From: Cylindrospermopsis raciborskii Cr2010
Lineage (GTDB): Bacteria > Cyanobacteriota > Cyanobacteriia > Cyanobacteriales > Nostocaceae
Direction: 5' to 3'
NCBI RefSeq assembly: GCF_003367075.2
Contig: NZ_CP065936.1
Coordinates: forward strand, 2,070,001 to 2,102,000
Length of the DNA: 32,000 nt
Shown here: positions 1 to 32,000 of the stretch, piece by piece
How the letters are laid out: every line of letters begins with the position of its first letter
Numbering within the stretch: position 1 is the first letter of the stretch
Notes under the pieces: model-generated
The model's database searches: none
What the model was told of the DNA's origin: nothing
The model's input: the letters and a program-made list of their open reading frames with translations, nothing else
Made by a program: the position numbers and the translations under genes

Positions 1-1150
1 AGAAAGTCCTTTATTTCTAAACCTGGGTGATTTGTAGTGCCACCCCGGGCGACGCCTCGTAAAGGTTTTTGGCAACGGATTTTTTCTAGTGGAAAATATT
101 GCTGGATCCACTTTTGTATAGCAGGTAATTGTACTGTGCCACCCACCGTGCAAAACTGCGCTATCATCTATTTGCACACCTTGATGACGAGCCTGTTGTA
201 ATAAATTCAACATAGTCTCATCCAATCGGCAAAAAACTGATCTTGGAGAATAGTTTCATGTCTGACGAGATTCAACCTTAACTCATAACTGGCAAAATTT
301 TGATCGTCAAAGTAGACCTCTCCAGCTTGATTGTGGGTAGACAATTCAATTTTCAACCTCTCCGCCAATCTAGTAGTAATAGAATTAACTGGCAATCCCT
401 GAGTTGTCACAAAACAATCAACTATCCAATTATCAATATCTGTGCCAACGGTTTTGTCCTCTGATTTGGCCGCACCTTGGCTGTTTTTACCTTTTGTGAG
501 AGTCCAGCCAAAGATTTATTTCCCCATTTTTAATAAAAAAAACCTCACAGGTTTATTATCTACTGGGTCTTTTTATCCAGCTTCACCAAAGATAGATTCA
601 GAGTTCCCGCCAAAATCAATCACTAACAAATTTTCAGTCTTTACACTGTATGCTAAAGCAGCAGCGGTAGGCTCATCCAACATTCTAATTTAGTAACTGG
701 CAAGCTTGAAAACTTTGCCTAGCCAATAACGATAAACTTCAAAACTATCCACTGAACGGTTAATACCAAAGAGTCCAATCCGCCCTCAATAGATACAACT
801 CCCTATTATCCCCTGGAGTAGAAACCATAAAGCTTCCACCTTTTCAAAAGCAATAGTTTCCACTATTTCTGGGTAAGAAACCTGAATATCTGCTCCAACA
901 CCCCGTTTAAAAACTGGGTGAAAAAATCTACTATCACCCATGAGATCTAAAACCCGGATCTCGTATCTGCTGACCAATTAACACCTATCTTGATTTGCCG
1001 CTTCTATATAAACTAAACTGCATCAAAGGAGGATTCAAACCCTGTCGAGTAGATAACCCTGGCAAACTGGAGGGTTTCTGGTTGCTGGGTCACAGGGTTC
1101 CATCGGGTAATTACCGTATTACTCGTACCAAAATCAATTGCGGGTATATA
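1..1150 (-). pseudogene. Hsp70/DnaK-family ATPase, degraded by multiple frameshifts and in-frame stops; runs off the left edge
   Basis: Minus-strand translation gives Hsp70 hallmark peptides in different frames, separated by stops. These are 'YIPAIDFGTSNTVITRW' (about 1150-1100), 'RMLDEPTAAALAYSVKTENLLVIDFGGN' (about 689-603) and 'VGGTVQLPAIQKWIQQYFPLEKI' (about 146-70). The track ORFs at 207-410 and 786-977 are fragments of this gene. Confidence 0.7.
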
Positions 1151-1527
1151 CTGAGATTTTTTACTGAAACTGGGGAATTTAACTTCCGTTCCAGTAAGGA
1201 TTGTTATTATGGTCTGACAGTTTGCTATACAATAGCATAAATTGTCAGCTCACTGGGTCCGCAAATTGCCTCCAGGAATTTAACCCAAATGAGACCTGCC
1301 ATTTTACAACCGACATTCTTACACTTTCCGGCAATATTTCGTCGACCTATGAACCGGAGATATTCTGGGAGAACTCGGTTATGAGTTCCAACGGTCAACA
1401 TTATCTCCCCAGTCAGACATTAATCTTGACCGACTGACGACCAAAAACCCGATCCAAGAAAGCCTCCTATATTAGCCTCACCAGCGAAGCTGCTCGCCGT
1501 GAACTACCATTGCTCCTTTATTAATAG

Positions 1528-1975
1528 ATGTACTACATTATACTCATGCCCAACTTAGGTAGAATATTCCTAAATGTTAGTGAACACATAGTTGCCTTGA
1601 TTACTACTTATACTCCGGCAGGTAAACTCCTGATTGTTGAAGCAAAAAATGCAGATCTCACCAGAGGTTTTACTCAACTTGCAGTCGAGCTGATTGCCCT
1701 TGATATCTGAGTAATTAGCGAAGAACCCATTCTCCACAGCCGTTTCCACAGGTGACATCTGGCAGTTTGAATTCTGCATCGGGGTAGCGGGCAAATTCAA
1801 CAAGTATTAAATCTATATCGAGTACCAGATGAGCTGGAAAGCTTAATGCGTATTCTTATAAAAAAATCCTTCAGCCCTATGAATGGGAAAATGGAAACTT
1901 CAGCTATATCTTCCTCTGCTCAGGTATTCCCTTTAGTTTACCCGACCTCACACATCCTGATGAATTAATCAGGTT
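1528..1975 (+). pseudogene. Small PD-(D/E)XK-like protein (cyanobacterial '...VEAK...TGDxWxF...LYRVPDELE' family), frameshifted remnant
   Basis: 'LLIVEAKNADLTRGFTQLAVELIALD' ends in a stop at 1710. The homologous continuation 'VSTGDIWQFE...' and then 'LNLYRVPDELESLMRILIKK' appear in two other frames. The family assignment is from memory of the motif pattern only. Confidence 0.35.
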
Positions 1976-3450
1976 CGTACCAAGTAGTTGAAAATCACTA
2001 TTAGCAGTGTTTTAATTATTATTTGGGAGTGGCGATCGCTTGATCAGTTTTTCCTCAAGACGGGAAACGGAACAGCAGGCGGATTTTGGTGAGATTGGCC
2101 TGCCTGTTATTCCCAAATTTTGCGTGGCATACCACACTTTGCATTGGTGTTAATTTATCAGTAACGATTTTTCCTTTACTTCCACCCTCTGAGTAATCGT
2201 TACCATCACTGGGAGCAAGCAAAGGTGGCTAAGGTAACTGAATCTGTTGCTGGTGATAGATTAGAACACAACGCACCTCGTGTTAGTTATATAACTGAGG
2301 AACCCTATAGCTACACAACCTGGAGTCAGGGATAGAATTGTTAAGGTGACGGACAAGCAAAAAGTCACCTGGTATTTAAATTTGGCTGGCCCCAAATTCG
2401 CGACTATTGATCAAAGTAGACGTGCAAAATCGCAGTGCCATTTATATTACTGACTATACTGGTGAGTACAAAATAGAAGTCAATACCCTAAATAATAAAA
2501 ATCAGTTTATATTTGAAGCACCACCACCATACGGCTATTCTCTCTTATCTGGATATAAAGTGGAGAGAAGGGACAAGACTAGAACAGACCAGTCCAGAAG
2601 ATTATGGATTTCCTTGACTTAAATCCTGGAGAGCAAGCCACCATCAAAGGTTAATAAGCACAAGGGGGACCGTGTTGGGTATATAATGCCACTAATCAGT
2701 TACTCTCTGGTTTCCGCCCTACAGCTATACAGATTTGCTAATGCGGATTTTGCCAGTGGTATAGTTCCTCAGGAAATAAAAAGAGATGGAGGTAATAGTC
2801 AATTCACTTGGATTTTTAATGATAATGTTTCTGTCAAAATCCTTTCGGTGTTTACGGCTACTAAACCCATAGGTAAAACCGGAATTATAATTTCGCTTAT
2901 TATTATTAGAAGCACCAGGATTATTTTTGTGGTGTGATATTACTACCATACTTAACTGTACCCATGAGCTTACAAAAATCTGGAAGGATCGCTGGGGAGT
3001 GTTCTTTACCGCTTATTAACTTTGGGCCACATACGTCAAGGTTTATGAGTGGAGAAATGCCTGCTAATAATTTCACTGGTGTTAATAGGTTTAATTATGG
3101 GTTGGGTGGGAATCGTCAATTAGGATTAGCAGCAATTATTTGTACCATTGTTGAGCGGTTTTACCTGTATTTGCATTTTTAGTTCTTTACTGGTCTAACT
3201 CCTCAGTTTAGCAGGATTATTATCAGTGATCTGGTTAGGGACATATTGGTATGACTTGGTGTACAGAAAATTTAATAATCATACAAACAGACAGTTCTAA
3301 CTAAAACCAGCCACCTAGGCGCTTTTCCTAAGCACTTGGCTAAAAGCATGATTTCACCAGATTTCAGGATCAATTCTGAGATATTTAATGTATAGTGAGG
3401 ATTGATATAGTTAATGATAATGTTGGTTTAAGACAGCAAAGGAGTTAGTA

Positions 3451-4325
3451 ATGCTCACGTCGGAGGCAAAAAGCCGCTGACAATTTCCCCAAAGAATCCT
3501 TTTTAGACCCTGAGGTCTGAACTAAACCGTGTTGCTATTCTTGCAGTAGTAACTATGTTGGTACTTTCTAGCTGTGGTTACTGGGTATGGGAATGCCTCT
3601 ATTGGTTATGTTTTGGCATCAACACACCCTGTCCTACATTTCTCAGGCACGATTATTCATGATGCTTGTCATCAATCAGCCCATCGTAACCAACAGCTAA
3701 CGCCATATTGGGTCAAGTGCTAGCTTCCTGTGCCACTAGCCTTGCTTTCCCAGTTTTTACCAGATACACCTACAACACCATGGCAATGTCAATCATCCCA
3801 AAGATGACCCGGATCATTATGTTTCCACAGGTGGTCCACCGTGGTTAATCGCGGTGGAGATTTTGTACCATGAGGTGTTTTTCTTTCCAAAGGCAACTTT
3901 TTGGCGTAACATGAACTACTAGAATGGTTCCTTAGCTGATCATCTTTACTATTGTCTATATTTCATTCAATATCACTTTTAGGGCATATTCTCAACTTCT
4001 GGTTTGTCCCAGCTTTTGTAGTAGGCATAACACTGGGATTCTTTTGATTTACTTACCACATCGTCCATTTGTAGAGCGCGATCGGTGAAGAATGCTCGTG
4101 TATCCTGGCAAATCCTTTAATATGCTAATTTTAGGGCAGAATGTCATCTATTCATCATTTGTGCCTTCCACTATTTGGTACAATTATCAACCTGCCTACT
4201 ACCTGATGAAGCCCATTTAGATTGAGAAAGGTAGCCCCCAAACTTCCGGTTTATTACAAAAAGGATTTTTGAATTTCTATGATATTTCACTGGTCTTCAT
4301 TTTCATCACCATGAATAATAACTGA
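3451..4325 (+). pseudogene. Fatty acid desaturase-family (membrane di-iron, three His boxes) pseudogene
   Basis: An AAGGAG sits 7 nt upstream of the ATG at 3451, but a stop follows after 9 codons. His box 1 'HDACHQSAH' is at 3658-3684. His box 2 'LQHHGNVNHPKDDPDHY' is at about 3770-3826. His box 3 'IHHL' at 4150-4161 and the following 'WYNYQPAYYLMKP' at 4176-4217 lie in different frames. Several in-frame stops are present. Confidence 0.55.
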
Positions 4326-4527
4326 GAAATTTAATTGTTGAGGTTGTGGAAGTAGTACATTTTACGGTTAAGCACATCTAGTCTGAATTTTTCCGTTTAT
4401 TCTCTTCCTAATTCATAGATGCTAGCACCTACAGTAGTGAGTATACCAGCATTAATTCCCAACTAGAACCTAAACTAATTTGTGACCCCAGTAGGATAAT
4501 GCACCAAATACCAAGAAAGGTAAATGC

Positions 4528-4758
4528 TCATAATTGAAGCATAAAAAGCATTTGAGACTCTCTAGCTGTGCGGGTTTTTTCAAATTCCGTCTCGCTAGTA
4601 TATAGAAACCGCTCGGCAAAATTAAACCAGCGATTTAATTGTGTGATTATCCATTCTCTAATGGATGCTAAAGCCAAATACAAAGCTAAAGACCATAAAC
4701 AAGAACCAGCGATGGCTACTTTATCTATCGTGAATTGAAAAGGTAATATATCAAGCAT
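4528..4758 (-). CDS. Hypothetical small membrane protein, possibly itself a remnant
   Basis: This is a 76-aa ORF with one hydrophobic stretch ('VAIAGSCLWSLALYLALASI'). After its stop the same frame continues with more hydrophobic sequence ('AFTFLGIWCIILLGSQ...'), which suggests an interrupted larger gene. I recognise no family. Confidence 0.2.
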   Translation of the reverse strand: MLDILPFQFTIDKVAIAGSCLWSLALYLALASIREWIITQLNRWFNFAERFLYTSETEFEKTRTARESQMLFMLQL

Positions 4759-4843
4759 ACTAAAGATATTAAGTGATAAACTCCCATTTTACTTGAATTT
4801 GTCCTCAAATCCATATTTTATACTTAGAACTGATTATGTCATT

Positions 4844-6397
4844 ATGCCTAAACAATTTAACACTGCTGGCCCCTGCAAAGCCAACATTCACTATATGCTC
4901 TCTCCCACAGGGCGACTACCTCAGTTGAAAGCATTAATTGATGGAGAAAATTACTTTATCATTCATGCACCGCGACAAGTAGGCAAAACCACTGCTATGA
5001 TGGCCTTAGCTCAAGAATTAACTGACAGTAGGCAATACCTAGCTGTGATGTTAACCGTAGAAACCGGTGCGCCATTTCCAGATGCACCAGAACAAGCGCA
5101 ACAAAGTATCCTCAGACGTTGGCAGAATGAAATTCGGTTCCGAAAATTACCCTTGCCCACTTTAACCCAAATTCAAAGGGAGACCGAGACTTCTCCCCTA
5201 GATATTCAAACAGTCCTGCAAGGGTGGGCCATGGCTTCCCCCCTACCCTTAGTGGTCTTTCTGGATGAAATTGATTCTTTAGAGGATCAAACCCTCATAT
5301 CCATCCTTAGACAGTTGCGAGCGGGTTATCCCAATCGTCCCCAGGGTTTCCCCCATTCGGTGGGCTTAATTGGGATGCGGGACGTGCGGGACTACAAGGT
5401 TAAATCTGGTGGAAGTGAACGACTCAATACGTCTAGTCCGTTTAATATCAAGGCTGAATCCCTAACTTTAAGTAATTTTACTTTTACAGATGTCCAAAAT
5501 TTATATGAACAACATACAACAGCTACGGGACAGGTGTTTACCCCGGAAGCAGTTCAACAGGCATATTATTTAACCGATGGACAACCATGGTTAGTTAACG
5601 CCCTAGCTCGTCAAGCTACCCAGGTGTTAGTCCAGGATATGAATGAACCCATTACTGCTGAGGTGATTAACCAAGCCAAAGAAATGCTCATTCAGCGTCA
5701 GGATACCCATTTGGATAGTTTAGCAGAAAGATTACGGGAAGCGCGGGTCAAAACTATTATTGAACCAATTTTAGCAGGTGAGGACTTACCCGACGTACCA
5801 CCGGATGATATTCGTTACGTGCTGGATTTAGGTCTGTGTCGAGATCAAGGACAAGGACTGGAAATTGCCAATCCAATTTATAAAGAAGTTCTACCTTTAG
5901 TACTAAGTTATACAACTAGGGTTTCTATTGGAGCAATTGAACCTCTGTGGCTAAATGAACAAGGGGAATTATTACCCAATAAATTATTACATGCTTTTCT
6001 GGAGTTTTGGCGACAACACGGAGAACCATTGCTCAAGAGTGCGCCCTACCATGAGATTGCCCCCCATTTAGTTTTGATGGCATTTTTACACCGGGTGGTA
6101 AATGGTGGTGGTACGTTAGAACGGGAATATGCCATTGGTTCTGGGAGAATGGATATTTGTTTACGATATGGCAAGGTAGTGATGGGTATGGAACTCAAGG
6201 TGTGGCGTGAAAGAAAGTCAGATCCGTTAATCAAGGGTTTGACCCAACTGGATAAATACCTGGATGGGTTAGGATTAGATACAGGTTGGTTAGTGATTTT
6301 CGATCGCCGTCCCGGTTTACCACCCATGGGAGAGAGGATTAGTACGGAGGAGATTATTAGTCCTAATGGGCGCACCATTACCCTCATTCGTAGTTAG
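4844..6397 (+). CDS. P-loop NTPase / PD-(D/E)XK nuclease fusion protein, array copy 1 (modules K-A-X)
   Basis: The long ORF carries Walker A 'HAPRQVGKTT', Walker B 'LVVFLDEIDS' and a C-terminal 'EREYAIGSGRMDICLRYGKVVMGMELKVW' (D...E-x-K). The start is set at ATG 4844 ('MPKQFNTAGPC'), by homology with the other copies, rather than the track's TTG at 4793. Confidence 0.8.
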   Translation: MPKQFNTAGPCKANIHYMLSPTGRLPQLKALIDGENYFIIHAPRQVGKTTAMMALAQELTDSRQYLAVMLTVETGAPFPDAPEQAQQSILRRWQNEIRFRKLPLPTLTQIQRETETSPLDIQTVLQGWAMASPLPLVVFLDEIDSLEDQTLISILRQLRAGYPNRPQGFPHSVGLIGMRDVRDYKVKSGGSERLNTSSPFNIKAESLTLSNFTFTDVQNLYEQHTTATGQVFTPEAVQQAYYLTDGQPWLVNALARQATQVLVQDMNEPITAEVINQAKEMLIQRQDTHLDSLAERLREARVKTIIEPILAGEDLPDVPPDDIRYVLDLGLCRDQGQGLEIANPIYKEVLPLVLSYTTRVSIGAIEPLWLNEQGELLPNKLLHAFLEFWRQHGEPLLKSAPYHEIAPHLVLMAFLHRVVNGGGTLEREYAIGSGRMDICLRYGKVVMGMELKVWRERKSDPLIKGLTQLDKYLDGLGLDTGWLVIFDRRPGLPPMGERISTEEIISPNGRTITLIRS

Positions 6398-6455
6398 ATT
6401 CCCATAAATTTGAACCACATCTGAATCACAGTAGTACCTTAACTTATTGTCAATT

Positions 6456-8012
6456 ATGCCTAAACACTTTAATACTGCTGGACCTTGTCAATCTGATATC
6501 CACTATATGCTCTCTCCCACAGGGCGACTACCTCAGTTGAAAGCATTAATTGATGGACGCAATTACTTTATCATTCATGCACCACGACAAGTGGGCAAAA
6601 CCACTGCTATGATGGCCCTAGCTCAAGAATTAACTGACAGTGGGCAATACCTAGCTGTGATGTTAACCGTAGAAACCGGTGCGCCATTTCCAGATGCACC
6701 AGAACAAGCGCAACAAAGTATCCTCAGACGTTGGCAGAATGAAATTCGGTTCCGAAAATTACCCTTGCCCACTTTAACCCAAATTCAAAGGGAGACCGAG
6801 ACTTCTCCCCTAGATATTCAAACAGTCCTGCAAGGGTGGGCCATGGCTTCCCCCCTACCCTTAGTGGTCTTTCTGGATGAAATTGATTCTTTAGAGGATC
6901 AAACCCTCATATCCATCCTTAGACAGTTGCGAGCGGGTTATCCCAATCGTCCCCAGGGTTTCCCCCATTCGGTGGGCTTAATTGGCATGCGGGACGTGCG
7001 GGACTACAAGGTTAAATCTGGTGGGAGTGAACGACTTAATACATCTAGTCCGTTCAATATCAAGGCTGAATCCCTAACTTTAAGTAATTTTAGTTTTACA
7101 GATGTGCAAAATTTATACGAACAACATACAACAGCTACAGGGCAAGTATTTACCCTGGGAGCAGTTCAACAGGCATATTATTTAACCGATGGACAACCAT
7201 GGTTAGTTAACGCCCTAGCTCGTCAAGCTACCCAGGTGTTAGTAAAGGATGTGAAGCAACCCATTACTGCTGAGGTGATTAACCAAGCCAAGGAAATCCT
7301 CATCCAGCGTCAGGATACCCATTTAGATAGTTTGGCGGAAAGATTACGGGAAGAGCGGGTTAGGGATATTATTCAACCCATGTTAGCTGGTGAAGACTTA
7401 GCTGATACAGCAGAAGATAATTTACGATATGTCCTAGACTTGGGTTTATGTCGTCGCGATCGCGGGGGTGCATTAGAAATTGCTAACCCCATTTATCGGG
7501 AGATTTTACCTAAGACCTTAGCTGCAGTGGCGATCGCATCTCTAACTTCTGTGGAACCCAACTGGTTAAACTCTGATGGTACTCTCAATCCTCAAATTCT
7601 ATTAAACTCTTTCTTGGAATTTTGGCGACAACATGGGGAACCATTACTCAAAAGTGCGCCCTATCATGAAATTGCTCCCCATTTGGTGTTAATGGCATTT
7701 TTACACCGAGTGGTAAATGGTGGTGGTACGTTAGAGCGGGAATATGCCATTGGTTCTGGGAGAATGGATATTTGTTTACGCTATGGCAAGGTGGTGATGG
7801 GTATGGAACTCAAGGTGTGGCGTGAAAGAAAGTCAGATCCGTTAATCAAGGGTTTAACCCAACTGGATAAATATCTGGATGGGTTAGGATTAGATACGGG
7901 TTGGTTAGTGATTTTCGATCGCCGTCCCGGGTTACCCCCCATGGGAGAGAGGATTAGTACGGAGGAGGTTATTAGTCCTAGTGGGCGCACCATTACCCTG
8001 ATTCGTAGTTAG
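6456..8012 (+). CDS. P-loop NTPase / PD-(D/E)XK nuclease fusion protein, array copy 2 (modules Q-A-Y)
   Basis: Same motifs as copy 1. The start is set at ATG 6456 ('MPKHFNTAGPC'); the track starts at TTG 6447. The V2 cassette is form Y ('RDIIQPMLAGEDLADTAEDNLRYVLDLGLCRRDRGG...'). Confidence 0.8.
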   Translation: MPKHFNTAGPCQSDIHYMLSPTGRLPQLKALIDGRNYFIIHAPRQVGKTTAMMALAQELTDSGQYLAVMLTVETGAPFPDAPEQAQQSILRRWQNEIRFRKLPLPTLTQIQRETETSPLDIQTVLQGWAMASPLPLVVFLDEIDSLEDQTLISILRQLRAGYPNRPQGFPHSVGLIGMRDVRDYKVKSGGSERLNTSSPFNIKAESLTLSNFSFTDVQNLYEQHTTATGQVFTLGAVQQAYYLTDGQPWLVNALARQATQVLVKDVKQPITAEVINQAKEILIQRQDTHLDSLAERLREERVRDIIQPMLAGEDLADTAEDNLRYVLDLGLCRRDRGGALEIANPIYREILPKTLAAVAIASLTSVEPNWLNSDGTLNPQILLNSFLEFWRQHGEPLLKSAPYHEIAPHLVLMAFLHRVVNGGGTLEREYAIGSGRMDICLRYGKVVMGMELKVWRERKSDPLIKGLTQLDKYLDGLGLDTGWLVIFDRRPGLPPMGERISTEEVISPSGRTITLIRS

Positions 8013-8053
8013 ATTCCGATAAATTTGAATCACACCTTAAATTATTGCCGATT

Positions 8054-9607
8054 ATGTTTAAACACTTTAATACTGCTGGACCTTGCCAATCTGATATCCA
8101 CTATATGCTCTCTCCCACAGGGCGACTACCTCAGTTGAAAGCATTAATTGATGGACGCAATTACTTTATCATTCATGCACCGCGACAAGTGGGTAAAACC
8201 ACTGCCATGATGGCCCTAGCTCAAGAATTAACTGACAGTGGACAATACCTAGCTGTGATGTTAACCCTAGAAACCGGTGCGCCATTTCCAGATGCACCAG
8301 AACAAGCGCAACAAAGTATCCTGAGACGTTGGCAGAATGAAATTCGGTTTCGAAAATTACCTTTGCCTAATTTAACACAAATTGAAACAGAGACTGAGAC
8401 CTCTCCCTTAGATATTCAAACAGTTCTGCAAGCTTGGGCCATGGCTTCCCCTCTACCTTTAGTTGTGTTTTTGGATGAAATTGATTCTTTGGAAGATCAA
8501 ACTCTCATATCCATTCTCAGACAATTACGAGCGGGTTATCCCAATCGTCCCCAGGGTTTTCCCCATTCGGTGGGCTTAATTGGCATGCGGGATGTGCGGG
8601 ACTACAAGGTTAAATCTGGTGGAAGTGAACGACTCAATACGTCTAGTCCGTTTAATATCAAGGCTGAATCCCTAACTTTGAGTAATTTTAGTTTTACAGA
8701 TATTCAAAATTTATATGAACAACATACAACAGCTACGGGACAGGTGTTTACCCTGGGAGCAGTTCAACAGGCATATTATTTAACTGATGGACAACCATGG
8801 TTAGTTAACGCCCTAGCTCGTCAAGCTACCCAGGTATTAGTCCAGGATGTGAATCAACCCATTACTGCTGAAGTGATTAACCAAGCCAAAGAAATCCTCA
8901 TCCAGCGTCAGGATACCCATTTGGATAGTTTAGCAGAAAGATTACGGGAAGAGCGGGTCAAAGCTATTATTGAACCAATTTTAGCAGGTGAAGACTTACC
9001 CGACATACCACCAGATGATATTCGTTATGTGCTGGATTTAGGACTGTGTCGAGATCAAGGACAAGGCTTGGAAATTGCCAATCCAATTTATAAGGAAGTT
9101 CTACCTCTAGTGCTAAGTTACACAACTAGGGTTTCTATTGGAGCAATTGAACCTCTGTGGCTAAATGAACAAGGGGAACTATTACCTGATAAATTATTAC
9201 ATGCTTTTCTGGAGTTTTGGCGACAACACGGGGAACCATTACTCAAAAGTGCGCCCTACCATGAGATTGCTCCCCATTTGGTGTTGATGGCATTTTTACA
9301 TCGGGTAGTTAATGGTGGTGGTACTTTAGAGCGGGAATATGCCATTGGTTCTGGAAGAATGGATATTTGTTTACGCTATGGCAAGGTGGTAATGGGTATG
9401 GAACTCAAGGTGTGGCGTGAAAGAAAGTCAGATCCGTTAATCAAGGGTTTGACCCAACTGGATAAATACCTGGATGGGTTAGGATTAGATACGGGTTGGT
9501 TAGTGATTTTCGATCGCCGTCCCGGTTTACCACCTATGGGAGAGAGGATTAGTACGGAGGAGGTTATTAGTCCCACTGGGCGCACTATTACCCTAATTCG
9601 TAGTTAG
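8054..9607 (+). CDS. P-loop NTPase / PD-(D/E)XK nuclease fusion protein, array copy 3 (modules Q-A'-X)
   Basis: Same motifs. The start is set at ATG 8054 ('MFKHFNTAGPC'). Its V1 form A differs from the other A copies mostly at synonymous sites. Confidence 0.8.
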   Translation: MFKHFNTAGPCQSDIHYMLSPTGRLPQLKALIDGRNYFIIHAPRQVGKTTAMMALAQELTDSGQYLAVMLTLETGAPFPDAPEQAQQSILRRWQNEIRFRKLPLPNLTQIETETETSPLDIQTVLQAWAMASPLPLVVFLDEIDSLEDQTLISILRQLRAGYPNRPQGFPHSVGLIGMRDVRDYKVKSGGSERLNTSSPFNIKAESLTLSNFSFTDIQNLYEQHTTATGQVFTLGAVQQAYYLTDGQPWLVNALARQATQVLVQDVNQPITAEVINQAKEILIQRQDTHLDSLAERLREERVKAIIEPILAGEDLPDIPPDDIRYVLDLGLCRDQGQGLEIANPIYKEVLPLVLSYTTRVSIGAIEPLWLNEQGELLPDKLLHAFLEFWRQHGEPLLKSAPYHEIAPHLVLMAFLHRVVNGGGTLEREYAIGSGRMDICLRYGKVVMGMELKVWRERKSDPLIKGLTQLDKYLDGLGLDTGWLVIFDRRPGLPPMGERISTEEVISPTGRTITLIRS

Positions 9608-9670
9608 AAAAATGCGATCGCTAAGTAAAACGTAAATTATTATTTTGCTACTTATAAATTATACCTTACT

Positions 9671-11212
9671 ATGCCTAAACAATTTAACACTGCTGGACCT
9701 TGTCAATCTGATATCCACTATATGCTCTCTCCCACAGGGCGACTACCTCAGTTAAAAGCGTTAATTGATGGACGCAATTACTTTATCATTCATGCACCGC
9801 GACAAGTGGGCAAAACCACTGCTATGATAGCTTTAGCCCAAGAATTAACTGATAGTGGGGAGTATACAGCAGTGATGCTCTCCGTGGAAGTGGGGTCGGT
9901 TTTTCCTGATGAACCAGAACGTGCTGAAAGAGCCATTTTGGGTTCTTGGCAAGATGCAATTGATATTTGGCTTCCGCAAGACCTCCATCCCCCTTTTGAC
10001 CCAGAGCGTAGGGAGAATATTGGTGCTTTCCTGAAAAGTTGGGCAAAAAGCTCTCCTCGTCCCCTAGTGGTGTTCATTGATGAAATTGACTCGTTGCAAA
10101 ATCAAACGTTGATTTCAGTATTGCGACAGTTACGGGATGGTTTTCCCCGTCGTCCCCAGGGTTTTCCCCATTCGGTGGGCTTAATTGGCATGCGGGATGT
10201 GCGGGACTACAAGGTTAAATCTGGTGGAAGTGAACGACTCAATACGTCTAGTCCGTTTAATATCAAGGCTGAGTCCCTAACTTTGAGTAATTTTAGTTTT
10301 ACAGATATTCAAAATTTATATGAACAACATACAACAGCTACGGGACAGGTGTTTACCCTGGGAGCAGTTCAACAGGCATATTATTTAACTGATGGACAAC
10401 CATGGTTAGTTAACGCCCTAGCTCGTCAAGCTACCCAGGTATTAGTCCAGGATGTGAATCAACCCATTACTGCTGAGATGATTAACCAAGCCAAAGAAAT
10501 CCTCATTCAACGCCAGGATACCCATTTAGATAGCTTAGCAGAGCGATTACGGGAAGAGCGGGTTAAGACCATTATTGAACCAATTTTAGCAGGTGAGGAC
10601 TTACCCGACGTACCACCGGATGATATTCGTTACGTGCTGGATTTAGGTCTGTGTCGAGATCAAGGACAAGGACTGGAAATTGCCAATCCAATTTATAAAG
10701 AAGTTCTACCTTTAGTGCTAAGTTATACAACTAGGGTTTCTATTGGAGCAATTGAACCTCTGTGGCTAAATGAACAAGGGGAACTATTACCTGATAAATT
10801 ATTACATGCTTTTCTGGAGTTTTGGCGACAACACGGAGAACCATTGCTCAAAAGTGCGCCCTACCATGAGATTGCTCCCCATTTAGTTTTGATGGCATTT
10901 TTACACCGGGTGGTAAATGGTGGTGGTACGTTAGAACGGGAATATGCCATTGGTTCTGGGAGAATGGATATTTGTTTACGCTATGGCAAGGTGGTGATGG
11001 GTATGGAACTCAAGCTGTGGCGTGAAAGAAAGTCGGATCCTTTAATTAAGGGTTTAACCCAACTGGATAAATATCTAGATGGGTTAGGATTAGATACGGG
11101 TTGGTTAGTGATTTTCGATCGCCGTCCTGGTTTACCACCCATGGGAGAGAGGATTAGTACGGAGAAGGTTATTAGTCCTAGGGGACGCACCATTACCCTC
11201 ATTCGTAGTTAG
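9671..11212 (+). CDS. P-loop NTPase / PD-(D/E)XK nuclease fusion protein, array copy 4 (modules Q-B-X)
   Basis: Same scaffold. V1 is form B ('LSVEVGSVFPDEPERAERAILGSWQDAIDIWLPQDLHPPFDPERRENIGAFLKSWAKSSPRP'), which is 4 codons shorter than form A. Confidence 0.8.
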   Translation: MPKQFNTAGPCQSDIHYMLSPTGRLPQLKALIDGRNYFIIHAPRQVGKTTAMIALAQELTDSGEYTAVMLSVEVGSVFPDEPERAERAILGSWQDAIDIWLPQDLHPPFDPERRENIGAFLKSWAKSSPRPLVVFIDEIDSLQNQTLISVLRQLRDGFPRRPQGFPHSVGLIGMRDVRDYKVKSGGSERLNTSSPFNIKAESLTLSNFSFTDIQNLYEQHTTATGQVFTLGAVQQAYYLTDGQPWLVNALARQATQVLVQDVNQPITAEMINQAKEILIQRQDTHLDSLAERLREERVKTIIEPILAGEDLPDVPPDDIRYVLDLGLCRDQGQGLEIANPIYKEVLPLVLSYTTRVSIGAIEPLWLNEQGELLPDKLLHAFLEFWRQHGEPLLKSAPYHEIAPHLVLMAFLHRVVNGGGTLEREYAIGSGRMDICLRYGKVVMGMELKLWRERKSDPLIKGLTQLDKYLDGLGLDTGWLVIFDRRPGLPPMGERISTEKVISPRGRTITLIRS

Positions 11213-11275
11213 AAAAATGCGATCGCTAAGTAAAACGTACTTTATTATTTTGATGATTATAAATTATACTTTATC

Positions 11276-12832
11276 ATGGCTAAACAATTTAACACTGCTG
11301 GTCCGTGCAAAGCCAACATTCACTATATGCTTTCTCCCACAGGGCGACTACCTCAGTTGAAAGCATTAATTGATGGAGAAAATTACTTTATCATTCATGC
11401 ACCGCGACAAGTAGGCAAAACCACTGCTATGATGGCCCTAGCTCAAGAATTAACTGACAGTGGGCAATACCTAGCTGTGATGTTAACCGTAGAAACCGGT
11501 GCGCCATTTCCAGATGCACCAGAACAAGCGCAACAAAGTATCCTCAGACGTTGGCAGAATGAAATTCGGTTCCGAAAATTACCCTTGCCCACTTTAACCC
11601 AGATTCAAAGGGAGACCGAGACTTCTCCCCTAGATATTCAAACAGTCCTACAAGGGTGGGCCATGGCTTCCCCCCTACCCTTAGTTGTCTTTCTGGATGA
11701 AATTGATTCCTTAGAGGATCAAACCCTCATATCCATCCTTAGACAGTTGCGAGCGGGTTATCCCAATCGTCCCCAGGGTTTCCCCCATTCGGTGGGCTTA
11801 ATTGGGATGCGGGACGTGCGGGACTACAAGGTTAAATCTGGTGGAAGTGAACGACTCAATACGTCTAGTCCGTTTAATATCAAGGCTGAATCCCTAACTT
11901 TAAGTAATTTTAGTTTTACAGATGTCCAAAATCTATATGAACAACATACAACAGCTACGGGACAGGTGTTTACCCCGGAAGCAGTTCAACAGGCATATTA
12001 TTTAACCGATGGACAACCATGGCTAGTTAACGCCCTAGCTCGTCAAGCTACCCAGGTGTTAGTCCAGGATGTGAATGAACCCATTACTGCTGAGGTGATT
12101 AACCAAGCCAAAGAAATCCTCATTCAGCGTCAGGATACCCATTTGGATAGTTTAGCAGAAAGATTACGGGAAGAGCGGGTCAAAGCTATTATTGAACCAA
12201 TTTTAGCAGGTGAGGACTTACCAGATACCCCAGAGGATGATCGCCGGTTTTTGCTAGATTTAGGCTTAGTTAAGCGTAGTCCTTTGGGTGGACTAACCAT
12301 TGCCAATCCCATTTACCAGGAGGTGATCCCTCGTGTTTTATCCCAGGGTAGTCAGGACAGTTTACCTCAAATTCAACCCACTTGGTTAAATACTGACAAT
12401 AGTTTAAATCCCCAAGCTCTATTAAATGCTTTTCTGGAATTTTGGCGACAACATGGGGAACCATTACTCAGAAGTGCGCCCTACCATGAGATTGCTCCCC
12501 ATTTGGTATTAATGGCATTTTTACACCGGGTGGTAAATGGTGGTGGTACATTAGAACGGGAATATGCCATTGGTTCTGGGAGAATGGATATTTGTTTACG
12601 ATATGGCAAGGTGGTGATGGGTATGGAACTCAAGGTGTGGCGTGAAAGAAAGTCAGATCCGTTAATCAAGGGTTTGACCCAACTGGATAAATATCTAGAT
12701 GGGTTAGGATTAGATACGGGTTGGTTAGTGATTTTCGATCGCCGTCCTGGTTTACCACCCATGGGAGAGAGGATTAGTACGGAGAAGGTTATTAGTCCTA
12801 GGGGACGCACCATTACCCTCATTCGTAGTTAG
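11276..12832 (+). CDS. P-loop NTPase / PD-(D/E)XK nuclease fusion protein, array copy 5 (modules K-A-Z)
   Basis: Same scaffold. V2 is form Z ('TPEDDRRFLLDLGLVKRSPLGGLTIANPIYQEVIPRVLSQGSQDSLPQIQPTWLNTDNSLNPQALLNAF'). Confidence 0.8.
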   Translation: MAKQFNTAGPCKANIHYMLSPTGRLPQLKALIDGENYFIIHAPRQVGKTTAMMALAQELTDSGQYLAVMLTVETGAPFPDAPEQAQQSILRRWQNEIRFRKLPLPTLTQIQRETETSPLDIQTVLQGWAMASPLPLVVFLDEIDSLEDQTLISILRQLRAGYPNRPQGFPHSVGLIGMRDVRDYKVKSGGSERLNTSSPFNIKAESLTLSNFSFTDVQNLYEQHTTATGQVFTPEAVQQAYYLTDGQPWLVNALARQATQVLVQDVNEPITAEVINQAKEILIQRQDTHLDSLAERLREERVKAIIEPILAGEDLPDTPEDDRRFLLDLGLVKRSPLGGLTIANPIYQEVIPRVLSQGSQDSLPQIQPTWLNTDNSLNPQALLNAFLEFWRQHGEPLLRSAPYHEIAPHLVLMAFLHRVVNGGGTLEREYAIGSGRMDICLRYGKVVMGMELKVWRERKSDPLIKGLTQLDKYLDGLGLDTGWLVIFDRRPGLPPMGERISTEKVISPRGRTITLIRS

Positions 12833-12895
12833 AAAAATGCGATCGCTAAGTAAAACGTACTTTATTATTTTGATGATTATAAATTATACTTTATC

Positions 12896-14449
12896 ATGGC
12901 TAAACAATTTAACACTGCTGGTCCGTGCAAAGCCAACATTCACTATATGCTTTCTCCCACAGGGCGACTACCTCAGTTGAAAGCATTAATTGATGGAGAA
13001 AATTACTTTATCATTCATGCACCGCGACAAGTAGGCAAAACCACTGCTATGATGGCCCTAGCTCAAGAATTAACTGACAGTGGGCAATACCTAGCTGTGA
13101 TGTTAACCGTAGAAACCGGTGCGCCATTTCCAGATGCACCAGAACAAGCGCAACAAAGTATCCTCAGACGTTGGCAGAATGAAATTCGGTTCCGAAAATT
13201 ACCCTTGCCCACTTTAACCCAGATTCAAAGGGAGACCGAGACTTCTCCCCTAGATATTCAAACAGTCCTACAAGGGTGGGCCATGGCTTCCCCCCTACCC
13301 TTAGTTGTCTTTCTGGATGAAATTGATTCCTTAGAGGATCAAACCCTCATATCCATCCTTAGACAGTTGCGAGCGGGTTATCCCAATCGTCCCCAGGGTT
13401 TCCCCCATTCGGTGGGCTTAATTGGGATGCGGGACGTGCGGGACTACAAGGTTAAATCTGGTGGGAGTGAACGACTTAATACGTCTAGTCCGTTTAATAT
13501 CAAGGCTGAATCCCTAACTTTAAGTAATTTTAGTTTTACAGATGTCCAAAATCTATATGAACAACATACAACAGCTACGGGACAGGTGTTTACCCCGGAA
13601 GCAGTTCAACAGGCATATTATTTAACTGATGGACAACCATGGTTAGTTAACGCCCTAGCTCGTCAAGCTACCCAGGTGTTAGTCCAGGATGTGAATGAAC
13701 CCATTACTGCTGAAGTGATTAACCAAGCAAAAGAAATTCTCATTCAGCGTCAGGATACCCATTTGGATAGTTTAGCAGAAAGATTACGGGAAGCACGGGT
13801 TAGGGATATTATTCAACCCATGTTAGCTGGTGAAGACTTAGCTGATACAGCAGAAGATAATTTACGATATGTCCTAGACTTGGGTTTATGTCGTCGCGAT
13901 CGCGGGGGTGGACTAGAAATTGCTAACCCCATTTATCGGGAGATTTTACCTAAGACCTTAGCTGCAGTGGCGATCGCATCTCTAACTTCTGTAGAACCCA
14001 ACTGGTTAAACTCTGATGGTACTCAATCCTCAAATCCTCTTAAACTCTTTCTTGGAATTTTGGCGACAACATGGGGAACCATTACTTAAAAGTGCGCCCT
14101 ATCATGAGATTGCCCCCATTTGGTGTTAATGGCATTTTTACACCGGGTAGTAAATGGTGGTGGTACGTTAGAGCGGGAATATGCCATTGGTTCTGGGAGA
14201 ATGGATATTTGTTTACGCTATAGCAAGGTGGTGATGGGTATAGAAATTAAGATGTGGCGTGAAAGAAAGTCAGATCCTTTAATTAAGGGTTTGACCCAAC
14301 TGGATAAATACCTGGATGGGTTAGGATTAGATACAGGTTGGTTAGTGATTTTCGATCGCCGTCCTGGTTTACCACCTATGGGAGAGAGGATTAGTACGGA
14401 GGAGGTTATTAGTCCTAGGGGACGCACTATTACCCTCATTCGTAGTTAG
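12896..14449 (+). pseudogene. P-loop NTPase / PD-(D/E)XK nuclease fusion, array copy 6 (modules K-A-Y), disrupted by two compensating frameshifts
   Basis: Compared with copy 7 there is a 2-bp deletion ('actctcaatcc' becomes 'actcaatcc', about 14024) and a 1-bp deletion in a C-run (C6 becomes C5, about 14113-14117). The frame is restored after about 90 nt, but the shifted segment contains TAA at 14087-14089. This splits the gene into the track ORFs 12896-14089 and 14120-14449, which share one frame. Confidence 0.75.
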
Positions 14450-14507
14450 ATTCCCATAAATTTGAACCACATTTGAATCACAGTAGTACCTTAACTTATT
14501 GTCAATT

Positions 14508-16052
14508 ATGCCTAAACACTTTAATACTGCTGGACCTTGTCAATCTGATATCCACTATATGCTCTCTCCCACAGGGCGACTACCTCAGTTGAAAGCATTA
14601 ATTGATGGACGTAATTACTTTATCATTCATGCACCGCGACAAGTGGGCAAAACCACTGCTATGATAGCTTTAGCCCAGGAATTAACTGATAGTGGGGAGT
14701 ATACAGCAGTGATGCTCTCCGTGGAAGTGGGGTCGGTTTTTCCTGATGAACCAGAACGTGCTGAAAGGGCTATTTTGGGTTCTTGGCAAGATGCAATTGA
14801 TATTTGGCTTCCGGAAGACCTCCATCCCCCTTTTGACCCGGAGCGTAGGGAGACTATTGGTGCTTTCCTGAAAAGTTGGGCAAAAAGCTCTCCTCGTCCT
14901 CTAGTGGTCTTCATTGATGAAATTGACTCATTGCAAAATCAAACCTTGATTTCGGTATTGCGACAGTTACGGGATGGTTTTCCCCGTCGTCCTCGGGGTT
15001 TCCCCCATTCGGTGGGCTTAATTGGGATGCGGGACGTGCGGGACTACAAGGTTAAATCTGGTGGGAGTGAACGACTTAATACGTCTAGTCCGTTTAATAT
15101 CAAGGCTGAATCCCTAACTTTAAGTAATTTTAGTTTTACAGATGTCCAAAATCTATATGAACAACATACAACAGCTACGGGACAGGTGTTTACCCCGGAA
15201 GCAGTTCAACAGGCATATTATTTAACTGATGGACAACCATGGTTAGTTAACGCCCTAGCTCGTCAAGCTACCCAGGTGTTAGTCCAGGATGTGAATGAAC
15301 CCATTACTGCTGAAGTGATTAACCAAGCAAAAGAAATTCTCATTCAGCGTCAGGATACCCATTTGGATAGTTTAGCAGAAAGATTACGGGAAGCACGGGT
15401 TAGGGATATTATTCAACCCATGTTAGCTGGTGAAGACTTAGCTGATACAGCAGAAGATAATTTACGATATGTCCTAGACTTGGGTTTATGTCGTCGCGAT
15501 CGCGGGGGTGGACTAGAAATTGCTAACCCTATTTATCGGGAGATTTTACCTAAGACCTTAGCTGCAGTGGCGATCGCATCTCTAACTTCTGTAGAACCCA
15601 ACTGGTTAAACTCTGATGGTACTCTCAATCCTCAAATTCTCTTAAACTCTTTCTTGGAATTTTGGCGACAACATGGGGAACCATTACTTAAAAGTGCGCC
15701 CTATCATGAGATTGCCCCCCATTTGGTGTTAATGGCATTTTTACACCGGGTAGTAAATGGTGGTGGTACGTTAGAGCGGGAATATGCCATTGGTTCTGGG
15801 AGAATGGATATTTGTTTACGCTATAGCAAGGTGGTGATGGGTATAGAAATTAAGATGTGGCGTGAAAGAAAGTCAGATCCGCTAATTAAGGGTTTGACCC
15901 AACTGGATAAATACCTGGATGGGTTAGGATTAGATACAGGTTGGTTAGTGATTTTCGATCGCCGTCCTGGGTTACCACCTATGGGAGAGAGGATTAGTAC
16001 GGAGGAGGTTATTAGTCCTAGGGGACGCACTATTACCCTCATTCGTAGTTAG
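14508..16052 (+). CDS. P-loop NTPase / PD-(D/E)XK nuclease fusion protein, array copy 7 (modules Q-B-Y)
   Basis: Same scaffold, with the start at ATG 14508. The nuclease motif variant 'RYSKVVMGIEIKMW' still keeps the E-x-K residues. Confidence 0.8.
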   Translation: MPKHFNTAGPCQSDIHYMLSPTGRLPQLKALIDGRNYFIIHAPRQVGKTTAMIALAQELTDSGEYTAVMLSVEVGSVFPDEPERAERAILGSWQDAIDIWLPEDLHPPFDPERRETIGAFLKSWAKSSPRPLVVFIDEIDSLQNQTLISVLRQLRDGFPRRPRGFPHSVGLIGMRDVRDYKVKSGGSERLNTSSPFNIKAESLTLSNFSFTDVQNLYEQHTTATGQVFTPEAVQQAYYLTDGQPWLVNALARQATQVLVQDVNEPITAEVINQAKEILIQRQDTHLDSLAERLREARVRDIIQPMLAGEDLADTAEDNLRYVLDLGLCRRDRGGGLEIANPIYREILPKTLAAVAIASLTSVEPNWLNSDGTLNPQILLNSFLEFWRQHGEPLLKSAPYHEIAPHLVLMAFLHRVVNGGGTLEREYAIGSGRMDICLRYSKVVMGIEIKMWRERKSDPLIKGLTQLDKYLDGLGLDTGWLVIFDRRPGLPPMGERISTEEVISPRGRTITLIRS

Positions 16053-16110
16053 ATTCCCATAAATTTGAACCACATTTGAATCACAGTAGTACCTTAACTT
16101 ATTGTCAATT

Positions 16111-17646
16111 ATGCCTAAACACTTTAATACTGCTGGACCTTGTCAATCTGATATCCACTATATGCTCTCTCCCACAGGGCGACTACCTCAGTTGAAAGCA
16201 TTAATTGATGGACGTAATTACTTTATCATTCATGCACCGCGACAAGTGGGCAAAACCACTGCTATGATAGCTTTAGCCCAGGAATTAACTGATAGTGGGG
16301 AGTATACAGCAGTGATGCTCTCCGTGGAAGTGGGGTCGGTTTTTCCTGATGAACCAGAACGTGCTGAAAGGGCTATTTTGGGTTCTTGGCAAGATGCAAT
16401 TGATATTTGGCTTCCGGAAGACCTCCATCCCCCTTTTGACCCGGAGCGTAGGGACACTATTGGTGCTTTCCTGAAAAGTTGGGCAAAAAGCTCTCCTCGT
16501 CCTCTAGTGGTCTTCATTGATGAAATTGACTCATTGCAAAATCAAACCTTGATTTCGGTATTGCGACAGTTACGGGATGGTTTTCCCCGTCGTCCTCGGG
16601 GTTTCCCCCATTCGGTGGGCTTAATTGGGATGCGGGACTACAAGGTTAAATCTGGTGGAAGTGAACGACTCAATACGTCTAGTCCGTTTAATATCAAGGC
16701 TGAATCCCTAACTTTAAGTAATTTTAGTTTTACAGATGTCCAAAATCTATATGAACAACATACAACAGCTACGGGACAGGTGTTTACCCCGGAAGCAGTT
16801 CAACAGGCATATTATTTAACCGATGGACAACCATGGTTAGTTAACGCCCTAGCTCGTCAAGCTACCCAGGTGTTAGTCCAGGATGTGAATGAACCCATTA
16901 CTGCTGAGGTGATTAACCAAGCCAAAGAAATTCTCATCCAGCGTCAGGATACCCATTTGGATAGTTTAGCAGAAAGATTACGGGAAGAGCGGGTCAAAGC
17001 TATTATTGAACCAATTTTAGCAGGTGAGGACTTACCAGATACCCCAGAGGATGATCGCCGGTTTTTGCTAGATTTAGGCTTAGTTAAGCGTAGTCCTTTG
17101 GGTGGACTAACCATTGCCAATCCCATCTACCAGGAGGTGATTCCTCGTGTTTTATCCCAGGGTAGTCAGGACAGTTTACCTCAAATTCAACCCACTTGGT
17201 TAAATACTGACAATAGTTTAAATCCCCAAGCTCTATTAAATGCTTTTCTGGAATTTTGGCGACAACACGGGGAACCATTACTCAGAAGTGCGCCCTATCA
17301 TGAGATTGCTCCCCATTTGGTATTGATGGCATTTTTGCATCGGGTAGTTAATGGTGGTGGTACGTTAGAGCGGGAATATGCCATTGGTTCTGGGAGAATG
17401 GATATTTGTTTACGCTATGGCAAGGTGGTGATGGGTATGGAACTAAAGGTGTGGCGTGAAAGAAAGTCAGATCCGCTAATCAAGGGTTTGACCCAACTGG
17501 ATAAATACCTAGATGGGTTAGGATTACATACTGGTTGGTTAGTGATTTTCGATCGCCGTCCCGGATTACCACCCATGGGAGAGAGGATTAGTACGGAGGA
17601 GGTTATTAGTCCTAGTGAGCGCACCATTATCCTCATTCGTAGTTAG
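16111..17646 (+). CDS. P-loop NTPase / PD-(D/E)XK nuclease fusion protein, array copy 8 (modules Q-B-Z), with a 3-codon in-frame deletion
   Basis: Same scaffold, with the start at ATG 16111. 'GMRDVRDYKV' becomes 'GMRDYKV' through a 9-bp loss between the direct repeats GCGGGAC...GCGGGAC (about 16631). Confidence 0.75.
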   Translation: MPKHFNTAGPCQSDIHYMLSPTGRLPQLKALIDGRNYFIIHAPRQVGKTTAMIALAQELTDSGEYTAVMLSVEVGSVFPDEPERAERAILGSWQDAIDIWLPEDLHPPFDPERRDTIGAFLKSWAKSSPRPLVVFIDEIDSLQNQTLISVLRQLRDGFPRRPRGFPHSVGLIGMRDYKVKSGGSERLNTSSPFNIKAESLTLSNFSFTDVQNLYEQHTTATGQVFTPEAVQQAYYLTDGQPWLVNALARQATQVLVQDVNEPITAEVINQAKEILIQRQDTHLDSLAERLREERVKAIIEPILAGEDLPDTPEDDRRFLLDLGLVKRSPLGGLTIANPIYQEVIPRVLSQGSQDSLPQIQPTWLNTDNSLNPQALLNAFLEFWRQHGEPLLRSAPYHEIAPHLVLMAFLHRVVNGGGTLEREYAIGSGRMDICLRYGKVVMGMELKVWRERKSDPLIKGLTQLDKYLDGLGLHTGWLVIFDRRPGLPPMGERISTEEVISPSERTIILIRS

Positions 17647-17711
17647 ATTCCCATAAATTTGAACCACACCTTAAATTATTGCCGATTATGCCCAAACACT
17701 TTAACATTTAG
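17647..17711 (+). pseudogene. Truncated ninth array unit: spacer plus the first 7 codons ('MPKHFNI*')
   Basis: 17647-17687 matches the spacer that follows copy 2. The ATG at 17688 is followed by 'cccaaacactttaaca', which matches the gene 5' end. Homology then stops and a TAG follows at 17709-17711. Confidence 0.8.
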
Positions 17712-17724
17712 GGTTATTTAATTT

Positions 17725-17754
17725 AAAAAACTCCCCATCCTAGACGGTGGGGAG
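17725..17754 (-). terminator. Rho-independent terminator downstream of the GH15 gene
   Basis: On the minus strand the sequence reads CTCCCCA-(10-nt loop)-TGGGGAG followed by TTTTTT. It lies 60 nt after the stop at 17815. Confidence 0.7.
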
Positions 17755-17814
17755 TATGAAGGAGACTGTTAATTTTTAGATCGGTAAAAATCTAAATGAT
17801 CACAAAGAGTGGAA

Positions 17815-20388
17815 TTATAACTTATCGACTTGTGAAACTTCCCCACTTACAGGAGTTTGTAAACTGTGTTTTTCAGCTTCTTCCCAGATAGTTTTACCAT
17901 TGGCATCAACTTTGACAAACTTGTACTCAAAGCTAGTAGACGCAGGTAAGGAGACCTTAACGCTCCAGGTAGGATAACTAACCGCAGAGAGCTTAACACC
18001 GGAAGTGGGTTCCCAATTGCCTAGTAAGGGACTATTGCCAACCAAATACACATTCTCACCTGGTTTTGTGGTTGCATTTTTAGCGGTGAAAGTCACATCA
18101 GTTTGGGGTTTGTCACAAGCGTAGCGTTGACAAACTACATCCGGAGCATCACTCTTACCATCTTTAACGGCTACAATCAGGTTAATATATTCACCCATAG
18201 CCCAGCTAAGAGGACGTATAGAGCGTGTGGAAGTGCCAGGAAGATGAGATGCGGGAGTAATTGTTTCCCAACCTGTAATGGTAGTGCTGTTATTCCAAAC
18301 TTGCTCAGGAATAAATCCTGCTTCTGAAGACATGACTTTCAGATCTTTCAGATATTTTTGACCAGCACACCCATTACCAGATTTAGCAATTTCGTAAATC
18401 CCACGTTCAGCGGTGAAAATTGGCCACAGACGACCACGACCACTAGTATCAAAATTACGGTCGTCATTGTATTCACCATAGCCATCGTAGTTATACCGGA
18501 ACCAAGCTTCCGCTTCTACACCATCCTTAGAAATGGTTTGTTTCAAAATTTCATCATATTCAGGAATGGTTTCTAGAATTGTCCAGTCGTTGGCACTCAT
18601 CACCCCTAAACGTACCAACTCTAAAAAGCCACCATCAATGATGTAGCGCTGATCATGTGTTCCACCACCATTACCATAGGTCAGTTGCACACCATCATTG
18701 GGATTTTTATCGCTGGTGATTCTTACATAATACTGTTTATTACCATGATAACCAGTAGTTGTAAATGTCCAATTGGCAACGTTATTACGCCACTCATCGG
18801 CTTTTTTGAGATAATACTCAGCCGCACCTGGATCATTGGATTTTTTAGCCAAGTCAGCTGCACAGACTAATCCTGCAATTTCAGCAGCAATGGTGGAAGG
18901 TGAATAACCACGCATTTCTTCCCAGCGTTCTTGCTGAGTATAGGGTCCATATTTGGCTAAATATTCAGCTGCTAACTTAATTTTAGGCCACAAATCCGTG
19001 CGGTTAAGTTTCCAAGCCAAGATGATGGGCATTCCAGTTTGGTCCATCTGGGTGCCATTCCAGTATATCCTACCATCTACATAGTTATTTTGTGGAAAAC
19101 GACCAGGACGAGAATAGGGATCATCACTGGTAGTAGTCTGCATCTGAACATTGAAGAAATAGTCAACAGCTTCATTAGCTGACTCTGTATCACCAGCAGC
19201 AATCAAAGAACTAGCAAATTTGAACAAGTCACGGGGCCAAACCAGGTGGTAACCACCTTGATTTTTATCAGTGTTAGTTTCTCCCCAAGGTGTAGCAGGT
19301 CCTGCTACCATCGCACCATTACTCTTGTCTTGAATACTCTTCAGATTCATTGCTGCTAGGTAGTACTGGTCATCAGCCAATCCATTTTGATCACTGAGTT
19401 TAGCAGTATAAGCTACCCATTCTTTGGTGTAATCATTTTCTACCGCAGCCAAATCACTATTTAGAGTAGCATTTGCTACATTCATGGCAGCTTGCTCACT
19501 GTTACCAAATGCCAGTGCCACGTCAAAAGAAATCTTGGTATCAGTGGTATTGCCAAAATCTACCCAGCCAATTTGAGCAACGTTTCCACCAACAGCATTA
19601 TCATAATGCCAGTCCATGGTTTTATCGCCTGCTCCAACAAAAAGGTCTGTATAGCCATCGTTTTGAGCCACAAACCCATTAGACACCATTAAAGTGCCAC
19701 CAACGGTCTTCCAAGGTAGGGAAGTAGTGACAGCTGAAGAGGTAGAATTAGGCTCGGAAGCGGCTAAAAAGGTTCGACCATTGGATGACAGAGTGCGAGA
19801 GTTATCTCCACCCGTTGCTTGTGGTCCACTACAAGTATTAGCAGCACTACCACTACCCGAATTGTTGATAGATGGATTATTCAGCAGGTAGAGGTTATAG
19901 TCTTGGACTGTCTTTCCTGGTTCAAGAGTAGCGAAAGTAACTCTTTCAATTACAGTAGGACGATTGGGATCACTAAAAAATCTCTTAGTAATTTTCCAAC
20001 GTTTGTCTTTATCTGTAGTTGTTACTTCCCACACCATGGAGCGTTTATTAACCTGAGTAACTTTATGGTCTTGCTTGCGCTCTTCGTCACCCCAGGTTCT
20101 TTTGGCATCGGTGACTAAAAATTGCAAGTCAACATTTTGCACGTTATCCACAGTGGGATAAAACACCTCTGTTAAAATACCTTCTCCACCAGTGAAATAA
20201 ACATTGGATTTTTTGCCGGCTGAAGTACCCACAAAATCCTTGACTGAGGTTGCCCACAAGGAGGAAGCTCCAGGTGCACAAGGTGCATTTTCCGCTAAAA
20301 CAATTCCAGGATCTAGAAATACTGAACCTAGAGATACACAGGCAAAAACAAGTGATGCCAGTAAAATTGATAACTTTGACTTTCGCAT
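17815..20388 (-). CDS. Secreted GH15 glucoamylase/glucodextranase with a C-terminal CBM20 starch-binding domain
   Basis: 'GGYHLVWPRDLFKFASSLIAAGD' and the overall layout fit a bacterial GH15 enzyme with a glucodextranase-type N-domain. The C-terminus 'PGENVYLVGNSPLLGNWEPTSGVKLS...YPTWSVKVSLPASTSFEYKFVKVDANGKTIWE' is CBM20-like. The start is set at ATG 20388 ('MRKSKLSILLASLVFACVSLG', signal-peptide-like). The track ORF extends to a GTG at 20436. Confidence 0.85.
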   Translation of the reverse strand: MRKSKLSILLASLVFACVSLGSVFLDPGIVLAENAPCAPGASSLWATSVKDFVGTSAGKKSNVYFTGGEGILTEVFYPTVDNVQNVDLQFLVTDAKRTWGDEERKQDHKVTQVNKRSMVWEVTTTDKDKRWKITKRFFSDPNRPTVIERVTFATLEPGKTVQDYNLYLLNNPSINNSGSGSAANTCSGPQATGGDNSRTLSSNGRTFLAASEPNSTSSAVTTSLPWKTVGGTLMVSNGFVAQNDGYTDLFVGAGDKTMDWHYDNAVGGNVAQIGWVDFGNTTDTKISFDVALAFGNSEQAAMNVANATLNSDLAAVENDYTKEWVAYTAKLSDQNGLADDQYYLAAMNLKSIQDKSNGAMVAGPATPWGETNTDKNQGGYHLVWPRDLFKFASSLIAAGDTESANEAVDYFFNVQMQTTTSDDPYSRPGRFPQNNYVDGRIYWNGTQMDQTGMPIILAWKLNRTDLWPKIKLAAEYLAKYGPYTQQERWEEMRGYSPSTIAAEIAGLVCAADLAKKSNDPGAAEYYLKKADEWRNNVANWTFTTTGYHGNKQYYVRITSDKNPNDGVQLTYGNGGGTHDQRYIIDGGFLELVRLGVMSANDWTILETIPEYDEILKQTISKDGVEAEAWFRYNYDGYGEYNDDRNFDTSGRGRLWPIFTAERGIYEIAKSGNGCAGQKYLKDLKVMSSEAGFIPEQVWNNSTTITGWETITPASHLPGTSTRSIRPLSWAMGEYINLIVAVKDGKSDAPDVVCQRYACDKPQTDVTFTAKNATTKPGENVYLVGNSPLLGNWEPTSGVKLSAVSYPTWSVKVSLPASTSFEYKFVKVDANGKTIWEEAEKHSLQTPVSGEVSQVDKL

Positions 20389-20600
20389 AAGGTTGAAAAC
20401 AAGGAGAACACTTAACTCATCAATTGTCATCGGCACAAGTAATAGTCGTATTAAATACTAACTATTATTAATATCACATTAGTAGATAGTAAATTAAAAA
20501 CTCAAAATCTACTTATGTTGATTGCTCCACTACCCACCCTCCACCCTCAAACTGTTGTAATGTCATGATTTTAACATAGTTATTTTGGCATCATTGTTGG

Positions 20601-22013
20601 TTAACAAGTTGTAATATTTTGGAGGAAACTAATACTAGGAGCAAAAAAATACTCTCCTCCTTTCATATTTACCCATAGTTTAAACGGGTGCTGTAAAGTT
20701 TTAGCCTGTCCCCAAGTTATTGGCCACTTTTGTGTTCCTTCTGGTTGACCAATGAGGGGATCTGGTCCAACATTAGCCTGAACAAAACCCCCAGCATTTG
20801 CCCATCTGGTTTGCATGAAATTGAACTGGTTTTCAATATCCGCTTGAAAACACATAAATAGTAGCCCTGAACCCTCTTCTGGTTCCTGTATGGGATTATT
20901 AGTTCCATAACTAACTCCCCTTCGGGCAATACGATGTTTTCTCTCCACGGCCAAAGCTTCATCAAATCCGGGAGAAGACACCACTTTTCCTGTGTCTCCA
21001 CGGGGGTTCATTTTGCGCACGTGGGCATGAAATGGGCATTTAGTTGCAGTAAGATCCTCATCATAATTAAAGTTATTAGTTGGATTGTGTAAAAAAGTTG
21101 GTATATCTGTAAGAGTCACTGGAGTGCCATCATAGAAACGACCTACAACTAAAGCTCCTGCTAAGTCCTCTTTCACCTTAAGAGCATTAGCTAATTCTTC
21201 CTGTGATTGTCGAAACGCCTTAATATTTTGTTCTAGCTTGCGATATACTAGGTAGCTACCATAGCTATCCTCCTTTTTGCCATTGGGGTCTGGAGTCAAA
21301 ATAATATCCAGAGAAGCTCTGGAGTCCCATTGGCTAAAACCACCATCTTGAACACGGGAGCGGACAACATCTCGCTTTAAAAAGATAGGTTGGCTCAAAC
21401 CGTCGACGAAGCCAAAGTGCTCAACGATTTGTCCCGCTTGATTTCGCAGGATAAATCCGTCTTCTCGATGCACAATACTAGCCACTTTGCGTAGTGATTG
21501 CATCATTTGATTTACCCCTTGCAGCAGGGCAATAATGTCATCATCCGCAATAAGGATTAATCCGTGAATTTGCTGTTGAAATCCAGGTTCCCACTTATCA
21601 ATTTTTGGATCTCCTAAAACAGCTCTGATGTCCTCATTTTTCATTCCCTGACGGAATGGGTTGTCTGCGGGAATCAAAAAGGGTTCAATTTCTAAATATT
21701 CATAACCTTTACATGATAAGAAAAAGTTGGTGAATAATCCACCTGATATTCTCTTTTGCCGATAGTTTACTGCTTCATCCGATTGCTGCTTAGCAGATTT
21801 TAAATACTTTTTGGCAAAATCCTCAATCCATTGCTTAACCTCAATGGTTTTATCTGGTTTAAACTCCACAAATAGGTGAACGCTATGGTCACGTCCATGT
21901 CCCCTGAGGATATTACCCTGTAAATCTTCCAGTAACCCCCCGTATTTGCCAGGATTTTCTGGGTCTATGCCGTCTTCTGGCAATTTCCGTAAATCTTCTT
22001 CTTTTAGTCCCAT
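20601..22013 (-). CDS. DyP-type (dye-decolorizing) haem peroxidase, long ~470-aa class
   Basis: The GXXDG motif is present as 'FGFVDGLSQP'. The proximal-His region is 'HAHVRKMNPRG'. 'IARRGVSYG' and 'FMCFQADIENQFNFMQTRW' are also present. The size is similar to the characterised Anabaena DyP (AnaPX). Confidence 0.9.
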   Translation of the reverse strand: MGLKEEDLRKLPEDGIDPENPGKYGGLLEDLQGNILRGHGRDHSVHLFVEFKPDKTIEVKQWIEDFAKKYLKSAKQQSDEAVNYRQKRISGGLFTNFFLSCKGYEYLEIEPFLIPADNPFRQGMKNEDIRAVLGDPKIDKWEPGFQQQIHGLILIADDDIIALLQGVNQMMQSLRKVASIVHREDGFILRNQAGQIVEHFGFVDGLSQPIFLKRDVVRSRVQDGGFSQWDSRASLDIILTPDPNGKKEDSYGSYLVYRKLEQNIKAFRQSQEELANALKVKEDLAGALVVGRFYDGTPVTLTDIPTFLHNPTNNFNYDEDLTATKCPFHAHVRKMNPRGDTGKVVSSPGFDEALAVERKHRIARRGVSYGTNNPIQEPEEGSGLLFMCFQADIENQFNFMQTRWANAGGFVQANVGPDPLIGQPEGTQKWPITWGQAKTLQHPFKLWVNMKGGEYFFAPSISFLQNITTC

Positions 22014-22055
22014 GGTTTGTTCTTTTTCGTAGATGTTAGTTGATTTACTCTGAGA

Positions 22056-22073
22056 GAGGACCCTAGGGTCCTC
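22056..22073. repeat. Perfect 18-bp palindrome GAGGACCCTAGGGTCCTC between the oxidase and DyP genes
   Basis: Read directly from the sequence. It lies in the 76-nt gap between the stop at 22090 and the start at 22013. Confidence 0.9.
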
Positions 22074-22089
22074 CTGTGCTGATTGTCAC

Positions 22090-24066
22090 CTAGCTAGCGG
22101 CTTCCAGTTTTACCATCTTGGCCATAGAAGGTTTACCTACATCATTTAGGTAAAAGATCATGTAGTAACCCGGGGGGTAGAGATTAGCATTTTCCGGAGC
22201 TCTGAAGACAATATTAGATGGACTAGATGAGTCTTTTGCAGTTGTGATCAGTCTTACATTCCACAATTCTGCCAACTTTTGTCCATAGTCGAAGGAATGA
22301 GTAACTGCTCCTAGCTTAACTAAAACCACAGAACCTGTTGCACTAGCATTTTTGACAAATAATACTCCAGGTTTGCCATATACCACGGTTGTTGGAGCAT
22401 CAAGTATTTCAGGCCGTGGTCCACTTTTGAATAAATAGGGCGGACTAAATATTTCAGCTTGCCAAATTTCCGCTGGCACAAAGGGTTCGCTATCTCCTTC
22501 TAGAAAGTAACTTTGAGGAGATTTGTAATACTCATCGACCGTAAATTCTTTCTTTTGACCAGATTTGTCCTTTAACTCAGGAAACTTGTAATATGTTTGT
22601 GGATCTCTGACCGCATTAACGTGTACAGTTCCATCTTTCTCTAGTGAAGCCCTATTGGCATTACCACCAATAACTAGAACACGAGCATCGGGCAATAAAA
22701 CCGCCCCATTATGGTATAGTCTAGGCAAGTTAGCAGGGTTCATACTCTTGGTAGTATAACCCCCGGGGGCTTCAGGATTAGGTGTCATTAACAAAGGTTC
22801 ATATACGGGTTTGTATTCCGGATATTGACCACCATTGACCACTAAAATCTCTTTGGTAGGTAGAATTACTGCTTCTAAATTGGCTCTAGGTTTGTCAAGA
22901 AAGTGATTGACTATTTCCCATTTGCCATTTTTCTCTCCACTCTTGTCCGGAGATACCCAGCGTTGCAAGCTATCAGCAACTCTAGAACCAGCAGGAAATC
23001 CTTTTGTGTTTCCCCCTCTACCAAAGTTAATATCGTTTGTGCCGATAATTCCGCCTAGTAAGAGCACATCTTCGCTATTGGGAACCTGTATAGCAGTTCC
23101 ATAGGCTTTAGATGTTTCAGCTTTTTCTGGACCTATTTCAAAACTGACTGCGAAACTCCCATCAGCATTTTCTTTGATAGACATCAAATAGGTTTTTTTG
23201 CTGGACTGGGAGACTAAAACTCCGCCAATACCACCATCATCTCCAGTAATTAGTAGTCTACCATCTTTGGTAGGAAATACTCTAGGATAAAGGTCTATCG
23301 TGTCGTAGCTATCAACATCCTTGAGTTTAGTGTTGAAGGGACTGTTTTTAATTCTTGTCAGGTCAACATAGGAAAATTTCTGGGTTTTGGGATCGTAGAT
23401 TTCCAAACTAGGGTTAATCTGGTTAGGAGCATCTAGCTTCAGACCGGAGAAAATCACCACCTTACCATCAGCTAAGGGAATTAAACTGGGATACCATCTT
23501 CCTTGTTTTAATTGACCTACAGTAGACCATTTATCAGTCTTCCAGTCATATATATTTACTTGTCTAGAACCGGTAAATGCTCCCCCTGGATAATAGCGTC
23601 CAGTACCACCAATAAATAGAACATTACCATCTGCTAATTGTAAATGACCAGAGCAGAATAAATCATTACTCTCACCAAATTGCATAGCAGGCGGAGTGGA
23701 AATACGCTTAAATTTTCCACTAACTGGATCAAACAAACTAGTATTGTCAACTATCTTATTGTCTGTGACATCTACTCCCTCAATAAACTTGTTATTGCCA
23801 TTTTCATCTTTGGTTAGAGTAGTACGAAAGCTACTTCCATTCAAGGTTAATACCTTACCATTGGGGAGAACGATGGTATGAATAGACTGCATCCGGTTTT
23901 CTGGTGGTGCAAGAGGAATAATTTCCCATGCTCCCATTTCTTTTTCGGATCCAACTGCTGGTAATGCTATTGTTTCCTCAACCCCACATAGGATGAGGGA
24001 CAAAGCCAGGAAAAAAGTCAGAAAAACTGATAGAATGTTAACCGACCTGTTATTTTTCAATACCAT
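22090..24066 (-). CDS. Glyoxal oxidase / galactose oxidase-like copper-radical oxidase (kelch beta-propeller plus C-terminal DUF1929/E-set), exported
   Basis: There is an N-terminal hydrophobic signal or anchor ('ILSVFLTFFLALSLILCG'). Repeated 'G...LVIGG' propeller blades are present, including 'RLYHNGAVLLPDARVLVIGGN'. The C-terminus 'VKLGAVTHSFDYGQKLAEL...PPGYYMIFYLNDVGKPSMAKMVKL' is typical of the family. Confidence 0.8.
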   Translation of the reverse strand: MVLKNNRSVNILSVFLTFFLALSLILCGVEETIALPAVGSEKEMGAWEIIPLAPPENRMQSIHTIVLPNGKVLTLNGSSFRTTLTKDENGNNKFIEGVDVTDNKIVDNTSLFDPVSGKFKRISTPPAMQFGESNDLFCSGHLQLADGNVLFIGGTGRYYPGGAFTGSRQVNIYDWKTDKWSTVGQLKQGRWYPSLIPLADGKVVIFSGLKLDAPNQINPSLEIYDPKTQKFSYVDLTRIKNSPFNTKLKDVDSYDTIDLYPRVFPTKDGRLLITGDDGGIGGVLVSQSSKKTYLMSIKENADGSFAVSFEIGPEKAETSKAYGTAIQVPNSEDVLLLGGIIGTNDINFGRGGNTKGFPAGSRVADSLQRWVSPDKSGEKNGKWEIVNHFLDKPRANLEAVILPTKEILVVNGGQYPEYKPVYEPLLMTPNPEAPGGYTTKSMNPANLPRLYHNGAVLLPDARVLVIGGNANRASLEKDGTVHVNAVRDPQTYYKFPELKDKSGQKKEFTVDEYYKSPQSYFLEGDSEPFVPAEIWQAEIFSPPYLFKSGPRPEILDAPTTVVYGKPGVLFVKNASATGSVVLVKLGAVTHSFDYGQKLAELWNVRLITTAKDSSSPSNIVFRAPENANLYPPGYYMIFYLNDVGKPSMAKMVKLEAAS

Positions 24067-24075
24067 TATTTTTGA

Positions 24076-25101
24076 CTACTTGGATTGTATTTTGCTCAAT
24101 TGTTTTTGGGTAATTTCAATGGCTGATTTTGCAATTTGATAGGCGCTCGGGTAAGCATTTGCACTGTCTTCACCAGGAATCCAAAACTTACGTCTAGTGA
24201 GTCGGAGCAACTCCTGAAATTCAGGAATGGCATTAAAAACTTCAATGGAAAAAGGTCCTTTGTAGACCGGTACAATTGGTTCTAAAAATGATTGCCAGGG
24301 GATCCAACTAGTGTGCACAGCACCCCTGTCTGGAGGAGATATTTGGATATAATGGAGTCTTCCTTCACGAGCTAGGTGTTCTACTTGAGTTTTAAATATT
24401 TCTGGCCCATCCCCGTCTAAAATTTCATGGGCACTATCAATAACTACTCCTACCTGTTTACTTTGTACTCCTCCCAAAAACTGAATTAATTGAGATAGTT
24501 TATTCGGTGCTGGCGTTTCCCAGTGGGTAATTGGTTCAATGGCTAATTTAACTTTCTTCGTTTCCGCGTACTTACCTAACTCATTTAGGATTGGTCGGGC
24601 GTTGTCATAACGGTTTTTTAGCTGTTCTTGTAGTTCATCACTCCAAAAATACTCTTTTTTAGGTTCTTTTCCACTAGATGGTTTTTCAGGAAAAGCAGCG
24701 TAGGGAACAATAATTGGACCCATCATGATTTCACCACCCAATGCTTGGGTAATATCAACCCTTGATTTCAAGTATTCTAATGCTTTTCTTTGTGTTTCTG
24801 GGTTTGATGAACTGGGATCTGCTGTGGGAGTAACTCCAACATTAGTACTAATTTTAATGTGACTTAATCCCTGTTGATCTAAATGACGGCGCAAGTTGGT
24901 ATAGTTAACTAAGTCTTCTGCGTATTTTGCTGATACATGTTCTGTCTCATTTGGTGCAGCAATGGGAAACTCAAATCCCGTATAACCATAACTTGCTAGC
25001 TCTTTAATATGTCGAACGACAGTCTCCCGGTACTGCTCATCATGGGGTTTCACATTGCTTGTGAACATGAAAAAACTAAAGTAAATTTCTTTGCCACTCA
25101 T
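24076..25101 (-). CDS. Sugar phosphate isomerase/epimerase family protein (xylose isomerase-like TIM barrel)
   Basis: Family-typical segments are present: 'GFEFPI', 'KLAIEPITHWETP', 'VVIDSAHE' and 'HYIQISPPDRG'. It lies 9 nt upstream of the oxidase gene, so co-transcription is likely. Confidence 0.7.
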   Translation of the reverse strand: MSGKEIYFSFFMFTSNVKPHDEQYRETVVRHIKELASYGYTGFEFPIAAPNETEHVSAKYAEDLVNYTNLRRHLDQQGLSHIKISTNVGVTPTADPSSSNPETQRKALEYLKSRVDITQALGGEIMMGPIIVPYAAFPEKPSSGKEPKKEYFWSDELQEQLKNRYDNARPILNELGKYAETKKVKLAIEPITHWETPAPNKLSQLIQFLGGVQSKQVGVVIDSAHEILDGDGPEIFKTQVEHLAREGRLHYIQISPPDRGAVHTSWIPWQSFLEPIVPVYKGPFSIEVFNAIPEFQELLRLTRRKFWIPGEDSANAYPSAYQIAKSAIEITQKQLSKIQSK

Positions 25102-25198
25102 ATATTATCTACTCACAAAAATTTAGTTGGGTTGGTAAGTCTAATGAAGGAGTATTTTGGGGTTTAAAATCCTAGCCTGGGGTTATCAACTAACTTAA

Positions 25199-25597
25199 TT
25201 AGGGTTTGTTATTCCAAATTTGGCGATCAATTTTCCATTTCCCATTTTGCCTTTTCATTATCCATAATGCATGAAAACGAACAGTTTTGGTAGGACCACC
25301 AGCTATGGGAGTAATTTGGGCTATGGAAAAGCCTATTACATAACCTAAATCGCCAATAACCCTGATTTCTTCGGCCGTAAATTTTGGATCTATATATTTA
25401 TCAGCGATCTGATTCATAAATCCCAGCTTAATATTAGCAGCTCCGCAACGGTTCGTATCATTTGGTGGCATCCAAACGGCATCCTGGGTATACATTTGAG
25501 TATAAACATCAGGATTACGTAATCTCATGGCATCTGCATAATCGCTCTCAAACACTTTCTTAATTTCTTCTACATCACTCAAATTCTGAACTTGCAT
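25199..25597 (-). CDS. SnoaL-like / DUF4440 (NTF2-fold) protein
   Basis: It is 132 aa with the pattern 'YTQDAVWMPPN...', 'VRFHALWIMKRQNGKWKIDRQIWN', which is typical of the NTF2-like ketosteroid-isomerase fold family. Confidence 0.55.
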   Translation of the reverse strand: MQVQNLSDVEEIKKVFESDYADAMRLRNPDVYTQMYTQDAVWMPPNDTNRCGAANIKLGFMNQIADKYIDPKFTAEEIRVIGDLGYVIGFSIAQITPIAGGPTKTVRFHALWIMKRQNGKWKIDRQIWNNKP

Positions 25598-25690
25598 AAT
25601 TCTATTCCTGATTCCTGGTTATGTGAGAGTAGAACTAGATTAGTTTCTACTCCCCACTCAAAAACTTGTTGAATAACCTAAAAGGAAAAA

Positions 25691-26791
25691 CTAAAAACCT
25701 ATTAGTTTTTGCAGGTATTGACGAGCCATAAGTGCGTATTGCAATGGTTCAGCCTTGTTAGGATCTTGCTCAGCTTCCACCATTAACCATCCTTGGTAGT
25801 TAACCTTAGCAAGCTCTTGTAAAATAGGCTGAAAATCAATGGTACCCTTGGGATCTCCAGGAACAGTAAATATTCCTGCACGAATGGAGTTTAAAAAGCT
25901 CCGACCAGTCTTCTTAGAATCATCTAATACCGACTGGCGAATATTTTTCAAGTGTACGTGCTTAATTCGAGTGGCATATTTTTCTGCTACTTTGAGAGGG
26001 TTAACTCCTGCATAGTACAAGTGACCAGTATCTAGCAGCAGATTTACATATTCAGGGTTAGTACCCTGCATTAGACGGTCAATATCCTGAAAGTTTTCTA
26101 CCCCAGTACCAATATGAGGATGATACATTAATTGCATTCCATTCTCTTTGGCCCTCTTACCCATTTGATTTAAACCCCTCAATAAATCACACCATTGTTG
26201 ATCATTAAAACGAGGTCTGTTGACTAATGGATCCACACCTTTATCCACACCGTTCTCGTCCAGAACTTTTTTCTGATGAACAGCACCACCTAATTCAGCC
26301 ACGACTATGGTGTTACCTCCTATAGCTTTCATGAAGGCTATTTGTTTCTCTAATTCATCAAAAGTCTCTTTAGCTTTACCTATGGTAAATTCGGTTCCTA
26401 CCCAAGGCTCAGAAATTGTCAGTCCCCTAATTTTTAACTCCCTTTGTAAATCCTCAATCGCTTTAGGAAATTTAGGTGCATTTTGTGTCCCCTTATAACC
26501 CGACAGTGCAATTTCGCTAAGGATTTGTTGGTATGGAATAGGGGGATTGAGATCAATAGTCAAATCATCACTGTTGCTCCACCCTGTTGGTGTAATACCT
26601 AACTTCACTTTTGCACTATCAAATGTGGGATCCAACAATGGTTTGGTTGTAGAGGAAACCAGGGACACTAATACCGAATTGGAATCACTGGTAGCAGCCA
26701 TTACGGTTAGTGGCAGGCTAGTAATGCCAACCAACAGTAAAGTAGCTAAAACTACTGATAAACGAAAGATCCTGCTAATTTTTGACAACAT
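25691..26791 (-). CDS. Xylose isomerase-like TIM-barrel protein resembling inosose dehydratase (IolE-like), with an N-terminal signal peptide
   Basis: The signal-like N-terminus is 'RLSVVLATLLLVGITSLPLTVMAA'. 'LGITPTGWSNSDDLTIDLNPPIPYQQILSEIALSGYKGTQ' resembles the IolE N-terminal signature. 'HVHLKN' and 'GWLMVEAEQDP' are typical of the fold. Confidence 0.65.
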   Translation of the reverse strand: MLSKISRIFRLSVVLATLLLVGITSLPLTVMAATSDSNSVLVSLVSSTTKPLLDPTFDSAKVKLGITPTGWSNSDDLTIDLNPPIPYQQILSEIALSGYKGTQNAPKFPKAIEDLQRELKIRGLTISEPWVGTEFTIGKAKETFDELEKQIAFMKAIGGNTIVVAELGGAVHQKKVLDENGVDKGVDPLVNRPRFNDQQWCDLLRGLNQMGKRAKENGMQLMYHPHIGTGVENFQDIDRLMQGTNPEYVNLLLDTGHLYYAGVNPLKVAEKYATRIKHVHLKNIRQSVLDDSKKTGRSFLNSIRAGIFTVPGDPKGTIDFQPILQELAKVNYQGWLMVEAEQDPNKAEPLQYALMARQYLQKLIGF

Positions 26792-26925
26792 GGTTCTTGT
26801 ACCCTAAGTCAATAATTGGTGTTGATTAAGTTACCTTTCATACCGCTTGTAAAAATGTATTCTAATCATGCTCTTAGAACATATAAAAACTCTGCGGTAT
26901 TAGTTTTGGTGGTTTTTTGGTTGTT

Positions 26926-27594
26926 TTATTTCAAGGCACCGAATTTAGACAGATCGCCATTGTAAATAGTACTGTCAGGCATTGTGGACTCAAATAAGTC
27001 GGTTTTAATGAATTTAGCTCCCTGAAGAATCGCCTTTGATAATTTTGCTCTTCGCATCTTACTTTCAGAAAAATCTGTGCCTGATAGGTTAGAACGGGAG
27101 AGGTTAACCTTTTCTAAGTTTGCAGACTTTACCACAGCTTCGGTTAAATTAGCATCGGAGACAATTGCTGAATTCAAATCAGAACTACTTAAATTTGCCC
27201 GGAACAAGTTGGCTTTATCTAGCAAGGCGTTATACAATTCCGCATGGAAGAGGTTAGCACTTGTTAGGTTGGCCCCTGATAAAACTATACCAGTCAAATT
27301 GCCATCGGATAAATTAGCACCCGTCAAGTTTGCTCCATCTAGCTTGGCATCATTCATCAGAGCCTTAGAAAGGTTAGTGTTAGAGAGATTGGCATTACTT
27401 AGTGCGCTGCCATATAAGTCCTTTCCTGCCAAGTCTAGGTTTGATAAATCACAACCAACACAGGAATTTGTTTCCAGGAGCTTATTATAGTCTTTGCAAA
27501 CAAAAGCCCGAGCTGGCAAGCTGAATACTGTCAGACTAAGAATTACGGCCAGAGCAATTGCGGAACCTTTACGCAAGCAAGATACAATGTTCAT
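26926..27594 (-). CDS. Pentapeptide-repeat protein with a signal peptide
   Basis: Tandem A(D/N)LxX pentapeptides run throughout ('ANLSNTNLSKALMNDAKLDGANLTGANLSDGNLTG...'). The N-terminus is 'AIALAVILSLTVFSLPARA'. Confidence 0.9.
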   Translation of the reverse strand: MNIVSCLRKGSAIALAVILSLTVFSLPARAFVCKDYNKLLETNSCVGCDLSNLDLAGKDLYGSALSNANLSNTNLSKALMNDAKLDGANLTGANLSDGNLTGIVLSGANLTSANLFHAELYNALLDKANLFRANLSSSDLNSAIVSDANLTEAVVKSANLEKVNLSRSNLSGTDFSESKMRRAKLSKAILQGAKFIKTDLFESTMPDSTIYNGDLSKFGALK

Positions 27595-27654
27595 TTTTGT
27601 TTGGGGAGAATACTTATTGGATGAAGTGCGGTTAGGGAAAGATCAACACTATGG

Positions 27655-28143
27655 TTATTTCTGATCCAGAGTTACCAAGGGAGGTTCACTCCAAGTACCA
27701 TATCCTTGACCTTTAGCTCCTTTGGGGTTCACACCAACAGCTGGCCAGAGTAATCCCTCAGGATAAGCAGCAGATGCGGGGATAAAGGTTTTATCATTGG
27801 GCATTGTGCCATAAACATCTCGCCACTCTTGAGGTAATTGATACCATGTGGACAAGTACCAGAGCTTAATGATATTCCGGGCAATTGGTCCCAATTTTTC
27901 TGACCCTAATATATTCAACCGCAATCCTTGGGTAAGGATTGATTCTTTTCCCTGAGCTTGAGAATTAAGGTTGTGAAAGGTAGTTAATAACTCCTCAAAA
28001 ATTCTCTCTCCTACCACACTATTTACCGTGTCAAAGTAAAGACTGGTTTGTCCGGTTCCTTGAAGATGAAATCGAGAAAACCCAGTTAAAACCACTGATA
28101 AATCCAGAAAATACCCTACCAACTCGGGTTTTTGATTGCCCAT
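27655..28143 (-). CDS. Hypothetical protein; possibly a small subunit of an FAD-dependent sugar dehydrogenase (FAD-SLDH small-subunit-like)
   Basis: The 162-aa ORF contains 'KLWYLSTWYQLP...AAYPEGLLWPAVGVNPKGAKGQGYGTWSEPP'. This is reminiscent of the small subunits that pair with GMC-type large subunits. The assignment is from memory and is weak. Confidence 0.35.
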   Translation of the reverse strand: MGNQKPELVGYFLDLSVVLTGFSRFHLQGTGQTSLYFDTVNSVVGERIFEELLTTFHNLNSQAQGKESILTQGLRLNILGSEKLGPIARNIIKLWYLSTWYQLPQEWRDVYGTMPNDKTFIPASAAYPEGLLWPAVGVNPKGAKGQGYGTWSEPPLVTLDQK

Positions 28144-28275
28144 CTGTTGTTTACCTCTACAAGAACATCGTCACATTTTTTCAATCGGTCAAATTTACTT
28201 ACCCTGGATTACCTGTCTGCTCTAACACTTGGTGCGGTTATTAAACAGTGTCAGACAGTTATCACCCATAGTCTT

Positions 28276-29406
28276 TTACCAAGGATAGCGTTTTTGTGGA
28301 TCTTGAATATTAGGTATGACTCGGAACACAGGAGCACCATGAAGTCCTTCAGCATTTCCGGGGATCGGATTACGGATCAATTGGGCAGCAAGTTCTTTGA
28401 GGCGGAACATAGCCCCTACTGCTGGGATCAATTTCTCCCGCTCTCCTGTAAAAGAGGCTTCAATCTCTGCCAAAAATTTGCTGTACTCTTTTTGGAATGC
28501 TACTGCTGCTTGACGCAGTTCTCCTTCCGGATAGTCTGCTAGTGTGGCATTGGTTTTAATTGGATAAACCTCGTCCCAATTGACTTTTAAAGACTCCCCA
28601 GATGGTTTGTGGGGTGAGTCAGATTCTAAAGGATCGTCATGGTTAATGGTATAAAACTTAGTCTGTGTGAGCTGCTCAAAACGATAGAAGTGGGCCATTT
28701 CTCTTTCCGCATCATAGATAGCCCCAATTCTCGAACCTTCCCCTTGTTCCTGAATAATTCTGATGGCGCGGATAGCTGAACGTAAATCTGTCACTTCAAT
28801 GATATCCCCACCACCGTTGTAATAGTATTCAGGGGTAATCTGTAACTTAGGATCTCCACAGAATAAGGCATCTCCTTTTTCCTTATACAAGGCATTGAGA
28901 CCACGAATAATTTCTGCATAGAAGAGTCCAATGCTATAAAAAGTATTGGCAGGATTGCCCTCATGAATAGTGAGGAAGTTCTGTTTCTCTTGTGTTTCTC
29001 GAGCTACCACTAGGGGTTTATCCTCTTCTACCTCTTCTGCACGCTCGATCTTCATGAAGGTAGCGATCGCCTGAGGAGAGAACTTTATTAAATCTACTTG
29101 GAAGTCACTTGCTCCAGTGGGAATAGGAGTTGGGTAGTTAGGGATAAAATCTGGGTGTGTTAGAGTACCTTTAAGACTCCCTCCCACCGCATTCAACACA
29201 TTGGACACTAAACTCAGGTGCAGCATTTCTTCTACAGCTACCTGTCGAATAATATGAAAAGCATCCATATTCTTGCCGGGTTTGATAGAGTACAAAGCCG
29301 TCAAATAAGGAGGAATTGTTGCGTGTTCTAGCCTAAGTGCTTGCTTGAGGTAGAAGTGTAGATTTTCTACTGTCTTAATCAGTGTATAACCAGTTTGTGT
29401 GGACAT
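28276..29406 (-). CDS. Ferritin-like domain protein (PF12902-type, VioB N-terminal-like)
   Basis: 'LKQALRLEHATIPPYLTALYSIKPGKN...VAVEEMLHLSLVSNVLNAVGG' matches the ferritin-like family signature as I recall it. A GGAG lies about 9 nt upstream of the ATG. Confidence 0.65.
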   Translation of the reverse strand: MSTQTGYTLIKTVENLHFYLKQALRLEHATIPPYLTALYSIKPGKNMDAFHIIRQVAVEEMLHLSLVSNVLNAVGGSLKGTLTHPDFIPNYPTPIPTGASDFQVDLIKFSPQAIATFMKIERAEEVEEDKPLVVARETQEKQNFLTIHEGNPANTFYSIGLFYAEIIRGLNALYKEKGDALFCGDPKLQITPEYYYNGGGDIIEVTDLRSAIRAIRIIQEQGEGSRIGAIYDAEREMAHFYRFEQLTQTKFYTINHDDPLESDSPHKPSGESLKVNWDEVYPIKTNATLADYPEGELRQAAVAFQKEYSKFLAEIEASFTGEREKLIPAVGAMFRLKELAAQLIRNPIPGNAEGLHGAPVFRVIPNIQDPQKRYPW

Positions 29407-29494
29407 ATTTCTCCCAGTATTTTCTCAGTAATAATCTGTTCTGAATTCAGAAAGGAGGACTAACAATACCCCCAAAAAATTTCCTGACAAAGAC

Positions 29495-31969
29495 TTATAA
29501 CTCTTTGAGCATCTGTTCAGCAGCTTTAAAAGTCAGGGCAGCAATTGTCACAGTGGTATTAGATGTACCAATTGTGGGCATACTACCTGAGCCGACTAAA
29601 TAGAGATTAGGATGATCCCAAGACTTTAGATTTTGATCCACCACTGAGTTTTGGGGGGTAGTTCCCATAATATGGGTACCGGAGAAGTGGTTTCCACCCT
29701 TGTAAACGTAACCCGATCCTTCAAATTCAAAATATCCGGGATCCTTGGGGTCATAGTGGGTATAGTCCTCAGCACCCAAACGCTGGAACATCAGACGGGA
29801 AACTTTTCTGGTATAGGCCAAAGTTCTTAAAGAATAATCTGGCAGGTTATAATTAATTACCGGGCGATAATTACCCAGCTTATCCTTGTACTTCGGATCT
29901 ATGGTTACACGGTTACTGATATTGGGAGGCATTTCACACATAAATGCTAGTAACAGTTGACGCGAGATTCTATTAATCAGAGTTTCGCGCAATTCCGCAC
30001 CATATTTATTTTTGTGATCAACAGCATCAAATAATTCCGTATCAGGGGATCCGGTTGCCCATCCCCAACCATCATTGTGAATATCCACGGCAAATCCAGA
30101 TTGTTTGGCACGGAATTTTCCATCTCGTAAACTACCAATACCTGAAGTTACCAAAGGTCCACGCATAGTTCCAGTTACTTCTGGCATCAAAGCCCAAGCT
30201 AAAACGAAGGGGTGATCCATCAAATGGCGCCCAATCATATCACTTGTATTAGGTAAATTACAAGACAGCATGAGCCGGGCATTTTCCACAGCATTTGCTG
30301 CTAGCACAAACAATGTCCCCTCAACTTTTAGAGGAGAGTCAATGGAACCGGTTTTTTCATTTCCATAGTACTTGTACTCAATGCTTTCTATACGCCCATT
30401 TTCGCGATTGTAGTTGATATGGAAAGCTACTGCTTTTGGTAATATGTGAACCCGACCTGTTTCTAGAGCTCTTGCTAGGGTGCGACGAGCATCATATTTA
30501 GCTTGAGCTGGACAAATTGGCACACAATTAGCGTTCCCTTGACAACGTTCTCCATACTGAACAGGAGTAACACTGCTAACCCCTTGAGGCACAAATAAAT
30601 TACCATGATCATACTTAGGATTGGGTATGCCATTACGTCCCTGGGGGAAGGTAGAGAATTTTAACTCTACGGTTTCACCACACACCTGAACCTTTGTGCC
30701 ATCCACCTTTTCTATAACTTTCTGGTCTAGGAATGATGGTGGCATCTTTTCCATGGGAAAGACGTATCCATCTTCAAATTTGAGACCTAGGCTTTTCTGC
30801 TCTTCTACATCTCCAGAAACCCCTATTTCATACTCTGCTTGTTGATAATAAGGCATCAGGTCGTCATAAGAAATCGGCCAATCCAGACCCTGTCCATAGA
30901 GGCTTTTGGTCTTGAAATCATTGGGTAACATTCTCGGTGTCTTCGCTTCCCAGTGCATGGTTGTTCCCCCTAGAACCCTAGTGTAAGAACCTCCAAGAGT
31001 CATGGGACCCTTTTCTACAAAATACCCATTATCGTCCATGGGACTTTGGACATAGTGGTTTTCTGGATAGGGAGAGTTGGGATGCTTTTCTGTGGATCCA
31101 TAGAAGGTATCCAAATAATGTTGAAATCCTGAAAGGGTTAAGTCCTTAGCCTCTCCCGCTTCCAGAATTAAGACGGTTTTGCCCTGCTGACTTAATCGTT
31201 TAGCAACAATGGCTCCAGCCACACCAGCTCCAACTATTACCACATCATATTTTGGTAACAATCTATCGGGTGTAATAAATGTTGTTGTAGTTGTTGTTTG
31301 ATTTTGATTCACATTAGGCTCCTGAATAGGGAGTTCTTCCTTTTGCCAAGTAGCGCCAAGAATGGCACCATGCTTAGCATTTTTGGTTTTATCATTGGCA
31401 TCCCCATTTAAAGGGTAATAAGCTACCAATCCCGCTTCACTTCCACTTAGGCGGCGGTTCATGTTTTGTTCAATTTCCTCTGGGGTGCGGGCAATGTTCC
31501 ACAACCTGACCTCAGCCATTTTACCTTCAAAGTAACCATCGTTTGACCAGCTACTCTTTCCTATGTAGTTTAGCTTGCGAACCACATTGTCTGGAAGACG
31601 GAATGGTTTTGTTTGAAGCAATTTACCATTCTTGTAGAGTTTAGCCTCCCCGGATTTATTGATGGTAGCAGCTACGTGTGTCCACTTACCTATCTCTAAG
31701 GAGTTAGGAACTTCAAAAACATATGCCCCCGTACTAGTACCAACAAGATGGAATCCCAGGGAATTAGATTTTCCTGCATGACCTAAGACAATATTTTTCT
31801 GTCCTGGTCCGTTGCCAAACTCAACAATTCTTGACCAATACTGTTCAAAACTACCGTACCAGACCCATGCTTCTACCGTAAATCCCTGGGAGTAATCAGT
31901 ATTGTCTGTTGGTAAAACTACATGATTGTCTTTTCCATCGAAGCAAAGCACATTTGATTTTTGACTCAC
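29495..31969 (-). CDS. GMC-family FAD oxidoreductase with an N-terminal LamG/concanavalin-A-like lectin domain
   Basis: The N-terminal ~200 aa are LamG-like ('FTVEAWVWYGS...WTHVAATINKSGEAKLYKNGKLL...MAEVRLWNIARTPEEI'). An Rossmann FAD motif 'YDVVIVGAGVAGAIVAKRL' follows. The GMC C-terminus is 'GTHIMGTTPQNSVVDQNLKSWDHPNLYLVGSGSMPTIGTSNTTVTIAALTFKAAE'. The GTG start at 31969 is preceded by AGGAG with a 6-nt spacer. Confidence 0.85.
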   Translation of the reverse strand: MSQKSNVLCFDGKDNHVVLPTDNTDYSQGFTVEAWVWYGSFEQYWSRIVEFGNGPGQKNIVLGHAGKSNSLGFHLVGTSTGAYVFEVPNSLEIGKWTHVAATINKSGEAKLYKNGKLLQTKPFRLPDNVVRKLNYIGKSSWSNDGYFEGKMAEVRLWNIARTPEEIEQNMNRRLSGSEAGLVAYYPLNGDANDKTKNAKHGAILGATWQKEELPIQEPNVNQNQTTTTTTFITPDRLLPKYDVVIVGAGVAGAIVAKRLSQQGKTVLILEAGEAKDLTLSGFQHYLDTFYGSTEKHPNSPYPENHYVQSPMDDNGYFVEKGPMTLGGSYTRVLGGTTMHWEAKTPRMLPNDFKTKSLYGQGLDWPISYDDLMPYYQQAEYEIGVSGDVEEQKSLGLKFEDGYVFPMEKMPPSFLDQKVIEKVDGTKVQVCGETVELKFSTFPQGRNGIPNPKYDHGNLFVPQGVSSVTPVQYGERCQGNANCVPICPAQAKYDARRTLARALETGRVHILPKAVAFHINYNRENGRIESIEYKYYGNEKTGSIDSPLKVEGTLFVLAANAVENARLMLSCNLPNTSDMIGRHLMDHPFVLAWALMPEVTGTMRGPLVTSGIGSLRDGKFRAKQSGFAVDIHNDGWGWATGSPDTELFDAVDHKNKYGAELRETLINRISRQLLLAFMCEMPPNISNRVTIDPKYKDKLGNYRPVINYNLPDYSLRTLAYTRKVSRLMFQRLGAEDYTHYDPKDPGYFEFEGSGYVYKGGNHFSGTHIMGTTPQNSVVDQNLKSWDHPNLYLVGSGSMPTIGTSNTTVTIAALTFKAAEQMLKEL

Positions 31970-32000
31970 TCAGCACTCCTATTTCAGACTGTTATTTTTA

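Follow-up and report, generated by a model that had tools for sequence, protein, structure and literature searches.

An eight-unit tandem array of CyrO-like genes in Cylindrospermopsis raciborskii Cr2010, encoding predicted ATPase–nucleases that differ in two cassettes

Eight CyrO-family units lie head to tail on the + strand of Cylindrospermopsis raciborskii Cr2010, at positions 4844–17646 of the window (the whole 32,000-nucleotide stretch of DNA analyzed here), and nearly all differences between these paralogues are confined to two segments, V1 and V2, outside of which the array proteins are ~97% identical. Sequence comparison shows that each of the two comes in few alleles, old and discrete, and that recombination within the nearly identical stretches separating them has reshuffled these alleles.

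Layout and copy number of the array

The features are as follows, with the start of the FNTAGPC box (+ strand) given for each unit:

4844..6397, + strand: U1, 517 aa, V1-A/V2-X (V1 ~5030-5263, V2 ~5741-6000), box 4856
6398..6455, + strand: example of an inter-unit spacer (U1-U2)
6456..8012, + strand: U2 (P0031), 518 aa, V1-A/V2-Y (V1 6642-6875, V2 ~7353-7613), box 6468
8054..9607, + strand: U3 (P0022), 517 aa, V1-A/V2-X (V1 8240-8473, V2 ~8951-9210), box 8066
9671..11212, + strand: U4 (P0001), 513 aa, V1-B/V2-X (V1 9857-10078, V2 ~10556-10815), box 9683
11276..12832, + strand: U5, 518 aa, V1-A/V2-Z (V1 11462-11695, V2 ~12173-12433), box 11288
12896..14449, + strand: U6, V1-A/V2-Y, frameshifted in the window (ORFs 12896-14089 and 14120-14449), box 12908
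14508..16052, + strand: U7, 514 aa, V1-B/V2-Y (V1 14694-14915, V2 ~15393-15653), box 14520
16111..17646, + strand: U8 (P0021), 511 aa, V1-B/V2-Z (V1 16297-16518, V2 ~16987-17247), box 16123
17647..17711, + strand: ninth-unit stub of 65 nt (a 53-nt-type spacer, the first six codons, MPKHFN, then a stop)

An earlier sequence-only reading of this DNA had described eight same-strand units of ~1.6 kb, each encoding a protein of ~515 aa with Walker A, Walker B, and GRMD...E-x-K motifs. This description is accurate: the period is 1598 to 1620 bp, the products are 511 to 518 aa, and GKT (Walker A), DEID (Walker B), and GRMD...E-x-K occur in all eight units (U8 lacks VRD after GMRD). The spacers, put by that reading at ~50 to 65 nt, are actually ~41 to 63 nt and are of three kinds by sequence (stop-to-ATG distances of 41, 58, or 63 nt), none containing a terminator-like site; the 63-nt type, 3′ of U3, U4, and U5, contains the HIP1 site GCGATCGC, and V2-Y of U2 carries two HIP1 sites. 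Copies called "intact, non-identical" are indeed non-identical (81 to 95% pairwise DNA identity), but U6 is frameshifted in the window, and the array, said to end at 17711, has its last unit end at 17646, the remainder being the ninth-unit stub (spacer plus ATGCCCAAACACTTTAACATTTAG) that forms its right edge. As that reading had also stated, there is no gene for a transposase, integrase, or RT and no cas gene with the array, either in the window or in the flank in the finished chromosome. Terminal repeats and antitoxin-like partners are likewise lacking in and beside the array, all units are direct and in one orientation, and the neighboring genes in the window are metabolic rather than defensive. 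The CyrO name, the U6 frameshift, the 2 × 3 cassette mosaics, and the shorter tandem sets in other genera, all described here, lay beyond the sequence-only reading. The GC content of the array (0.42 to 0.46) exceeds that of its flanks, as the GC content of cyrO exceeds that of its surroundings (PMC3922686).

Compared with CP091284, a finished chromosome of the same strain in which U6 is intact (518 aa), the window lacks 2 nt at 14021 and 1 nt at 14112, with a stop resulting at 14089; because the window assembly has long-read-type indel errors elsewhere (~7% errors in positions 1 to 4800), the frameshift is probably a sequencing error. These imperfections would fit a true locus with far fewer copies, but such an artefact is effectively refuted: CP091284.1 also has eight units in unchanged order, an independent JGI metagenome contig (99.8% identical, running from within U2 through U3 and U4 into U5) spans three unit junctions, the sister species C. 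curvispora (CP060822) has seven units and shares the left flank of the Cr2010 array, and the units are not collapsible identical repeats, since they differ from each other at 5 to 19% of DNA positions. Eight copies, the number that the sequence-only reading had put up for checking, are therefore confirmed in the finished chromosome, and the survey of related genomes that it proposed does reveal copy-number variation, as in C. curvispora.

Predicted protein architecture and the two cassettes

An AF2 model of U4 (pLDDT 92.9, pTM 0.90) predicts, in order, the N-terminal box, an AAA+ base and lid (ORC/Cdc6 or STAND-like archaeal-ATPase type), a winged helix, and a C-terminal PD-(D/E)XK nuclease, with functional residues at K48 (Walker A), D137-E138 (Walker B), and D433, E446, and K448 (nuclease); G47, K48, T49, and D137 vary little or not at all. 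The AAA+ part carries Walker A GKT and Walker B hhhhDE on an alpha/beta core of five strands, after which comes a helical lid. It matches Pfam AAA_16 at 33.6 to 34.7 bits (cut-off 32.6), with AAA_35 just under its cut-off, and Foldseek searches with the full model recover 2qen (2e-11), ORC/Cdc6 structures 7jgr and 2qby (1e-9 to 1e-8), 2fna, RuvB, and RFC, in alignments of 375 to 439 columns to AAA+/winged-helix proteins. The winged helix after the lid consists of helices 284-293, 296-307, and 316-325 and a hairpin at 328-337, and extra helices (73-77, 82-100, and 117-127) occupy an acidic segment between strand 2 and Walker B. When modeled separately, the C-terminal domain (pLDDT 92) matches almost only PD-(D/E)XK nucleases (probability up to 0.99, E from 2.7e-3), including Hjc, SfsA, Bax1, Cas4 SSO0001, NucS, DdmD, and restriction enzymes; its residues E35, R58-E59, D68, E81, and K83 are at least 90% conserved, with D68, E81, and K83 corresponding to D433, E446, and K448. 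This modeled fold, together with the conserved D...(D/E)-x-K signature, places the domain in the PD-(D/E)XK superfamily.

AAA_16, Foldseek, and the nuclease fold thus agree with the NTPase-plus-nuclease architecture that had been proposed from the letters, including a nuclease fold at the C-terminus. The Pfam families that had been expected fared unevenly. AAA_16 scores above its cut-off, but PF09820 (AAA-ATPase_like) has no match at E ≤ 0.1 for U4, U5, and U7, and PF08011 (PDDEXK_9) has none for the window's proteins, which give NucS_C only (E 0.008 to 0.04). Among 74 more distant relatives, PF09820 matches 11 (best E 9.8e-7), PDDEXK_9 matches 14 (best E 4.7e-7), and NucS_C matches 8; because PF09820 and PDDEXK_9 match these relatives and not the window's proteins, the relation holds at the superfamily level only. 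A C-terminal repeat or sensor region as in STAND NTPases is absent, the protein ending in its nuclease domain, and there are minor STAND-type Pfam echoes among the relatives (NPHP3_N in 24/74, nSTAND5 in 4/74).

V1 is the inserted helical segment that connects strand 2 with the Walker B strand (between Walker A and B), and V2 comprises the winged helix together with the linker that joins it to the nuclease. V1 has two alleles, with 44% amino acid identity, and V2 has three, with 56 to 60%, and all six V1 × V2 combinations were found among the 18 units typed at four loci (L001, L003, L004, and L006) in three species. If the alleles paired at random, at the counts observed, all six would arise with a probability of 0.32, which shows free reassortment and not selection for completeness. 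The alleles are discrete: among 185 family members, pairs whose constant parts are at least 90% identical show V1 identities of either ~0.42 to 0.46 or at least 0.93 and V2 identities of either ~0.6 or at least 0.95. Types X, Y, and Z of V2 reappear in up to 14 constant-region lineages, and a second Cylindrospermopsis subfamily is also 2 × 3, with 6/6 combinations. Family-wide, V1 and V2 are the most variable segments, and in ten tandem sets from other genera, including a deltaproteobacterium, differences focus on V1 and/or V2, often just one (e.g., a V2 difference of 0.45 versus at most 0.09 elsewhere in set L009, and a V1 difference of 0.52 in set L010). Both modules are net acidic (pI 4.4 to 5.3), which is at odds with simple DNA recognition.

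Judged from substitution rates, every part of the protein is under purifying selection: dN/dS is ~0.1 in the constant parts (dS ~0.24), and in the V modules it is 0.09 within an allele class and 0.2 to 0.3 between alleles (dS ~1.9), with no value above 1 in V1 or V2. Four units have positional orthologues in C. curvispora, in the same order and at 95 to 99% nucleotide identity, versus 98.8% for a flanking gene.

The CyrO family and comparable systems

Three proteins annotated as CyrO (P0051, P0061, and P0039) align over 100% of U4 at 76 to 78% identity (E ~1e-262), which makes the array proteins members of the CyrO family. The family is named after the "polyketide biosynthesis operon protein CyrO" encoded with the cylindrospermopsin genes; the CyrO-annotated record P0051 shares 78% identity with U4 along its full length, and CyrO equals the array proteins in length, motifs, and architecture. 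CyrO proper falls in the second Cylindrospermopsis subfamily, whose V2 cassette types are those of the array; unlike the array, it has been reported as a lone gene bordering the toxin cluster, with a guessed regulatory role. In the literature on CyrO, we found no description of a nuclease domain, tandem arrays, or cassette mosaicism.

The family comprises 5258 clusters (50% identity) at E ≤ 1e-3 and 757 at E ≤ 1e-30, distributed patchily over cyanobacteria, myxobacteria, Desulfobacterales, and others, with copy numbers that differ between strains (range, 1 to 8) and with copies on 16 plasmids; no phage-borne copies were found. Some relatives adjoin DISARM drmA/DUF1998, BrnTA, or NACHT genes, and others sit between PbeC-like/PD-DExK/HNH and DndCDE or Hhe genes; in Pseudanabaenaceae, relatives lie inside Dnd/Pbe, DISARM, and Hhe defence islands, an association that represents raw co-occurrence without a background rate and comes mostly from this one lineage. 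Several other family loci, like the window, are in neutral, non-defence contexts. The defence role suggested by the sequence-only reading gains some support from the islands and none from the PADLOC search that it had proposed (no significant model match in PADLOC-DB 2.0; best mad8, E 0.007, and PDC-S01, E 0.02 to 0.04), and it stays conjectural.

The best structural matches are ORC/Cdc6 and Arch_ATPase (PF01637; PAB2304, 2qen, and SSO1545, 2fna), which share the AAA+ base, lid, and winged helix. AAA+ proteins of the initiator clade carry a DNA-contacting insertion in the connection between strand 2 and Walker B, which is where V1 is placed, and Orc1/Cdc6 also contacts DNA through its winged helix, the domain that V2 covers. 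Identity to these proteins is only 11 to 16%, however, and CyrO differs in its fused nuclease and its acidic V1 and V2, with nothing pointing to origin binding or to a part in replication. In its logic, the array resembles the hsdS cassettes of type I restriction-modification systems (e.g., pneumococcal SpnD39III, with 2 × 3 target-recognition domains), in which recombination in the conserved sequence between two variable recognition modules yields 2 × 3 = 6 specificities; the array differs in having neither homology to hsdS nor a site-specific recombinase, inverted repeats, or silent partial genes. Phase variation does not describe the array, because all combinations are full-length genes, simultaneously present in one orientation.

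STAND/NLR-like defence proteins (Avs; RADAR RdrA) likewise join an NTPase switch to a fused or partnered effector, lie in defence islands, and have variable sensor parts, and RdrA, a PF09820-type ATPase, gives a weak profile match (8hr7 and 8fnt; E 0.03 to 0.04). CyrO differs from them in its lack of a C-terminal repeat sensor, in an effector that is C-terminal rather than N-terminal, and in its lack of a PADLOC match. DUF1703 proteins (PF09820 + PF08011) likewise begin with an AAA-type ATPase and end in a PD-(D/E)XK nuclease, and some distant CyrO-family members match both profiles. Their 25-paralogue expansion in Cardinium cCpun offers a parallel in its lineage specificity, inter-paralogue recombination, and horizontal transfer (PMC6387759). 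The Cardinium paralogues are dispersed, divergent (mean identity, 39%), and not homogenized (PMC6387759), whereas the array copies are tandem and ~97% identical outside two discrete cassettes.

Possible roles of the array

Tentatively, and with somewhat less than even confidence, we read the array as a repertoire of single-polypeptide, ATP-gated CyrO nucleases with differing trigger specificities for anti-phage or anti-plasmid conflict, whose role would most plausibly be defence against invading DNA or phage. V1 and V2 would be the specificity determinants, recognizing a trigger (a foreign protein or a nucleic-acid feature) whose binding would lead to ATP-dependent assembly and nuclease activity; many combinations kept side by side would widen recognition by the cell, and the array would have grown by unequal crossing-over with the 5′ leader plus gene as the unit. 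We counted in favor of a conflict role the patchy distribution, strain-variable copy number, plasmid carriage, and defence neighbors of relatives. Counted against the repertoire or its defensive use were the lack of a PADLOC match, the metabolic neighbors, the several neutral contexts, the lack of dN/dS above 1 in V1 and V2, the chance probability of six combinations, and the acidity of both modules.

Two of these latter points also suit a neutral by-product, in which gene conversion homogenizes tandem ATPase–nuclease duplicates and V1 and V2 are merely the least constrained, conversion-blocking stretches, with no repertoire; we regard this as unlikely. The contrast in dS between the constant parts and the between-allele V modules matches the prediction of concerted evolution, and a 311-bp tract of U7 (15090-15400) is identical to U6 in the window but to U2 in CP091284; the V-module dN/dS below 1, the 32% chance of six combinations, and the family-wide variability of V1 and V2 are equally in keeping with it. 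Unconstrained sequence, however, predicts a continuum and not the few discrete old alleles seen: the allele classes are strongly conserved (dN/dS 0.09, at least 93% identity across strains and species), the same V2 types endure across two subfamilies and many lineages, independent tandem sets of distant taxa differ at the same modules, often one, with the remainder at least 90% identical, and unit order has been kept since the split of two species.

That lasting purifying selection and the stability of unit order also weigh against a selfish or addictive gene, i.e., an ATPase–nuclease that spreads horizontally, amplifies in place (e.g., via breaks and recombination), and is hard to lose, which we consider distinctly improbable. 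Amino acid identities of 70 to 78% across distant cyanobacterial orders and of 45 to 60% to myxobacteria and Desulfobacterales do suggest horizontal transfer. Single-gene insertions occur between housekeeping genes, with copies differing from strain to strain; several plasmids of one cell each carry one family copy; a tyrosine recombinase adjoins the family gene in two P. galeata plasmids; repeats of psbA plus a CyrO-like gene exist; and the elevated GC content of the array, like that of cyrO, points the same way. Such features are typical of defence genes; no phage copies were found, and the array and its immediate surroundings have no transposase, integrase, terminal repeat, or antitoxin-like partner.

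A more elaborate possibility, which we hold to be a long shot, is a germline-encoded combinatorial receptor cluster, in which co-expressed paralogues with identical assembly surfaces would co-assemble ORC-style into mixed ATPase rings. Mixed rings drawn from 2 V1 × 3 V2 types would offer far more than six recognition states, and gene conversion among tandem and dispersed copies, including those linked to psbA, would renew the cassettes. If true, the cluster would be a bacterial counterpart of plant NLR clusters with a nuclease effector, and the family would be a widespread, previously unrecognized immune family.

A housekeeping or regulatory role, as a cylindrospermopsin regulator (the CyrO label) or as a repair or recombination ATPase–nuclease with a RuvB-like motor and an Hjc-like resolvase, is very improbable. 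The name derives from the cyr cluster, whose cyrO product was proposed to be regulatory on weak similarity (PMC3922686), and the fold matches include RuvB and Holliday-junction resolvases. Against these, cyrO is missing from or unlinked to the cyr clusters of other producers and is retained in the cyr-less strain CS-509, the authors of that study judging it not essential for toxin production (PMC3922686); the family is widespread in nonproducers and noncyanobacteria; its patchiness, plasmid carriage, and variable copy number are a poor fit; and the RuvB and Hjc matches are at the fold level only, with 10 to 24% identity.

Returning to the repertoire of nucleases, the array, together with unrelated tandem sets that vary at the same two modules, points directly to V1 and V2 as the specificity parts and to the ATPase core, lid, and nuclease as the machinery, a split that opens the CyrO family to tests with cassette swaps and catalytic mutants. 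If the role is defence, this would be a single-gene system whose repertoire is an array of recombining paralogues, not the product of phase variation or hypermutation, in a host with one of the smallest genomes among bloom-forming, toxin-producing filamentous cyanobacteria, and the label "cylindrospermopsin regulator" would be retired.

Array structure and assembly

The eight same-strand units of the array (U1 to U8) repeat with a period of 1598 to 1620 bp in the window, share 81 to 95% DNA identity with one another, and encode products of 511 to 518 aa that are members of the CyrO family of ATPase-nucleases. A desaturase-side flank borders the array on the left and a minus-strand cluster converging on it borders it on the right, and a stub of a ninth unit follows U8.

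Features of the array and its right-hand side (window positions)
4844, + strand: ATG of U1; conserved FNTAGPC box at 4856; stop ends at 6397
6456, + strand: ATG of U2; box at 6468
8054, + strand: ATG of U3; box at 8066
9671, + strand: ATG of U4; box at 9683
11276, + strand: ATG of U5; box at 11288
12896, + strand: ATG of U6; box at 12908
14508, + strand: ATG of U7; box at 14520
16111, + strand: ATG of U8; box at 16123; stop ends at 17646
17711: end of the ninth-unit stub (spacer, six codons, and a stop)
7456 and 7530, 13896 and 13970, 15496 and 15570: HIP1 octamers, two each in the V2 cassettes of type Y (U2, U6, and U7)
9614, 11219, 12839: HIP1 octamers, one in each 63-nt spacer
6046-6387 and 12481-12822, − strand: 113-aa ORFs running opposite to the nuclease-domain coding sequence in U1 and U5
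17815-31969, − strand: nine co-directional ORFs with oxidative and carbohydrate themes plus one unknown, comprising a GH15/CBM20 glucodextranase-like enzyme, a DyP peroxidase, a galactose-oxidase/glyoxal-oxidase-like kelch protein, two xylose-isomerase-like TIM-barrel proteins, DUF4440, a pentapeptide-repeat protein, a 162-aa protein with no Pfam match, a ferritin-like protein, and a Laminin_G_3-GMC oxidoreductase

Spacers of three sequence types, 41, 58, or 63 nt from stop to ATG, separate the units. The longest type contains the cyanobacterial HIP1 octamer GCGATCGC, which occurs 11 times in the window (0.07 expected by chance); 9 of these octamers lie within the array, with none in the array's V2 cassettes of types X or Z. 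Scanning the array for promoters and terminators yielded counts at or below the shuffled expectation and no terminator in any spacer, and it therefore says nothing firm about transcription units. The antisense ORFs are missing from the other six units and are thus probably due to chance. Neither Rfam models nor a tRNA scan found anything in the window.

The products of U2, U3, U4, and U8 match Cr2010 proteins exactly. The finished Cr2010 chromosome (CP091284.1) aligns with window positions 1 to 21206 and contains eight units, in the same order and all intact, confirming the copy number claimed in the sequence-only reading; additional support comes from an independent metagenome contig (99.8% identity) spanning part of U2, U3, U4, and part of U5, and from C. 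curvispora, which has seven units, a left flank shared with the window, and a different right flank. An array created by misassembly is contradicted by all three sources and can be set aside with near certainty. The same reading described the units as intact, non-identical paralogues: they are indeed non-identical, and intact in CP091284, but U6 is frameshifted in the window, where three deleted bases (14021, 14112) relative to CP091284 split it into ORFs of 397 aa and 109 aa. Across the array, the two assemblies differ at only 45 positions, with 25 substitutions clustered at 15095 to 15395 in U7. A 311-bp tract of U7 (15090 to 15400), which stops at the V2 cassette boundary, matches the U6 tract (from 13490) in the window and the U2 tract in CP091284, reflecting either recent gene conversion between units or an artifact of read mapping or polishing.

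Window positions 1 to 4800 differ from CP091284 by about 7%, with indels at 223 positions (155 in homopolymer context) and a substitution bias toward C/T exchanges, and the window beyond about 4800 is almost identical. This part looks like an unpolished long-read stretch, and raw long-read error accounts for the lack of any ORF of at least 100 aa within it. In the finished genome, its counterpart encodes an HSP70-like protein, unknown proteins of 203 aa and 474 aa, a fatty-acid desaturase, and a 127-aa protein.

Domain architecture and the CyrO family

The proposed fusion of an NTPase to a PD-(D/E)XK nuclease was borne out by structural comparison. An AlphaFold2 model of U4, built with 74 diverse relatives (pLDDT 92.9, pTM 0.90), best matches the archaeal Walker-type ATPases PAB2304 (2qen, 2e-11) and SSO1545 (2fna) in Foldseek searches against the PDB, followed by ORC/Cdc6 (7jgr, 2qby), RuvB, and RFC, all of which share an AAA+ base, lid, and winged helix with U4. 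The C-terminal domain, modeled separately (pLDDT 92), matches almost exclusively PD-(D/E)XK nucleases (Hjc, SfsA, Bax1, Cas4 SSO0001, NucS/EndoMS, DdmD, restriction enzymes, MGME1, and RecU), with modest E values (from 2.7e-3) and probabilities of up to 0.99. Conservation is at least 90% at D433, E446, and K448 and likewise at an E upstream of them and at an R-E pair.

Sequence profiles were less informative. AAA_16 exceeds its Pfam cut-off (32.6 bits) in the two tested copies carrying the B allele of V1 (33.6 to 34.7 bits) and falls under it in the tested A copy (27.7 bits); AAA_35 is slightly under its own cut-off, and NucS_C matches weakly at residues 413 to 476. Neither PF09820 (AAA-ATPase_like) nor PF08011 (PDDEXK_9), both expected by the sequence-only reading, matches the window proteins. 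NCBIfam and PADLOC, the latter suggested as a check on a defense role, returned no significant match for the units, and a PDB sequence search found matches only at the level of the P-loop.

Database names label the family "CyrO," after the ORF that closes the cylindrospermopsin cluster. It amounts to 5258 clusters at 50% identity (E ≤ 1e-3), 757 of them at E ≤ 1e-30, with no phage-encoded homologues found. Because the 74 distant relatives include matches to PDDEXK_9 (14), AAA-ATPase_like (11), NucS_C (8), and ATPase_2 (21), the family is, as judged from these profiles, a branch of a wider ATPase-plus-nuclease assemblage that includes DUF1703: the window proteins are related to DUF1703 but are not Pfam members of it. 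Expansions of DUF1703 paralogues with recombination have been described in Cardinium, where no function was found (PMC6387759). A literature search found no description of the array, the cassettes, a CyrO tandem organization, or a tested function, and a limited text search of Kaur et al. 2020 (PMC7159879) turned up nothing on the CyrO family.

Cassette exchange at V1 and V2

Variable sites of the units cluster in two blocks. V1 (approximately residues 60 to 135 of U4) is helical, connects strand 2 to the Walker B strand, and has two alleles (A and B, 44% identity); V2 (approximately residues 300 to 385) covers winged-helix helices 2 and 3, the hairpin, and the linker to the nuclease and has three (X, Y, and Z, 56 to 60% identity). 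From U1 to U8, the units read AX, AY, AX, BX, AZ, AY, BY, BZ; those of C. curvispora read AY, AX, BX, AZ, BZ, AZ, BX. Since U2 to U5 are positional orthologues of C. curvispora units 1 to 4 (95 to 99% nucleotide identity; 98.8% for the flanking gene), the array is older than the split between the two species.

All six combinations of V1 and V2 occur, which is unremarkable under random pairing with the observed allele counts (P = 0.32); we therefore rejected this completeness as a sign of selection, and the pairings demonstrate free recombination between V1 and V2 rather than selection for completeness. The logic resembles the two-domain cassette shuffling of hsdS, although the array is without a recombinase, inversion, or silent copy. 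Average Nei-Gojobori estimates are dS of ~0.24 and dN/dS of ~0.1 in the constant parts, dS of ~0.1 and dN/dS of 0.09 within one allele class, and dS of ~1.9 (saturated) and dN/dS of 0.2 to 0.3 between alleles. These values indicate purifying selection on every part of the protein and cassettes that are, by the same estimates, much older than the sequence surrounding them. Positive selection in the cassettes was rejected at the level of these averages, with dS saturated. A combinatorial array that is simply a neutral by-product of gene conversion is possible but unlikely.

The two-module pattern recurs outside this locus. Seventy loci came out of a scan limited to one genome per species, among them two- or three-copy tandem sets in Pseudanabaena, Phormidium tenue, Synechococcales, other cyanobacterial MAGs, and a Desulfobacteraceae MAG. 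Paralogue differences focus on V1 and/or V2 in all 10 tandem sets analyzed, often on one module alone (for example, V2 differences of 0.45 versus ≤0.09 elsewhere at L009, 0.52 in V1 at L010, and 0.31 in V2 at L050). In a set of 185 sequences, those pairs whose constant parts share ≥90% identity have bimodal identities in V1 (~0.42 to 0.46 or ≥0.93) and in V2 (~0.6 or ≥0.95), and V2 types X, Y, and Z reappear in up to 14 constant-region lineages. From the ten tandem sets, the bimodality, and the shared V2 types, cassette exchange at V1 and V2 emerges as a property of the family, of which the eight-unit array is the most extreme known case. CyrO proper belongs to a second Cylindrospermopsis subfamily, in which two V1 types and three V2 types likewise occur in 6 of 6 possible combinations.

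At L080 (JBPFSD010000001, 1944313 to 1965860), L081, and L082 (CP195152), loci of other C. raciborskii strains, psbA (D1) genes alternate with members of a second CyrO-like subfamily (515 aa, 78% identity to U4), in patterns such as psbA-cyrO-psbA and psbA-cyrO-psbA-cyrO-psbA. The copy number varies by strain, the [psbA + cyrO] DNA repeats are 94 to 98% identical, and the V2 cassettes of these genes are of types Y and Z (88 to 92% identical to the array alleles), paired with different V1 alleles. In Chrysosporum bergii ANA360D, CyrO-like fragments lie on nine short contigs or contig ends (L017, L031, L032, L044, L048, L065, L068, L074, and L076), the signature of a multicopy or tandem set breaking a short-read assembly; long arrays may accordingly be under-reported in draft genomes.

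Genomic neighborhoods and putative function

No defense or mobility genes surround the array in the window, and the original view that a mobile element does not explain it holds: a mobile-element origin was rejected, with neither a supporting gene nor a repeat found. At the C. curvispora locus (L003, CP060822, 17965 to 20868), a rhomboid gene lies 15 nt past the last stop of the seven-unit array, and this right end also adjoins an intein-containing dnaB (LAGLIDADG); with these in the place of the GH15 cluster, the array end coincides with a breakpoint of rearrangement between the two species.

Relatives occupy varied settings. At a VWA/CyrO/BioY locus, 4 kb from an N6-MTase/NspV pair, two C. 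raciborskii strains have a single CyrO copy and R. curvata has two, and Synechocystis LKSZ1 has a singleton in neutral surroundings. In Phormidium tenue FACHB-1050 (L010, 479 to 14114), two tandem CyrO-like genes separate DndC-DndD-DndE from a group made up of a PbeC-like ATPase, the PD-DExK candidate PDC-S02, and an HNH protein; in Pseudanabaena minima (L014, 3505 to 17499), three are flanked by PDC-S02 and by a truncated DndC plus a 1713-aa Hhe-like helicase-nuclease. Both surroundings are dense defense islands. Raw counts among the 120 nearest-neighbor ORFs of 31 loci, largely from related Pseudanabaenaceae, are 5 to 6 for DndC, 3 to 4 for DndD/PbeC, 2 for DndB, 3 for XisH/XisI, and 2 for Uma2. 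Plasmids account for 16 matches, and a single P. galeata strain contributes four of these plasmids: on pPg_01, the CyrO-like gene adjoins DISARM drmA/DUF1998, BrnTA, and a NACHT protein, and on pPg_03 and pPg_05 it adjoins a tyrosine recombinase. That CyrO-like genes are selfish or addictive, persisting for their own sake, we regard as quite improbable.

A regulatory role for cyrO has been proposed in the literature solely from weak similarity; a strain without cyr keeps the gene, other producers either lack it or have it unlinked, and its GC content exceeds that of its flanks (PMC3922686). A housekeeping or regulatory role is, in our judgment, very unlikely.

We tentatively favor a role in conflict (defense), in which the CyrO proteins would be ATP-gated nucleases with trigger specificity in V1 and V2. 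The two cassettes occupy what we take to be the two DNA-contacting positions of ORC/Cdc6-type proteins. Both, however, are net acidic (pI 4.4 to 5.3), which leaves basic DNA-binding surfaces unsupported; the reading of DNA is therefore no more likely than a protein ligand or a role in autoinhibition or DNA mimicry. Under the conflict role, V1 and V2 would sense the trigger, ATP would license the nuclease, and the array would supply a repertoire of trigger specificities against invaders.

Follow-up and report, generated by a model that had tools for sequence, protein, structure and literature searches.

The question raised by this locus is what a short segment does that is replaced as a block between gene copies which are otherwise nearly the same. 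The window, a 32,000-nucleotide stretch of contig NZ_CP065936.1 from Cylindrospermopsis raciborskii Cr2010, contains an array of eight tandem plus-strand paralogues of ~515 residues each, with a near-identical backbone, and the stub of a ninth copy that is the end marker of the repeat unit (Table 1). From the N-termini of homologues, copy 1 was judged to start at the ATG at 4844 and not at the TTG at 4793. The copies belong to the CyrO family of Cylindrospermopsis/Raphidiopsis and are ~74-77% identical to proteins annotated by NCBI as 'polyketide biosynthesis operon protein CyrO' (P0053, P0062), with equal length and the same motifs; the CyrO reading frame lies at the 3' end of the gene cluster for cylindrospermopsin (cyr) in C. 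raciborskii. The genes flanking the array in the window are, among those scanned, metabolic and unrelated to toxin synthesis, and the first ~4.5 kb of the window carries many small indels relative to a sister strain. Two segments vary in block fashion, V1 in the AAA+ core and V2, of ~70-85 residues, further downstream, and the V1/V2 types along the array are, in order, AX, AY, AX, BX, AZ, AY, BY and BZ.

Table 1 Features of the CyrO-family array; positions are those of the window.
Feature	Position	Strand	Remarks
Array of eight CyrO-family genes and ninth-copy stub	4844-17706	+	
Copy 1	4844-6397	+	type AX, 517 aa
Copy 2	6456-8012	+	
Copy 3	8054-9607	+	
Copy 4	9671-11212	+	
Copy 5	11276-12832	+	
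Copy 6	12896-14449	+	
Copy 7	14508-16052	+	
Copy 8	16111-17646	+	
Ninth-copy stub	17688-17706	+	ATGCCCAAACACTTTAACA; 19 nt, preceded by a normal spacer
Walker A	4976-4993	+	RQVGKT; G47, K48, T49 and T50 invariant in 103 sequences
V1, copy 1	4998-5360	+	form A; post-Walker A helix through Walker B strand and next helix
Walker B strand	5252-5269	+	VVFLDE; D141 and E142 invariant in 103 sequences
Predicted winged helix, copy 1	5714-5872	+	helices 291-298, 300-311 and 320-328; β-hairpin wing 332-341
Helix and strap loop	5873-5974	+	helix 344-361, strap loop 362-377; predicted structure
PD-(D/E)XK nuclease domain, copy 1	5975-6394	+	predicted; from the helix at 378
V2, copy 1	5743-6004	+	form X; aa ~301-387
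V2, copy 2	7355-7619	+	form Y
V2, copy 3	8953-9214	+	form X; differs from copy 1 at 16 nt
V2, copy 4	10558-10819	+	form X
V2, copy 5	12223-12439	+	form Z; divergent block begins ~48 nt later than that of form Y
V2, copy 6	13795-14057	+	form Y; carries the 2-bp deletion at 14021
V2, copy 7	15395-15659	+	form Y
V2, copy 8	17037-17253	+	form Z
Recent gene-conversion tract, copy 7	15095-15395	+	300 bp

The original prediction sorted the eight copies by V2 into three forms, and a MAFFT alignment of the V2 block reproduced the grouping exactly: X (copies 1, 3 and 4), Y (2, 6 and 7) and Z (5 and 8). Over the ~270-nt block, copies of different form differ at 98-115 positions and copies of the same form at 2-16, as against 0-32 differences in flanking segments of ~150-380 nt (V1 excluded). 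The forms are ~40% divergent at the nucleotide level versus 1-8% in the flanks, a contrast far beyond chance. The block that separates X from Y extends in copy 1 from 5743 to 6004, close to the 5745-6000 first proposed, and the divergence of X from Z starts ~16 codons later, at 5791, with the same right edge. The ranges expected for copy 2 (~7357-7615) and copy 5 (~12180-12440) fit those measured (7355-7619 and 12175/12223-12439, respectively). In the sequence given for form X, copy 3 reads DIPPDD in place of DVPPDD. The skeleton said to be retained between the forms is invariant or nearly so at its core positions (LDLGL, IANPIY.E..P and WL) in 103 homologues.

Copy 6 is of form Y at the DNA level, but its reading frame is disrupted by the 2-bp deletion within V2 and by a 1-bp deletion at 14112, just after V2; the frameshift leads to a stop codon at 14087-14089, and this copy is a pseudogene in the window, whereas it is intact in a near-identical strain. 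These two frameshifts, and the crowding of small indels in the first ~4.5 kb relative to the sister strain, are what one might expect if the mosaic were an artefact of collapsed or chimeric repeats in a draft assembly. That explanation is hardly credible, as an independent complete chromosome carries an array ~99.9% identical whose eight copies are the same and are ordered alike, and the forms recur in further complete genomes as well as in proteins that were deposited separately.

The protein structure was modeled with AlphaFold2 from the alignment of 103 homologues (pLDDT 87.6, pTM 0.83); this superseded a model from a 23-sequence alignment (pLDDT 65, pTM 0.36), which was discarded. The predicted domain order is an AAA+ ATPase, a helical lid, a winged helix and a C-terminal PD-(D/E)XK nuclease. 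The Walker A and Walker B motifs, the predicted fold and Foldseek matches to AAA+ proteins identify the N-terminal part as a P-loop AAA+ ATPase. The scores with Pfam AAA_35 (PF14516) lie around the gathering cut-off of 27.0 bits (copy 1, 27.5; copy 4, 26.8; copy 7, 25.3; copy 5, 24.0), and many homologues carry a precomputed match to this family. With AAA_16 (PF13191, cut-off 32.6 bits), copies with V1 form B score above the threshold (copy 4, 33.6; copy 7, 34.6) and copies with form A below it (copy 1, 26.7; copy 5, 27.7). A single-sequence search of the PDB returned no matches, a profile search of the PDB returned weak matches only, and a search of NCBIfam gave nothing meaningful.

The C-terminal domain contains GxxExxY at residues 423-429, D437, E450-x-K452 and Q468-xxx-Y472, of which D437, E450, K452, Q468 and Y472 are invariant among the 103 homologues; a QxxxY motif is typical of the RecB/Cas4-like members of the superfamily. 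Its predicted elements follow the order helix 403-419, strands 424-430, 435-442 and 445-454, helix 462-476 and strand 480-487. Recurrent sub-threshold Pfam matches to PDDEXK_9, NucS_C, SfsA, PDDEXK_1 and PDDEXK_3, and a weak profile match to Cas4 (4ic1), are found in the same region. On these motifs and the model, the domain is assigned to the PD-(D/E)XK superfamily as a putative nuclease.

V2 lies between the NTPase and nuclease modules in the predicted layout, as had been proposed, and the model places its N-terminal half on a predicted winged helix: V2 comprises a turn, the third helix and the wing of the predicted winged helix, the next helix and a strap that leads to the first nuclease helix. 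With a pLDDT of about 84-90, it is not a disordered linker. In DNA-binding winged helices, which consist of three helices followed by a hairpin wing, contacts are made through helix 3 and the wing, and the third helix is the usual position of the recognition helix. The V2 segment has a net charge that is acidic to neutral, not strongly basic; its conserved basic residues, read by eye from the sequences, include R324, K/R333 and R/K352. The most form-specific residues (356, 357, 359, 360, 363, 364 and 368) fall in the helix that follows the wing and in the strap, and not in the third helix or the wing.

The V1 cassette is present as form A in copies 1, 2, 3, 5 and 6 and as form B in copies 4, 7 and 8, and all six combinations of V1 with V2 occur in the window. 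Among the homologues, five V1 classes are found together with all three V2 classes. No alignment columns that covary with the V2 class were found outside residues 316-384: the normalised mutual information with the V2 class reaches at most 0.21 outside this interval and up to 1.0 inside it. The helix-and-wing half and the strap half of V2 never part (65/65, 22/22 and 33/33). As read from these alignments, V1 and V2 assort freely and V2 recombines as an independent unit; the conserved sequence on both sides of V2 permits the transfer of whole cassettes.

This independence suits more than one function. V2 may serve as an assembly code, in which a form-specific surface, especially the strap, drives like-with-like dimerization or oligomerization and thereby avoids mixed, non-functional complexes among co-expressed paralogues whose backbones are nearly the same. 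The lack of V2-class covariation outside V2 agrees with a homotypic V2-V2 contact as well as with an external ligand, and the strongest form-specific positions are those of the strap (356-368) as it enters the nuclease domain. PD-(D/E)XK nucleases and AAA+ ATPases are typically dimers or oligomers, which points the same way. The spacers between copies showed no enrichment of terminator or promoter signals over shuffled sequences and none has a terminator-like site, so the copies may be co-transcribed and co-expressed. However, an assembly code leaves the independent variation of V1 and the retention of all V1-V2 combinations unexplained, and pure insulation needs no conservation of the same three forms across orders. 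We consider it rather improbable as the main role of V2.

Exchange between copies is evident from the conserved parts of the genes. In the PHI test on the constant regions, 0 of 1000 permutations were as extreme as the observed value. Copy 6 is itself a mosaic, with a 5' part equal to that of copy 5 (0 differences over ~525 nt) and a 3' part close to that of copy 7 (8 differences over ~1040 nt). In copy 7, 25 substitutions relative to a strain that is otherwise ~99.9% identical are clustered in a single tract, in which the alleles are copy-6-like in the window and copy-2-like in the other strain; the tract reaches the left V2 border and stops there. Other strains have arrays of 7, 8 or 9 copies, which carry the same forms in varied order. 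Within each genome, gene conversion and unequal exchange among the copies homogenize the backbone.

The forms of V2 have a longer history. The X, Y and Z clusters include sequences from other cyanobacteria (Pseudanabaena and Prochlorothrix), and the search of other genomes that had been proposed returned the same three forms there and in further cyanobacteria. V2 segments of the same form are 65-93% identical across species, whereas different forms within one genome are 49-61% identical on backbones (middle and C-terminal segments) that are mostly 86-99% identical; the backbone identity between copies of different form is 74-81% in one metagenome bin. Pseudanabaena minima and Prochlorothrix hollandica likewise show diverged V2 on similar backbones. 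Across species, V2 of a given form is conserved as well as the backbone or better, and many form-specific residues are 90-100% conserved within their form across cyanobacterial orders. No additional form was found in four Cylindrospermopsis/Raphidiopsis arrays, which carry the same three in differing order and number. All three are present in each of three long Cylindrospermopsis arrays (7-9 copies) and in one Pseudanabaena metagenome bin; in Raphidiopsis curvata NIES-932, a two-copy locus carries Z and X, and the third form is found on a protein encoded elsewhere.

Nei-Gojobori estimates by segment gave a dN of 0.37-0.59 between V2 forms with saturated dS and ω of 0.15-0.45, an ω of 0.05-0.10 within forms, and an ω of 0.02-0.2 in the flanks. 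The excess over the flanks that had been anticipated is thus seen between forms, where ω is a few-fold higher, but ω is below 1 and dS is saturated; the dN/dS test therefore cannot show positive selection, nor would site-by-site estimates mean anything with three forms so saturated. The rapid diversification implied by the original prediction was not supported, and the rate at which V2 changes within a form does not exceed that of the backbone. For the same reasons we regard it as very unlikely, and largely refuted, that positive selection still acts on V2 as the hypervariable surface of an arms race, for example for escape from phage inhibitors. The raised between-form ω, and a copy number and order that differ between strains, would be in keeping with such a contest; the saturated ratio is nonetheless uninformative, only three discrete forms exist in the four arrays examined, and copies of V2 of one form match between species at least as well as their backbones do. 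X, Y and Z are shown to be old, discrete, co-adapted units under purifying selection that are common to cyanobacterial orders.

Old age could also mean that the forms are equivalent relics of three ancient paralogue lineages, with the ~40% divergence blocking gene conversion. The conversion tracts do halt at the V2 border, V2 divergence is saturated while the flanks are homogenized, and the mosaic would then arise mechanically with no selection for diversity. We find this unlikely: the low ω within forms and the conservation of form-specific residues across orders indicate form-specific constraint, not drift. Moreover, V1 and V2 assort freely, so whole-cassette replacement does occur, and one form should eventually dominate an array in the absence of selection; X, Y and Z are yet retained together in the three long Cylindrospermopsis arrays, the Pseudanabaena bin and the R. 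curvata genome.

Taken together, V2 probably confers a different recognition specificity on each copy. The proposal of a specificity element thus stands with respect to a discrete cassette, a fixed fold, conserved forms and independent recombination, and is not supported with respect to rapid diversification. The explanation that we favor, at roughly even confidence, is that the protein is an ATP-dependent nuclease made of a single polypeptide, that V2 acts in it as a self-contained, exchangeable module for recognition, that the V2 forms direct the enzyme to different targets, and that the array is a repertoire. The chassis would be an ORC/Cdc6/RFC-like AAA+ ATPase with its lid, winged helix and C-terminal PD-(D/E)XK nuclease. 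Each V2 form would steer this ATPase-nuclease to its own target, and what the helix and the wing read there would most likely be a feature of a nucleic acid. Gene conversion evens out the backbone while whole V2 cassettes are swapped between copies, and the array would then constitute a small repertoire of specificities maintained by selection. The ligand that V2 would recognize may be DNA, a partner subunit or something else. The data agree equally well with a winged helix that contacts protein, as happens in STAND and some AAA+ proteins, and the strap, as the site of the most form-specific residues, could be an interface and not a reading head.

A broader form of the recognition-module model, possible but more tentatively held, treats the array as a germline-encoded combinatorial repertoire in which V1 and V2 are both reading heads on one ATP-driven nuclease chassis, the whole being a previously undescribed single-gene surveillance or restriction system. 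The two heads would be independently exchangeable, V1 in the part of the AAA+ core through which initiator ATPases contact DNA and V2 in the winged helix. Conversion would keep the chassis uniform and selection would keep the full set of heads, 2 x 3 here and at least 5 x 3 across cyanobacteria. Such a system may provide nucleic-acid surveillance or restriction in filamentous and other complex bacteria, and cassette exchange would reprogram its specificity.

A role in genome conflict or defense is plausible. A PADLOC search gave noise only (E above 0.005), Rfam gave no matches over the whole window, and no phage homologues were found. ORF clustering of genes within 3.5 kb at 80 loci revealed no conserved neighbour; the largest cluster occurs at 12 of the 80 loci, and its opening sequence is sensor-kinase-like by eye. 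A multi-gene system was rejected on this ground. Inspection by eye showed no consistent defense-island signal around the 80 loci. A few neighbours resemble defense or mobile-element genes by eye (DUF262-like, McrB-like, methyltransferase, integrase and IS200-type transposase), in an inconsistent manner. Since PADLOC, neighbours and phages lend no support, the defense framing draws on domain content, copy-number variation and phyletic spread. CyrO-like proteins have more than 8000 database matches (~5100 representatives at 50% identity) and occur in cyanobacteria, myxobacteria and other complex bacteria. The tandem array was rejected as a hallmark of the family, as multiple copies occur at only 3 of 80 loci in other species.

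The only label of CyrO until now derives from the adjoining toxin cluster, and yet up to nine copies per array are present in a bloom-forming toxic cyanobacterium. New here are the description of the CyrO-family protein as a predicted ATPase-winged-helix-nuclease with two freely reassorting, anciently maintained cassettes, and the capture of gene conversion at a cassette border. An anonymous "ATP-binding protein" thereby becomes a concrete and testable model of modular specificity, and natural paralogues that are otherwise ~95-99% identical amount to ready-made V2 swap experiments; copies 1, 2 and 5 (AX, AY and AZ) have V1 in common and backbones that are 93-98% identical. If the cassettes set nucleic-acid specificity, the protein would offer a compact nuclease scaffold that can be programmed, and repertoire maintenance in bacteria would gain a new example; should they set assembly specificity, the array would illustrate cleanly how nature insulates paralogues.

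In the literature, CyrO is a protein without known function that has weak AAA/WD similarity and might regulate the toxin, and it is noted to be present without the cyr cluster (PMC3922686, PMC2885083). The nuclease domain, winged helix, cassettes and tandem array are not described in these two papers. The CyrO literature otherwise yielded only statements that the function is unknown, searches of the literature on AAA_35/PF14516 and on DUF234/PDDEXK_9 returned nothing relevant, and CyrO, AAA_35 and Cdc6 are unmentioned in the conflict-systems paper of Kaur et al. 2020. With respect to STAND/Avs proteins, no matches to repeat domains (TPR, WD40 or LRR) were found, and the 515 residues are fully covered by the AAA+, lid, winged-helix and nuclease domains, which counts against membership.

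The PF09820 (AAA-ATPase_like) proteins with a PDDEXK_9 (PF08011) domain share the same logic, being standalone proteins of ~500 residues that begin with a P-loop ATPase and end in a PD-(D/E)XK nuclease. PDDEXK_9 is the most consistent sub-threshold match of the C-terminal domain (E of 1e-4 to 0.04 in four diverse members), but these four score 14.5-22.3 bits against a cut-off of 25.5, and the ATPase part matches AAA_35 and AAA_16, not PF09820. The best Foldseek matches in the PDB are the archaeal AAA+ ATPases PABY2304 (2qen) and SSO1545 (2fna), with E values of 4e-11 and 7e-10 and target-normalised TM scores of 0.64 and 0.59 over ~391 aligned columns, essentially the whole target. Both belong to Pfam PF01637, whose members are multi-copy in archaeal genomes and often fused to the putative nuclease-like DUF234 domain. 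The identity to the CyrO-family protein is only 13-14%, the solved chains lack a C-terminal PD-(D/E)XK domain, and no match to PF01637 was found at E < 0.01, so that the likeness is structural only.

The shuffling of HsdS target recognition domains in Type I R-M systems appears analogous, in that two independent, discrete and old variable modules are reassorted into combinations within conserved sequence, which is the substrate of recombination. There is no homology to HsdS, and no methyltransferase, HsdR partner, invertase or silent partial copy; no HsdS Pfam match was found and no neighbour is conserved across the 80 loci. Every cassette of the array is part of a complete gene that also encodes an ATPase and a nuclease, and the DNA specificity of V2 is putative. 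ORC/Cdc6 initiators and RuvB likewise have a lid and then a winged helix after the AAA+ base (Foldseek E of ~1e-7 to 1e-9), although RFC clamp-loader subunits score equally, so this likeness does not fix the AAA+ clade. The array differs from these families in that it has no replication-origin context and in that the nuclease fusion is foreign to them. Orc1/Cdc6 contacts DNA through its winged helix and also through an insertion within the AAA+ core, and V2 and V1 are located at roughly these two DNA-contacting places.

Nucleotide alignment of the eight CyrO-family paralogues, c1–c8 in 5' to 3' order, reveals two blocks with sharply distinct classes, V1 (alignment columns ~206–575) and V2 (columns ~958–1222). 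V1 adopts form A in c1, c2, c3, c5 and c6 and form B in c4, c7 and c8. V2 adopts form X in c1, c3 and c4, form Y in c2, c6 and c7 and form Z in c5 and c8, the three forms and the grouping of the original prediction, whose c1 boundaries of 5745–6000 also agree with the X/Y divergent block. The peptide strings proposed for the forms hold in general, except that c3 reads DIPP and the frame of c6 is broken. Different V2 forms differ at 98–115 of ~270 nt and copies of the same form at 2–16, and the constant segments carry 0–32 differences per ~150–380 nt. With each copy denoted by its V1 and V2 forms, the array order is AX AY AX BX AZ AY BY BZ, and all six V1×V2 combinations occur in the window.

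Coordinates of the array and of the predicted domains (window positions in nt; domains in residues of the AlphaFold model)
Feature	Position	Remark
Array c1–c8	4844–17646 (+)	eight head-to-tail genes, 511–518 codons each
Spacers	6398–6455, 8013–8053, 9608–9670, 11213–11275, 12833–12895, 14450–14507, 16053–16110, 17647–17687	41–63 nt
Ninth-copy stub	17688–17706	19 nt, after last spacer
V1 in c1	4998–5360	equivalent block in every copy
V2 in c1, X/Y block	5743–6004	
V2 in c1, start of Z block	5791	~48 nt further 3'
c6	12896–14449	
c6 2-bp deletion	14021	
c6 stop	14087–14089	between the two deletions
c6 1-bp deletion	14112	within C run
Substitution cluster in c7	15095–15395	25 substitutions; stops exactly at V2 left border
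c8 codon deletion	16454–16455	VRD
Antisense ORFs	6046–6387, 12481–12822 (−)	113 codons; opposite nuclease-domain coding region of c1 and c5
AAA+ core	residues 37–208	Walker A G47-K48-T49; Walker B D141-E142
Lid helices	residues 214–284	
Winged-helix layout	residues 291–298, 300–311, 320–328; 332–341	three helices; β-hairpin
Helices and strap loop	residues 344–361; 362–377	
α/β domain	residues 378–517	
V2	residues ~301–387; ~317–387	form Y; form Z

The family takes its name from the ORF that closes the cylindrospermopsin cluster; for CyrO, whose presence does not depend on that of the toxin genes, the literature gives no established function (PMC3922686, PMC2885083). The nearest database proteins (95–96% identity) are from Cylindrospermopsis raciborskii, and Pfam yields borderline AAA_35 and AAA_16 matches across the N-terminal ~350 residues. 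A first AlphaFold model, based on 23 close homologues, was poor and was superseded after the alignment was enlarged to 103 sequences with myxobacterial and other relatives (mean pLDDT 87.6, pTM 0.83). Foldseek comparison with the PDB placed the archaeal Walker-type AAA+ proteins 2qen (E 4e-11) and 2fna (E 7e-10) at the top, followed by RFC, RuvB and ORC/Cdc6 subunits. The C-terminal domain has invariant residues D437, E450-x-K452 and Q468-xxx-Y472 in the 103-sequence alignment and a GxxExxY motif at 423–429; a Clostridium homologue with 26% identity is annotated 'GxxExxY protein'. This domain also gave repeated sub-threshold matches to PDDEXK_9, NucS_C, PDDEXK_1, PDDEXK_3 and SfsA, and a profile search matched it weakly to Cas4 4ic1. 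The domain model, the Foldseek matches and the C-terminal motifs and profiles together establish, at the level of prediction, a single chain combining AAA+ core, lid, winged helix and PD-(D/E)XK nuclease. One 993-aa representative (P0122) has two stretches matching the query; it may consist of two fused CyrO-like units, or of one unit with a large N-terminal extension.

In the predicted structure V2 is firmly placed on the winged helix and strap, comprising a portion of winged-helix helix 2, the turn, helix 3, the wing, the next helix, the strap and the first turns of nuclease helix 1. Its pLDDT is 84–90, thus V2 is not a floppy linker, and of the outcomes originally envisaged the model favors a winged-helix or surface domain over a segment with no fold. 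The conserved skeleton described earlier is confirmed: LDLGL (end of helix 3), IANPIY (past the wing), L354 and W369-L370 are invariant or nearly so in the 103 sequences, and P351 is invariant only in the closer cyanobacterial ones. Form-specific residues lie at 318–323 (before and in helix 3), 332–340 (wing) and, most of all, 356–368 (short helix and strap). V1 lies within the AAA+ core; it begins just past the helix of Walker A and takes in the strand of Walker B and the helix that follows. Its forms A and B differ with dN of ~0.32–0.33 and dS of ~1.8–2.4, and the V1 form governs whether a copy reaches the AAA_16 threshold of Pfam.

Among 87 non-redundant cyanobacterial sequences, normalised mutual information with V2 class reaches 1.0 inside residues 316–384 and at most 0.21 outside, where no column is informative on V2 class. 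The helix-and-wing half and the strap half always occur together (65/65, 22/22 and 33/33), and five V1 classes, of at least five family-wide, are each found with X, Y and Z. Judged from sequence, V2 behaves as one co-adapted unit, independent of the remaining protein including V1.

By the Nei–Gojobori method, omega between V2 forms is 0.15–0.45 (dN 0.37–0.59, dS >1 or incalculable), within a form about 0–0.10, and in the V2 flanks 0.02–0.25 (dS mostly 0.02–0.35). These values mark the V2 forms as old, each one maintained by purifying selection; positive selection, for which a dN/dS comparison had been proposed, is not demonstrable by that criterion. All copies but c6 behave like functional genes. 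V2 sequences taken from 174 family members (80 loci in genomes of other species, and database proteins) sort into discrete clusters, with 78 X, 24 Y and 31 Z sequences. These three clusters take in Pseudanabaena and Prochlorothrix, and additional V2 classes are present in Nostocales and Myxococcota. Different forms in the same genome share 49–61% identity in V2 and mostly 86–99% in the mid and C-terminal segments of the backbone, the gene outside the cassettes (74–81% in one Pseudanabaena metagenome bin). The same form in different species shares 65–93% in V2 and 68–95% in those backbone segments. For example, Pseudanabaena minima copies 1 and 3 are 99% identical in the mid region and 52% in V2, the Prochlorothrix proteins P0048 and P0070 are 98% identical at the C-terminus and 54% in V2, and V2 of c5 is 84% identical to that of a Prochlorotrichaceae protein (P0039). 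The backbone thus undergoes concerted evolution inside genomes while cassette types are kept across lineages. The data are a poor fit to two alternative accounts of the forms, neutral persistence and hypervariability from an arms race.

Recombination within the array is evident from the constant regions, where the four-gamete test fails for 54% of informative-site pairs and none of 1000 PHI permutations was as extreme as observed. The array is ~99.9% identical to that of chromosome CP091284.1 except for the substitution cluster in c7, at which the window alleles are c6-like and the CP091284.1 alleles c2-like. All three copies carry form Y, and the cluster is a fresh gene-conversion tract between copies with a common V2 form. 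c6 is identical to c5 over the first ~525 nt and differs from c7 at 8 positions in the remaining ~1040 nt. Two other strains have nine copies at this locus (AX BX AY AX AZ AZ AY BY BZ), C. curvispora has seven (AY AX BX AZ BZ AZ BX), and R. curvata NIES-932 carries BZ AX at a different locus. Decay is seen in c6 of the window and in copies with internal deletions from strains S07 and C04. The two c6 deletions jointly restore the frame around the enclosed stop; c6 is intact (518 aa) in a sister strain, and its 1-bp deletion is possibly a sequencing error. Three codons of GLIGMRD[VRD]YKVKS that the other seven copies have, inside an RDVRDY direct repeat, are absent from c8. The deposited Cr2010 protein P0038 shares this deletion, and in the sister strain c8 has one codon (3 nt) more here.

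The spacers are of two unrelated types, one beginning ATTCC[CG]ATAAATTTGAA in long and short versions, the other beginning AAAAATGCGATCGCTAAG and including the cyanobacterial HIP1 palindrome GCGATCGC; thus the spacers are mosaic too. The antisense ORFs are in all likelihood spurious, arising from the repeat. The G+C content of the array (window 5001–18000) is 42–46% versus 37–42% in flanking DNA, in agreement with a published observation of higher G+C in cyrO than around it (PMC3922686). Upstream, window 1–4550 differs from near-identical CP091284.1 by ~170 small indel events, ~70% of whose columns adjoin the same base, and ~120 mismatches; from 4551 on identity is ~99.9%. In the aligned stretch, the CP091284.1 genes upstream of the array (203 aa, 474 aa and a 295-aa fatty-acid desaturase) have no intact ORF in the window, nor, probably, does the adjoining 127-aa gene; either the assembly is of low quality here or the region is oddly degraded. 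Downstream genes on the opposite strand encode glucoamylase, DyP peroxidase, sugar-phosphate isomerase-like proteins and others, unrelated to the array genes. A nine-copy strain (locus L088, 13317–13835) has only a 172-aa CBM_20-containing ORF in place of the 873-aa glucoamylase gene, with rhomboid, intein-containing DnaB and further genes beyond it, a right flank also present in C. curvispora (locus L085, 11557 onward). The array therefore lies at an inter-strain rearrangement breakpoint.

Across the 80 loci no neighbour gene is conserved, the CyrO-like gene standing alone, and tandem arrays are rare (3/80). Several plasmids, from Pseudanabaena and other cyanobacteria, carry homologues; the phage collection yielded none, and a PADLOC search did not recognise the protein. 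Family members with 50–60% identity are found in Myxococcota, Acidobacteriota, Chloroflexota and Planctomycetota, and relatives at ~25% in Firmicutes, Bacteroidota and Thermotogota. In several Nostocales (loci L021, L024, L037 and L048) the gene adjoins ORFs that by eye resemble NiFe-hydrogenase subunits, which recalls the location between hyp genes published for cyrO.

Of the specificity or recognition element originally proposed, the discrete, co-adapted cassette on the winged helix and strap stands; from it we infer that V2 may determine what the ATPase-nuclease recognises. Target recognition, most likely of a nucleic-acid feature, is favored because the variable residues would occupy the classic winged-helix reading positions and the strap facing the nuclease, because V2 has no co-evolving partner within the protein, and because several forms are kept per genome. 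It is favored also because V1 probably falls in the region of the AAA+ core through which initiator-type ATPases contact DNA. The main rival is that V2 serves as a homotypic assembly code. The array offers natural, nearly isogenic cassette swaps with which target recognition by V2 is open to direct testing.

The CyrO family was previously known only as unannotated 'CyrO/ATP-binding protein', and its nearest structural relatives, 2qen and 2fna, and its nearest architectural analogue, AAA-ATPase_like with PDDEXK_9, are likewise uncharacterised. The array resembles the shuffling of Type I HsdS TRDs, in which constant regions are also homogenised and discrete cassettes reassorted, whereas the CyrO-family protein is non-homologous to HsdS and is predicted to be a single-gene ATPase-nuclease.

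Follow-up and report, generated by a model that had tools for sequence, protein, structure and literature searches.

Eight head-to-tail genes of the CyrO family, separated by spacers of 41-63 bp, occupy positions 4844-17646 on the plus strand of the window, i.e. the whole stretch of 32,000 nucleotides of Cylindrospermopsis raciborskii Cr2010 that was analysed (NZ_CP065936.1:2070001-2102000). Each gene carries one of two forms of a first variable cassette (V1) and one of three forms of a second one (V2), and all the possible combinations are present. The question raised by this locus is whether such completeness is maintained by selection for diversity or is a by-product of recombination and, beyond this, what a set of reassorted paralogues might be for.

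Cassette organisation of the array

The modules were called from a protein alignment and a DNA alignment of the eight copies (Table 1). V1 (amino acids ~53-170) is of form A in copies 1, 2, 3, 5 and 6 and of form B in copies 4, 7 and 8; V2 (amino acids ~300-388) is of form X in copies 1, 3 and 4, of form Y in copies 2, 6 and 7, and of form Z in copies 5 and 8. The composition put forward in the initial annotation (AX, AY, AX, BX, AZ, AY, BY and BZ, from copy 1 to copy 8) matches these alignments exactly, which disposes of the possibility that a cassette had been wrongly assigned: the six combinations do occur, AX and AY twice. The smaller N-terminal module described there was also found, as CKAN..DGE in copies 1, 5 and 6 (k in Table 1) and as CQSD..DGR in copies 2, 3, 4, 7 and 8 (q).

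Table 1. Features of the CyrO-family array in the window of C. raciborskii Cr2010
Feature	Position	Strand	Protein	Modules	V1	V2	Remarks
Copy 1	4844..6397	+	517 aa	k-A-X	5002-5334	5749-6004	
Copy 2	6456..8012	+	518 aa	q-A-Y	6614-6946	7361-7619	
Copy 3	8054..9607	+	517 aa	q-A-X	8212-8544	8959-9214	
Copy 4	9671..11212	+	513 aa	q-B-X	9829-10149	10564-10819	
Copy 5	11276..12832	+	518 aa	k-A-Z	11434-11766	12181-12439	
Copy 6	12896..14449	+		k-A-Y			pseudogene in the Cr2010 sequence
Copy 7	14508..16052	+	514 aa	q-B-Y	14666-14986	15401-15659	
Gene-conversion tract in copy 7	15095..15395	+					compared with CP091284.1
Copy 8	16111..17646	+	511 aa	q-B-Z	16269-16589	16995-17253	
Intergenic spacer, example	17647..17687	+					after copy 8
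Truncated ninth unit start, ATGCCCAAACACTTTAACA	17688..17706	+					follows a normal spacer

Copy 6, correctly reported as frameshifted, has lost 2 bp at ~14021 and 1 bp from a C-run at ~14112, with a shifted stretch of 91 nt containing two stop codons; its counterpart in the sister genome CP091284.1 is intact (518 aa), and the seven intact genes alone still cover all six combinations. Among the minor variants, copy 8 is missing three codons (VRD) 3' of GMRD, and the V1 of copy 3 is a sub-form of A with 91% nucleotide identity to that of copy 1. The spacers belong to two families, beginning with ATTCCCATAAATTTGAA (41 or 58 bp) and AAAAATGCGATCGC (63 bp, with a HIP1 site), and are mosaic too. 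Promoter-like and terminator-like matches in the array do not exceed the frequency found in shuffled sequences, the spacers being devoid of terminators, and the truncated ninth unit marks the right edge of the duplication.

The cassettes are more than chance variation. All 116 fixed differences between A and B lie within nt 159-498 of the unit, and X, Y and Z are separated pairwise by 94-98 fixed differences each, essentially all in nt ~913-1171. Divergence between forms reaches ~40% of nucleotides in V1 and V2, the flanking segments being 93-98% identical, and identical runs are mostly of 8-14 nt within mismatched cassettes and of 38-206 nt in the flanks. The dS between cassette forms is 1.0-1.8 or saturated, compared with 0.02-0.33 in the flanks, and the dN/dS between cassette forms (0.2-0.4, with 0.02-0.2 in the conserved parts of the copies) reflects purifying selection, and nothing in this coarse measure suggests positive selection. 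Moreover, the cassette forms are as distant from one another as from homologues of other cyanobacterial orders, the same 2 + 3 forms are found in two species and at a second R. curvata locus, and no further form was detected in the genus among the sister arrays compared. The best explanation is that the cassette forms are ancient lineages housed in a homogenised backbone, not products of local hypermutation. HIP1 sites were also considered as cassette borders and ruled out, as they are located inside Y cassettes and type II spacers and not at boundaries.

Recombination and the completeness of the six combinations

The array is built of cassettes and has undergone recombination, gene conversion and changes in copy number. 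The combination pattern itself proves recombination among the copies: six haplotypes from one two-state and one three-state character require at least two exchanges, and the eight distinct haplotypes obtained once the N-terminal module is counted require at least three. Furthermore, the window is collinear with CP091284.1, and 25 of the ~46 differences between both genomes across the array part are concentrated in the tract of copy 7 listed in Table 1. This ~300-bp patch shows 0 differences to copy 6 in Cr2010 and 0 differences to copy 2 in CP091284.1, so that the donor differs between two near-identical strains and the gene conversion must be recent; one conversion event has thus been caught between them. 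Across strains, the copy number is 4, 7, ~8, 8, 9 or 13 (in the ~8-copy array, the first copy has lost V1 and a terminal fragment is counted), and the order of the copies, which it had been suggested to compare, does differ. Strain G7 has two copies, 6 and 11, with 100% identity across 1615 bp.

These observations are best accounted for by unequal crossing-over together with segmental gene conversion. The conserved segments (93-98% identical) would serve as substrates for homologous recombination, and V1 and V2 would be too divergent for recombination within them and would be transferred as whole cassettes. With cassettes moving whole, the 2 x 3 forms would therefore reassort, and free assortment readily gives full occupancy. 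The array can be regarded as a clean natural case of limited concerted evolution, in which homogenisation halts at divergence boundaries.

The completeness had been presented as a combinatorial saturation, to which little weight can be given: when 5 A, 3 B, 3 X, 3 Y and 2 Z are assorted at random, 18 of the 56 possible arrangements are complete (P = 0.32, by enumeration). Sister strains keep the cassette polymorphism, and are neither limited to a single copy nor to uniform copies, yet the recurrence of the six combinations in them holds only in part. Four of the seven related arrays, those with 9 and 13 copies included, contain the full set, and the other three miss one or two combinations (BY in C. 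curvispora, BZ in GCA_001676585.1, and both BY and BZ in strain DSH). As the four complete arrays all begin with kAX and end with qBY-qBZ, they are probably of common ancestry, and look like one retained ancestral state and not like independent hits.

Selection for completeness, in which each V1 x V2 combination would confer its own, necessary specificity and the full set would be preserved by balancing or diversifying selection, could be argued from the four complete arrays, from the catalytic motifs kept in all the intact copies with a dN/dS of 0.02-0.2 in the conserved parts, and from the persistence of the 2 + 3 forms in two species and at the second R. curvata locus. Nevertheless, it is an unlikely explanation, given what random assortment alone provides, the existence of incomplete arrays and the probable shared ancestry of the complete ones; doubled AX, AY and AZ copies, as well as a pseudogene copy, also indicate a content that is not tightly regulated. 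Far less credible is that repeat mis-assembly generated the chimeric copies. The 4.5 kb to the left of the array appear degraded with respect to the sister genome, and the frameshifts of copy 6 are of the slippage type, but an independent complete genome (CP091284.1) contains all eight copies, arranged alike, and shows ~46 differences over 15 kb, the junctions of copies 2-3-4-5 are reproduced by two metagenome contigs, and the same cassette set appears in other orders in other complete genomes. Thus, the full six-combination set is real, yet neither statistically nor evolutionarily special, and the evidence tends to favour the view that it arose as a by-product, through recombination between the conserved flanks, with functional copies being kept by purifying selection.

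The copies had been described as simultaneously encoded paralogues and not as an invertible switch, and both statements stand: the copies are full-length genes with modular, reassorting cassettes, and neither inverted repeats, nor simple-sequence tracts, nor a recombinase were found. No inverted repeat exists within an array unit, and no recombinase is encoded among the annotated genes of the window (a set from which the ORFs at 25199-25597, 26926-27594 and 27655-28143 are excluded) or among the genes called beside the sister-strain arrays. An invertible switch or shufflon is ruled out on these grounds. A contingency locus, based on phase variation of repeat tracts, is ruled out as well, since there is no simple-sequence repeat tract and Tandem Repeats Finder returned only an 11-nt motif repeated twice, in two spacers.

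The likeness to type I R-M HsdS and to contingency loci drawn in the initial annotation is an analogy of outcome only. Like the array, HsdS has two variable modules within conserved sequence, reassorted through the conserved parts to give combinatorial variants, and the logic of bipartite specificity may, by analogy, apply to the array too. However, the array proteins bear no sequence or fold relation to HsdS and gave no HsdS or Methylase_S match. Unlike HsdS shuffling, the array has no inverted repeats, no silent partial cassettes and no recombinase among the annotated genes; every variant is a full-length gene, all are present at once, and change takes place on an evolutionary time scale and not by programmed switching.

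Predicted architecture and family relationships

Each array protein is modelled as an AAA+ ATPase of the ORC/Cdc6/RuvB-like type, followed by a lid, a winged helix and a C-terminal PD-(D/E)xK nuclease. The AlphaFold model (pLDDT 86, pTM 0.70) was obtained from an alignment to which distant relatives had been added, an earlier model from a shallow alignment having reached a pLDDT of 67. Foldseek matched it to the archaeal AAA+ proteins 2qen and 2fna and to RuvB, RFC and ORC/Cdc6, with E values down to 2e-10; against viral structures, only generic AAA+ and RFC matches were returned. The Walker A GKT (47-49) and Walker B DEID (141-144) motifs are invariant in 8/8 copies, frameshifted copy 6 included, and Pfam AAA_35, AAA_16 and AAA_22 match 69/69 relatives, so that motifs and predicted fold both place the proteins among the AAA+ ATPases.

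As regards the predicted nuclease, the model shows helices at 378-399 and 403-420, strands at 424-430, 435-442 (with D437) and 445-454 (with E450 and K452), a helix at 462-476 and a strand at 480-487. Among 104 relatives, D437 never varies, and conservation is at least 90% for E428, E450 and K452; each of the seven intact copies has D437, E450 and K452, and so does the downstream ORF of copy 6. Together with weak Pfam matches to PDDEXK_9 and NucS_C among relatives, the model and the conserved residues support membership of the PD-(D/E)xK superfamily, whose alpha-beta-beta-beta-alpha-beta core bears D on its second strand and E-x-K on its third.

V1 maps, in the model, to a helical insertion of the ATPase core that lies after strand beta2 and before the strand of Walker B, which we take to be the position of the initiator-specific motif of ORC/Cdc6, and V2 as the winged helix plus the linker to the nuclease. 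In Orc1/Cdc6, the pre-Walker B insertion and the winged helix both contact DNA. By this likeness V1 and V2 could do the same, although the same surfaces could be subunit interfaces. ORC/Cdc6, the 'ATPase_2' proteins (2qen, 2fna) and RuvB share with the array proteins the order of AAA+ core, lid and winged helix, but the sequence identity to these proteins is only 13-15%, they have no nuclease domain, and no replication role is suggested for the array.

The best matches of the array proteins are C. raciborskii proteins labelled 'ATP-binding protein' or 'CyrO'. The array proteins belong to the CyrO family, for which more than 8000 close relatives were scored: they align over 100% of their length (E = 0) with C. 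raciborskii and Prochlorothrix proteins at 74-96% identity, several of which bear the name CyrO, and the R. brookii D9 locus is 74% identical. No NCBIfam model matched these proteins, PADLOC and PHROGs provided nothing useful, a PDB sequence search gave no match with one protein and only marginal RFC Walker-A matches with a 104-sequence profile, literature searches retrieved no description of the array or of its cassette structure, and the conflict-systems paper of Kaur et al. 2020 does not describe the family. Across 89 homologues, identities correlate strongly between conserved segments (rho 0.79) and poorly between V1 and V2 (rho 0.19), no fewer than 26 types of V1 and 16 types of V2 being distinguished, along with 13 four-gamete squares; judged from these sequences, V1 and V2 reassort independently across cyanobacteria.

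The family is large, uncharacterised and misleadingly named, having so far been labelled as a putative toxin-cluster regulator ('polyketide biosynthesis operon protein CyrO'). That the array should encode CyrO-type regulators of cylindrospermopsin biosynthesis is scarcely plausible. The homologues owe their name to one copy found on the margin of the cyr toxin cluster of some strains (PMC3922686), but a non-toxic strain also has cyrO, in other producers the cluster lacks it or is not linked to it (PMC3922686, PMC5834425), no toxin cluster gene adjoins the array, the predicted nuclease domain is not suggestive of a pathway regulator, and the family is widespread in non-producing cyanobacteria (multi-copy in many cyanobacteria), myxobacteria and Frankia. 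The name should not serve as a marker of cylindrospermopsin genes.

A closer comparison is offered by DUF1703 (Pfam AAA-ATPase_like PF09820 + PDDEXK_9 PF08011), whose expansion in Cardinium cCpun and in a Rickettsia of midges was described by Siozios et al. 2019 (PMC6387759). Like the CyrO family, DUF1703 combines an N-terminal AAA-type ATPase with a C-terminal PD-(D/E)xK nuclease in ~520 aa, and its expansions are lineage-specific and multi-copy, with intragenic recombination detected (PMC6387759). Its Cardinium paralogues average 39% identity and no homogenisation was reported (PMC6387759), whereas the array is strictly tandem, with backbones homogenised to 93-98% and two discrete cassette positions. 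PF09820 and PF08011 gave no match to the window proteins at E <= 0.01. Among 69 close relatives at E <= 0.05, PDDEXK_9 was matched in 6 and AAA-ATPase_like in 1, and a 40%-identical homologue (P0122) scores above the Pfam thresholds of AAA-ATPase_like (33.0 vs 26.1) and PDDEXK_9 (26.3 vs 25.5). The CyrO family is probably a sister branch of related architecture.

Genomic context and possible function

In C. raciborskii the array is surrounded by ordinary metabolic genes. Elsewhere, 10 tyrosine integrases were counted among 125 genes adjoining homologues in other cyanobacteria, other neighbours matching Uma2, DndC, HNH, type II methyltransferase, pAgo, Cas5d and transposases, although these defence and mobile neighbours come largely from related Pseudanabaena genomes and are not independent counts. 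Integrases adjoin single-copy homologues at ~10 loci outside this array, and several homologue loci are plasmid-borne. No homologue was found on viral contigs, no conserved partner gene emerged from the flanks of 80 loci, and PADLOC-DB v2 at E <= 0.01 gave no family match except a marginal one to mad8 (E = 0.007, 0 stretches).

On the proposed reading, V1 and V2 would be modules that determine the specificity of an ATP-dependent nuclease for its target or partner, and the array would constitute a combinatorial, germline-encoded specificity repertoire, probably with a role in genome conflict, either in defence against mobile DNA or in association with it. The joint reading, i.e. a recombining array of CyrO-family ATPase-nucleases in which ancient cassettes supply a specificity repertoire in genome conflict, is given a probability of about 0.6. 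The narrower proposal that CyrO arrays are a combinatorial immune repertoire of a multicellular cyanobacterium, reading targets through the V1 + V2 surfaces, is tentative; if true, CyrO would be a defence family not recognised before, its specificity being bipartite and encoded by cassettes, comparable to HsdS half-sites or to the evolution of plant NLR clusters. The two independently reassorting modules suggest a specificity code, and the array offers all six natural chimeras for its testing.

The same surfaces might instead decide subunit pairing, the paralogues co-assembling as hetero-oligomers into one or few machines. The top fold matches are to RuvB, RFC and ORC types, which act as oligomers and in some cases as hetero-oligomers, V1 would span, in the model, core elements near the usual inter-subunit face, and the genes are closely packed, with no terminators in their spacers. 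Such co-assembly is nonetheless improbable: in other genomes, a single copy is present at 70 of the 80 related loci, and the protein therefore works without paralogue partners, and a variation of 4 to 13 copies among strains is hard to fit with a fixed stoichiometry.

Finally, the array has parallels in bacterial antigenic-variation cassettes and in plant and fungal NLR clusters, as these are also tandem or clustered paralogues with conserved scaffolds and variable recognition parts, subject to unequal crossing-over and patchy conversion. The array differs from antigenic-variation families in being without a single expression site and silent donors, and its products, as predicted cytoplasmic ATPase-nucleases, differ from surface antigens. 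Unlike the STAND NTPase of immune-receptor clusters, the ATPase of the array is a classical AAA+: no STAND NTPase figured among the top 50 matches to solved structures, and no repeat domain was found. Weak matches to NPHP3_N or iSTAND were observed solely in distant relatives.

Composition of the array and its cassettes

The array is a real mosaic tandem system, whose two modules also reassort across its family. It comprises eight head-to-tail genes with a period of about 1.6 kb and spacers of 41-63 bp, followed one further spacer 3' of copy 8 by the beginning of a ninth unit. Protein and DNA alignments have borne out the V1, V2 and N-terminal assignments made for all copies in the initial annotation, as well as its claim that all six V1 x V2 combinations are present. 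Both cassettes have sharp borders, the fixed differences numbering 116 between forms A and B, and 94-98 in each pairwise comparison of X, Y and Z, of which essentially all fall within the cassette.

Features of the array and of its encoded proteins (copies in window nucleotides, cassettes and domains in amino acids)
Feature	Position	Content	Basis
Array	4844-17646, + strand	copies 1-8
Ninth unit	17688-17706	initial 19 nt
V1 cassette	~53-170	form A: copies 1, 2, 3, 5, 6; form B: copies 4, 7, 8	protein and DNA alignments
V2 cassette	~300-388	X: copies 1, 3, 4; Y: copies 2, 6, 7; Z: copies 5, 8	protein and DNA alignments
N-terminal module		CKAN..DGE (k): copies 1, 5, 6; CQSD..DGR (q): copies 2, 3, 4, 7, 8	alignments
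A/B fixed differences	unit nt 159-498		
X/Y/Z fixed differences	nt ~913-1171
AAA+ core		beta1 37-41, Walker A 47-49, beta2 66-71, helix 82-100, extra helices 107-114 and 121-131, Walker B strand 136-141	model
Helical lid	214-297		model
Winged helix	300-354		model
Alpha-beta-beta-beta-alpha-beta domain	378-517	E428, D437, E450, K452	model

The emphasis laid on 'combinatorial saturation' proved to be unwarranted. When 5 A, 3 B, 3 X, 3 Y and 2 Z are assorted at random, 18 of the 56 arrangements enumerated contain all six combinations (P = 0.32), namely those in which each of the three B copies has a different V2 form, and the completeness of the array does not exceed chance. The combination pattern does demonstrate recombination: V1 x V2 requires a minimum of two exchanges, which rises to three when the N-terminal module is added.

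The frameshifted state of copy 6 was also confirmed, and is due to two deletions, of 2 bp and 1 bp, separated by 91 nt and with stop codons in between. Both are of the slippage type (CT out of CTCT at 14021, one C of a C6 run at 14112) and neither is present in CP091284.1, a complete C. raciborskii genome with an intact copy 6 (518 aa); they may reflect either an error of sequencing or decay in this strain.

The cyanobacterial HIP1 palindrome GCGATCGC occurs 11 times in the whole window, versus 0.07 expected, at 7456, 7530, 9614, 11219, 12839, 13896, 13970, 15496 and 15570, among others. Every Y cassette carries two sites and every type II spacer one, and the cassettes of forms X, Z, A and B have none.

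Turnover of the array among sister strains

The window is collinear with CP091284.1 (locus L001) over 1-19601, and cassette polymorphism is conserved among sister strains. As regards the recurrence, additional forms and reordering raised by the initial annotation, the same six combinations recur in four of seven distinct arrays and are incomplete in the other three; copy order does change between strains, with copy number ranging from 4 to 13; and no extra cassette form was found in this genus by BLAST typing. In R. curvata, a kBZ and kAX pair lies at another locus.

Array composition by strain (sister cassettes assigned by BLAST, with the window forms as reference)
Strain or assembly	Copies	Order	Missing
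Window, CP091284.1	8	kAX qAY qAX qBX kAZ kAY qBY qBZ	none
GCA_051062915.1, GCA_018139025.1	9	kAX qBX qAY qAX qAZ kAZ kAY qBY qBZ	none
Strain G7	13	kAX qBX qAY qAX qAZ kAY qBY qAX qAZ kAZ kAY qBY qBZ	none
GCA_001676585.1	8	V1-deleted copy, qAY qAX kAY qBX qAZ qBY, fragment	BZ
C. curvispora	7	qAY qAX qBX kAZ qBZ qAZ ?BX	BY
Strain DSH	4	kAX qBX qAY(pseudogene) qAZ, then IS1 element	BY, BZ

The four complete arrays have the first and the last two copies in common, and are therefore probably of common ancestry. In strain G7, copy 6 matches copy 11 at 100% identity across 1615 bp and copy 7 matches copy 12 at 99.6%, which indicates that a block was recently duplicated through unequal crossing-over. 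Conversion is also recorded: only about 46 sites differ between window 4500-19601 and CP091284.1, 25 of them in one 300-bp patch of copy 7 (15095-15395), identical to copy 6 in the window and to copy 2 in CP091284.1. Since the patch matches different donors in the two strains, one of them converted the tract after their divergence.

Nucleotide divergence reaches 0.38-0.43 between cassette forms versus 0.03-0.07 in the conserved segments, and at synonymous sites the forms have diverged by 1.0-1.8 or to saturation, versus 0.02-0.33 in the flanks, with a dN/dS of 0.2-0.4 between forms. Form B of V1 shares 70-71% amino acid identity with Pseudanabaena and Prochloron homologues but only 56% with form A, whereas conserved segments follow the opposite trend (94-98% inside the array, about 70-75% outside). 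Such comparisons show ancient cassettes set in a backbone that undergoes concerted evolution. Identical runs are mostly of 8-14 nt between different forms versus 38-206 nt in the flanks; as RecA-type recombination requires roughly 20-30 nt of identity, exchanges would be limited to the flanks and cassettes transferred whole. The array evolves via unequal crossing-over and cassette-wise conversion.

In two genomes (L009:3943-5106, GCA_001676585.1; L010:7164-8327, GCA_000175835.1) the first copy is an internal deletion variant of 387 aa, with the N-terminal module and X but without V1, annotated as an intact gene. The array also lies at a rearrangement point (window 17815-20436; related loci L006, L007, L009 and L093-L095). 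An intact glucoamylase gene lies 3' of it in the window and CP091284.1; in three genomes only the CBM_20 part of a glucoamylase remains, with rhomboid and DnaB-with-intein genes after it; a further three have the rhomboid gene without the remnant, preceded in strain DSH by an IS1 gene. An IS1 transposase lies near the array in GCA_018139025.1.

On the 5' side, comparison of window 1-4550 with CP091284.1 gave 224 substitutions, at a Ts:Tv of 2:1, as well as 87 small deletions and 29 small insertions (116 indels in all) unrelated to homopolymers; the 15 kb right after it differ by the same ~46 sites. All five sister-strain genes of this stretch are broken in the window (HSP70-like, 203-aa and 474-aa unknowns, fatty-acid desaturase, 127-aa gene), and the divergence ends sharply about 290 bp 5' of copy 1; poor sequence quality may account for it, or the segment may have decayed or been imported. 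In sister strains (L001:1437-5220, equivalent to window ~1-3350) the HSP70-like protein adjoins the 203-aa protein, which has a weak HSDR_N_2 (nuclease-like) match, and the 474-aa unknown; these genes may be another uncharacterised system.

Protein architecture and modularity of the family

Pfam matches to AAA_35, AAA_16 and AAA_22 are weak. A structure model built with 104 diverse relatives (pLDDT 86, pTM 0.70) gave the domains listed in the table, the four acidic and lysine residues of the last one being invariant or nearly so among relatives. Among solved structures, it best matches two archaeal AAA+ proteins, 2qen and 2fna, followed by RuvB, RFC and ORC/Cdc6, with no STAND protein among the top 50. 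On the model, V1 begins where helix 1 ends and reaches helix 3, the indels and most of the differences being in the extra helices that precede Walker B, and V2 comprises the winged helix together with the linker that leads to the nuclease. In ORC/Cdc6, the elements equivalent to both positions contact DNA. A 40%-identical homologue exceeds the Pfam thresholds for AAA-ATPase_like and PDDEXK_9, which links the family to the DUF1703 architecture; Cardinium DUF1703 paralogues likewise expand and recombine (PMC6387759).

Database names for the family are 'ATP-binding protein' or 'polyketide biosynthesis operon protein CyrO', and the best matches of the window proteins are from Cylindrospermopsis raciborskii. 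In the literature, cyrO is a possible regulator of unknown function, found in a non-toxic strain, and other producers have it apart from their toxin cluster or lack it there (PMC3922686; PMC5834425). No published description of a tandem CyrO array was found in the literature searched, and a mosaic tandem array of AAA+/winged-helix/nuclease genes is apparently undescribed. A scan of one genome per species yielded 316 related stretches; 70 of the 80 retained loci are single-copy, and 2-3 copies stand in tandem in Pseudanabaena, Phormidium tenue, Symploca and Prochloron.

Among 89 homologues from outside the genus, variability is highest in V1 and V2 (entropy ~1.05 versus 0.54-0.70 elsewhere). 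Pairwise identities correlate strongly among conserved segments (rho 0.73-0.79), but weakly between these and V1 or V2 (0.22-0.36) and between V1 and V2 (0.19). This weak correlation, together with 13 cases of two V1 and two V2 types in all four combinations, shows module reassortment to be family-wide. Clustering of cassette cores at 70% identity gave at least 26 V1 and at least 16 V2 types, a pool that far exceeds 2 x 3.

P0122, a metagenomic relative of 993 aa, carries two ATPase modules per chain, as a fused tandem pair, its second half being a complete CyrO-like unit above the Pfam thresholds for AAA-ATPase_like and PDDEXK_9. On a Pseudanabaena plasmid (L059:9352-10270), a head-to-head inverted duplication of ~410 nt with 83% complementary arms takes in the initial ~270 nt of the gene as well as the region upstream, and locus L045 holds two full copies head to head; no sign of a switch was seen at either.

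Genomic neighbourhood and possible function

The C. raciborskii array is flanked by ordinary genes, with a strain-variable right flank and IS1 copies at the site. No defence-system model matched its proteins, and the scan found no homologue on viral contigs. Elsewhere, tyrosine integrases, 25-50 bp downstream, make up 10 of the 125 genes directly flanking homologues; other matches are Uma2, DndC, HNH, type II methyltransferase, pAgo, Cas5d and transposases, and several loci are plasmid-borne. The loci behind all these counts are not phylogenetically independent. On account of the modelled architecture, hypervariability, patchy multi-copy distribution and neighbourhoods, we infer a predicted ATP-dependent nuclease, in which V1 and V2 would set specificity and which would be active in genome conflict.

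In Pseudanabaena and Symploca the tyrosine recombinase gene lies on the same strand, 25-50 bp 3' of a single-copy CyrO-family gene, and the pairing is found at about 10 loci (e.g. L021, L022, L028, L063, L069 and L082); this recurrent pair may mark an integrative element.

Follow-up and report, generated by a model that had tools for sequence, protein, structure and literature searches.

The window, i.e. the whole stretch of 32,000 nt from Cylindrospermopsis raciborskii Cr2010 that was analysed, harbours an array of eight tandem genes of the CyrO family (Table 1). All eight units are full-length genes with their own start codons; copy 6 is frameshifted in the window, and the other seven copies, which are unbroken, retain intact catalytic motifs. 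A truncated ninth copy closes the array on the right. The spacers between the copies are very short, fall into two types and contain no terminators, and promoter and terminator scans of the array gave nothing above shuffled expectation. Neither Rfam nor a tRNA scan yielded a match in the window, and Tandem Repeats Finder returned none because the repeat period exceeds 500 nt. As a side observation, window positions 1-4550, upstream of the array, resemble unpolished sequence.

Table 1. Coordinates of the array, its gene copies and their variable blocks (positions within the window)
Feature	Position	Strand	Remark
CyrO-family array, eight tandem genes	4844..17646	+	predicted AAA+ ATPase, lid, winged helix, PD-(D/E)XK nuclease
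Copy 1, ATG to stop	4844..6397	+	
Copy 2, ATG to stop	6456..8012	+	
Copy 3, ATG to stop	8054..9607	+	
Copy 4, ATG to stop	9671..11212	+	
Copy 5, ATG to stop	11276..12832	+	
Copy 6, ATG to stop	12896..14449	+	
Copy 7, ATG to stop	14508..16052	+	
Copy 8, ATG to stop	16111..17646	+	
Spacer and first 18 nt (ATGCCCAAACACTTTAAC) of truncated ninth copy	17647..17706	+	
V0, copy 4	9674..9730	+	N-terminal two-form short block
Walker A / P-loop, copy 4 (APRQVGKTT)	9794..9820	+	just upstream of V1 left edge
V1, copy 1	5002..5334	+	form A; fixed A/B differences; hypervariable centre 5126-5227
V1, copy 2	6614..6946	+	form A
V1, copy 3	8212..8544	+	sub-allele A'
V1, copy 4	9829..10149	+	form B; codons 53-162; first/last fixed A/B differences, third-position step
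V1 hypervariable centre, copy 4 (DAIDIWLPQDLHPPFDPERRENIGAFLKSW)	9953..10042	+	tip of β2-β3 helical insert
Walker B strand, copy 4 (LVVFIDE)	10064..10084	+	within V1
V1, copy 5	11434..11766	+	form A
V1, copy 6	13054..13386	+	form A
V1, copy 7	14666..14986	+	form B
V1, copy 8	16269..16589	+	form B
V2, copy 1	5751..6036	+	
V2, copy 2	7363..7651	+	
V2, copy 3	8961..9246	+	
V2, copy 4	10566..10851	+	form a; winged-helix domain incl. wing tip and linker to nuclease domain
V2, copy 5	12183..12471	+	
V2, copy 6	13803..14089	+	
V2, copy 7	15403..15691	+	
V2, copy 8	16997..17285	+	

Judged from motifs and structural models, the encoded protein consists of an AAA+ ATPase, a lid, a winged helix and a predicted C-terminal nuclease of the PD-(D/E)XK type. 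The Walker A motif GxxxxGK[ST] is conserved across 123 family members (G47 in 123, K48 in 120 and T49 in 118), and so is Walker B, LVVF[LI]DE (D141 in 123 and E142 in 115 members), which lies on a β-strand in the AlphaFold2 models of both V1 forms (mean pLDDT 92.6 for form A and 90.3 for form B). The models display an αβα core with a helical lid, as in AAA+ proteins, and a Foldseek search against the PDB yielded 395 matches with E <= 0.001, the best being 2qen (E 9.6e-11) and 2fna (E 4.6e-9), followed by RuvB, RFC and ORC. On the sequence level the assignments are marginal, with AAA_35 at 27.5 bits in copy 1 (Pfam cut-off 27) and AAA_16 at 33.6 bits (cut-off 32.6) besides AAA_35 just below its cut-off (26.8 bits) in copy 4; a PDB sequence search detected no chain, and NCBIfam gave no meaningful match to the CyrO proteins. 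The putative nuclease domain carries the motif residues E428, D437, E450 and K452 (GRMDI...MELK) on strands 424-454, conserved in 105-110 of the 123 members. Its Pfam matches are weak, both NucS_C (16.9 bits) and PDDEXK_9 (14.9 bits) staying below their cut-offs, and a distant family member (P0139) reaches 25.9 bits for PDDEXK_9 (cut-off 25.5, E 1e-5).

The array proteins belong to the same protein family as CyrO, which is encoded at the 3' end of the cylindrospermopsin (cyr) cluster of C. raciborskii. In the literature, CyrO appears as a single putative regulator with no assigned function that is not essential for toxin production (PMC3922686, PMC2885083), and our literature search found no description of arrays of four to nine CyrO copies, of a nuclease domain or of the V1/V2 modularity described below. 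The family counts more than 5,000 representative clusters; members from distant cyanobacteria share >70% of their amino acids, homologues from myxobacteria and acidobacteria are 51-61% identical, and NCBI lists its members as 'polyketide biosynthesis operon protein CyrO', 'ATP-binding protein' or 'AAA family ATPase'. Family-wide, the most variable parts are V1 residues 81-130 and the V2 region, and the centre of V1 is also the part richest in indels (gap fraction 0.30-0.44).

An alignment of the eight units with MAFFT (1,628 columns) separates copies 1, 2, 3, 5 and 6, which carry form A of V1, from copies 4, 7 and 8, which carry form B, the latter being four codons (12 nt) shorter, exactly as an earlier note on this DNA had stated. 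All 127 nucleotide differences that are fixed between the two groups fall into columns 159-498 and none into the remaining ~1,290 aligned columns. Across this block of ~330 nt, which extends from just past Walker A to 25 codons beyond Walker B, forms A and B differ at ~40% of positions (141 differences in 340 positions within V1 versus 58 in 1220 outside; Fisher p ~6e-59). The bounds that the earlier note gave for copy 4 (9826-10160) and copy 1 (4999-5343) agree with those in Table 1, and a two-breakpoint likelihood scan (2ΔlnL 165-223 versus <=20 in 100 permutations) sets the right breakpoint at columns 498-507 for all pairs except that of copies 5 and 8, where it lies at 548 because of a deletion in copy 8, and the left breakpoint at columns 159-190, i.e. 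only to within ~30 nt. Step-like boundaries had been expected of a sliding-window plot, and this holds at the right edge, where raw identity in 30-nt windows breaks off sharply, but not at the left edge, where it declines in a short ramp from 0.97 to 0.60 over ~70 nt. Third-codon-position divergence nevertheless steps from ~3% to 50-60% at both edges, so that the left ramp reflects protein constraint on helix α1. Both edges adjoin the most conserved coding stretches of the gene: the left one borders Walker A, the right one GFPHSVGLIGMRD.

According to the AlphaFold2 models, V1 codes for helix α1 and strand β2, then for a helical insert, and finally for the Walker B strand with helix α3. It was originally described as inserted between Walker A and just past Walker B, but it is a homologous replacement: the exchanged stretch belongs to the AAA+ core and takes in strand β2 and the Walker B strand, both of which are buried. 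The insert itself is modelled in form B as a helix (residues 82-100), a proline-rich loop and a second helix (117-127), and in form A as helices 82-100, 107-114 and 121-131, with 107-114 as an extra short helix. An unalignable centre does exist, as had been claimed, yet it covers ~30-35 rather than ~45 residues (within residues 95-128 in form A and 95-124 in form B) and corresponds to the tip of the β2-β3 insert. The distinction of only two forms is also too simple: the A/B split stands, but copy 3 carries a third sub-allele, A', in addition to the deeply diverged alleles A and B.

V1 is not the only variable block. V2 occurs in three forms, a (copies 1, 3 and 4), b (2, 6 and 7) and c (5 and 8), and all 120 of its group-diagnostic sites lie in columns 915-1203; the wing that it covers lies at residues 332-341, while the short block V0 reads CKANIHY...GENYF in copies 1, 5 and 6 and CQSDIHY...GRNYF in copies 2, 3, 4, 7 and 8. 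The partitions of the copies by V0, V1, V2 and spacer type are mutually incompatible, and the array in the window contains all six possible V1×V2 combinations. Orthologous arrays in four other genomes, with 7, at least 9, 7 and 4 copies, are composed of the same modules at 97-100% amino-acid identity but in different orders and combinations; none of the arrays typed lacks either V1 form or any of the three V2 forms, although these five arrays share ancestry and do not represent independent samples. Recombination junctions outside V1 are scattered along the gene, and a 300-nt tract of copy 7 (15095-15395) is identical to copy 6 in the window and to copy 2 in CP091284.1, a difference that resembles gene conversion. 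The locus is hence a tandem multigene family in concerted evolution with recombination mosaics.

The synonymous divergence between the two forms is instructive as to their origin. Within V1, dS between A and B ranges from ~1.3 to unmeasurable (saturated), compared to 0.03-0.33 in the flanks, which shows V1 to be an old allele that was embedded by recombination and did not arise by rapid divergence in place. Both forms have their own relatives beyond the genus: the form B region shares 70-79% identity with homologues in other genera, and the nearest relative of form A is a Prochlorothrix protein with ~70% identity. Sub-allele A' is separated from form A by a dS of ~0.6 and a dN of ~0-0.06. The preference of the earlier note for recombination over gradual divergence is thus borne out by the dS values and the third-position steps as well as by the foreign relatives of each form and the reassortment of V1 with the other blocks.

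From our point of view, the locus is probably best explained by an old V1 allele delimited by recombination within a homogenised backbone in which the blocks have been reassorted, with V1 and V2 possibly serving as recognition surfaces. Gene conversion and unequal crossing-over keep the rest of the gene nearly identical between copies, and cross-overs in the conserved backbone reassort V1 with V0, V2 and the two spacer types, which is how the array has come to hold every V1×V2 combination. The sharp edges of V1 would then be the points at which homology resumes; homologous recombination is presumably possible along the near-identical backbone but not within the ~40%-diverged block. Such passive edges account for the observed boundaries just as well as a cassette mechanism would.

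A competing explanation, which we regard as possible, if somewhat unlikely, is that the copies were once diverged throughout and are being homogenised by gene conversion, so that V1, V2 and V0 simply mark the stretches that had already become too different for homologous recombination. Their persistence and their sharp edges would in this case require neither selection for diversity nor any function in specificity. In line with this, no A/B hybrid of V1 was found among 32 copies, while the more closely related A and A' do form mosaics within V1, and the block edges lie next to the most conserved coding stretches. Likewise, the finding that the smallest array, with four copies, keeps every module had to be abandoned as a sign of selection, as this outcome is ~59% likely by chance. 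A mere relic fits less well with the purifying selection on each form (ω <=0.2 in the alignable parts of V1, compared to ~0.1-0.2 in the backbone), with the high conservation of each form across the five genomes, with the presence of both V1 and all three V2 forms in each array typed, and with the fact that V1 and V2 types of the same kinds are reassorted across the family, including other genera. The relic explanation accounts for the edges and is compatible with an old, recombination-delimited V1 allele, the two differing solely on why the diversity persists; the maintenance of both V1 forms could be neutral.

It is very improbable, on the other hand, that form B developed from form A in place after duplication, without recombination, because an exposed loop came under positive selection or weaker constraint. 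The centre of V1 does show a high dN (0.7-1.0) with an ω of ~0.6-0.8, and the region is the most variable one across the family, as such a scenario would predict. However, saturation at synonymous sites extends to the very edges of V1 and includes the constrained Walker B segment (ω 0-0.1), A and B are each closer to relatives in other genera than to each other, and V0, V2 and the spacers divide the copies in ways that conflict with V1. The step in dS refutes local rapid divergence as the source of V1.

Equally hard to sustain is a dedicated switching of cassettes, be it by site-specific recombination, by a diversity-generating retroelement (DGR) or by copying from silent donors into one expression site. 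The identical ends of all 12 B blocks and the very short spacers without terminators are superficially reminiscent of such systems, and the earlier note had spoken of cassette replacement. There is, however, no sign of a dedicated mechanism: Pfam searches found no recombinase or reverse transcriptase among the scanned genes of the window or the gene calls of the CP091284.1 locus, and the junctions elsewhere in the gene are scattered. DGR-type mutagenesis was rejected for want of an adenine bias: of the 115 differing sites, only 41 are adenines in form A, and in form B the number is 23. Silent-cassette variation of the pilS/pilE or vls type was discarded likewise, given eight full-length genes with start codons, a backbone under purifying selection and intact motifs in the unbroken copies. 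Finally, a mis-phasing of near-identical repeats during assembly is exceedingly unlikely to have produced the mosaic, for although the window and CP091284.1 differ in the 300-nt patch of copy 7 and in the frameshifts of copy 6, and although the unpolished appearance of the first 4,550 positions might raise suspicion, the same A and B blocks recur, with unchanged ends, in the four other assemblies typed and in a metagenome contig (L002), and the proteins exist as separate NCBI entries from several strains.

The question arises which known systems the array most resembles. The best structural matches, the archaeal Arch_ATPase-type AAA+ proteins PABY2304 (2qen) and SSO1545 (2fna), reach target-normalised TM-scores of 0.63-0.64 at only 13% sequence identity, and are themselves uncharacterised; a Foldseek search against viral structures retrieved only generic RFC-like AAA+ proteins. 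In AAA+ proteins of the initiator clade, the DNA-contacting initiator-specific motif (ISM) is an insertion between Walker A and Walker B, at the connection of β2 and β3. The V1 centre occupies the same topological position in the predicted structure, V2 corresponds to a winged helix and ORC is among the fold matches, and in archaeal Orc1 DNA is bound by the ISM together with the winged-helix domain, each of which affects specificity (PMC3089459). This likeness to Orc1/Cdc6 is positional only, and the array proteins differ in their larger insert (two long helices and a variable connector), which is acidic in form B, and in their C-terminal nuclease domain. With regard to overall architecture, fusions of AAA+ ATPase, winged helix and restriction-endonuclease-like domain have been described (DUF234/COG1672; DUF1703 = PDDEXK_9; PMC3424549), and the array proteins share this arrangement while scoring below the PDDEXK_9 cut-off of Pfam.

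Two further systems resemble the array in its genetics. Tandem clusters of NLR/STAND immune-receptor genes, which evolve through gene conversion and unequal crossing-over, likewise consist of NTPase paralogues with islands of old diversity in a homogenised backbone, and their copy number varies between strains; the array proteins, however, lack a repeat-type sensor domain (LRR, TPR or WD40) and have no PADLOC match. The HsdS subunits of type I restriction-modification systems contain two variable modules in otherwise conserved sequence, and recombination, sometimes among tandem copies, creates new combinations of these. The array similarly holds two variable modules within a conserved backbone that are recombined by homology. 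The proteins are nevertheless unrelated, one module of the array belongs to an ATPase core and the other to a winged helix, and the locus has no methyltransferase or partner gene, inversion system or recombinase; neither the proteins nor their neighbours gave a Pfam match to Methylase_S, hsdM or hsdR.

V1 could plausibly play a role in specificity. V1 and V2 may be surfaces through which a putative ATP-dependent nuclease recognises DNA or a partner, each exchangeable independently of the other, and the array might constitute a small combinatorial repertoire, most likely for genetic conflict or defence. The stronger claim that CyrO arrays are the combinatorial recognition repertoire of a so-far unrecognised single-gene conflict or defence system, with an ISM-like V1 and a winged-helix V2 as exchangeable target-recognition modules, we can only put forward as a speculation that is rather unlikely to prove correct. 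Under it, homologous recombination within the array together with horizontal transfer between cyanobacteria would reassort a small pool of old modules into new specificities. Against PADLOC-DB v2 no significant defence match was obtained (best E 0.007-0.05, 10-14 bits), and no conserved gene neighbour emerged from 80 loci of other genomes; a conserved partner gene was rejected, the largest neighbour cluster comprising 10 members in these 80 loci, of histidine-kinase or response-regulator type. Read from the sequence, the V1 centre is acidic in form B and near neutral in form A, and to us does not look like a generic surface for binding the DNA backbone.

Overall, the locus reveals evolutionarily interchangeable protein parts, i.e. 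the β2-β3 insert of an ATPase and a winged helix, in modules that are old, conserved and freely recombined. If these modules do set specificity, they would represent a new bacterial way to build a recognition repertoire, and the array would be a functional analogue of the shuffling of HsdS target recognition or of NLR gene clusters; if not, the locus would still provide a clean case of concerted evolution stopped by sequence divergence. In either case, the array offers a natural set of all six V1×V2 chimeras that differ in nothing but these modules, which nearly amounts to a prepared experiment on the determinants of specificity. This may be of use for a family that is very large and yet bears 'putative regulator of cylindrospermopsin synthesis' as its sole label. 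V2 forms like a, b and c also occur beyond the array, in the dispersed CyrO paralogues of the genus, which are ~88% identical to the array backbone.

The locus is a tandem multigene family that evolves in concert yet keeps islands of old, reassorted diversity, and such a mosaic is found here in an uncharacterised AAA+-nuclease family. When the eight units (copies 1-8) were aligned with MAFFT (1,628 columns), all 127 sites without a shared base between copies {4,7,8} and {1,2,3,5,6} fell into columns 159-498, the variable block V1, and no site separating forms A and B was found elsewhere in the alignment, which bears out the two-form observation of the earlier note. Form B is 12 nt shorter than form A, and differences amount to 141/340 within V1 vs. 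58/1220 elsewhere (Fisher p ~6e-59).

A two-breakpoint likelihood scan (2ΔlnL 165-223; permutations ≤20) placed the left break at columns 159-190 and the right break at columns 498-507, except for the pair of copies 5 and 8, where it lies at 548 because of a deletion in copy 8. The sharp boundaries claimed previously, as opposed to a smooth gradient, can be maintained with one restriction, namely that raw 30-nt identity changes in a step at the right edge but ramps from 0.97 to 0.60 across ~70 nt at the left edge. Since third-codon-position divergence rises abruptly at both edges (~3% to 50-60%), the left ramp reflects protein constraint on helix α1 and not gradual divergence.

Positions of the array, its variable blocks (alignment columns; copy numbers in braces) and the structural elements modelled for form A
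Feature	Position	Strand	Remarks
Tandem array, eight co-directional paralogues	4844-17646	+	511-518 codons each
V0	columns 4-60		{1,5,6} vs {2,3,4,7,8}
V1	columns 159-498		B {4,7,8}; A {1,2,5,6}; A' {3}
V1 block, copy 1 (form A)	5002-5334		columns 159-498
V1 block, copy 4 (form B)	9829-10149		columns 159-498
V2	columns 915-1203		120 diagnostic sites; a {1,3,4}; b {2,6,7}; c {5,8}
Spacers	between copies		two types
β1	residues 37-41		AlphaFold2 model
P-loop	residues 42-50		AlphaFold2 model
α1	residues 48-61		AlphaFold2 model
β2	residues 66-71		AlphaFold2 model
Insert helices	residues 82-100, 107-114, 121-131		AlphaFold2 model
Walker B strand	residues 136-141		AlphaFold2 model
α3	residues 148-164		AlphaFold2 model
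β4	residues 172-177		AlphaFold2 model
Loop, conserved yet low-confidence	residues 181-200		AlphaFold2 model
β5	residues 203-208		AlphaFold2 model
Lid helices	residues 214-262		AlphaFold2 model
Winged helix	residues ~300-341, wing 332-341		AlphaFold2 model
Two long helices	between winged helix and β-sheet domain		AlphaFold2 model
β-sheet domain	residues 424-516		AlphaFold2 model

The partitions of the copies by V1, by a short N-terminal two-form block (V0; 4847-4903 in copy 1, with equivalents), by a further block (V2) and by spacer type conflict with one another, those of V0 and the spacers being unlike those of V1 and V2, and all six of six V1×V2 combinations are found in the window. V2 (10566-10851 in copy 4) comprises the winged-helix domain with its wing tip as well as the linker that leads to the nuclease domain; its limits are as sharp as those of V1, and its forms a, b and c are deeply diverged, each with counterparts at 75-90% identity in other genera and among dispersed CyrO paralogues within the genus. 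The spacers (e.g., 6398-6455 and 9608-9670) span 32-63 nt as measured between listed ORFs, several of which begin upstream of the true ATG, and one spacer type holds the cyanobacterial HIP1 palindrome GCGATCGC.

At the orthologous locus of four other genomes, arrays of 7 (C. curvispora), at least 9 (G7), 7 and 4 copies (DSH) are composed of the same modules (97-100% amino-acid identity) in different orders and combinations, including a pairing of V0-k with V1-B that is missing from the window. All 12 B blocks across arrays share identical ends; mosaics of A and its sub-allele A' are present inside V1, and an A/B hybrid V1 was found in 0/32 copies.

AlphaFold2 models built from a 123-sequence alignment (form A: pLDDT 92.6, pTM 0.89; form B: pLDDT 90.3, pTM 0.86) had as best Foldseek matches in the PDB the archaeal AAA+ ATPases 2qen and 2fna, followed by RuvB, RFC and ORC. 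A conserved E...D...ExK motif is present in the C-terminal domain, which also shows weak NucS_C and PDDEXK_9 matches, with one distant family member passing the PDDEXK_9 cut-off; combinations of an AAA+ ATPase with a PD-(D/E)XK domain have been described before but are uncharacterised (PMC3424549). As V1 (codons 53-166) covers α1 through α3, replacing α1, β2, the helical insert, the Walker B strand and α3, it is not an insertion, and the description as an inserted cassette is not supported. The buried strands are changed only conservatively (LAVMLTVE to TAVMLSVE; LVVFLDE to LVVFIDE), and the unalignable part consists of ~30-35 residues that make up the tip connector of the β2-β3 insert; this connector is modelled with a short helix (107-114) in form A and as a Pro-rich loop in form B. 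Across the family this connector is the most indel-rich segment (gap fraction 0.30-0.44) and among the most variable, which argues for a predicted surface element.

In the AAA+ fold, the β2-β3 connection bears substrate-contacting elements, which in initiator-clade AAA+ proteins take the form of the initiator-specific motif. DNA binding by archaeal Orc1 involves this motif together with the winged helix, and both affect specificity (PMC3089459); V1 and V2 fall on the same two elements (β2-β3 insert and winged helix). Given this parallel, the conservation of ATPase and nuclease motifs, and the reassortment of V1 and V2 types in the array and across genera, we favour a reading in which V1 and V2 would be exchangeable recognition surfaces of a putative ATP-dependent nuclease, possibly serving in genetic conflict. 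However, form B has an acidic V1 centre, a PADLOC defence-system search of the array proteins gave no match, and no conserved neighbour gene was found across 80 loci outside Cylindrospermopsis, 77 of which hold a single copy. As an alternative to recognition, the diversity could persist neutrally.

The simplest mechanism for the reassortment is ordinary homologous recombination within the array, i.e., unequal crossing-over and gene conversion, which evens out the backbone and reassorts the blocks but cannot enter a block differing at ~40% of positions. This recombination reading of V1, already put forward in the earlier note, is supported by the conflicting block partitions and by A vs. B dS values (Nei-Gojobori) of 1.3-1.6 in the left alignable part of V1 and unmeasurably high in the right part, Walker B included, vs. 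0.03-0.33 outside V1. For a programmed cassette mechanism, no indication was found: among the genes scanned, neither a recombinase nor a reverse transcriptase lies nearby, the A/B differences are without adenine bias and every copy is a full-length gene.

Forms A and B are old. In V1, ω is 0.17-0.23 in the left alignable part, 0.6-0.8 in the centre and ≤0.1 in the right part. Form B, the CyrO family's typical form, shows 70-79% V1 identity to homologues in other genera, a level similar to the backbone's, whereas form A is rarer and has its nearest relative outside the genus in the 'CyrO' of Prochlorothrix hollandica (~70%). Local fast evolution after duplication is excluded by the high A/B dS together with the kin of each form in other genera. 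The third sub-allele, A' of copy 3, differs from form A with dS ~0.6 and dN 0-0.06.

An NCBI 'ATP-binding protein' of Cylindrospermopsis raciborskii Cr2010 matches copy 4 at 100% identity, and the name given to relatives is 'polyketide biosynthesis operon protein CyrO'. The literature describes CyrO as a putative, uncharacterised regulator encoded where the cylindrospermopsin cluster ends and not required for toxin production (PMC3922686, PMC2885083). The family is very large (5,103 cluster representatives at E ≤ 0.001, 755 of them at E ≤ 1e-30), with identities of 70-77% for Pseudanabaena, Prochlorothrix and Synechocystis members and 51-61% for those in myxobacteria, Acidobacteriota, Chloroflexota and Planctomycetota. 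Pseudanabaena minima (L010, 8363-13124) has three tandem copies, an uncultured cyanobacterium (L077) two side by side, and Anabaena FACHB-1237 (L083) a partial copy ~4.7 kb from a full one. Neighbours outside Cylindrospermopsis are mixed and include genes for an integrase, HNH and Uma2 endonucleases, a toxin-like DUF5615 protein and NiFe-hydrogenase. Two 113-aa minus-strand ORFs (6046-6387 and 12481-12822), antisense to the nuclease-domain coding sequence of copies 1 and 5, are probably spurious, since they are closed in the other copies.

Compared with the near-identical chromosome CP091284.1, positions 1-4550 of the window carry ~2.7% mismatches, mainly T/C exchanges, and ~5% gap columns, evenly spread, with 153 missing vs. 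73 extra bases. Five genes intact in CP091284.1 are broken there (HSP70-like, 203-aa, 474-aa, fatty-acid desaturase and 127-aa), and the noise ends abruptly at ~4550. This stretch looks like unpolished long-read sequence, which accounts for the absence of ORFs >100 aa. Copy 6 (12896-14449) is split into ORFs 12896-14089 and 14120-14449 by 2-nt and 1-nt deletions at 14021 and 14112; it is intact in CP091284.1 (518 codons), and its pseudogene status may be a sequencing error. In copy 7, 25 mismatches cluster in a 300-nt tract (15095-15395), whose window version matches copy 6 exactly and whose CP091284.1 version matches copy 2 exactly, reflecting either recent gene conversion or repeat mis-phasing in one assembly. 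In copy 8, a 9-nt deletion at ~16630 removes VRD from the highly conserved, low-confidence loop GMRDVRDYKVKSGG (residues 178-191), and one more codon, within V1 near 16454, differs between the window and CP091284.1.

The right end of the array (17647-17706) consists of a spacer and the first 18 nt of a ninth copy (ATGCCCAAACACTTTAAC). It is followed in the window by minus-strand genes for a glucodextranase, a DyP peroxidase and a glyoxal oxidase, and in other strains by rhomboid and dnaB(intein) genes. In strain DSH, the genes for DyP peroxidase and glyoxal oxidase are found on the upstream side of the array locus. Given these differing flanks, the array sits at a rearrangement breakpoint; in DSH, an IS1 transposase is also present at the array end.

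Follow-up and report, generated by a model that had tools for sequence, protein, structure and literature searches.

Eight tandem CyrO-like genes of Cylindrospermopsis raciborskii form a mosaic array that very probably evolves by recombination between misaligned copies

INTRODUCTION

In type I restriction-modification systems, recombination in the conserved central region of HsdS re-pairs TRD1 with TRD2. In plant NLR (R-gene) clusters, as in other tandem multigene families, unequal crossover and gene conversion drive evolution. The process of recombination among tandem paralogues is textbook knowledge; the gene family analyzed here is undescribed.

The literature treats CyrO of C. raciborskii as a putative regulator with weak AAA/WD similarity only and no tested function, and the G+C content of cyrO lies above that of its flanks, with transfer suggested (PMC3922686). 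We found no description of an array, a mosaic, or a probable C-terminal nuclease domain in searches of the literature on CyrO, AAA_35, and tandem copies in C. raciborskii. The eLife paper on conflict systems does not cover the CyrO-like family.

RESULTS

The window, that is, the whole stretch of DNA analyzed, comprises 32,000 nt of the bloom-forming cyanobacterium C. raciborskii Cr2010 (GCF_003367075.2, contig NZ_CP065936.1, positions 2,070,001 to 2,102,000). A direct tandem array occupies positions 4844 to 17706 of the positive strand, on which all features given below lie. It consists of eight units with periods of 1594 to 1620 nt, plus a truncated ninth, and a repeat search returned the same eight copies. 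According to the list of open reading frames, the copies (c1 to c8) are uniformly direct and full length, and their starts and stops leave spacers of 41 to 63 nt between the genes. Each copy combines one of two types of a cassette termed V1 (A or B) with one of three types of a cassette termed V2 (X, Y, or Z), and six of the six pairings occur.

The array opens with c1 (4844 to 6397; type A-X, 517 amino acids [aa]), c2 (6456 to 8012; A-Y, 518 aa), and c3 (8054 to 9607; 517 aa), which is again A-X, with slightly diverged subvariants of A and X. It continues with c4 (9671 to 11212; B-X, 513 aa), whose protein has an identical counterpart both in CP091284.1 and in a JGI metagenome contig, and with c5 (11276 to 12832; A-Z, 518 aa). 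The reading frame of c6 (12896 to 14449; A-Y) is broken by two small losses, of 2 nt at 14021, where (CT)2 has become CT, and of 1 nt at 14112, where C6 has become C5. Its counterpart in CP091284.1 is intact and encodes 518 aa; the source record lists no protein accession between c5 and c7. The last two genes are c7 (14508 to 16052; B-Y, 514 aa) and c8 (16111 to 17646; B-Z, 511 aa), the latter with a 9-nt deletion flanked by GCGGGAC direct repeats. The truncated ninth unit (17647 to 17706), 60 nt composed of an S1-type spacer in its 41-nt variant and the first 19 nt of the reading frame (ATGCCCAAACACTTTAACA), is the right edge of the array.

The array is flanked by a fatty-acid desaturase region on one side and a GH15 glucodextranase on the other. 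Besides the latter, the flanking reading frames encode a DyP peroxidase, galactose-oxidase-like, TIM-barrel, pentapeptide, and ferritin-like proteins, and a GMC oxidoreductase; the window contains no cyr, PKS, or NRPS genes. The array adjoins a 12.8-kb segment that varies among strains. A DyP gene upstream in CP073250 had suggested that the array sits at the breakpoint of an inversion, an idea that was discarded: that DyP does not match the one in the window, and the real difference is a deletion. A scan of the spacers for promoters and terminators returned fewer sites than shuffled sequence and was uninformative on operon structure, and Rfam and tRNA scans of the 32-kb window were empty.

A conserved core lies between the two cassettes. 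Using c5 as an example, V1 spans 11425 to 11775 (about codons 50 to 167), the core 11776 to 12174, and V2 12175 to 12535 (about codons 300 to 420). In the structural model, V1 appears as an inserted helical element that comes after the strand following Walker A and ahead of the Walker B strand, and V2 as the helix and wing of a winged helix together with the linker to the C-terminal domain. The mean pairwise nucleotide difference is 4.6% in the core versus 23 to 25% in V1 and V2, and the core protein is nearly invariant except for a 3-codon deletion in c8. The first-pass annotation had described an invariant core of about 400 nt that serves as the recombination substrate. Its role as a substrate was supported; at the nucleotide level the core is conserved rather than invariant, with 52 of 401 columns variable and a longest run of 34 nt invariant in all eight copies.

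The two V1 types differ at 38% of nucleotides and the three V2 types at 30 to 34%. Between cassette types, dS reaches 1.0 to 2.4 with dN/dS of 0.13 to 0.31, and pS in the core is 0.08 to 0.31. V1 types are 72 to 76% identical to proteins encoded elsewhere versus 41 to 42% to the other type in the array, and V2 types 84 to 93% versus 56 to 60%. The backbone has the opposite pattern, with 91 to 98% identity inside the array against 87% or less outside it. Judged from these comparisons, the V types predate the genus, with synonymous sites between types saturated, and the backbone has been homogenized within the array by concerted evolution. The locus shares with tandem multigene families its direct repeats, incongruent segments, copy-number polymorphism, and a backbone most alike within the array.

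Two tracts of identity are out of register with the genes, as the first-pass annotation had claimed, and self-alignment reproduced both staggered blocks. The first, at 11057 to 11844, matches 12677 to 13464 exactly, with 0 mismatches over 788 bp at an offset of 1620. It is maximal, bounded by mismatches at 11056 and 11845, and comprises the final 156 nt of c4 (in the second copy, c5), the 63-nt spacer, and the initial 569 nt of c5 (in the second copy, c6). Near-identity extends beyond the tract to about 12173, with 7 mismatches, up to the start of V2. The tract is part of a block of about 1.1 kb that, since c4 and c5 differ in V2, is not a whole-unit duplication; gene conversion or more than one event is needed to explain it.

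The second tract, described earlier as about 13401 to 15000 against about 15001 to 16630, was recovered as 13396 to 15035 against 14996 to 16638. The first copy runs from the core, V2-Y, and tail of c6 through the spacer into the 5' end of c7 with V1-B; the second runs through the same elements from c7 into c8. The two are 99.45% identical; their alignment of 1643 columns contains 6 mismatches and 2 gaps totaling 3 nt. The offset grows from 1600 to 1602 and then to 1603 because c6 lacks the 2 nt at 14021 and the 1 nt at 14112.

The reading of c6, c7, and c8 as A-Y, B-Y, and B-Z proved correct, and the view of c7 as a chimera, of the kind that exchange between A-Y and B-Z neighbors would create, was supported: its 5' side matches c8 and its 3' side matches c6. 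The exchange can be placed between 14996 and 15064, as the last site that distinguishes c7 from c6 is 14995 and the first substitution between c7 and c8 is 15065; counting the 9-nt indel of c8 as informative would shorten the interval to end at 15027. The switch falls in the initial 30 to 70 nt of the conserved core. Such a structure is the expected product of unequal exchange of an A-Y gene with a B-Z neighbor. Exchange was not confined to the core, however: it also took place within the 5' end and within the 3' tail, and it is in this tail, outside the core, that the 788-nt tract has its left end.

Copies c5 to c8 (A-Z, A-Y, B-Y, B-Z) form a complete 2 x 2 set of two 5' halves and two 3' halves. 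Over the 5' 548 columns there are 0 mismatches between c5 and c6, 1 between c7 and c8, and 184 between the pairs. In V2 the partners change: c5 is nearly identical to c8 and c6 to c7, with 5 mismatches in each comparison versus about 106 otherwise. The chance that eight draws cover all six equally likely pairings is about 11% by our own calculation, and the complete set of six was not taken as significant in itself at this probability (about 0.11).

Statistical tests agree with the mosaic pattern of the pairwise difference table. The PHI statistic was 0.116 against 0.630 ± 0.0065 in 2000 permutations (p<0.0005), and Rmin among the array copies was 42. Trees of separate segments, a check proposed in the first-pass annotation, were strongly incongruent, with conflicting groups at 100% bootstrap: {c4,c7,c8} in the V1 tree; {c2,c6,c7}, {c5,c8}, and {c1,c3,c4} in the V2 tree; and {c2,c7,c8} and {c5,c6} in the tree of the 5' end. 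A copying model placed switches at gene positions ~138, 498 to 548 (in 5 of 8 copies), 656, 809 to 919, 1240 to 1350, and 1408. Exchange points thus fall not only at the start of the core but at its edge with V2, at the edge between V2 and the 3' tail, inside this tail, and within the initial 140 nt. Recombination among the array copies is therefore well supported.

We next compared the array with those of other genomes. The array in CP091284.1 has the same mosaic, with 0 to 3 differences per kb except for one patch in the core of c7 (15095 to 15395). There, the window equals its c6 at 25 sites that differ from CP091284.1, which equals its own c2, and the flanks of the patch are identical in both. 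The patch is a candidate for a recent gene-conversion tract; separating two very similar assemblies, it could also be a repeat-polishing artifact in one of them. JBPFSD010000001 and CP073250 each have 9 copies and C. curvispora has 7, with the cassettes in a different order, and since copy number differs among related genomes (9, 8, and 7), unequal exchange does happen at this locus. All 50 genes from 7 arrays sort into exactly two V1 and three V2 types. The block A-Z, A-Y, B-Y, B-Z recurs in JBPFSD010000001, CP073250, and G7; because these three other strains also have it, the A-Y/B-Y/B-Z exchange is not recent. For old events such as this, crossover and gene conversion cannot be separated.

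Swaps of V1 and V2 were also found far from this genus. In the array of Pseudanabaena minima, the third copy shares its V1 with copy 1 (96.8% nucleotide identity) but its V2 and tail with copy 2 (96.9% and 100%), and further swaps occur in Prochloron, in Phormidium, and in a metagenome-assembled genome of Desulfobacteraceae. A search of a phage collection and IMG/VR returned no relatives.

The array proteins belong to the CyrO-like family, matching C. raciborskii proteins, including "polyketide biosynthesis operon protein CyrO," with an E value of 0 and 80 to 91% identity at 100% coverage. The Walker motifs GKT and DEID are invariant in 69 of 69 sequences, and the Pfam family AAA_16, with a cutoff of 32.6 bits, was matched with 33.6 bits by c4 and 27.7 by c5. 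The AlphaFold model of a CyrO-like protein (pLDDT, 75.6) had its best Foldseek fold matches among the archaeal ATPases PAB2304 (2qen) and SSO1545 (2fna) and Orc1/Cdc6 (2qby), with a probability of 1.00, E values of 3e-9 to about 1e-8, and TM-scores on the target of 0.48 to 0.63, over residues up to about 370. By their motifs and modeled fold, the array proteins are AAA+ ATPases of the Orc1/Cdc6 or archaeal-ATPase type with a winged helix.

The C-terminal domain, of about 120 residues, has invariant or nearly invariant residues E427 (in GxxExxY), D438, and E451-x-K453. Its Pfam matches were weak and below the cutoff (NucS_C, E=0.004; PDDEXK_9, E=0.018). The domain model (pLDDT, 79) gave weak Foldseek matches that included Hjc, RecU, PaqCI, EndA, and DdmD and no match at E≤0.001. 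From its sequence, the domain is a probable, still putative PD-(D/E)XK nuclease. Neither the whole protein nor this domain recovered a relative in profile searches of PDB sequences, and an NCBIfam scan of three copies returned nothing usable. In PADLOC-DB v2, three copies matched only mad8, at E=0.006 to 0.007 with no stretch passing alone, and no defense system. Clustering of flanking reading frames from 54 loci revealed no conserved partner gene; the recurrent clusters consisted only of antisense frames inside the gene and ubiquitous histidine-kinase and response-regulator domains.

DISCUSSION

We conclude with considerable confidence that the array is a set of eight paralogous CyrO-like genes evolving via homologous recombination between misaligned copies, by both unequal crossover and gene conversion. 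The former changes the copy number and the latter leaves it as is. In this reading the conserved stretches, namely, the first ~140 nt, the core of 400 nt, the 3' tail of 300 nt, and the spacers, are the substrates, and the recombination is presumably of the RecA type. Exchange in these stretches re-associates V1 with V2, which would explain why all of the V1 and V2 pairings are present in the array.

An origin of the pattern in the assembly deserves mention, because mis-joined repeats could yield chimeric genes and staggered tracts that are absent from the cell. The assembly is of uneven quality: the first 4550 nt of the window, with 349 differences from CP091284.1, mostly indels, are visibly poor, and minor differences, the frameshifts of c6 among them, may not be real. 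The array also shatters the short-read assemblies of relatives, leaving contigs of only 0.6 to 1.1 kb in Chrysosporum bergii. However, CP091284.1 agrees exactly in gene order and junctions, the metagenome contig L082 covers c2 to c5 without gaps at 99.83% identity over 4762 nt, and the A-Z, A-Y, B-Y, B-Z block is present in the three further strains named above. These independent assemblies come close to refuting an artifact, which we regard as scarcely credible. Very improbable, too, is programmed diversification by a dedicated machine, either a shufflon operated by a site-specific recombinase, like that of phase-variable hsdS loci, or a diversity-generating retroelement. Two variable cassettes around a conserved center do formally resemble the TRD1-core-TRD2 layout of HsdS. 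Yet inverted repeats of at least 25 nt are absent from 4000 to 18500, all copies are direct and full length, the 32-kb window has no recombinase or reverse-transcriptase reading frame, and the cassette types are discrete and old (saturated dS) rather than freshly mutated.

Gene conversion alone, in which copies are positionally fixed, patches are copied between them, and unequal crossover has no part in the mosaic, is improbable, although the 25-site patch in c7, with its identical flanks, and the ~1.1-kb block common to c4/c5 and c5/c6, shorter than one unit, speak in its favor. It does not fit with copy numbers of 7, 8, and 9 at the same locus, nor with an array edge marked by a truncated ninth unit. 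In addition, the c6/c7 versus c7/c8 duplicate is of exactly one period with a single junction, as crossover predicts. The mosaic might instead reflect mostly repeated imports of V types acquired horizontally from other lineages, with little exchange among residents, a scenario that we consider unlikely but for which several observations speak. The V types resemble genes of other genera more closely than they resemble one another, contigs of C. bergii are 97 to 98.5% identical in nucleotide sequence to the segments with V2-Y and V2-Z, relatives are located on plasmids of Pseudanabaena and other cyanobacteria, and the elevated G+C content of cyrO has been read as a sign of transfer (PMC3922686). 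Import leaves unexplained, however, the identity of neighbors' whole 5' halves with 0 or 1 mismatch, the one-period duplicate, and the re-sorting of the same five cassette types among strains. It may account for the origin of the cassette types but not for their shuffling.

With recombination between misaligned resident copies as the preferred reading, the new elements are V types older than the genus on a backbone homogenized within the array and a swapping of V1 and V2 that recurs in distant genera. The array is an unusually clean bacterial case, in which discrete ancient cassettes at two positions have been re-paired in every combination, and its independent recurrence points to the modular layout as a property of the family rather than a chance feature of a single genome. 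For the comparative genomics of Cylindrospermopsis, the array is both a useful marker and a trap, as it breaks short-read assemblies and varies in copy number among strains.

The position of the V1 insertion is where Orc1/Cdc6-type ATPases carry a DNA-contacting motif, and we infer that the cassettes have a role in target specificity. Selection may have maintained their diversity, since V1 and V2 would set recognition by each protein. One possibility, which we put forward tentatively, is a single-protein recognition-and-cleavage system. In it, an Orc1/Cdc6-like ATPase with a winged helix would bind a nucleic-acid target and be joined to a PD-(D/E)XK nuclease, with specificity set jointly by V1 and V2. 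Tandem arrays would then be a combinatorial library, here of 2 x 3 = 6 specificities, whose diversity selection would maintain and which recombination in the homogenized backbone would reshuffle. If V1 and V2 do set target specificity, such arrays would be a new bacterial way of holding a combinatorial recognition repertoire.

Among known proteins, CyrO of the cylindrospermopsin (cyr) cluster is of the same family, and relatives about 80% identical bear its name; the array differs in having eight tandem copies at another locus, without cyr genes nearby. CyrO, considered a possible regulator of cylindrospermopsin in the literature, is thereby recast: the ATPase family to which it belongs is large, plasmid-borne, and array-forming, has a probable nuclease domain, and shows no connection with toxin genes. 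The proteins share the AAA+ core, lid, and winged helix with 2qen, 2fna, and 2qby, from which they differ in sequence (13 to 14% identity) and in the C-terminal domain of ~120 residues (GxxExxY, D, ExK), which those structures lack. Unlike the target of a diversity-generating retroelement, the genes have no reverse-transcriptase frame in the window, and their variation consists of two or three discrete old types.

The array resembles HsdS in its two variable modules, in the conserved center that serves as substrate, and in the new pairings made from old modules. Its proteins are not HsdS, however, and have no hsdM or hsdR neighbors and no methylase or recombinase domains. Inverted repeats are lacking, and the genes are complete and direct, whereas an hsdS shufflon consists of one expressed gene and silent cassettes. 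Plant NLR clusters likewise contain tandem ATPase genes with copy-number polymorphism, chimeric paralogues, a homogenized backbone, and old variable segments that persist. The array differs from them in its bacterial host, in an ATPase fold that is Orc1/Cdc6-like or archaeal-ATPase-like rather than NB-ARC, in having an ATPase insertion and the wing of a winged helix as its variable parts instead of LRRs, and in that its proteins have no PADLOC match. If the recognition-and-cleavage reading is true, NLR-cluster evolution or HsdS TRD shuffling would have a bacterial counterpart in these arrays, one that recurs from cyanobacteria to Desulfobacteraceae.

Layout of the array

Eight ~1.6-kb CyrO-like genes form a direct tandem array on the plus strand of the window: c1 (4844-6397), c2 (6456-8012), c3 (8054-9607), c4 (9671-11212), c5 (11276-12832), c6 (12896-14449), c7 (14508-16052), and c8 (16111-17646). 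The intergenic spacers measure 41-63 nt and fall into two types, one found before c2, c3, c7, and c8 and also after c8, the other before c4, c5, and c6. The second type carries GCGATCGC (9614-9621, 11219-11226, and 12839-12846), the cyanobacterial HIP1 palindrome, which the first type lacks. The right-hand edge of the array is a truncated ninth unit, a 60-nt stub at 17647-17706 in which a spacer is followed by the opening 19 nt of another ORF (ATGCCCAAACACTTTAACA).

Upstream of the array, positions 1-4550 differ from CP091284.1, a second complete genome, at 349 places (~25 substitutions and 45 indel bases per kb); from ~4550 on, the window and CP091284.1 are nearly identical. The indels are not restricted to homopolymers, and C<->T changes are much more numerous (76) than A<->G changes (10). 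All CP091284.1 genes matching this stretch (an HSP70-like gene, two hypothetical genes, a fatty-acid desaturase gene, and a 127-aa ORF) are broken in the window, whose longest ORF there is ≤83 aa. Most likely, this is a low-quality stretch of the assembly. Downstream, 12.8 kb (18513-31290, most of a GH15 glucodextranase gene to a GMC oxidoreductase gene) is absent from CP073250, with an IS1 transposase at the junction, and from JBPFSD010000001 and C. curvispora, where the array is followed by a rhomboid gene. Thus, the array adjoins a strain-variable segment.

Antisense 113-aa ORFs were found on the minus strand in the 3' parts of c1 (6046-6387) and c5 (12481-12822), and comparable ones occur within family members at other loci. 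A Pfam scan of the ORF at 6046-6387 gave no match. These ORFs are probably a by-product of codon usage rather than genes.

Cassette mosaic and tests of recombination

Variable sites of the eight copies cluster in blocks. The first variable cassette, V1 (~nt 150-500 of the gene), occurs as type A in c1, c2, c3, c5, and c6 and as type B in c4, c7, and c8. The second, V2 (~nt 900-1260), occurs as X in c1, c3, and c4, Y in c2, c6, and c7, and Z in c5 and c8. From c1 to c8 the order is AX AY AX BX AZ AY BY BZ, with all six pairings represented. Since the calculated chance that eight random draws cover six pairings is ~11%, the full set by itself proves nothing. The complete 2 x 2 cassette set formed by c5-c8 illustrates the mosaic: over the 5' 548 columns there are no mismatches between c5 and c6, one between c7 and c8, and 184 between the pairs, whereas in V2 c5 differs from c8, and c6 from c7, at 5 sites each, with ~106 differences between those pairs.

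Formal tests agree with recombination. For the eight copies, PHI was 0.116, compared with 0.630 ± 0.0065 under permutation, and Rmin was 42. Neighbor-joining trees of five segments conflicted at 100% bootstrap, the incongruence that the first-pass annotation had proposed to look for. Switches were placed by a copying-model "painting," in which every copy was reconstructed from the other seven. Five of the eight copies switch at the V1/core edge (positions 498-548); the other switch points are the core/V2 edge (809-919), the V2/tail edge (1240-1350), a tail position (1408), and a site near 138.

Identity tracts and the origin of c7

The first-pass annotation had attributed two identity tracts, out of register with gene boundaries, to unequal crossover. 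Both lie within the array, and both were reproduced. Positions 11057-11844 match 12677-13464 perfectly over 788 nt, with a mismatch at each border; the tract spans the last 156 nt of a gene, the spacer, and the first 569 nt of the next gene. The near match placed at about 13401-15000 and 15001-16630 extends over 13396-15035 versus 14996-16638, with 99.45% identity (6 mismatches and 3 gapped bases). Its offset begins at 1600 and steps to 1602 and then 1603, owing to 2 nt missing from c6 at 14021 and 1 nt at 14112.

The proposed exchange between AY and BZ neighbors accounts well for c7, which is c8-like up to 15027/15064 and c6-like from 14996 on; this overlap confines the exchange point to 32-69 nt where the core begins. 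AY-BY-BZ (c6-c7-c8) with a duplicate exactly one period long, as found here, is the expected gain product. The 788-nt tract requires more. It sits in a ~1.1-kb common block with its left end in the 3' tail and its right end at the start of V2, and this block is not a whole-unit duplication, because the V2 cassettes of c4 and c5 differ; gene conversion or more than one event is needed to explain it. The "invariant core" was overstated at the DNA level, given that 52 of 401 columns vary and the longest run invariant across the eight copies is 34 nt, but divergence in the core is still one-fifth of that in V1 and V2. The original observation is thus confirmed, and its interpretation is supported with these amendments.

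The reading frame of c6 is broken by the loss of CT from a (CT)2 run at 14021 and of one C from a C6 run at 14112. Together the losses restore the frame after 91 nt, with a stop codon (14087-14089) in between. CP091284.1 has an unbroken c6, and no protein accession is assigned to c6 of the window in its source record; this copy may be a true slippage pseudogene or a sequencing error. Near 16631, a 9-nt deletion in c8 removes codons VRD between two GCGGGAC direct repeats and is shared by c8 of CP091284.1; at 16454, the two c8 genes differ by one codon.

The array in other assemblies and strains

An assembly artifact could in principle produce such a mosaic. However, CP091284.1 has the same eight genes, in unchanged order and at the same locus, with 0-3 differences/kb across the array, and an unrelated 4,762-nt metagenome contig matches 7044-11805 at 99.83% without gaps, which makes this source very unlikely. 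The main difference between the window and CP091284.1 in the array is a cluster of 25 substitutions at 15095-15395, where c7 of the window equals its own c6 and c7 of CP091284.1 equals its own c2. The patch looks like a candidate 300-nt gene conversion, and the state in the window recurs in three other strains; since the two assemblies are very close, it may also be a polishing artifact within the repeat.

At the same locus, JBPFSD010000001 and CP073250 have nine copies (AX BX AY AX AZ AZ AY BY BZ), C. curvispora has seven (AY AX BX AZ BZ AZ BX), and a further record, G7, has at least eight; R. curvata NIES-932 has two at a different locus. All 50 genes compared sort into the two V1 and three V2 types, with divergences of 2-3% or 1-4% within and 30-38% between types. 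Thus, copy number and order change while the cassettes persist. The block AZ AY BY BZ is common to the eight- and nine-copy arrays, so the exchange that made c7 is older than these strains. Within strains, the one-period duplicates are 98.0-99.5% identical, and orthologous divergence between CP091284.1 and JBPFSD010000001 is ~1.3%; these values are compatible with continued homogenization, without proving it.

In a different genus, short contigs (0.6-1.1 kb, including loci L044 and L054) of Chrysosporum bergii ANA360D share 97-98.5% nucleotide identity with the segments of the window that carry V2-Y and V2-Z. This is indicative of array collapse during short-read assembly, and also of transfer in recent times among bloom-forming Nostocales or, alternatively, of unusually slow divergence.

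Mosaic tandems in distant taxa

Tandem pairs or triplets of the family occur in Pseudanabaena, Prochloron, Phormidium tenue, Spirulina, and a Desulfobacteraceae MAG. In most, V1 or V2 differs (~55% amino acid identity) whereas the remainder is 92-100% identical. Copy 3 of Pseudanabaena minima has V1 from copy 1 (96.8% nucleotide identity) and V2 (96.9%) and tail (100%) from copy 2. The family has thus undergone modular exchange repeatedly. Relatives are also carried on cyanobacterial plasmids; none were found in phages (a phage collection and IMG/VR). Among plasmid records H1-H9, from Pseudanabaena sp. ABRG5-3 and P. galeata CCNP1313, one strain has a member on each of several large plasmids (64-69% amino acid identity), which places the family in the mobile or accessory gene pool.

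Cassette age and predicted protein features

Between cassette types, dS is 1.0-2.4 (saturated) and dN/dS is 0.13-0.31, whereas pS of the core is just 0.08-0.31. At the protein level, V1 is 72-76% identical to outside proteins but 41-42% to the other type in the array, and V2 is 84-93% and 56-60% identical, respectively; the closer outside relatives include other genera, such as Prochlorothrix. For the backbone, the opposite holds: residues 141-299 are 91-98% identical within the array and ≤87% outside. Across the whole family, variability peaks at residues 81-140 and 301-380. The picture suggested by these comparisons is one of old cassettes on a concertedly evolving backbone. The cassette types may have been imported horizontally, but import fails to account for the near-perfect identity of whole halves between neighbors.

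Annotations of relatives read "ATP-binding protein" or "polyketide biosynthesis operon protein CyrO"; CyrO is described in the literature as a putative regulator of unknown function that toxin production does not require (PMC3922686). Pfam gave only weak matches, to AAA_16, AAA_35, and AAA_22. An AlphaFold model (pLDDT 75.6) matched archaeal ATPases (2qen and 2fna), DNA-bound Orc1/Cdc6 (2qby), RuvB, and RFC, which identifies the first ~370 residues as an AAA+ core, lid, and winged helix. In the model, V1 forms three helices, versus one in a plain AAA+ core, between the post-Walker A and Walker B strands, which we take to be where initiator-type ATPases carry a DNA-contacting insertion. V2 comprises the wing and third helix of the winged-helix domain, together with a low-confidence linker. 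The last ~120 residues contain the invariant motifs GxxExxY, D438, and E451-x-K453. This C-terminal domain had subthreshold matches to NucS_C and PDDEXK_9, and its separate model gave only weak, nonsignificant matches, several of them to PD-(D/E)XK enzymes; it is a probable, though not established, PD-(D/E)XK nuclease. Clustering of flanking ORFs across 54 loci detected no conserved partner gene, and PADLOC returned no match for the three copies scanned.

Mechanism and significance

No inverted repeats (≥25 nt, 4000-18500), recombinase, or reverse transcriptase were found in the window, which makes homologous recombination between misaligned direct repeats the economical mechanism. General recombination of this kind would shuffle the array copies, presumably in a RecA-dependent manner and with multiple chromosome copies per cell taking part. 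As for why diversity persists, our preferred but tentative reading, for which we claim less than even confidence, is that selection might keep the cassettes diverse because V1 and V2 set recognition; it draws on their position in the model, their age, and the recurrence of exchange. The recombination process is of a known kind, and the two-cassette combinatorial layout in this uncharacterized family appears undescribed within the literature searched.
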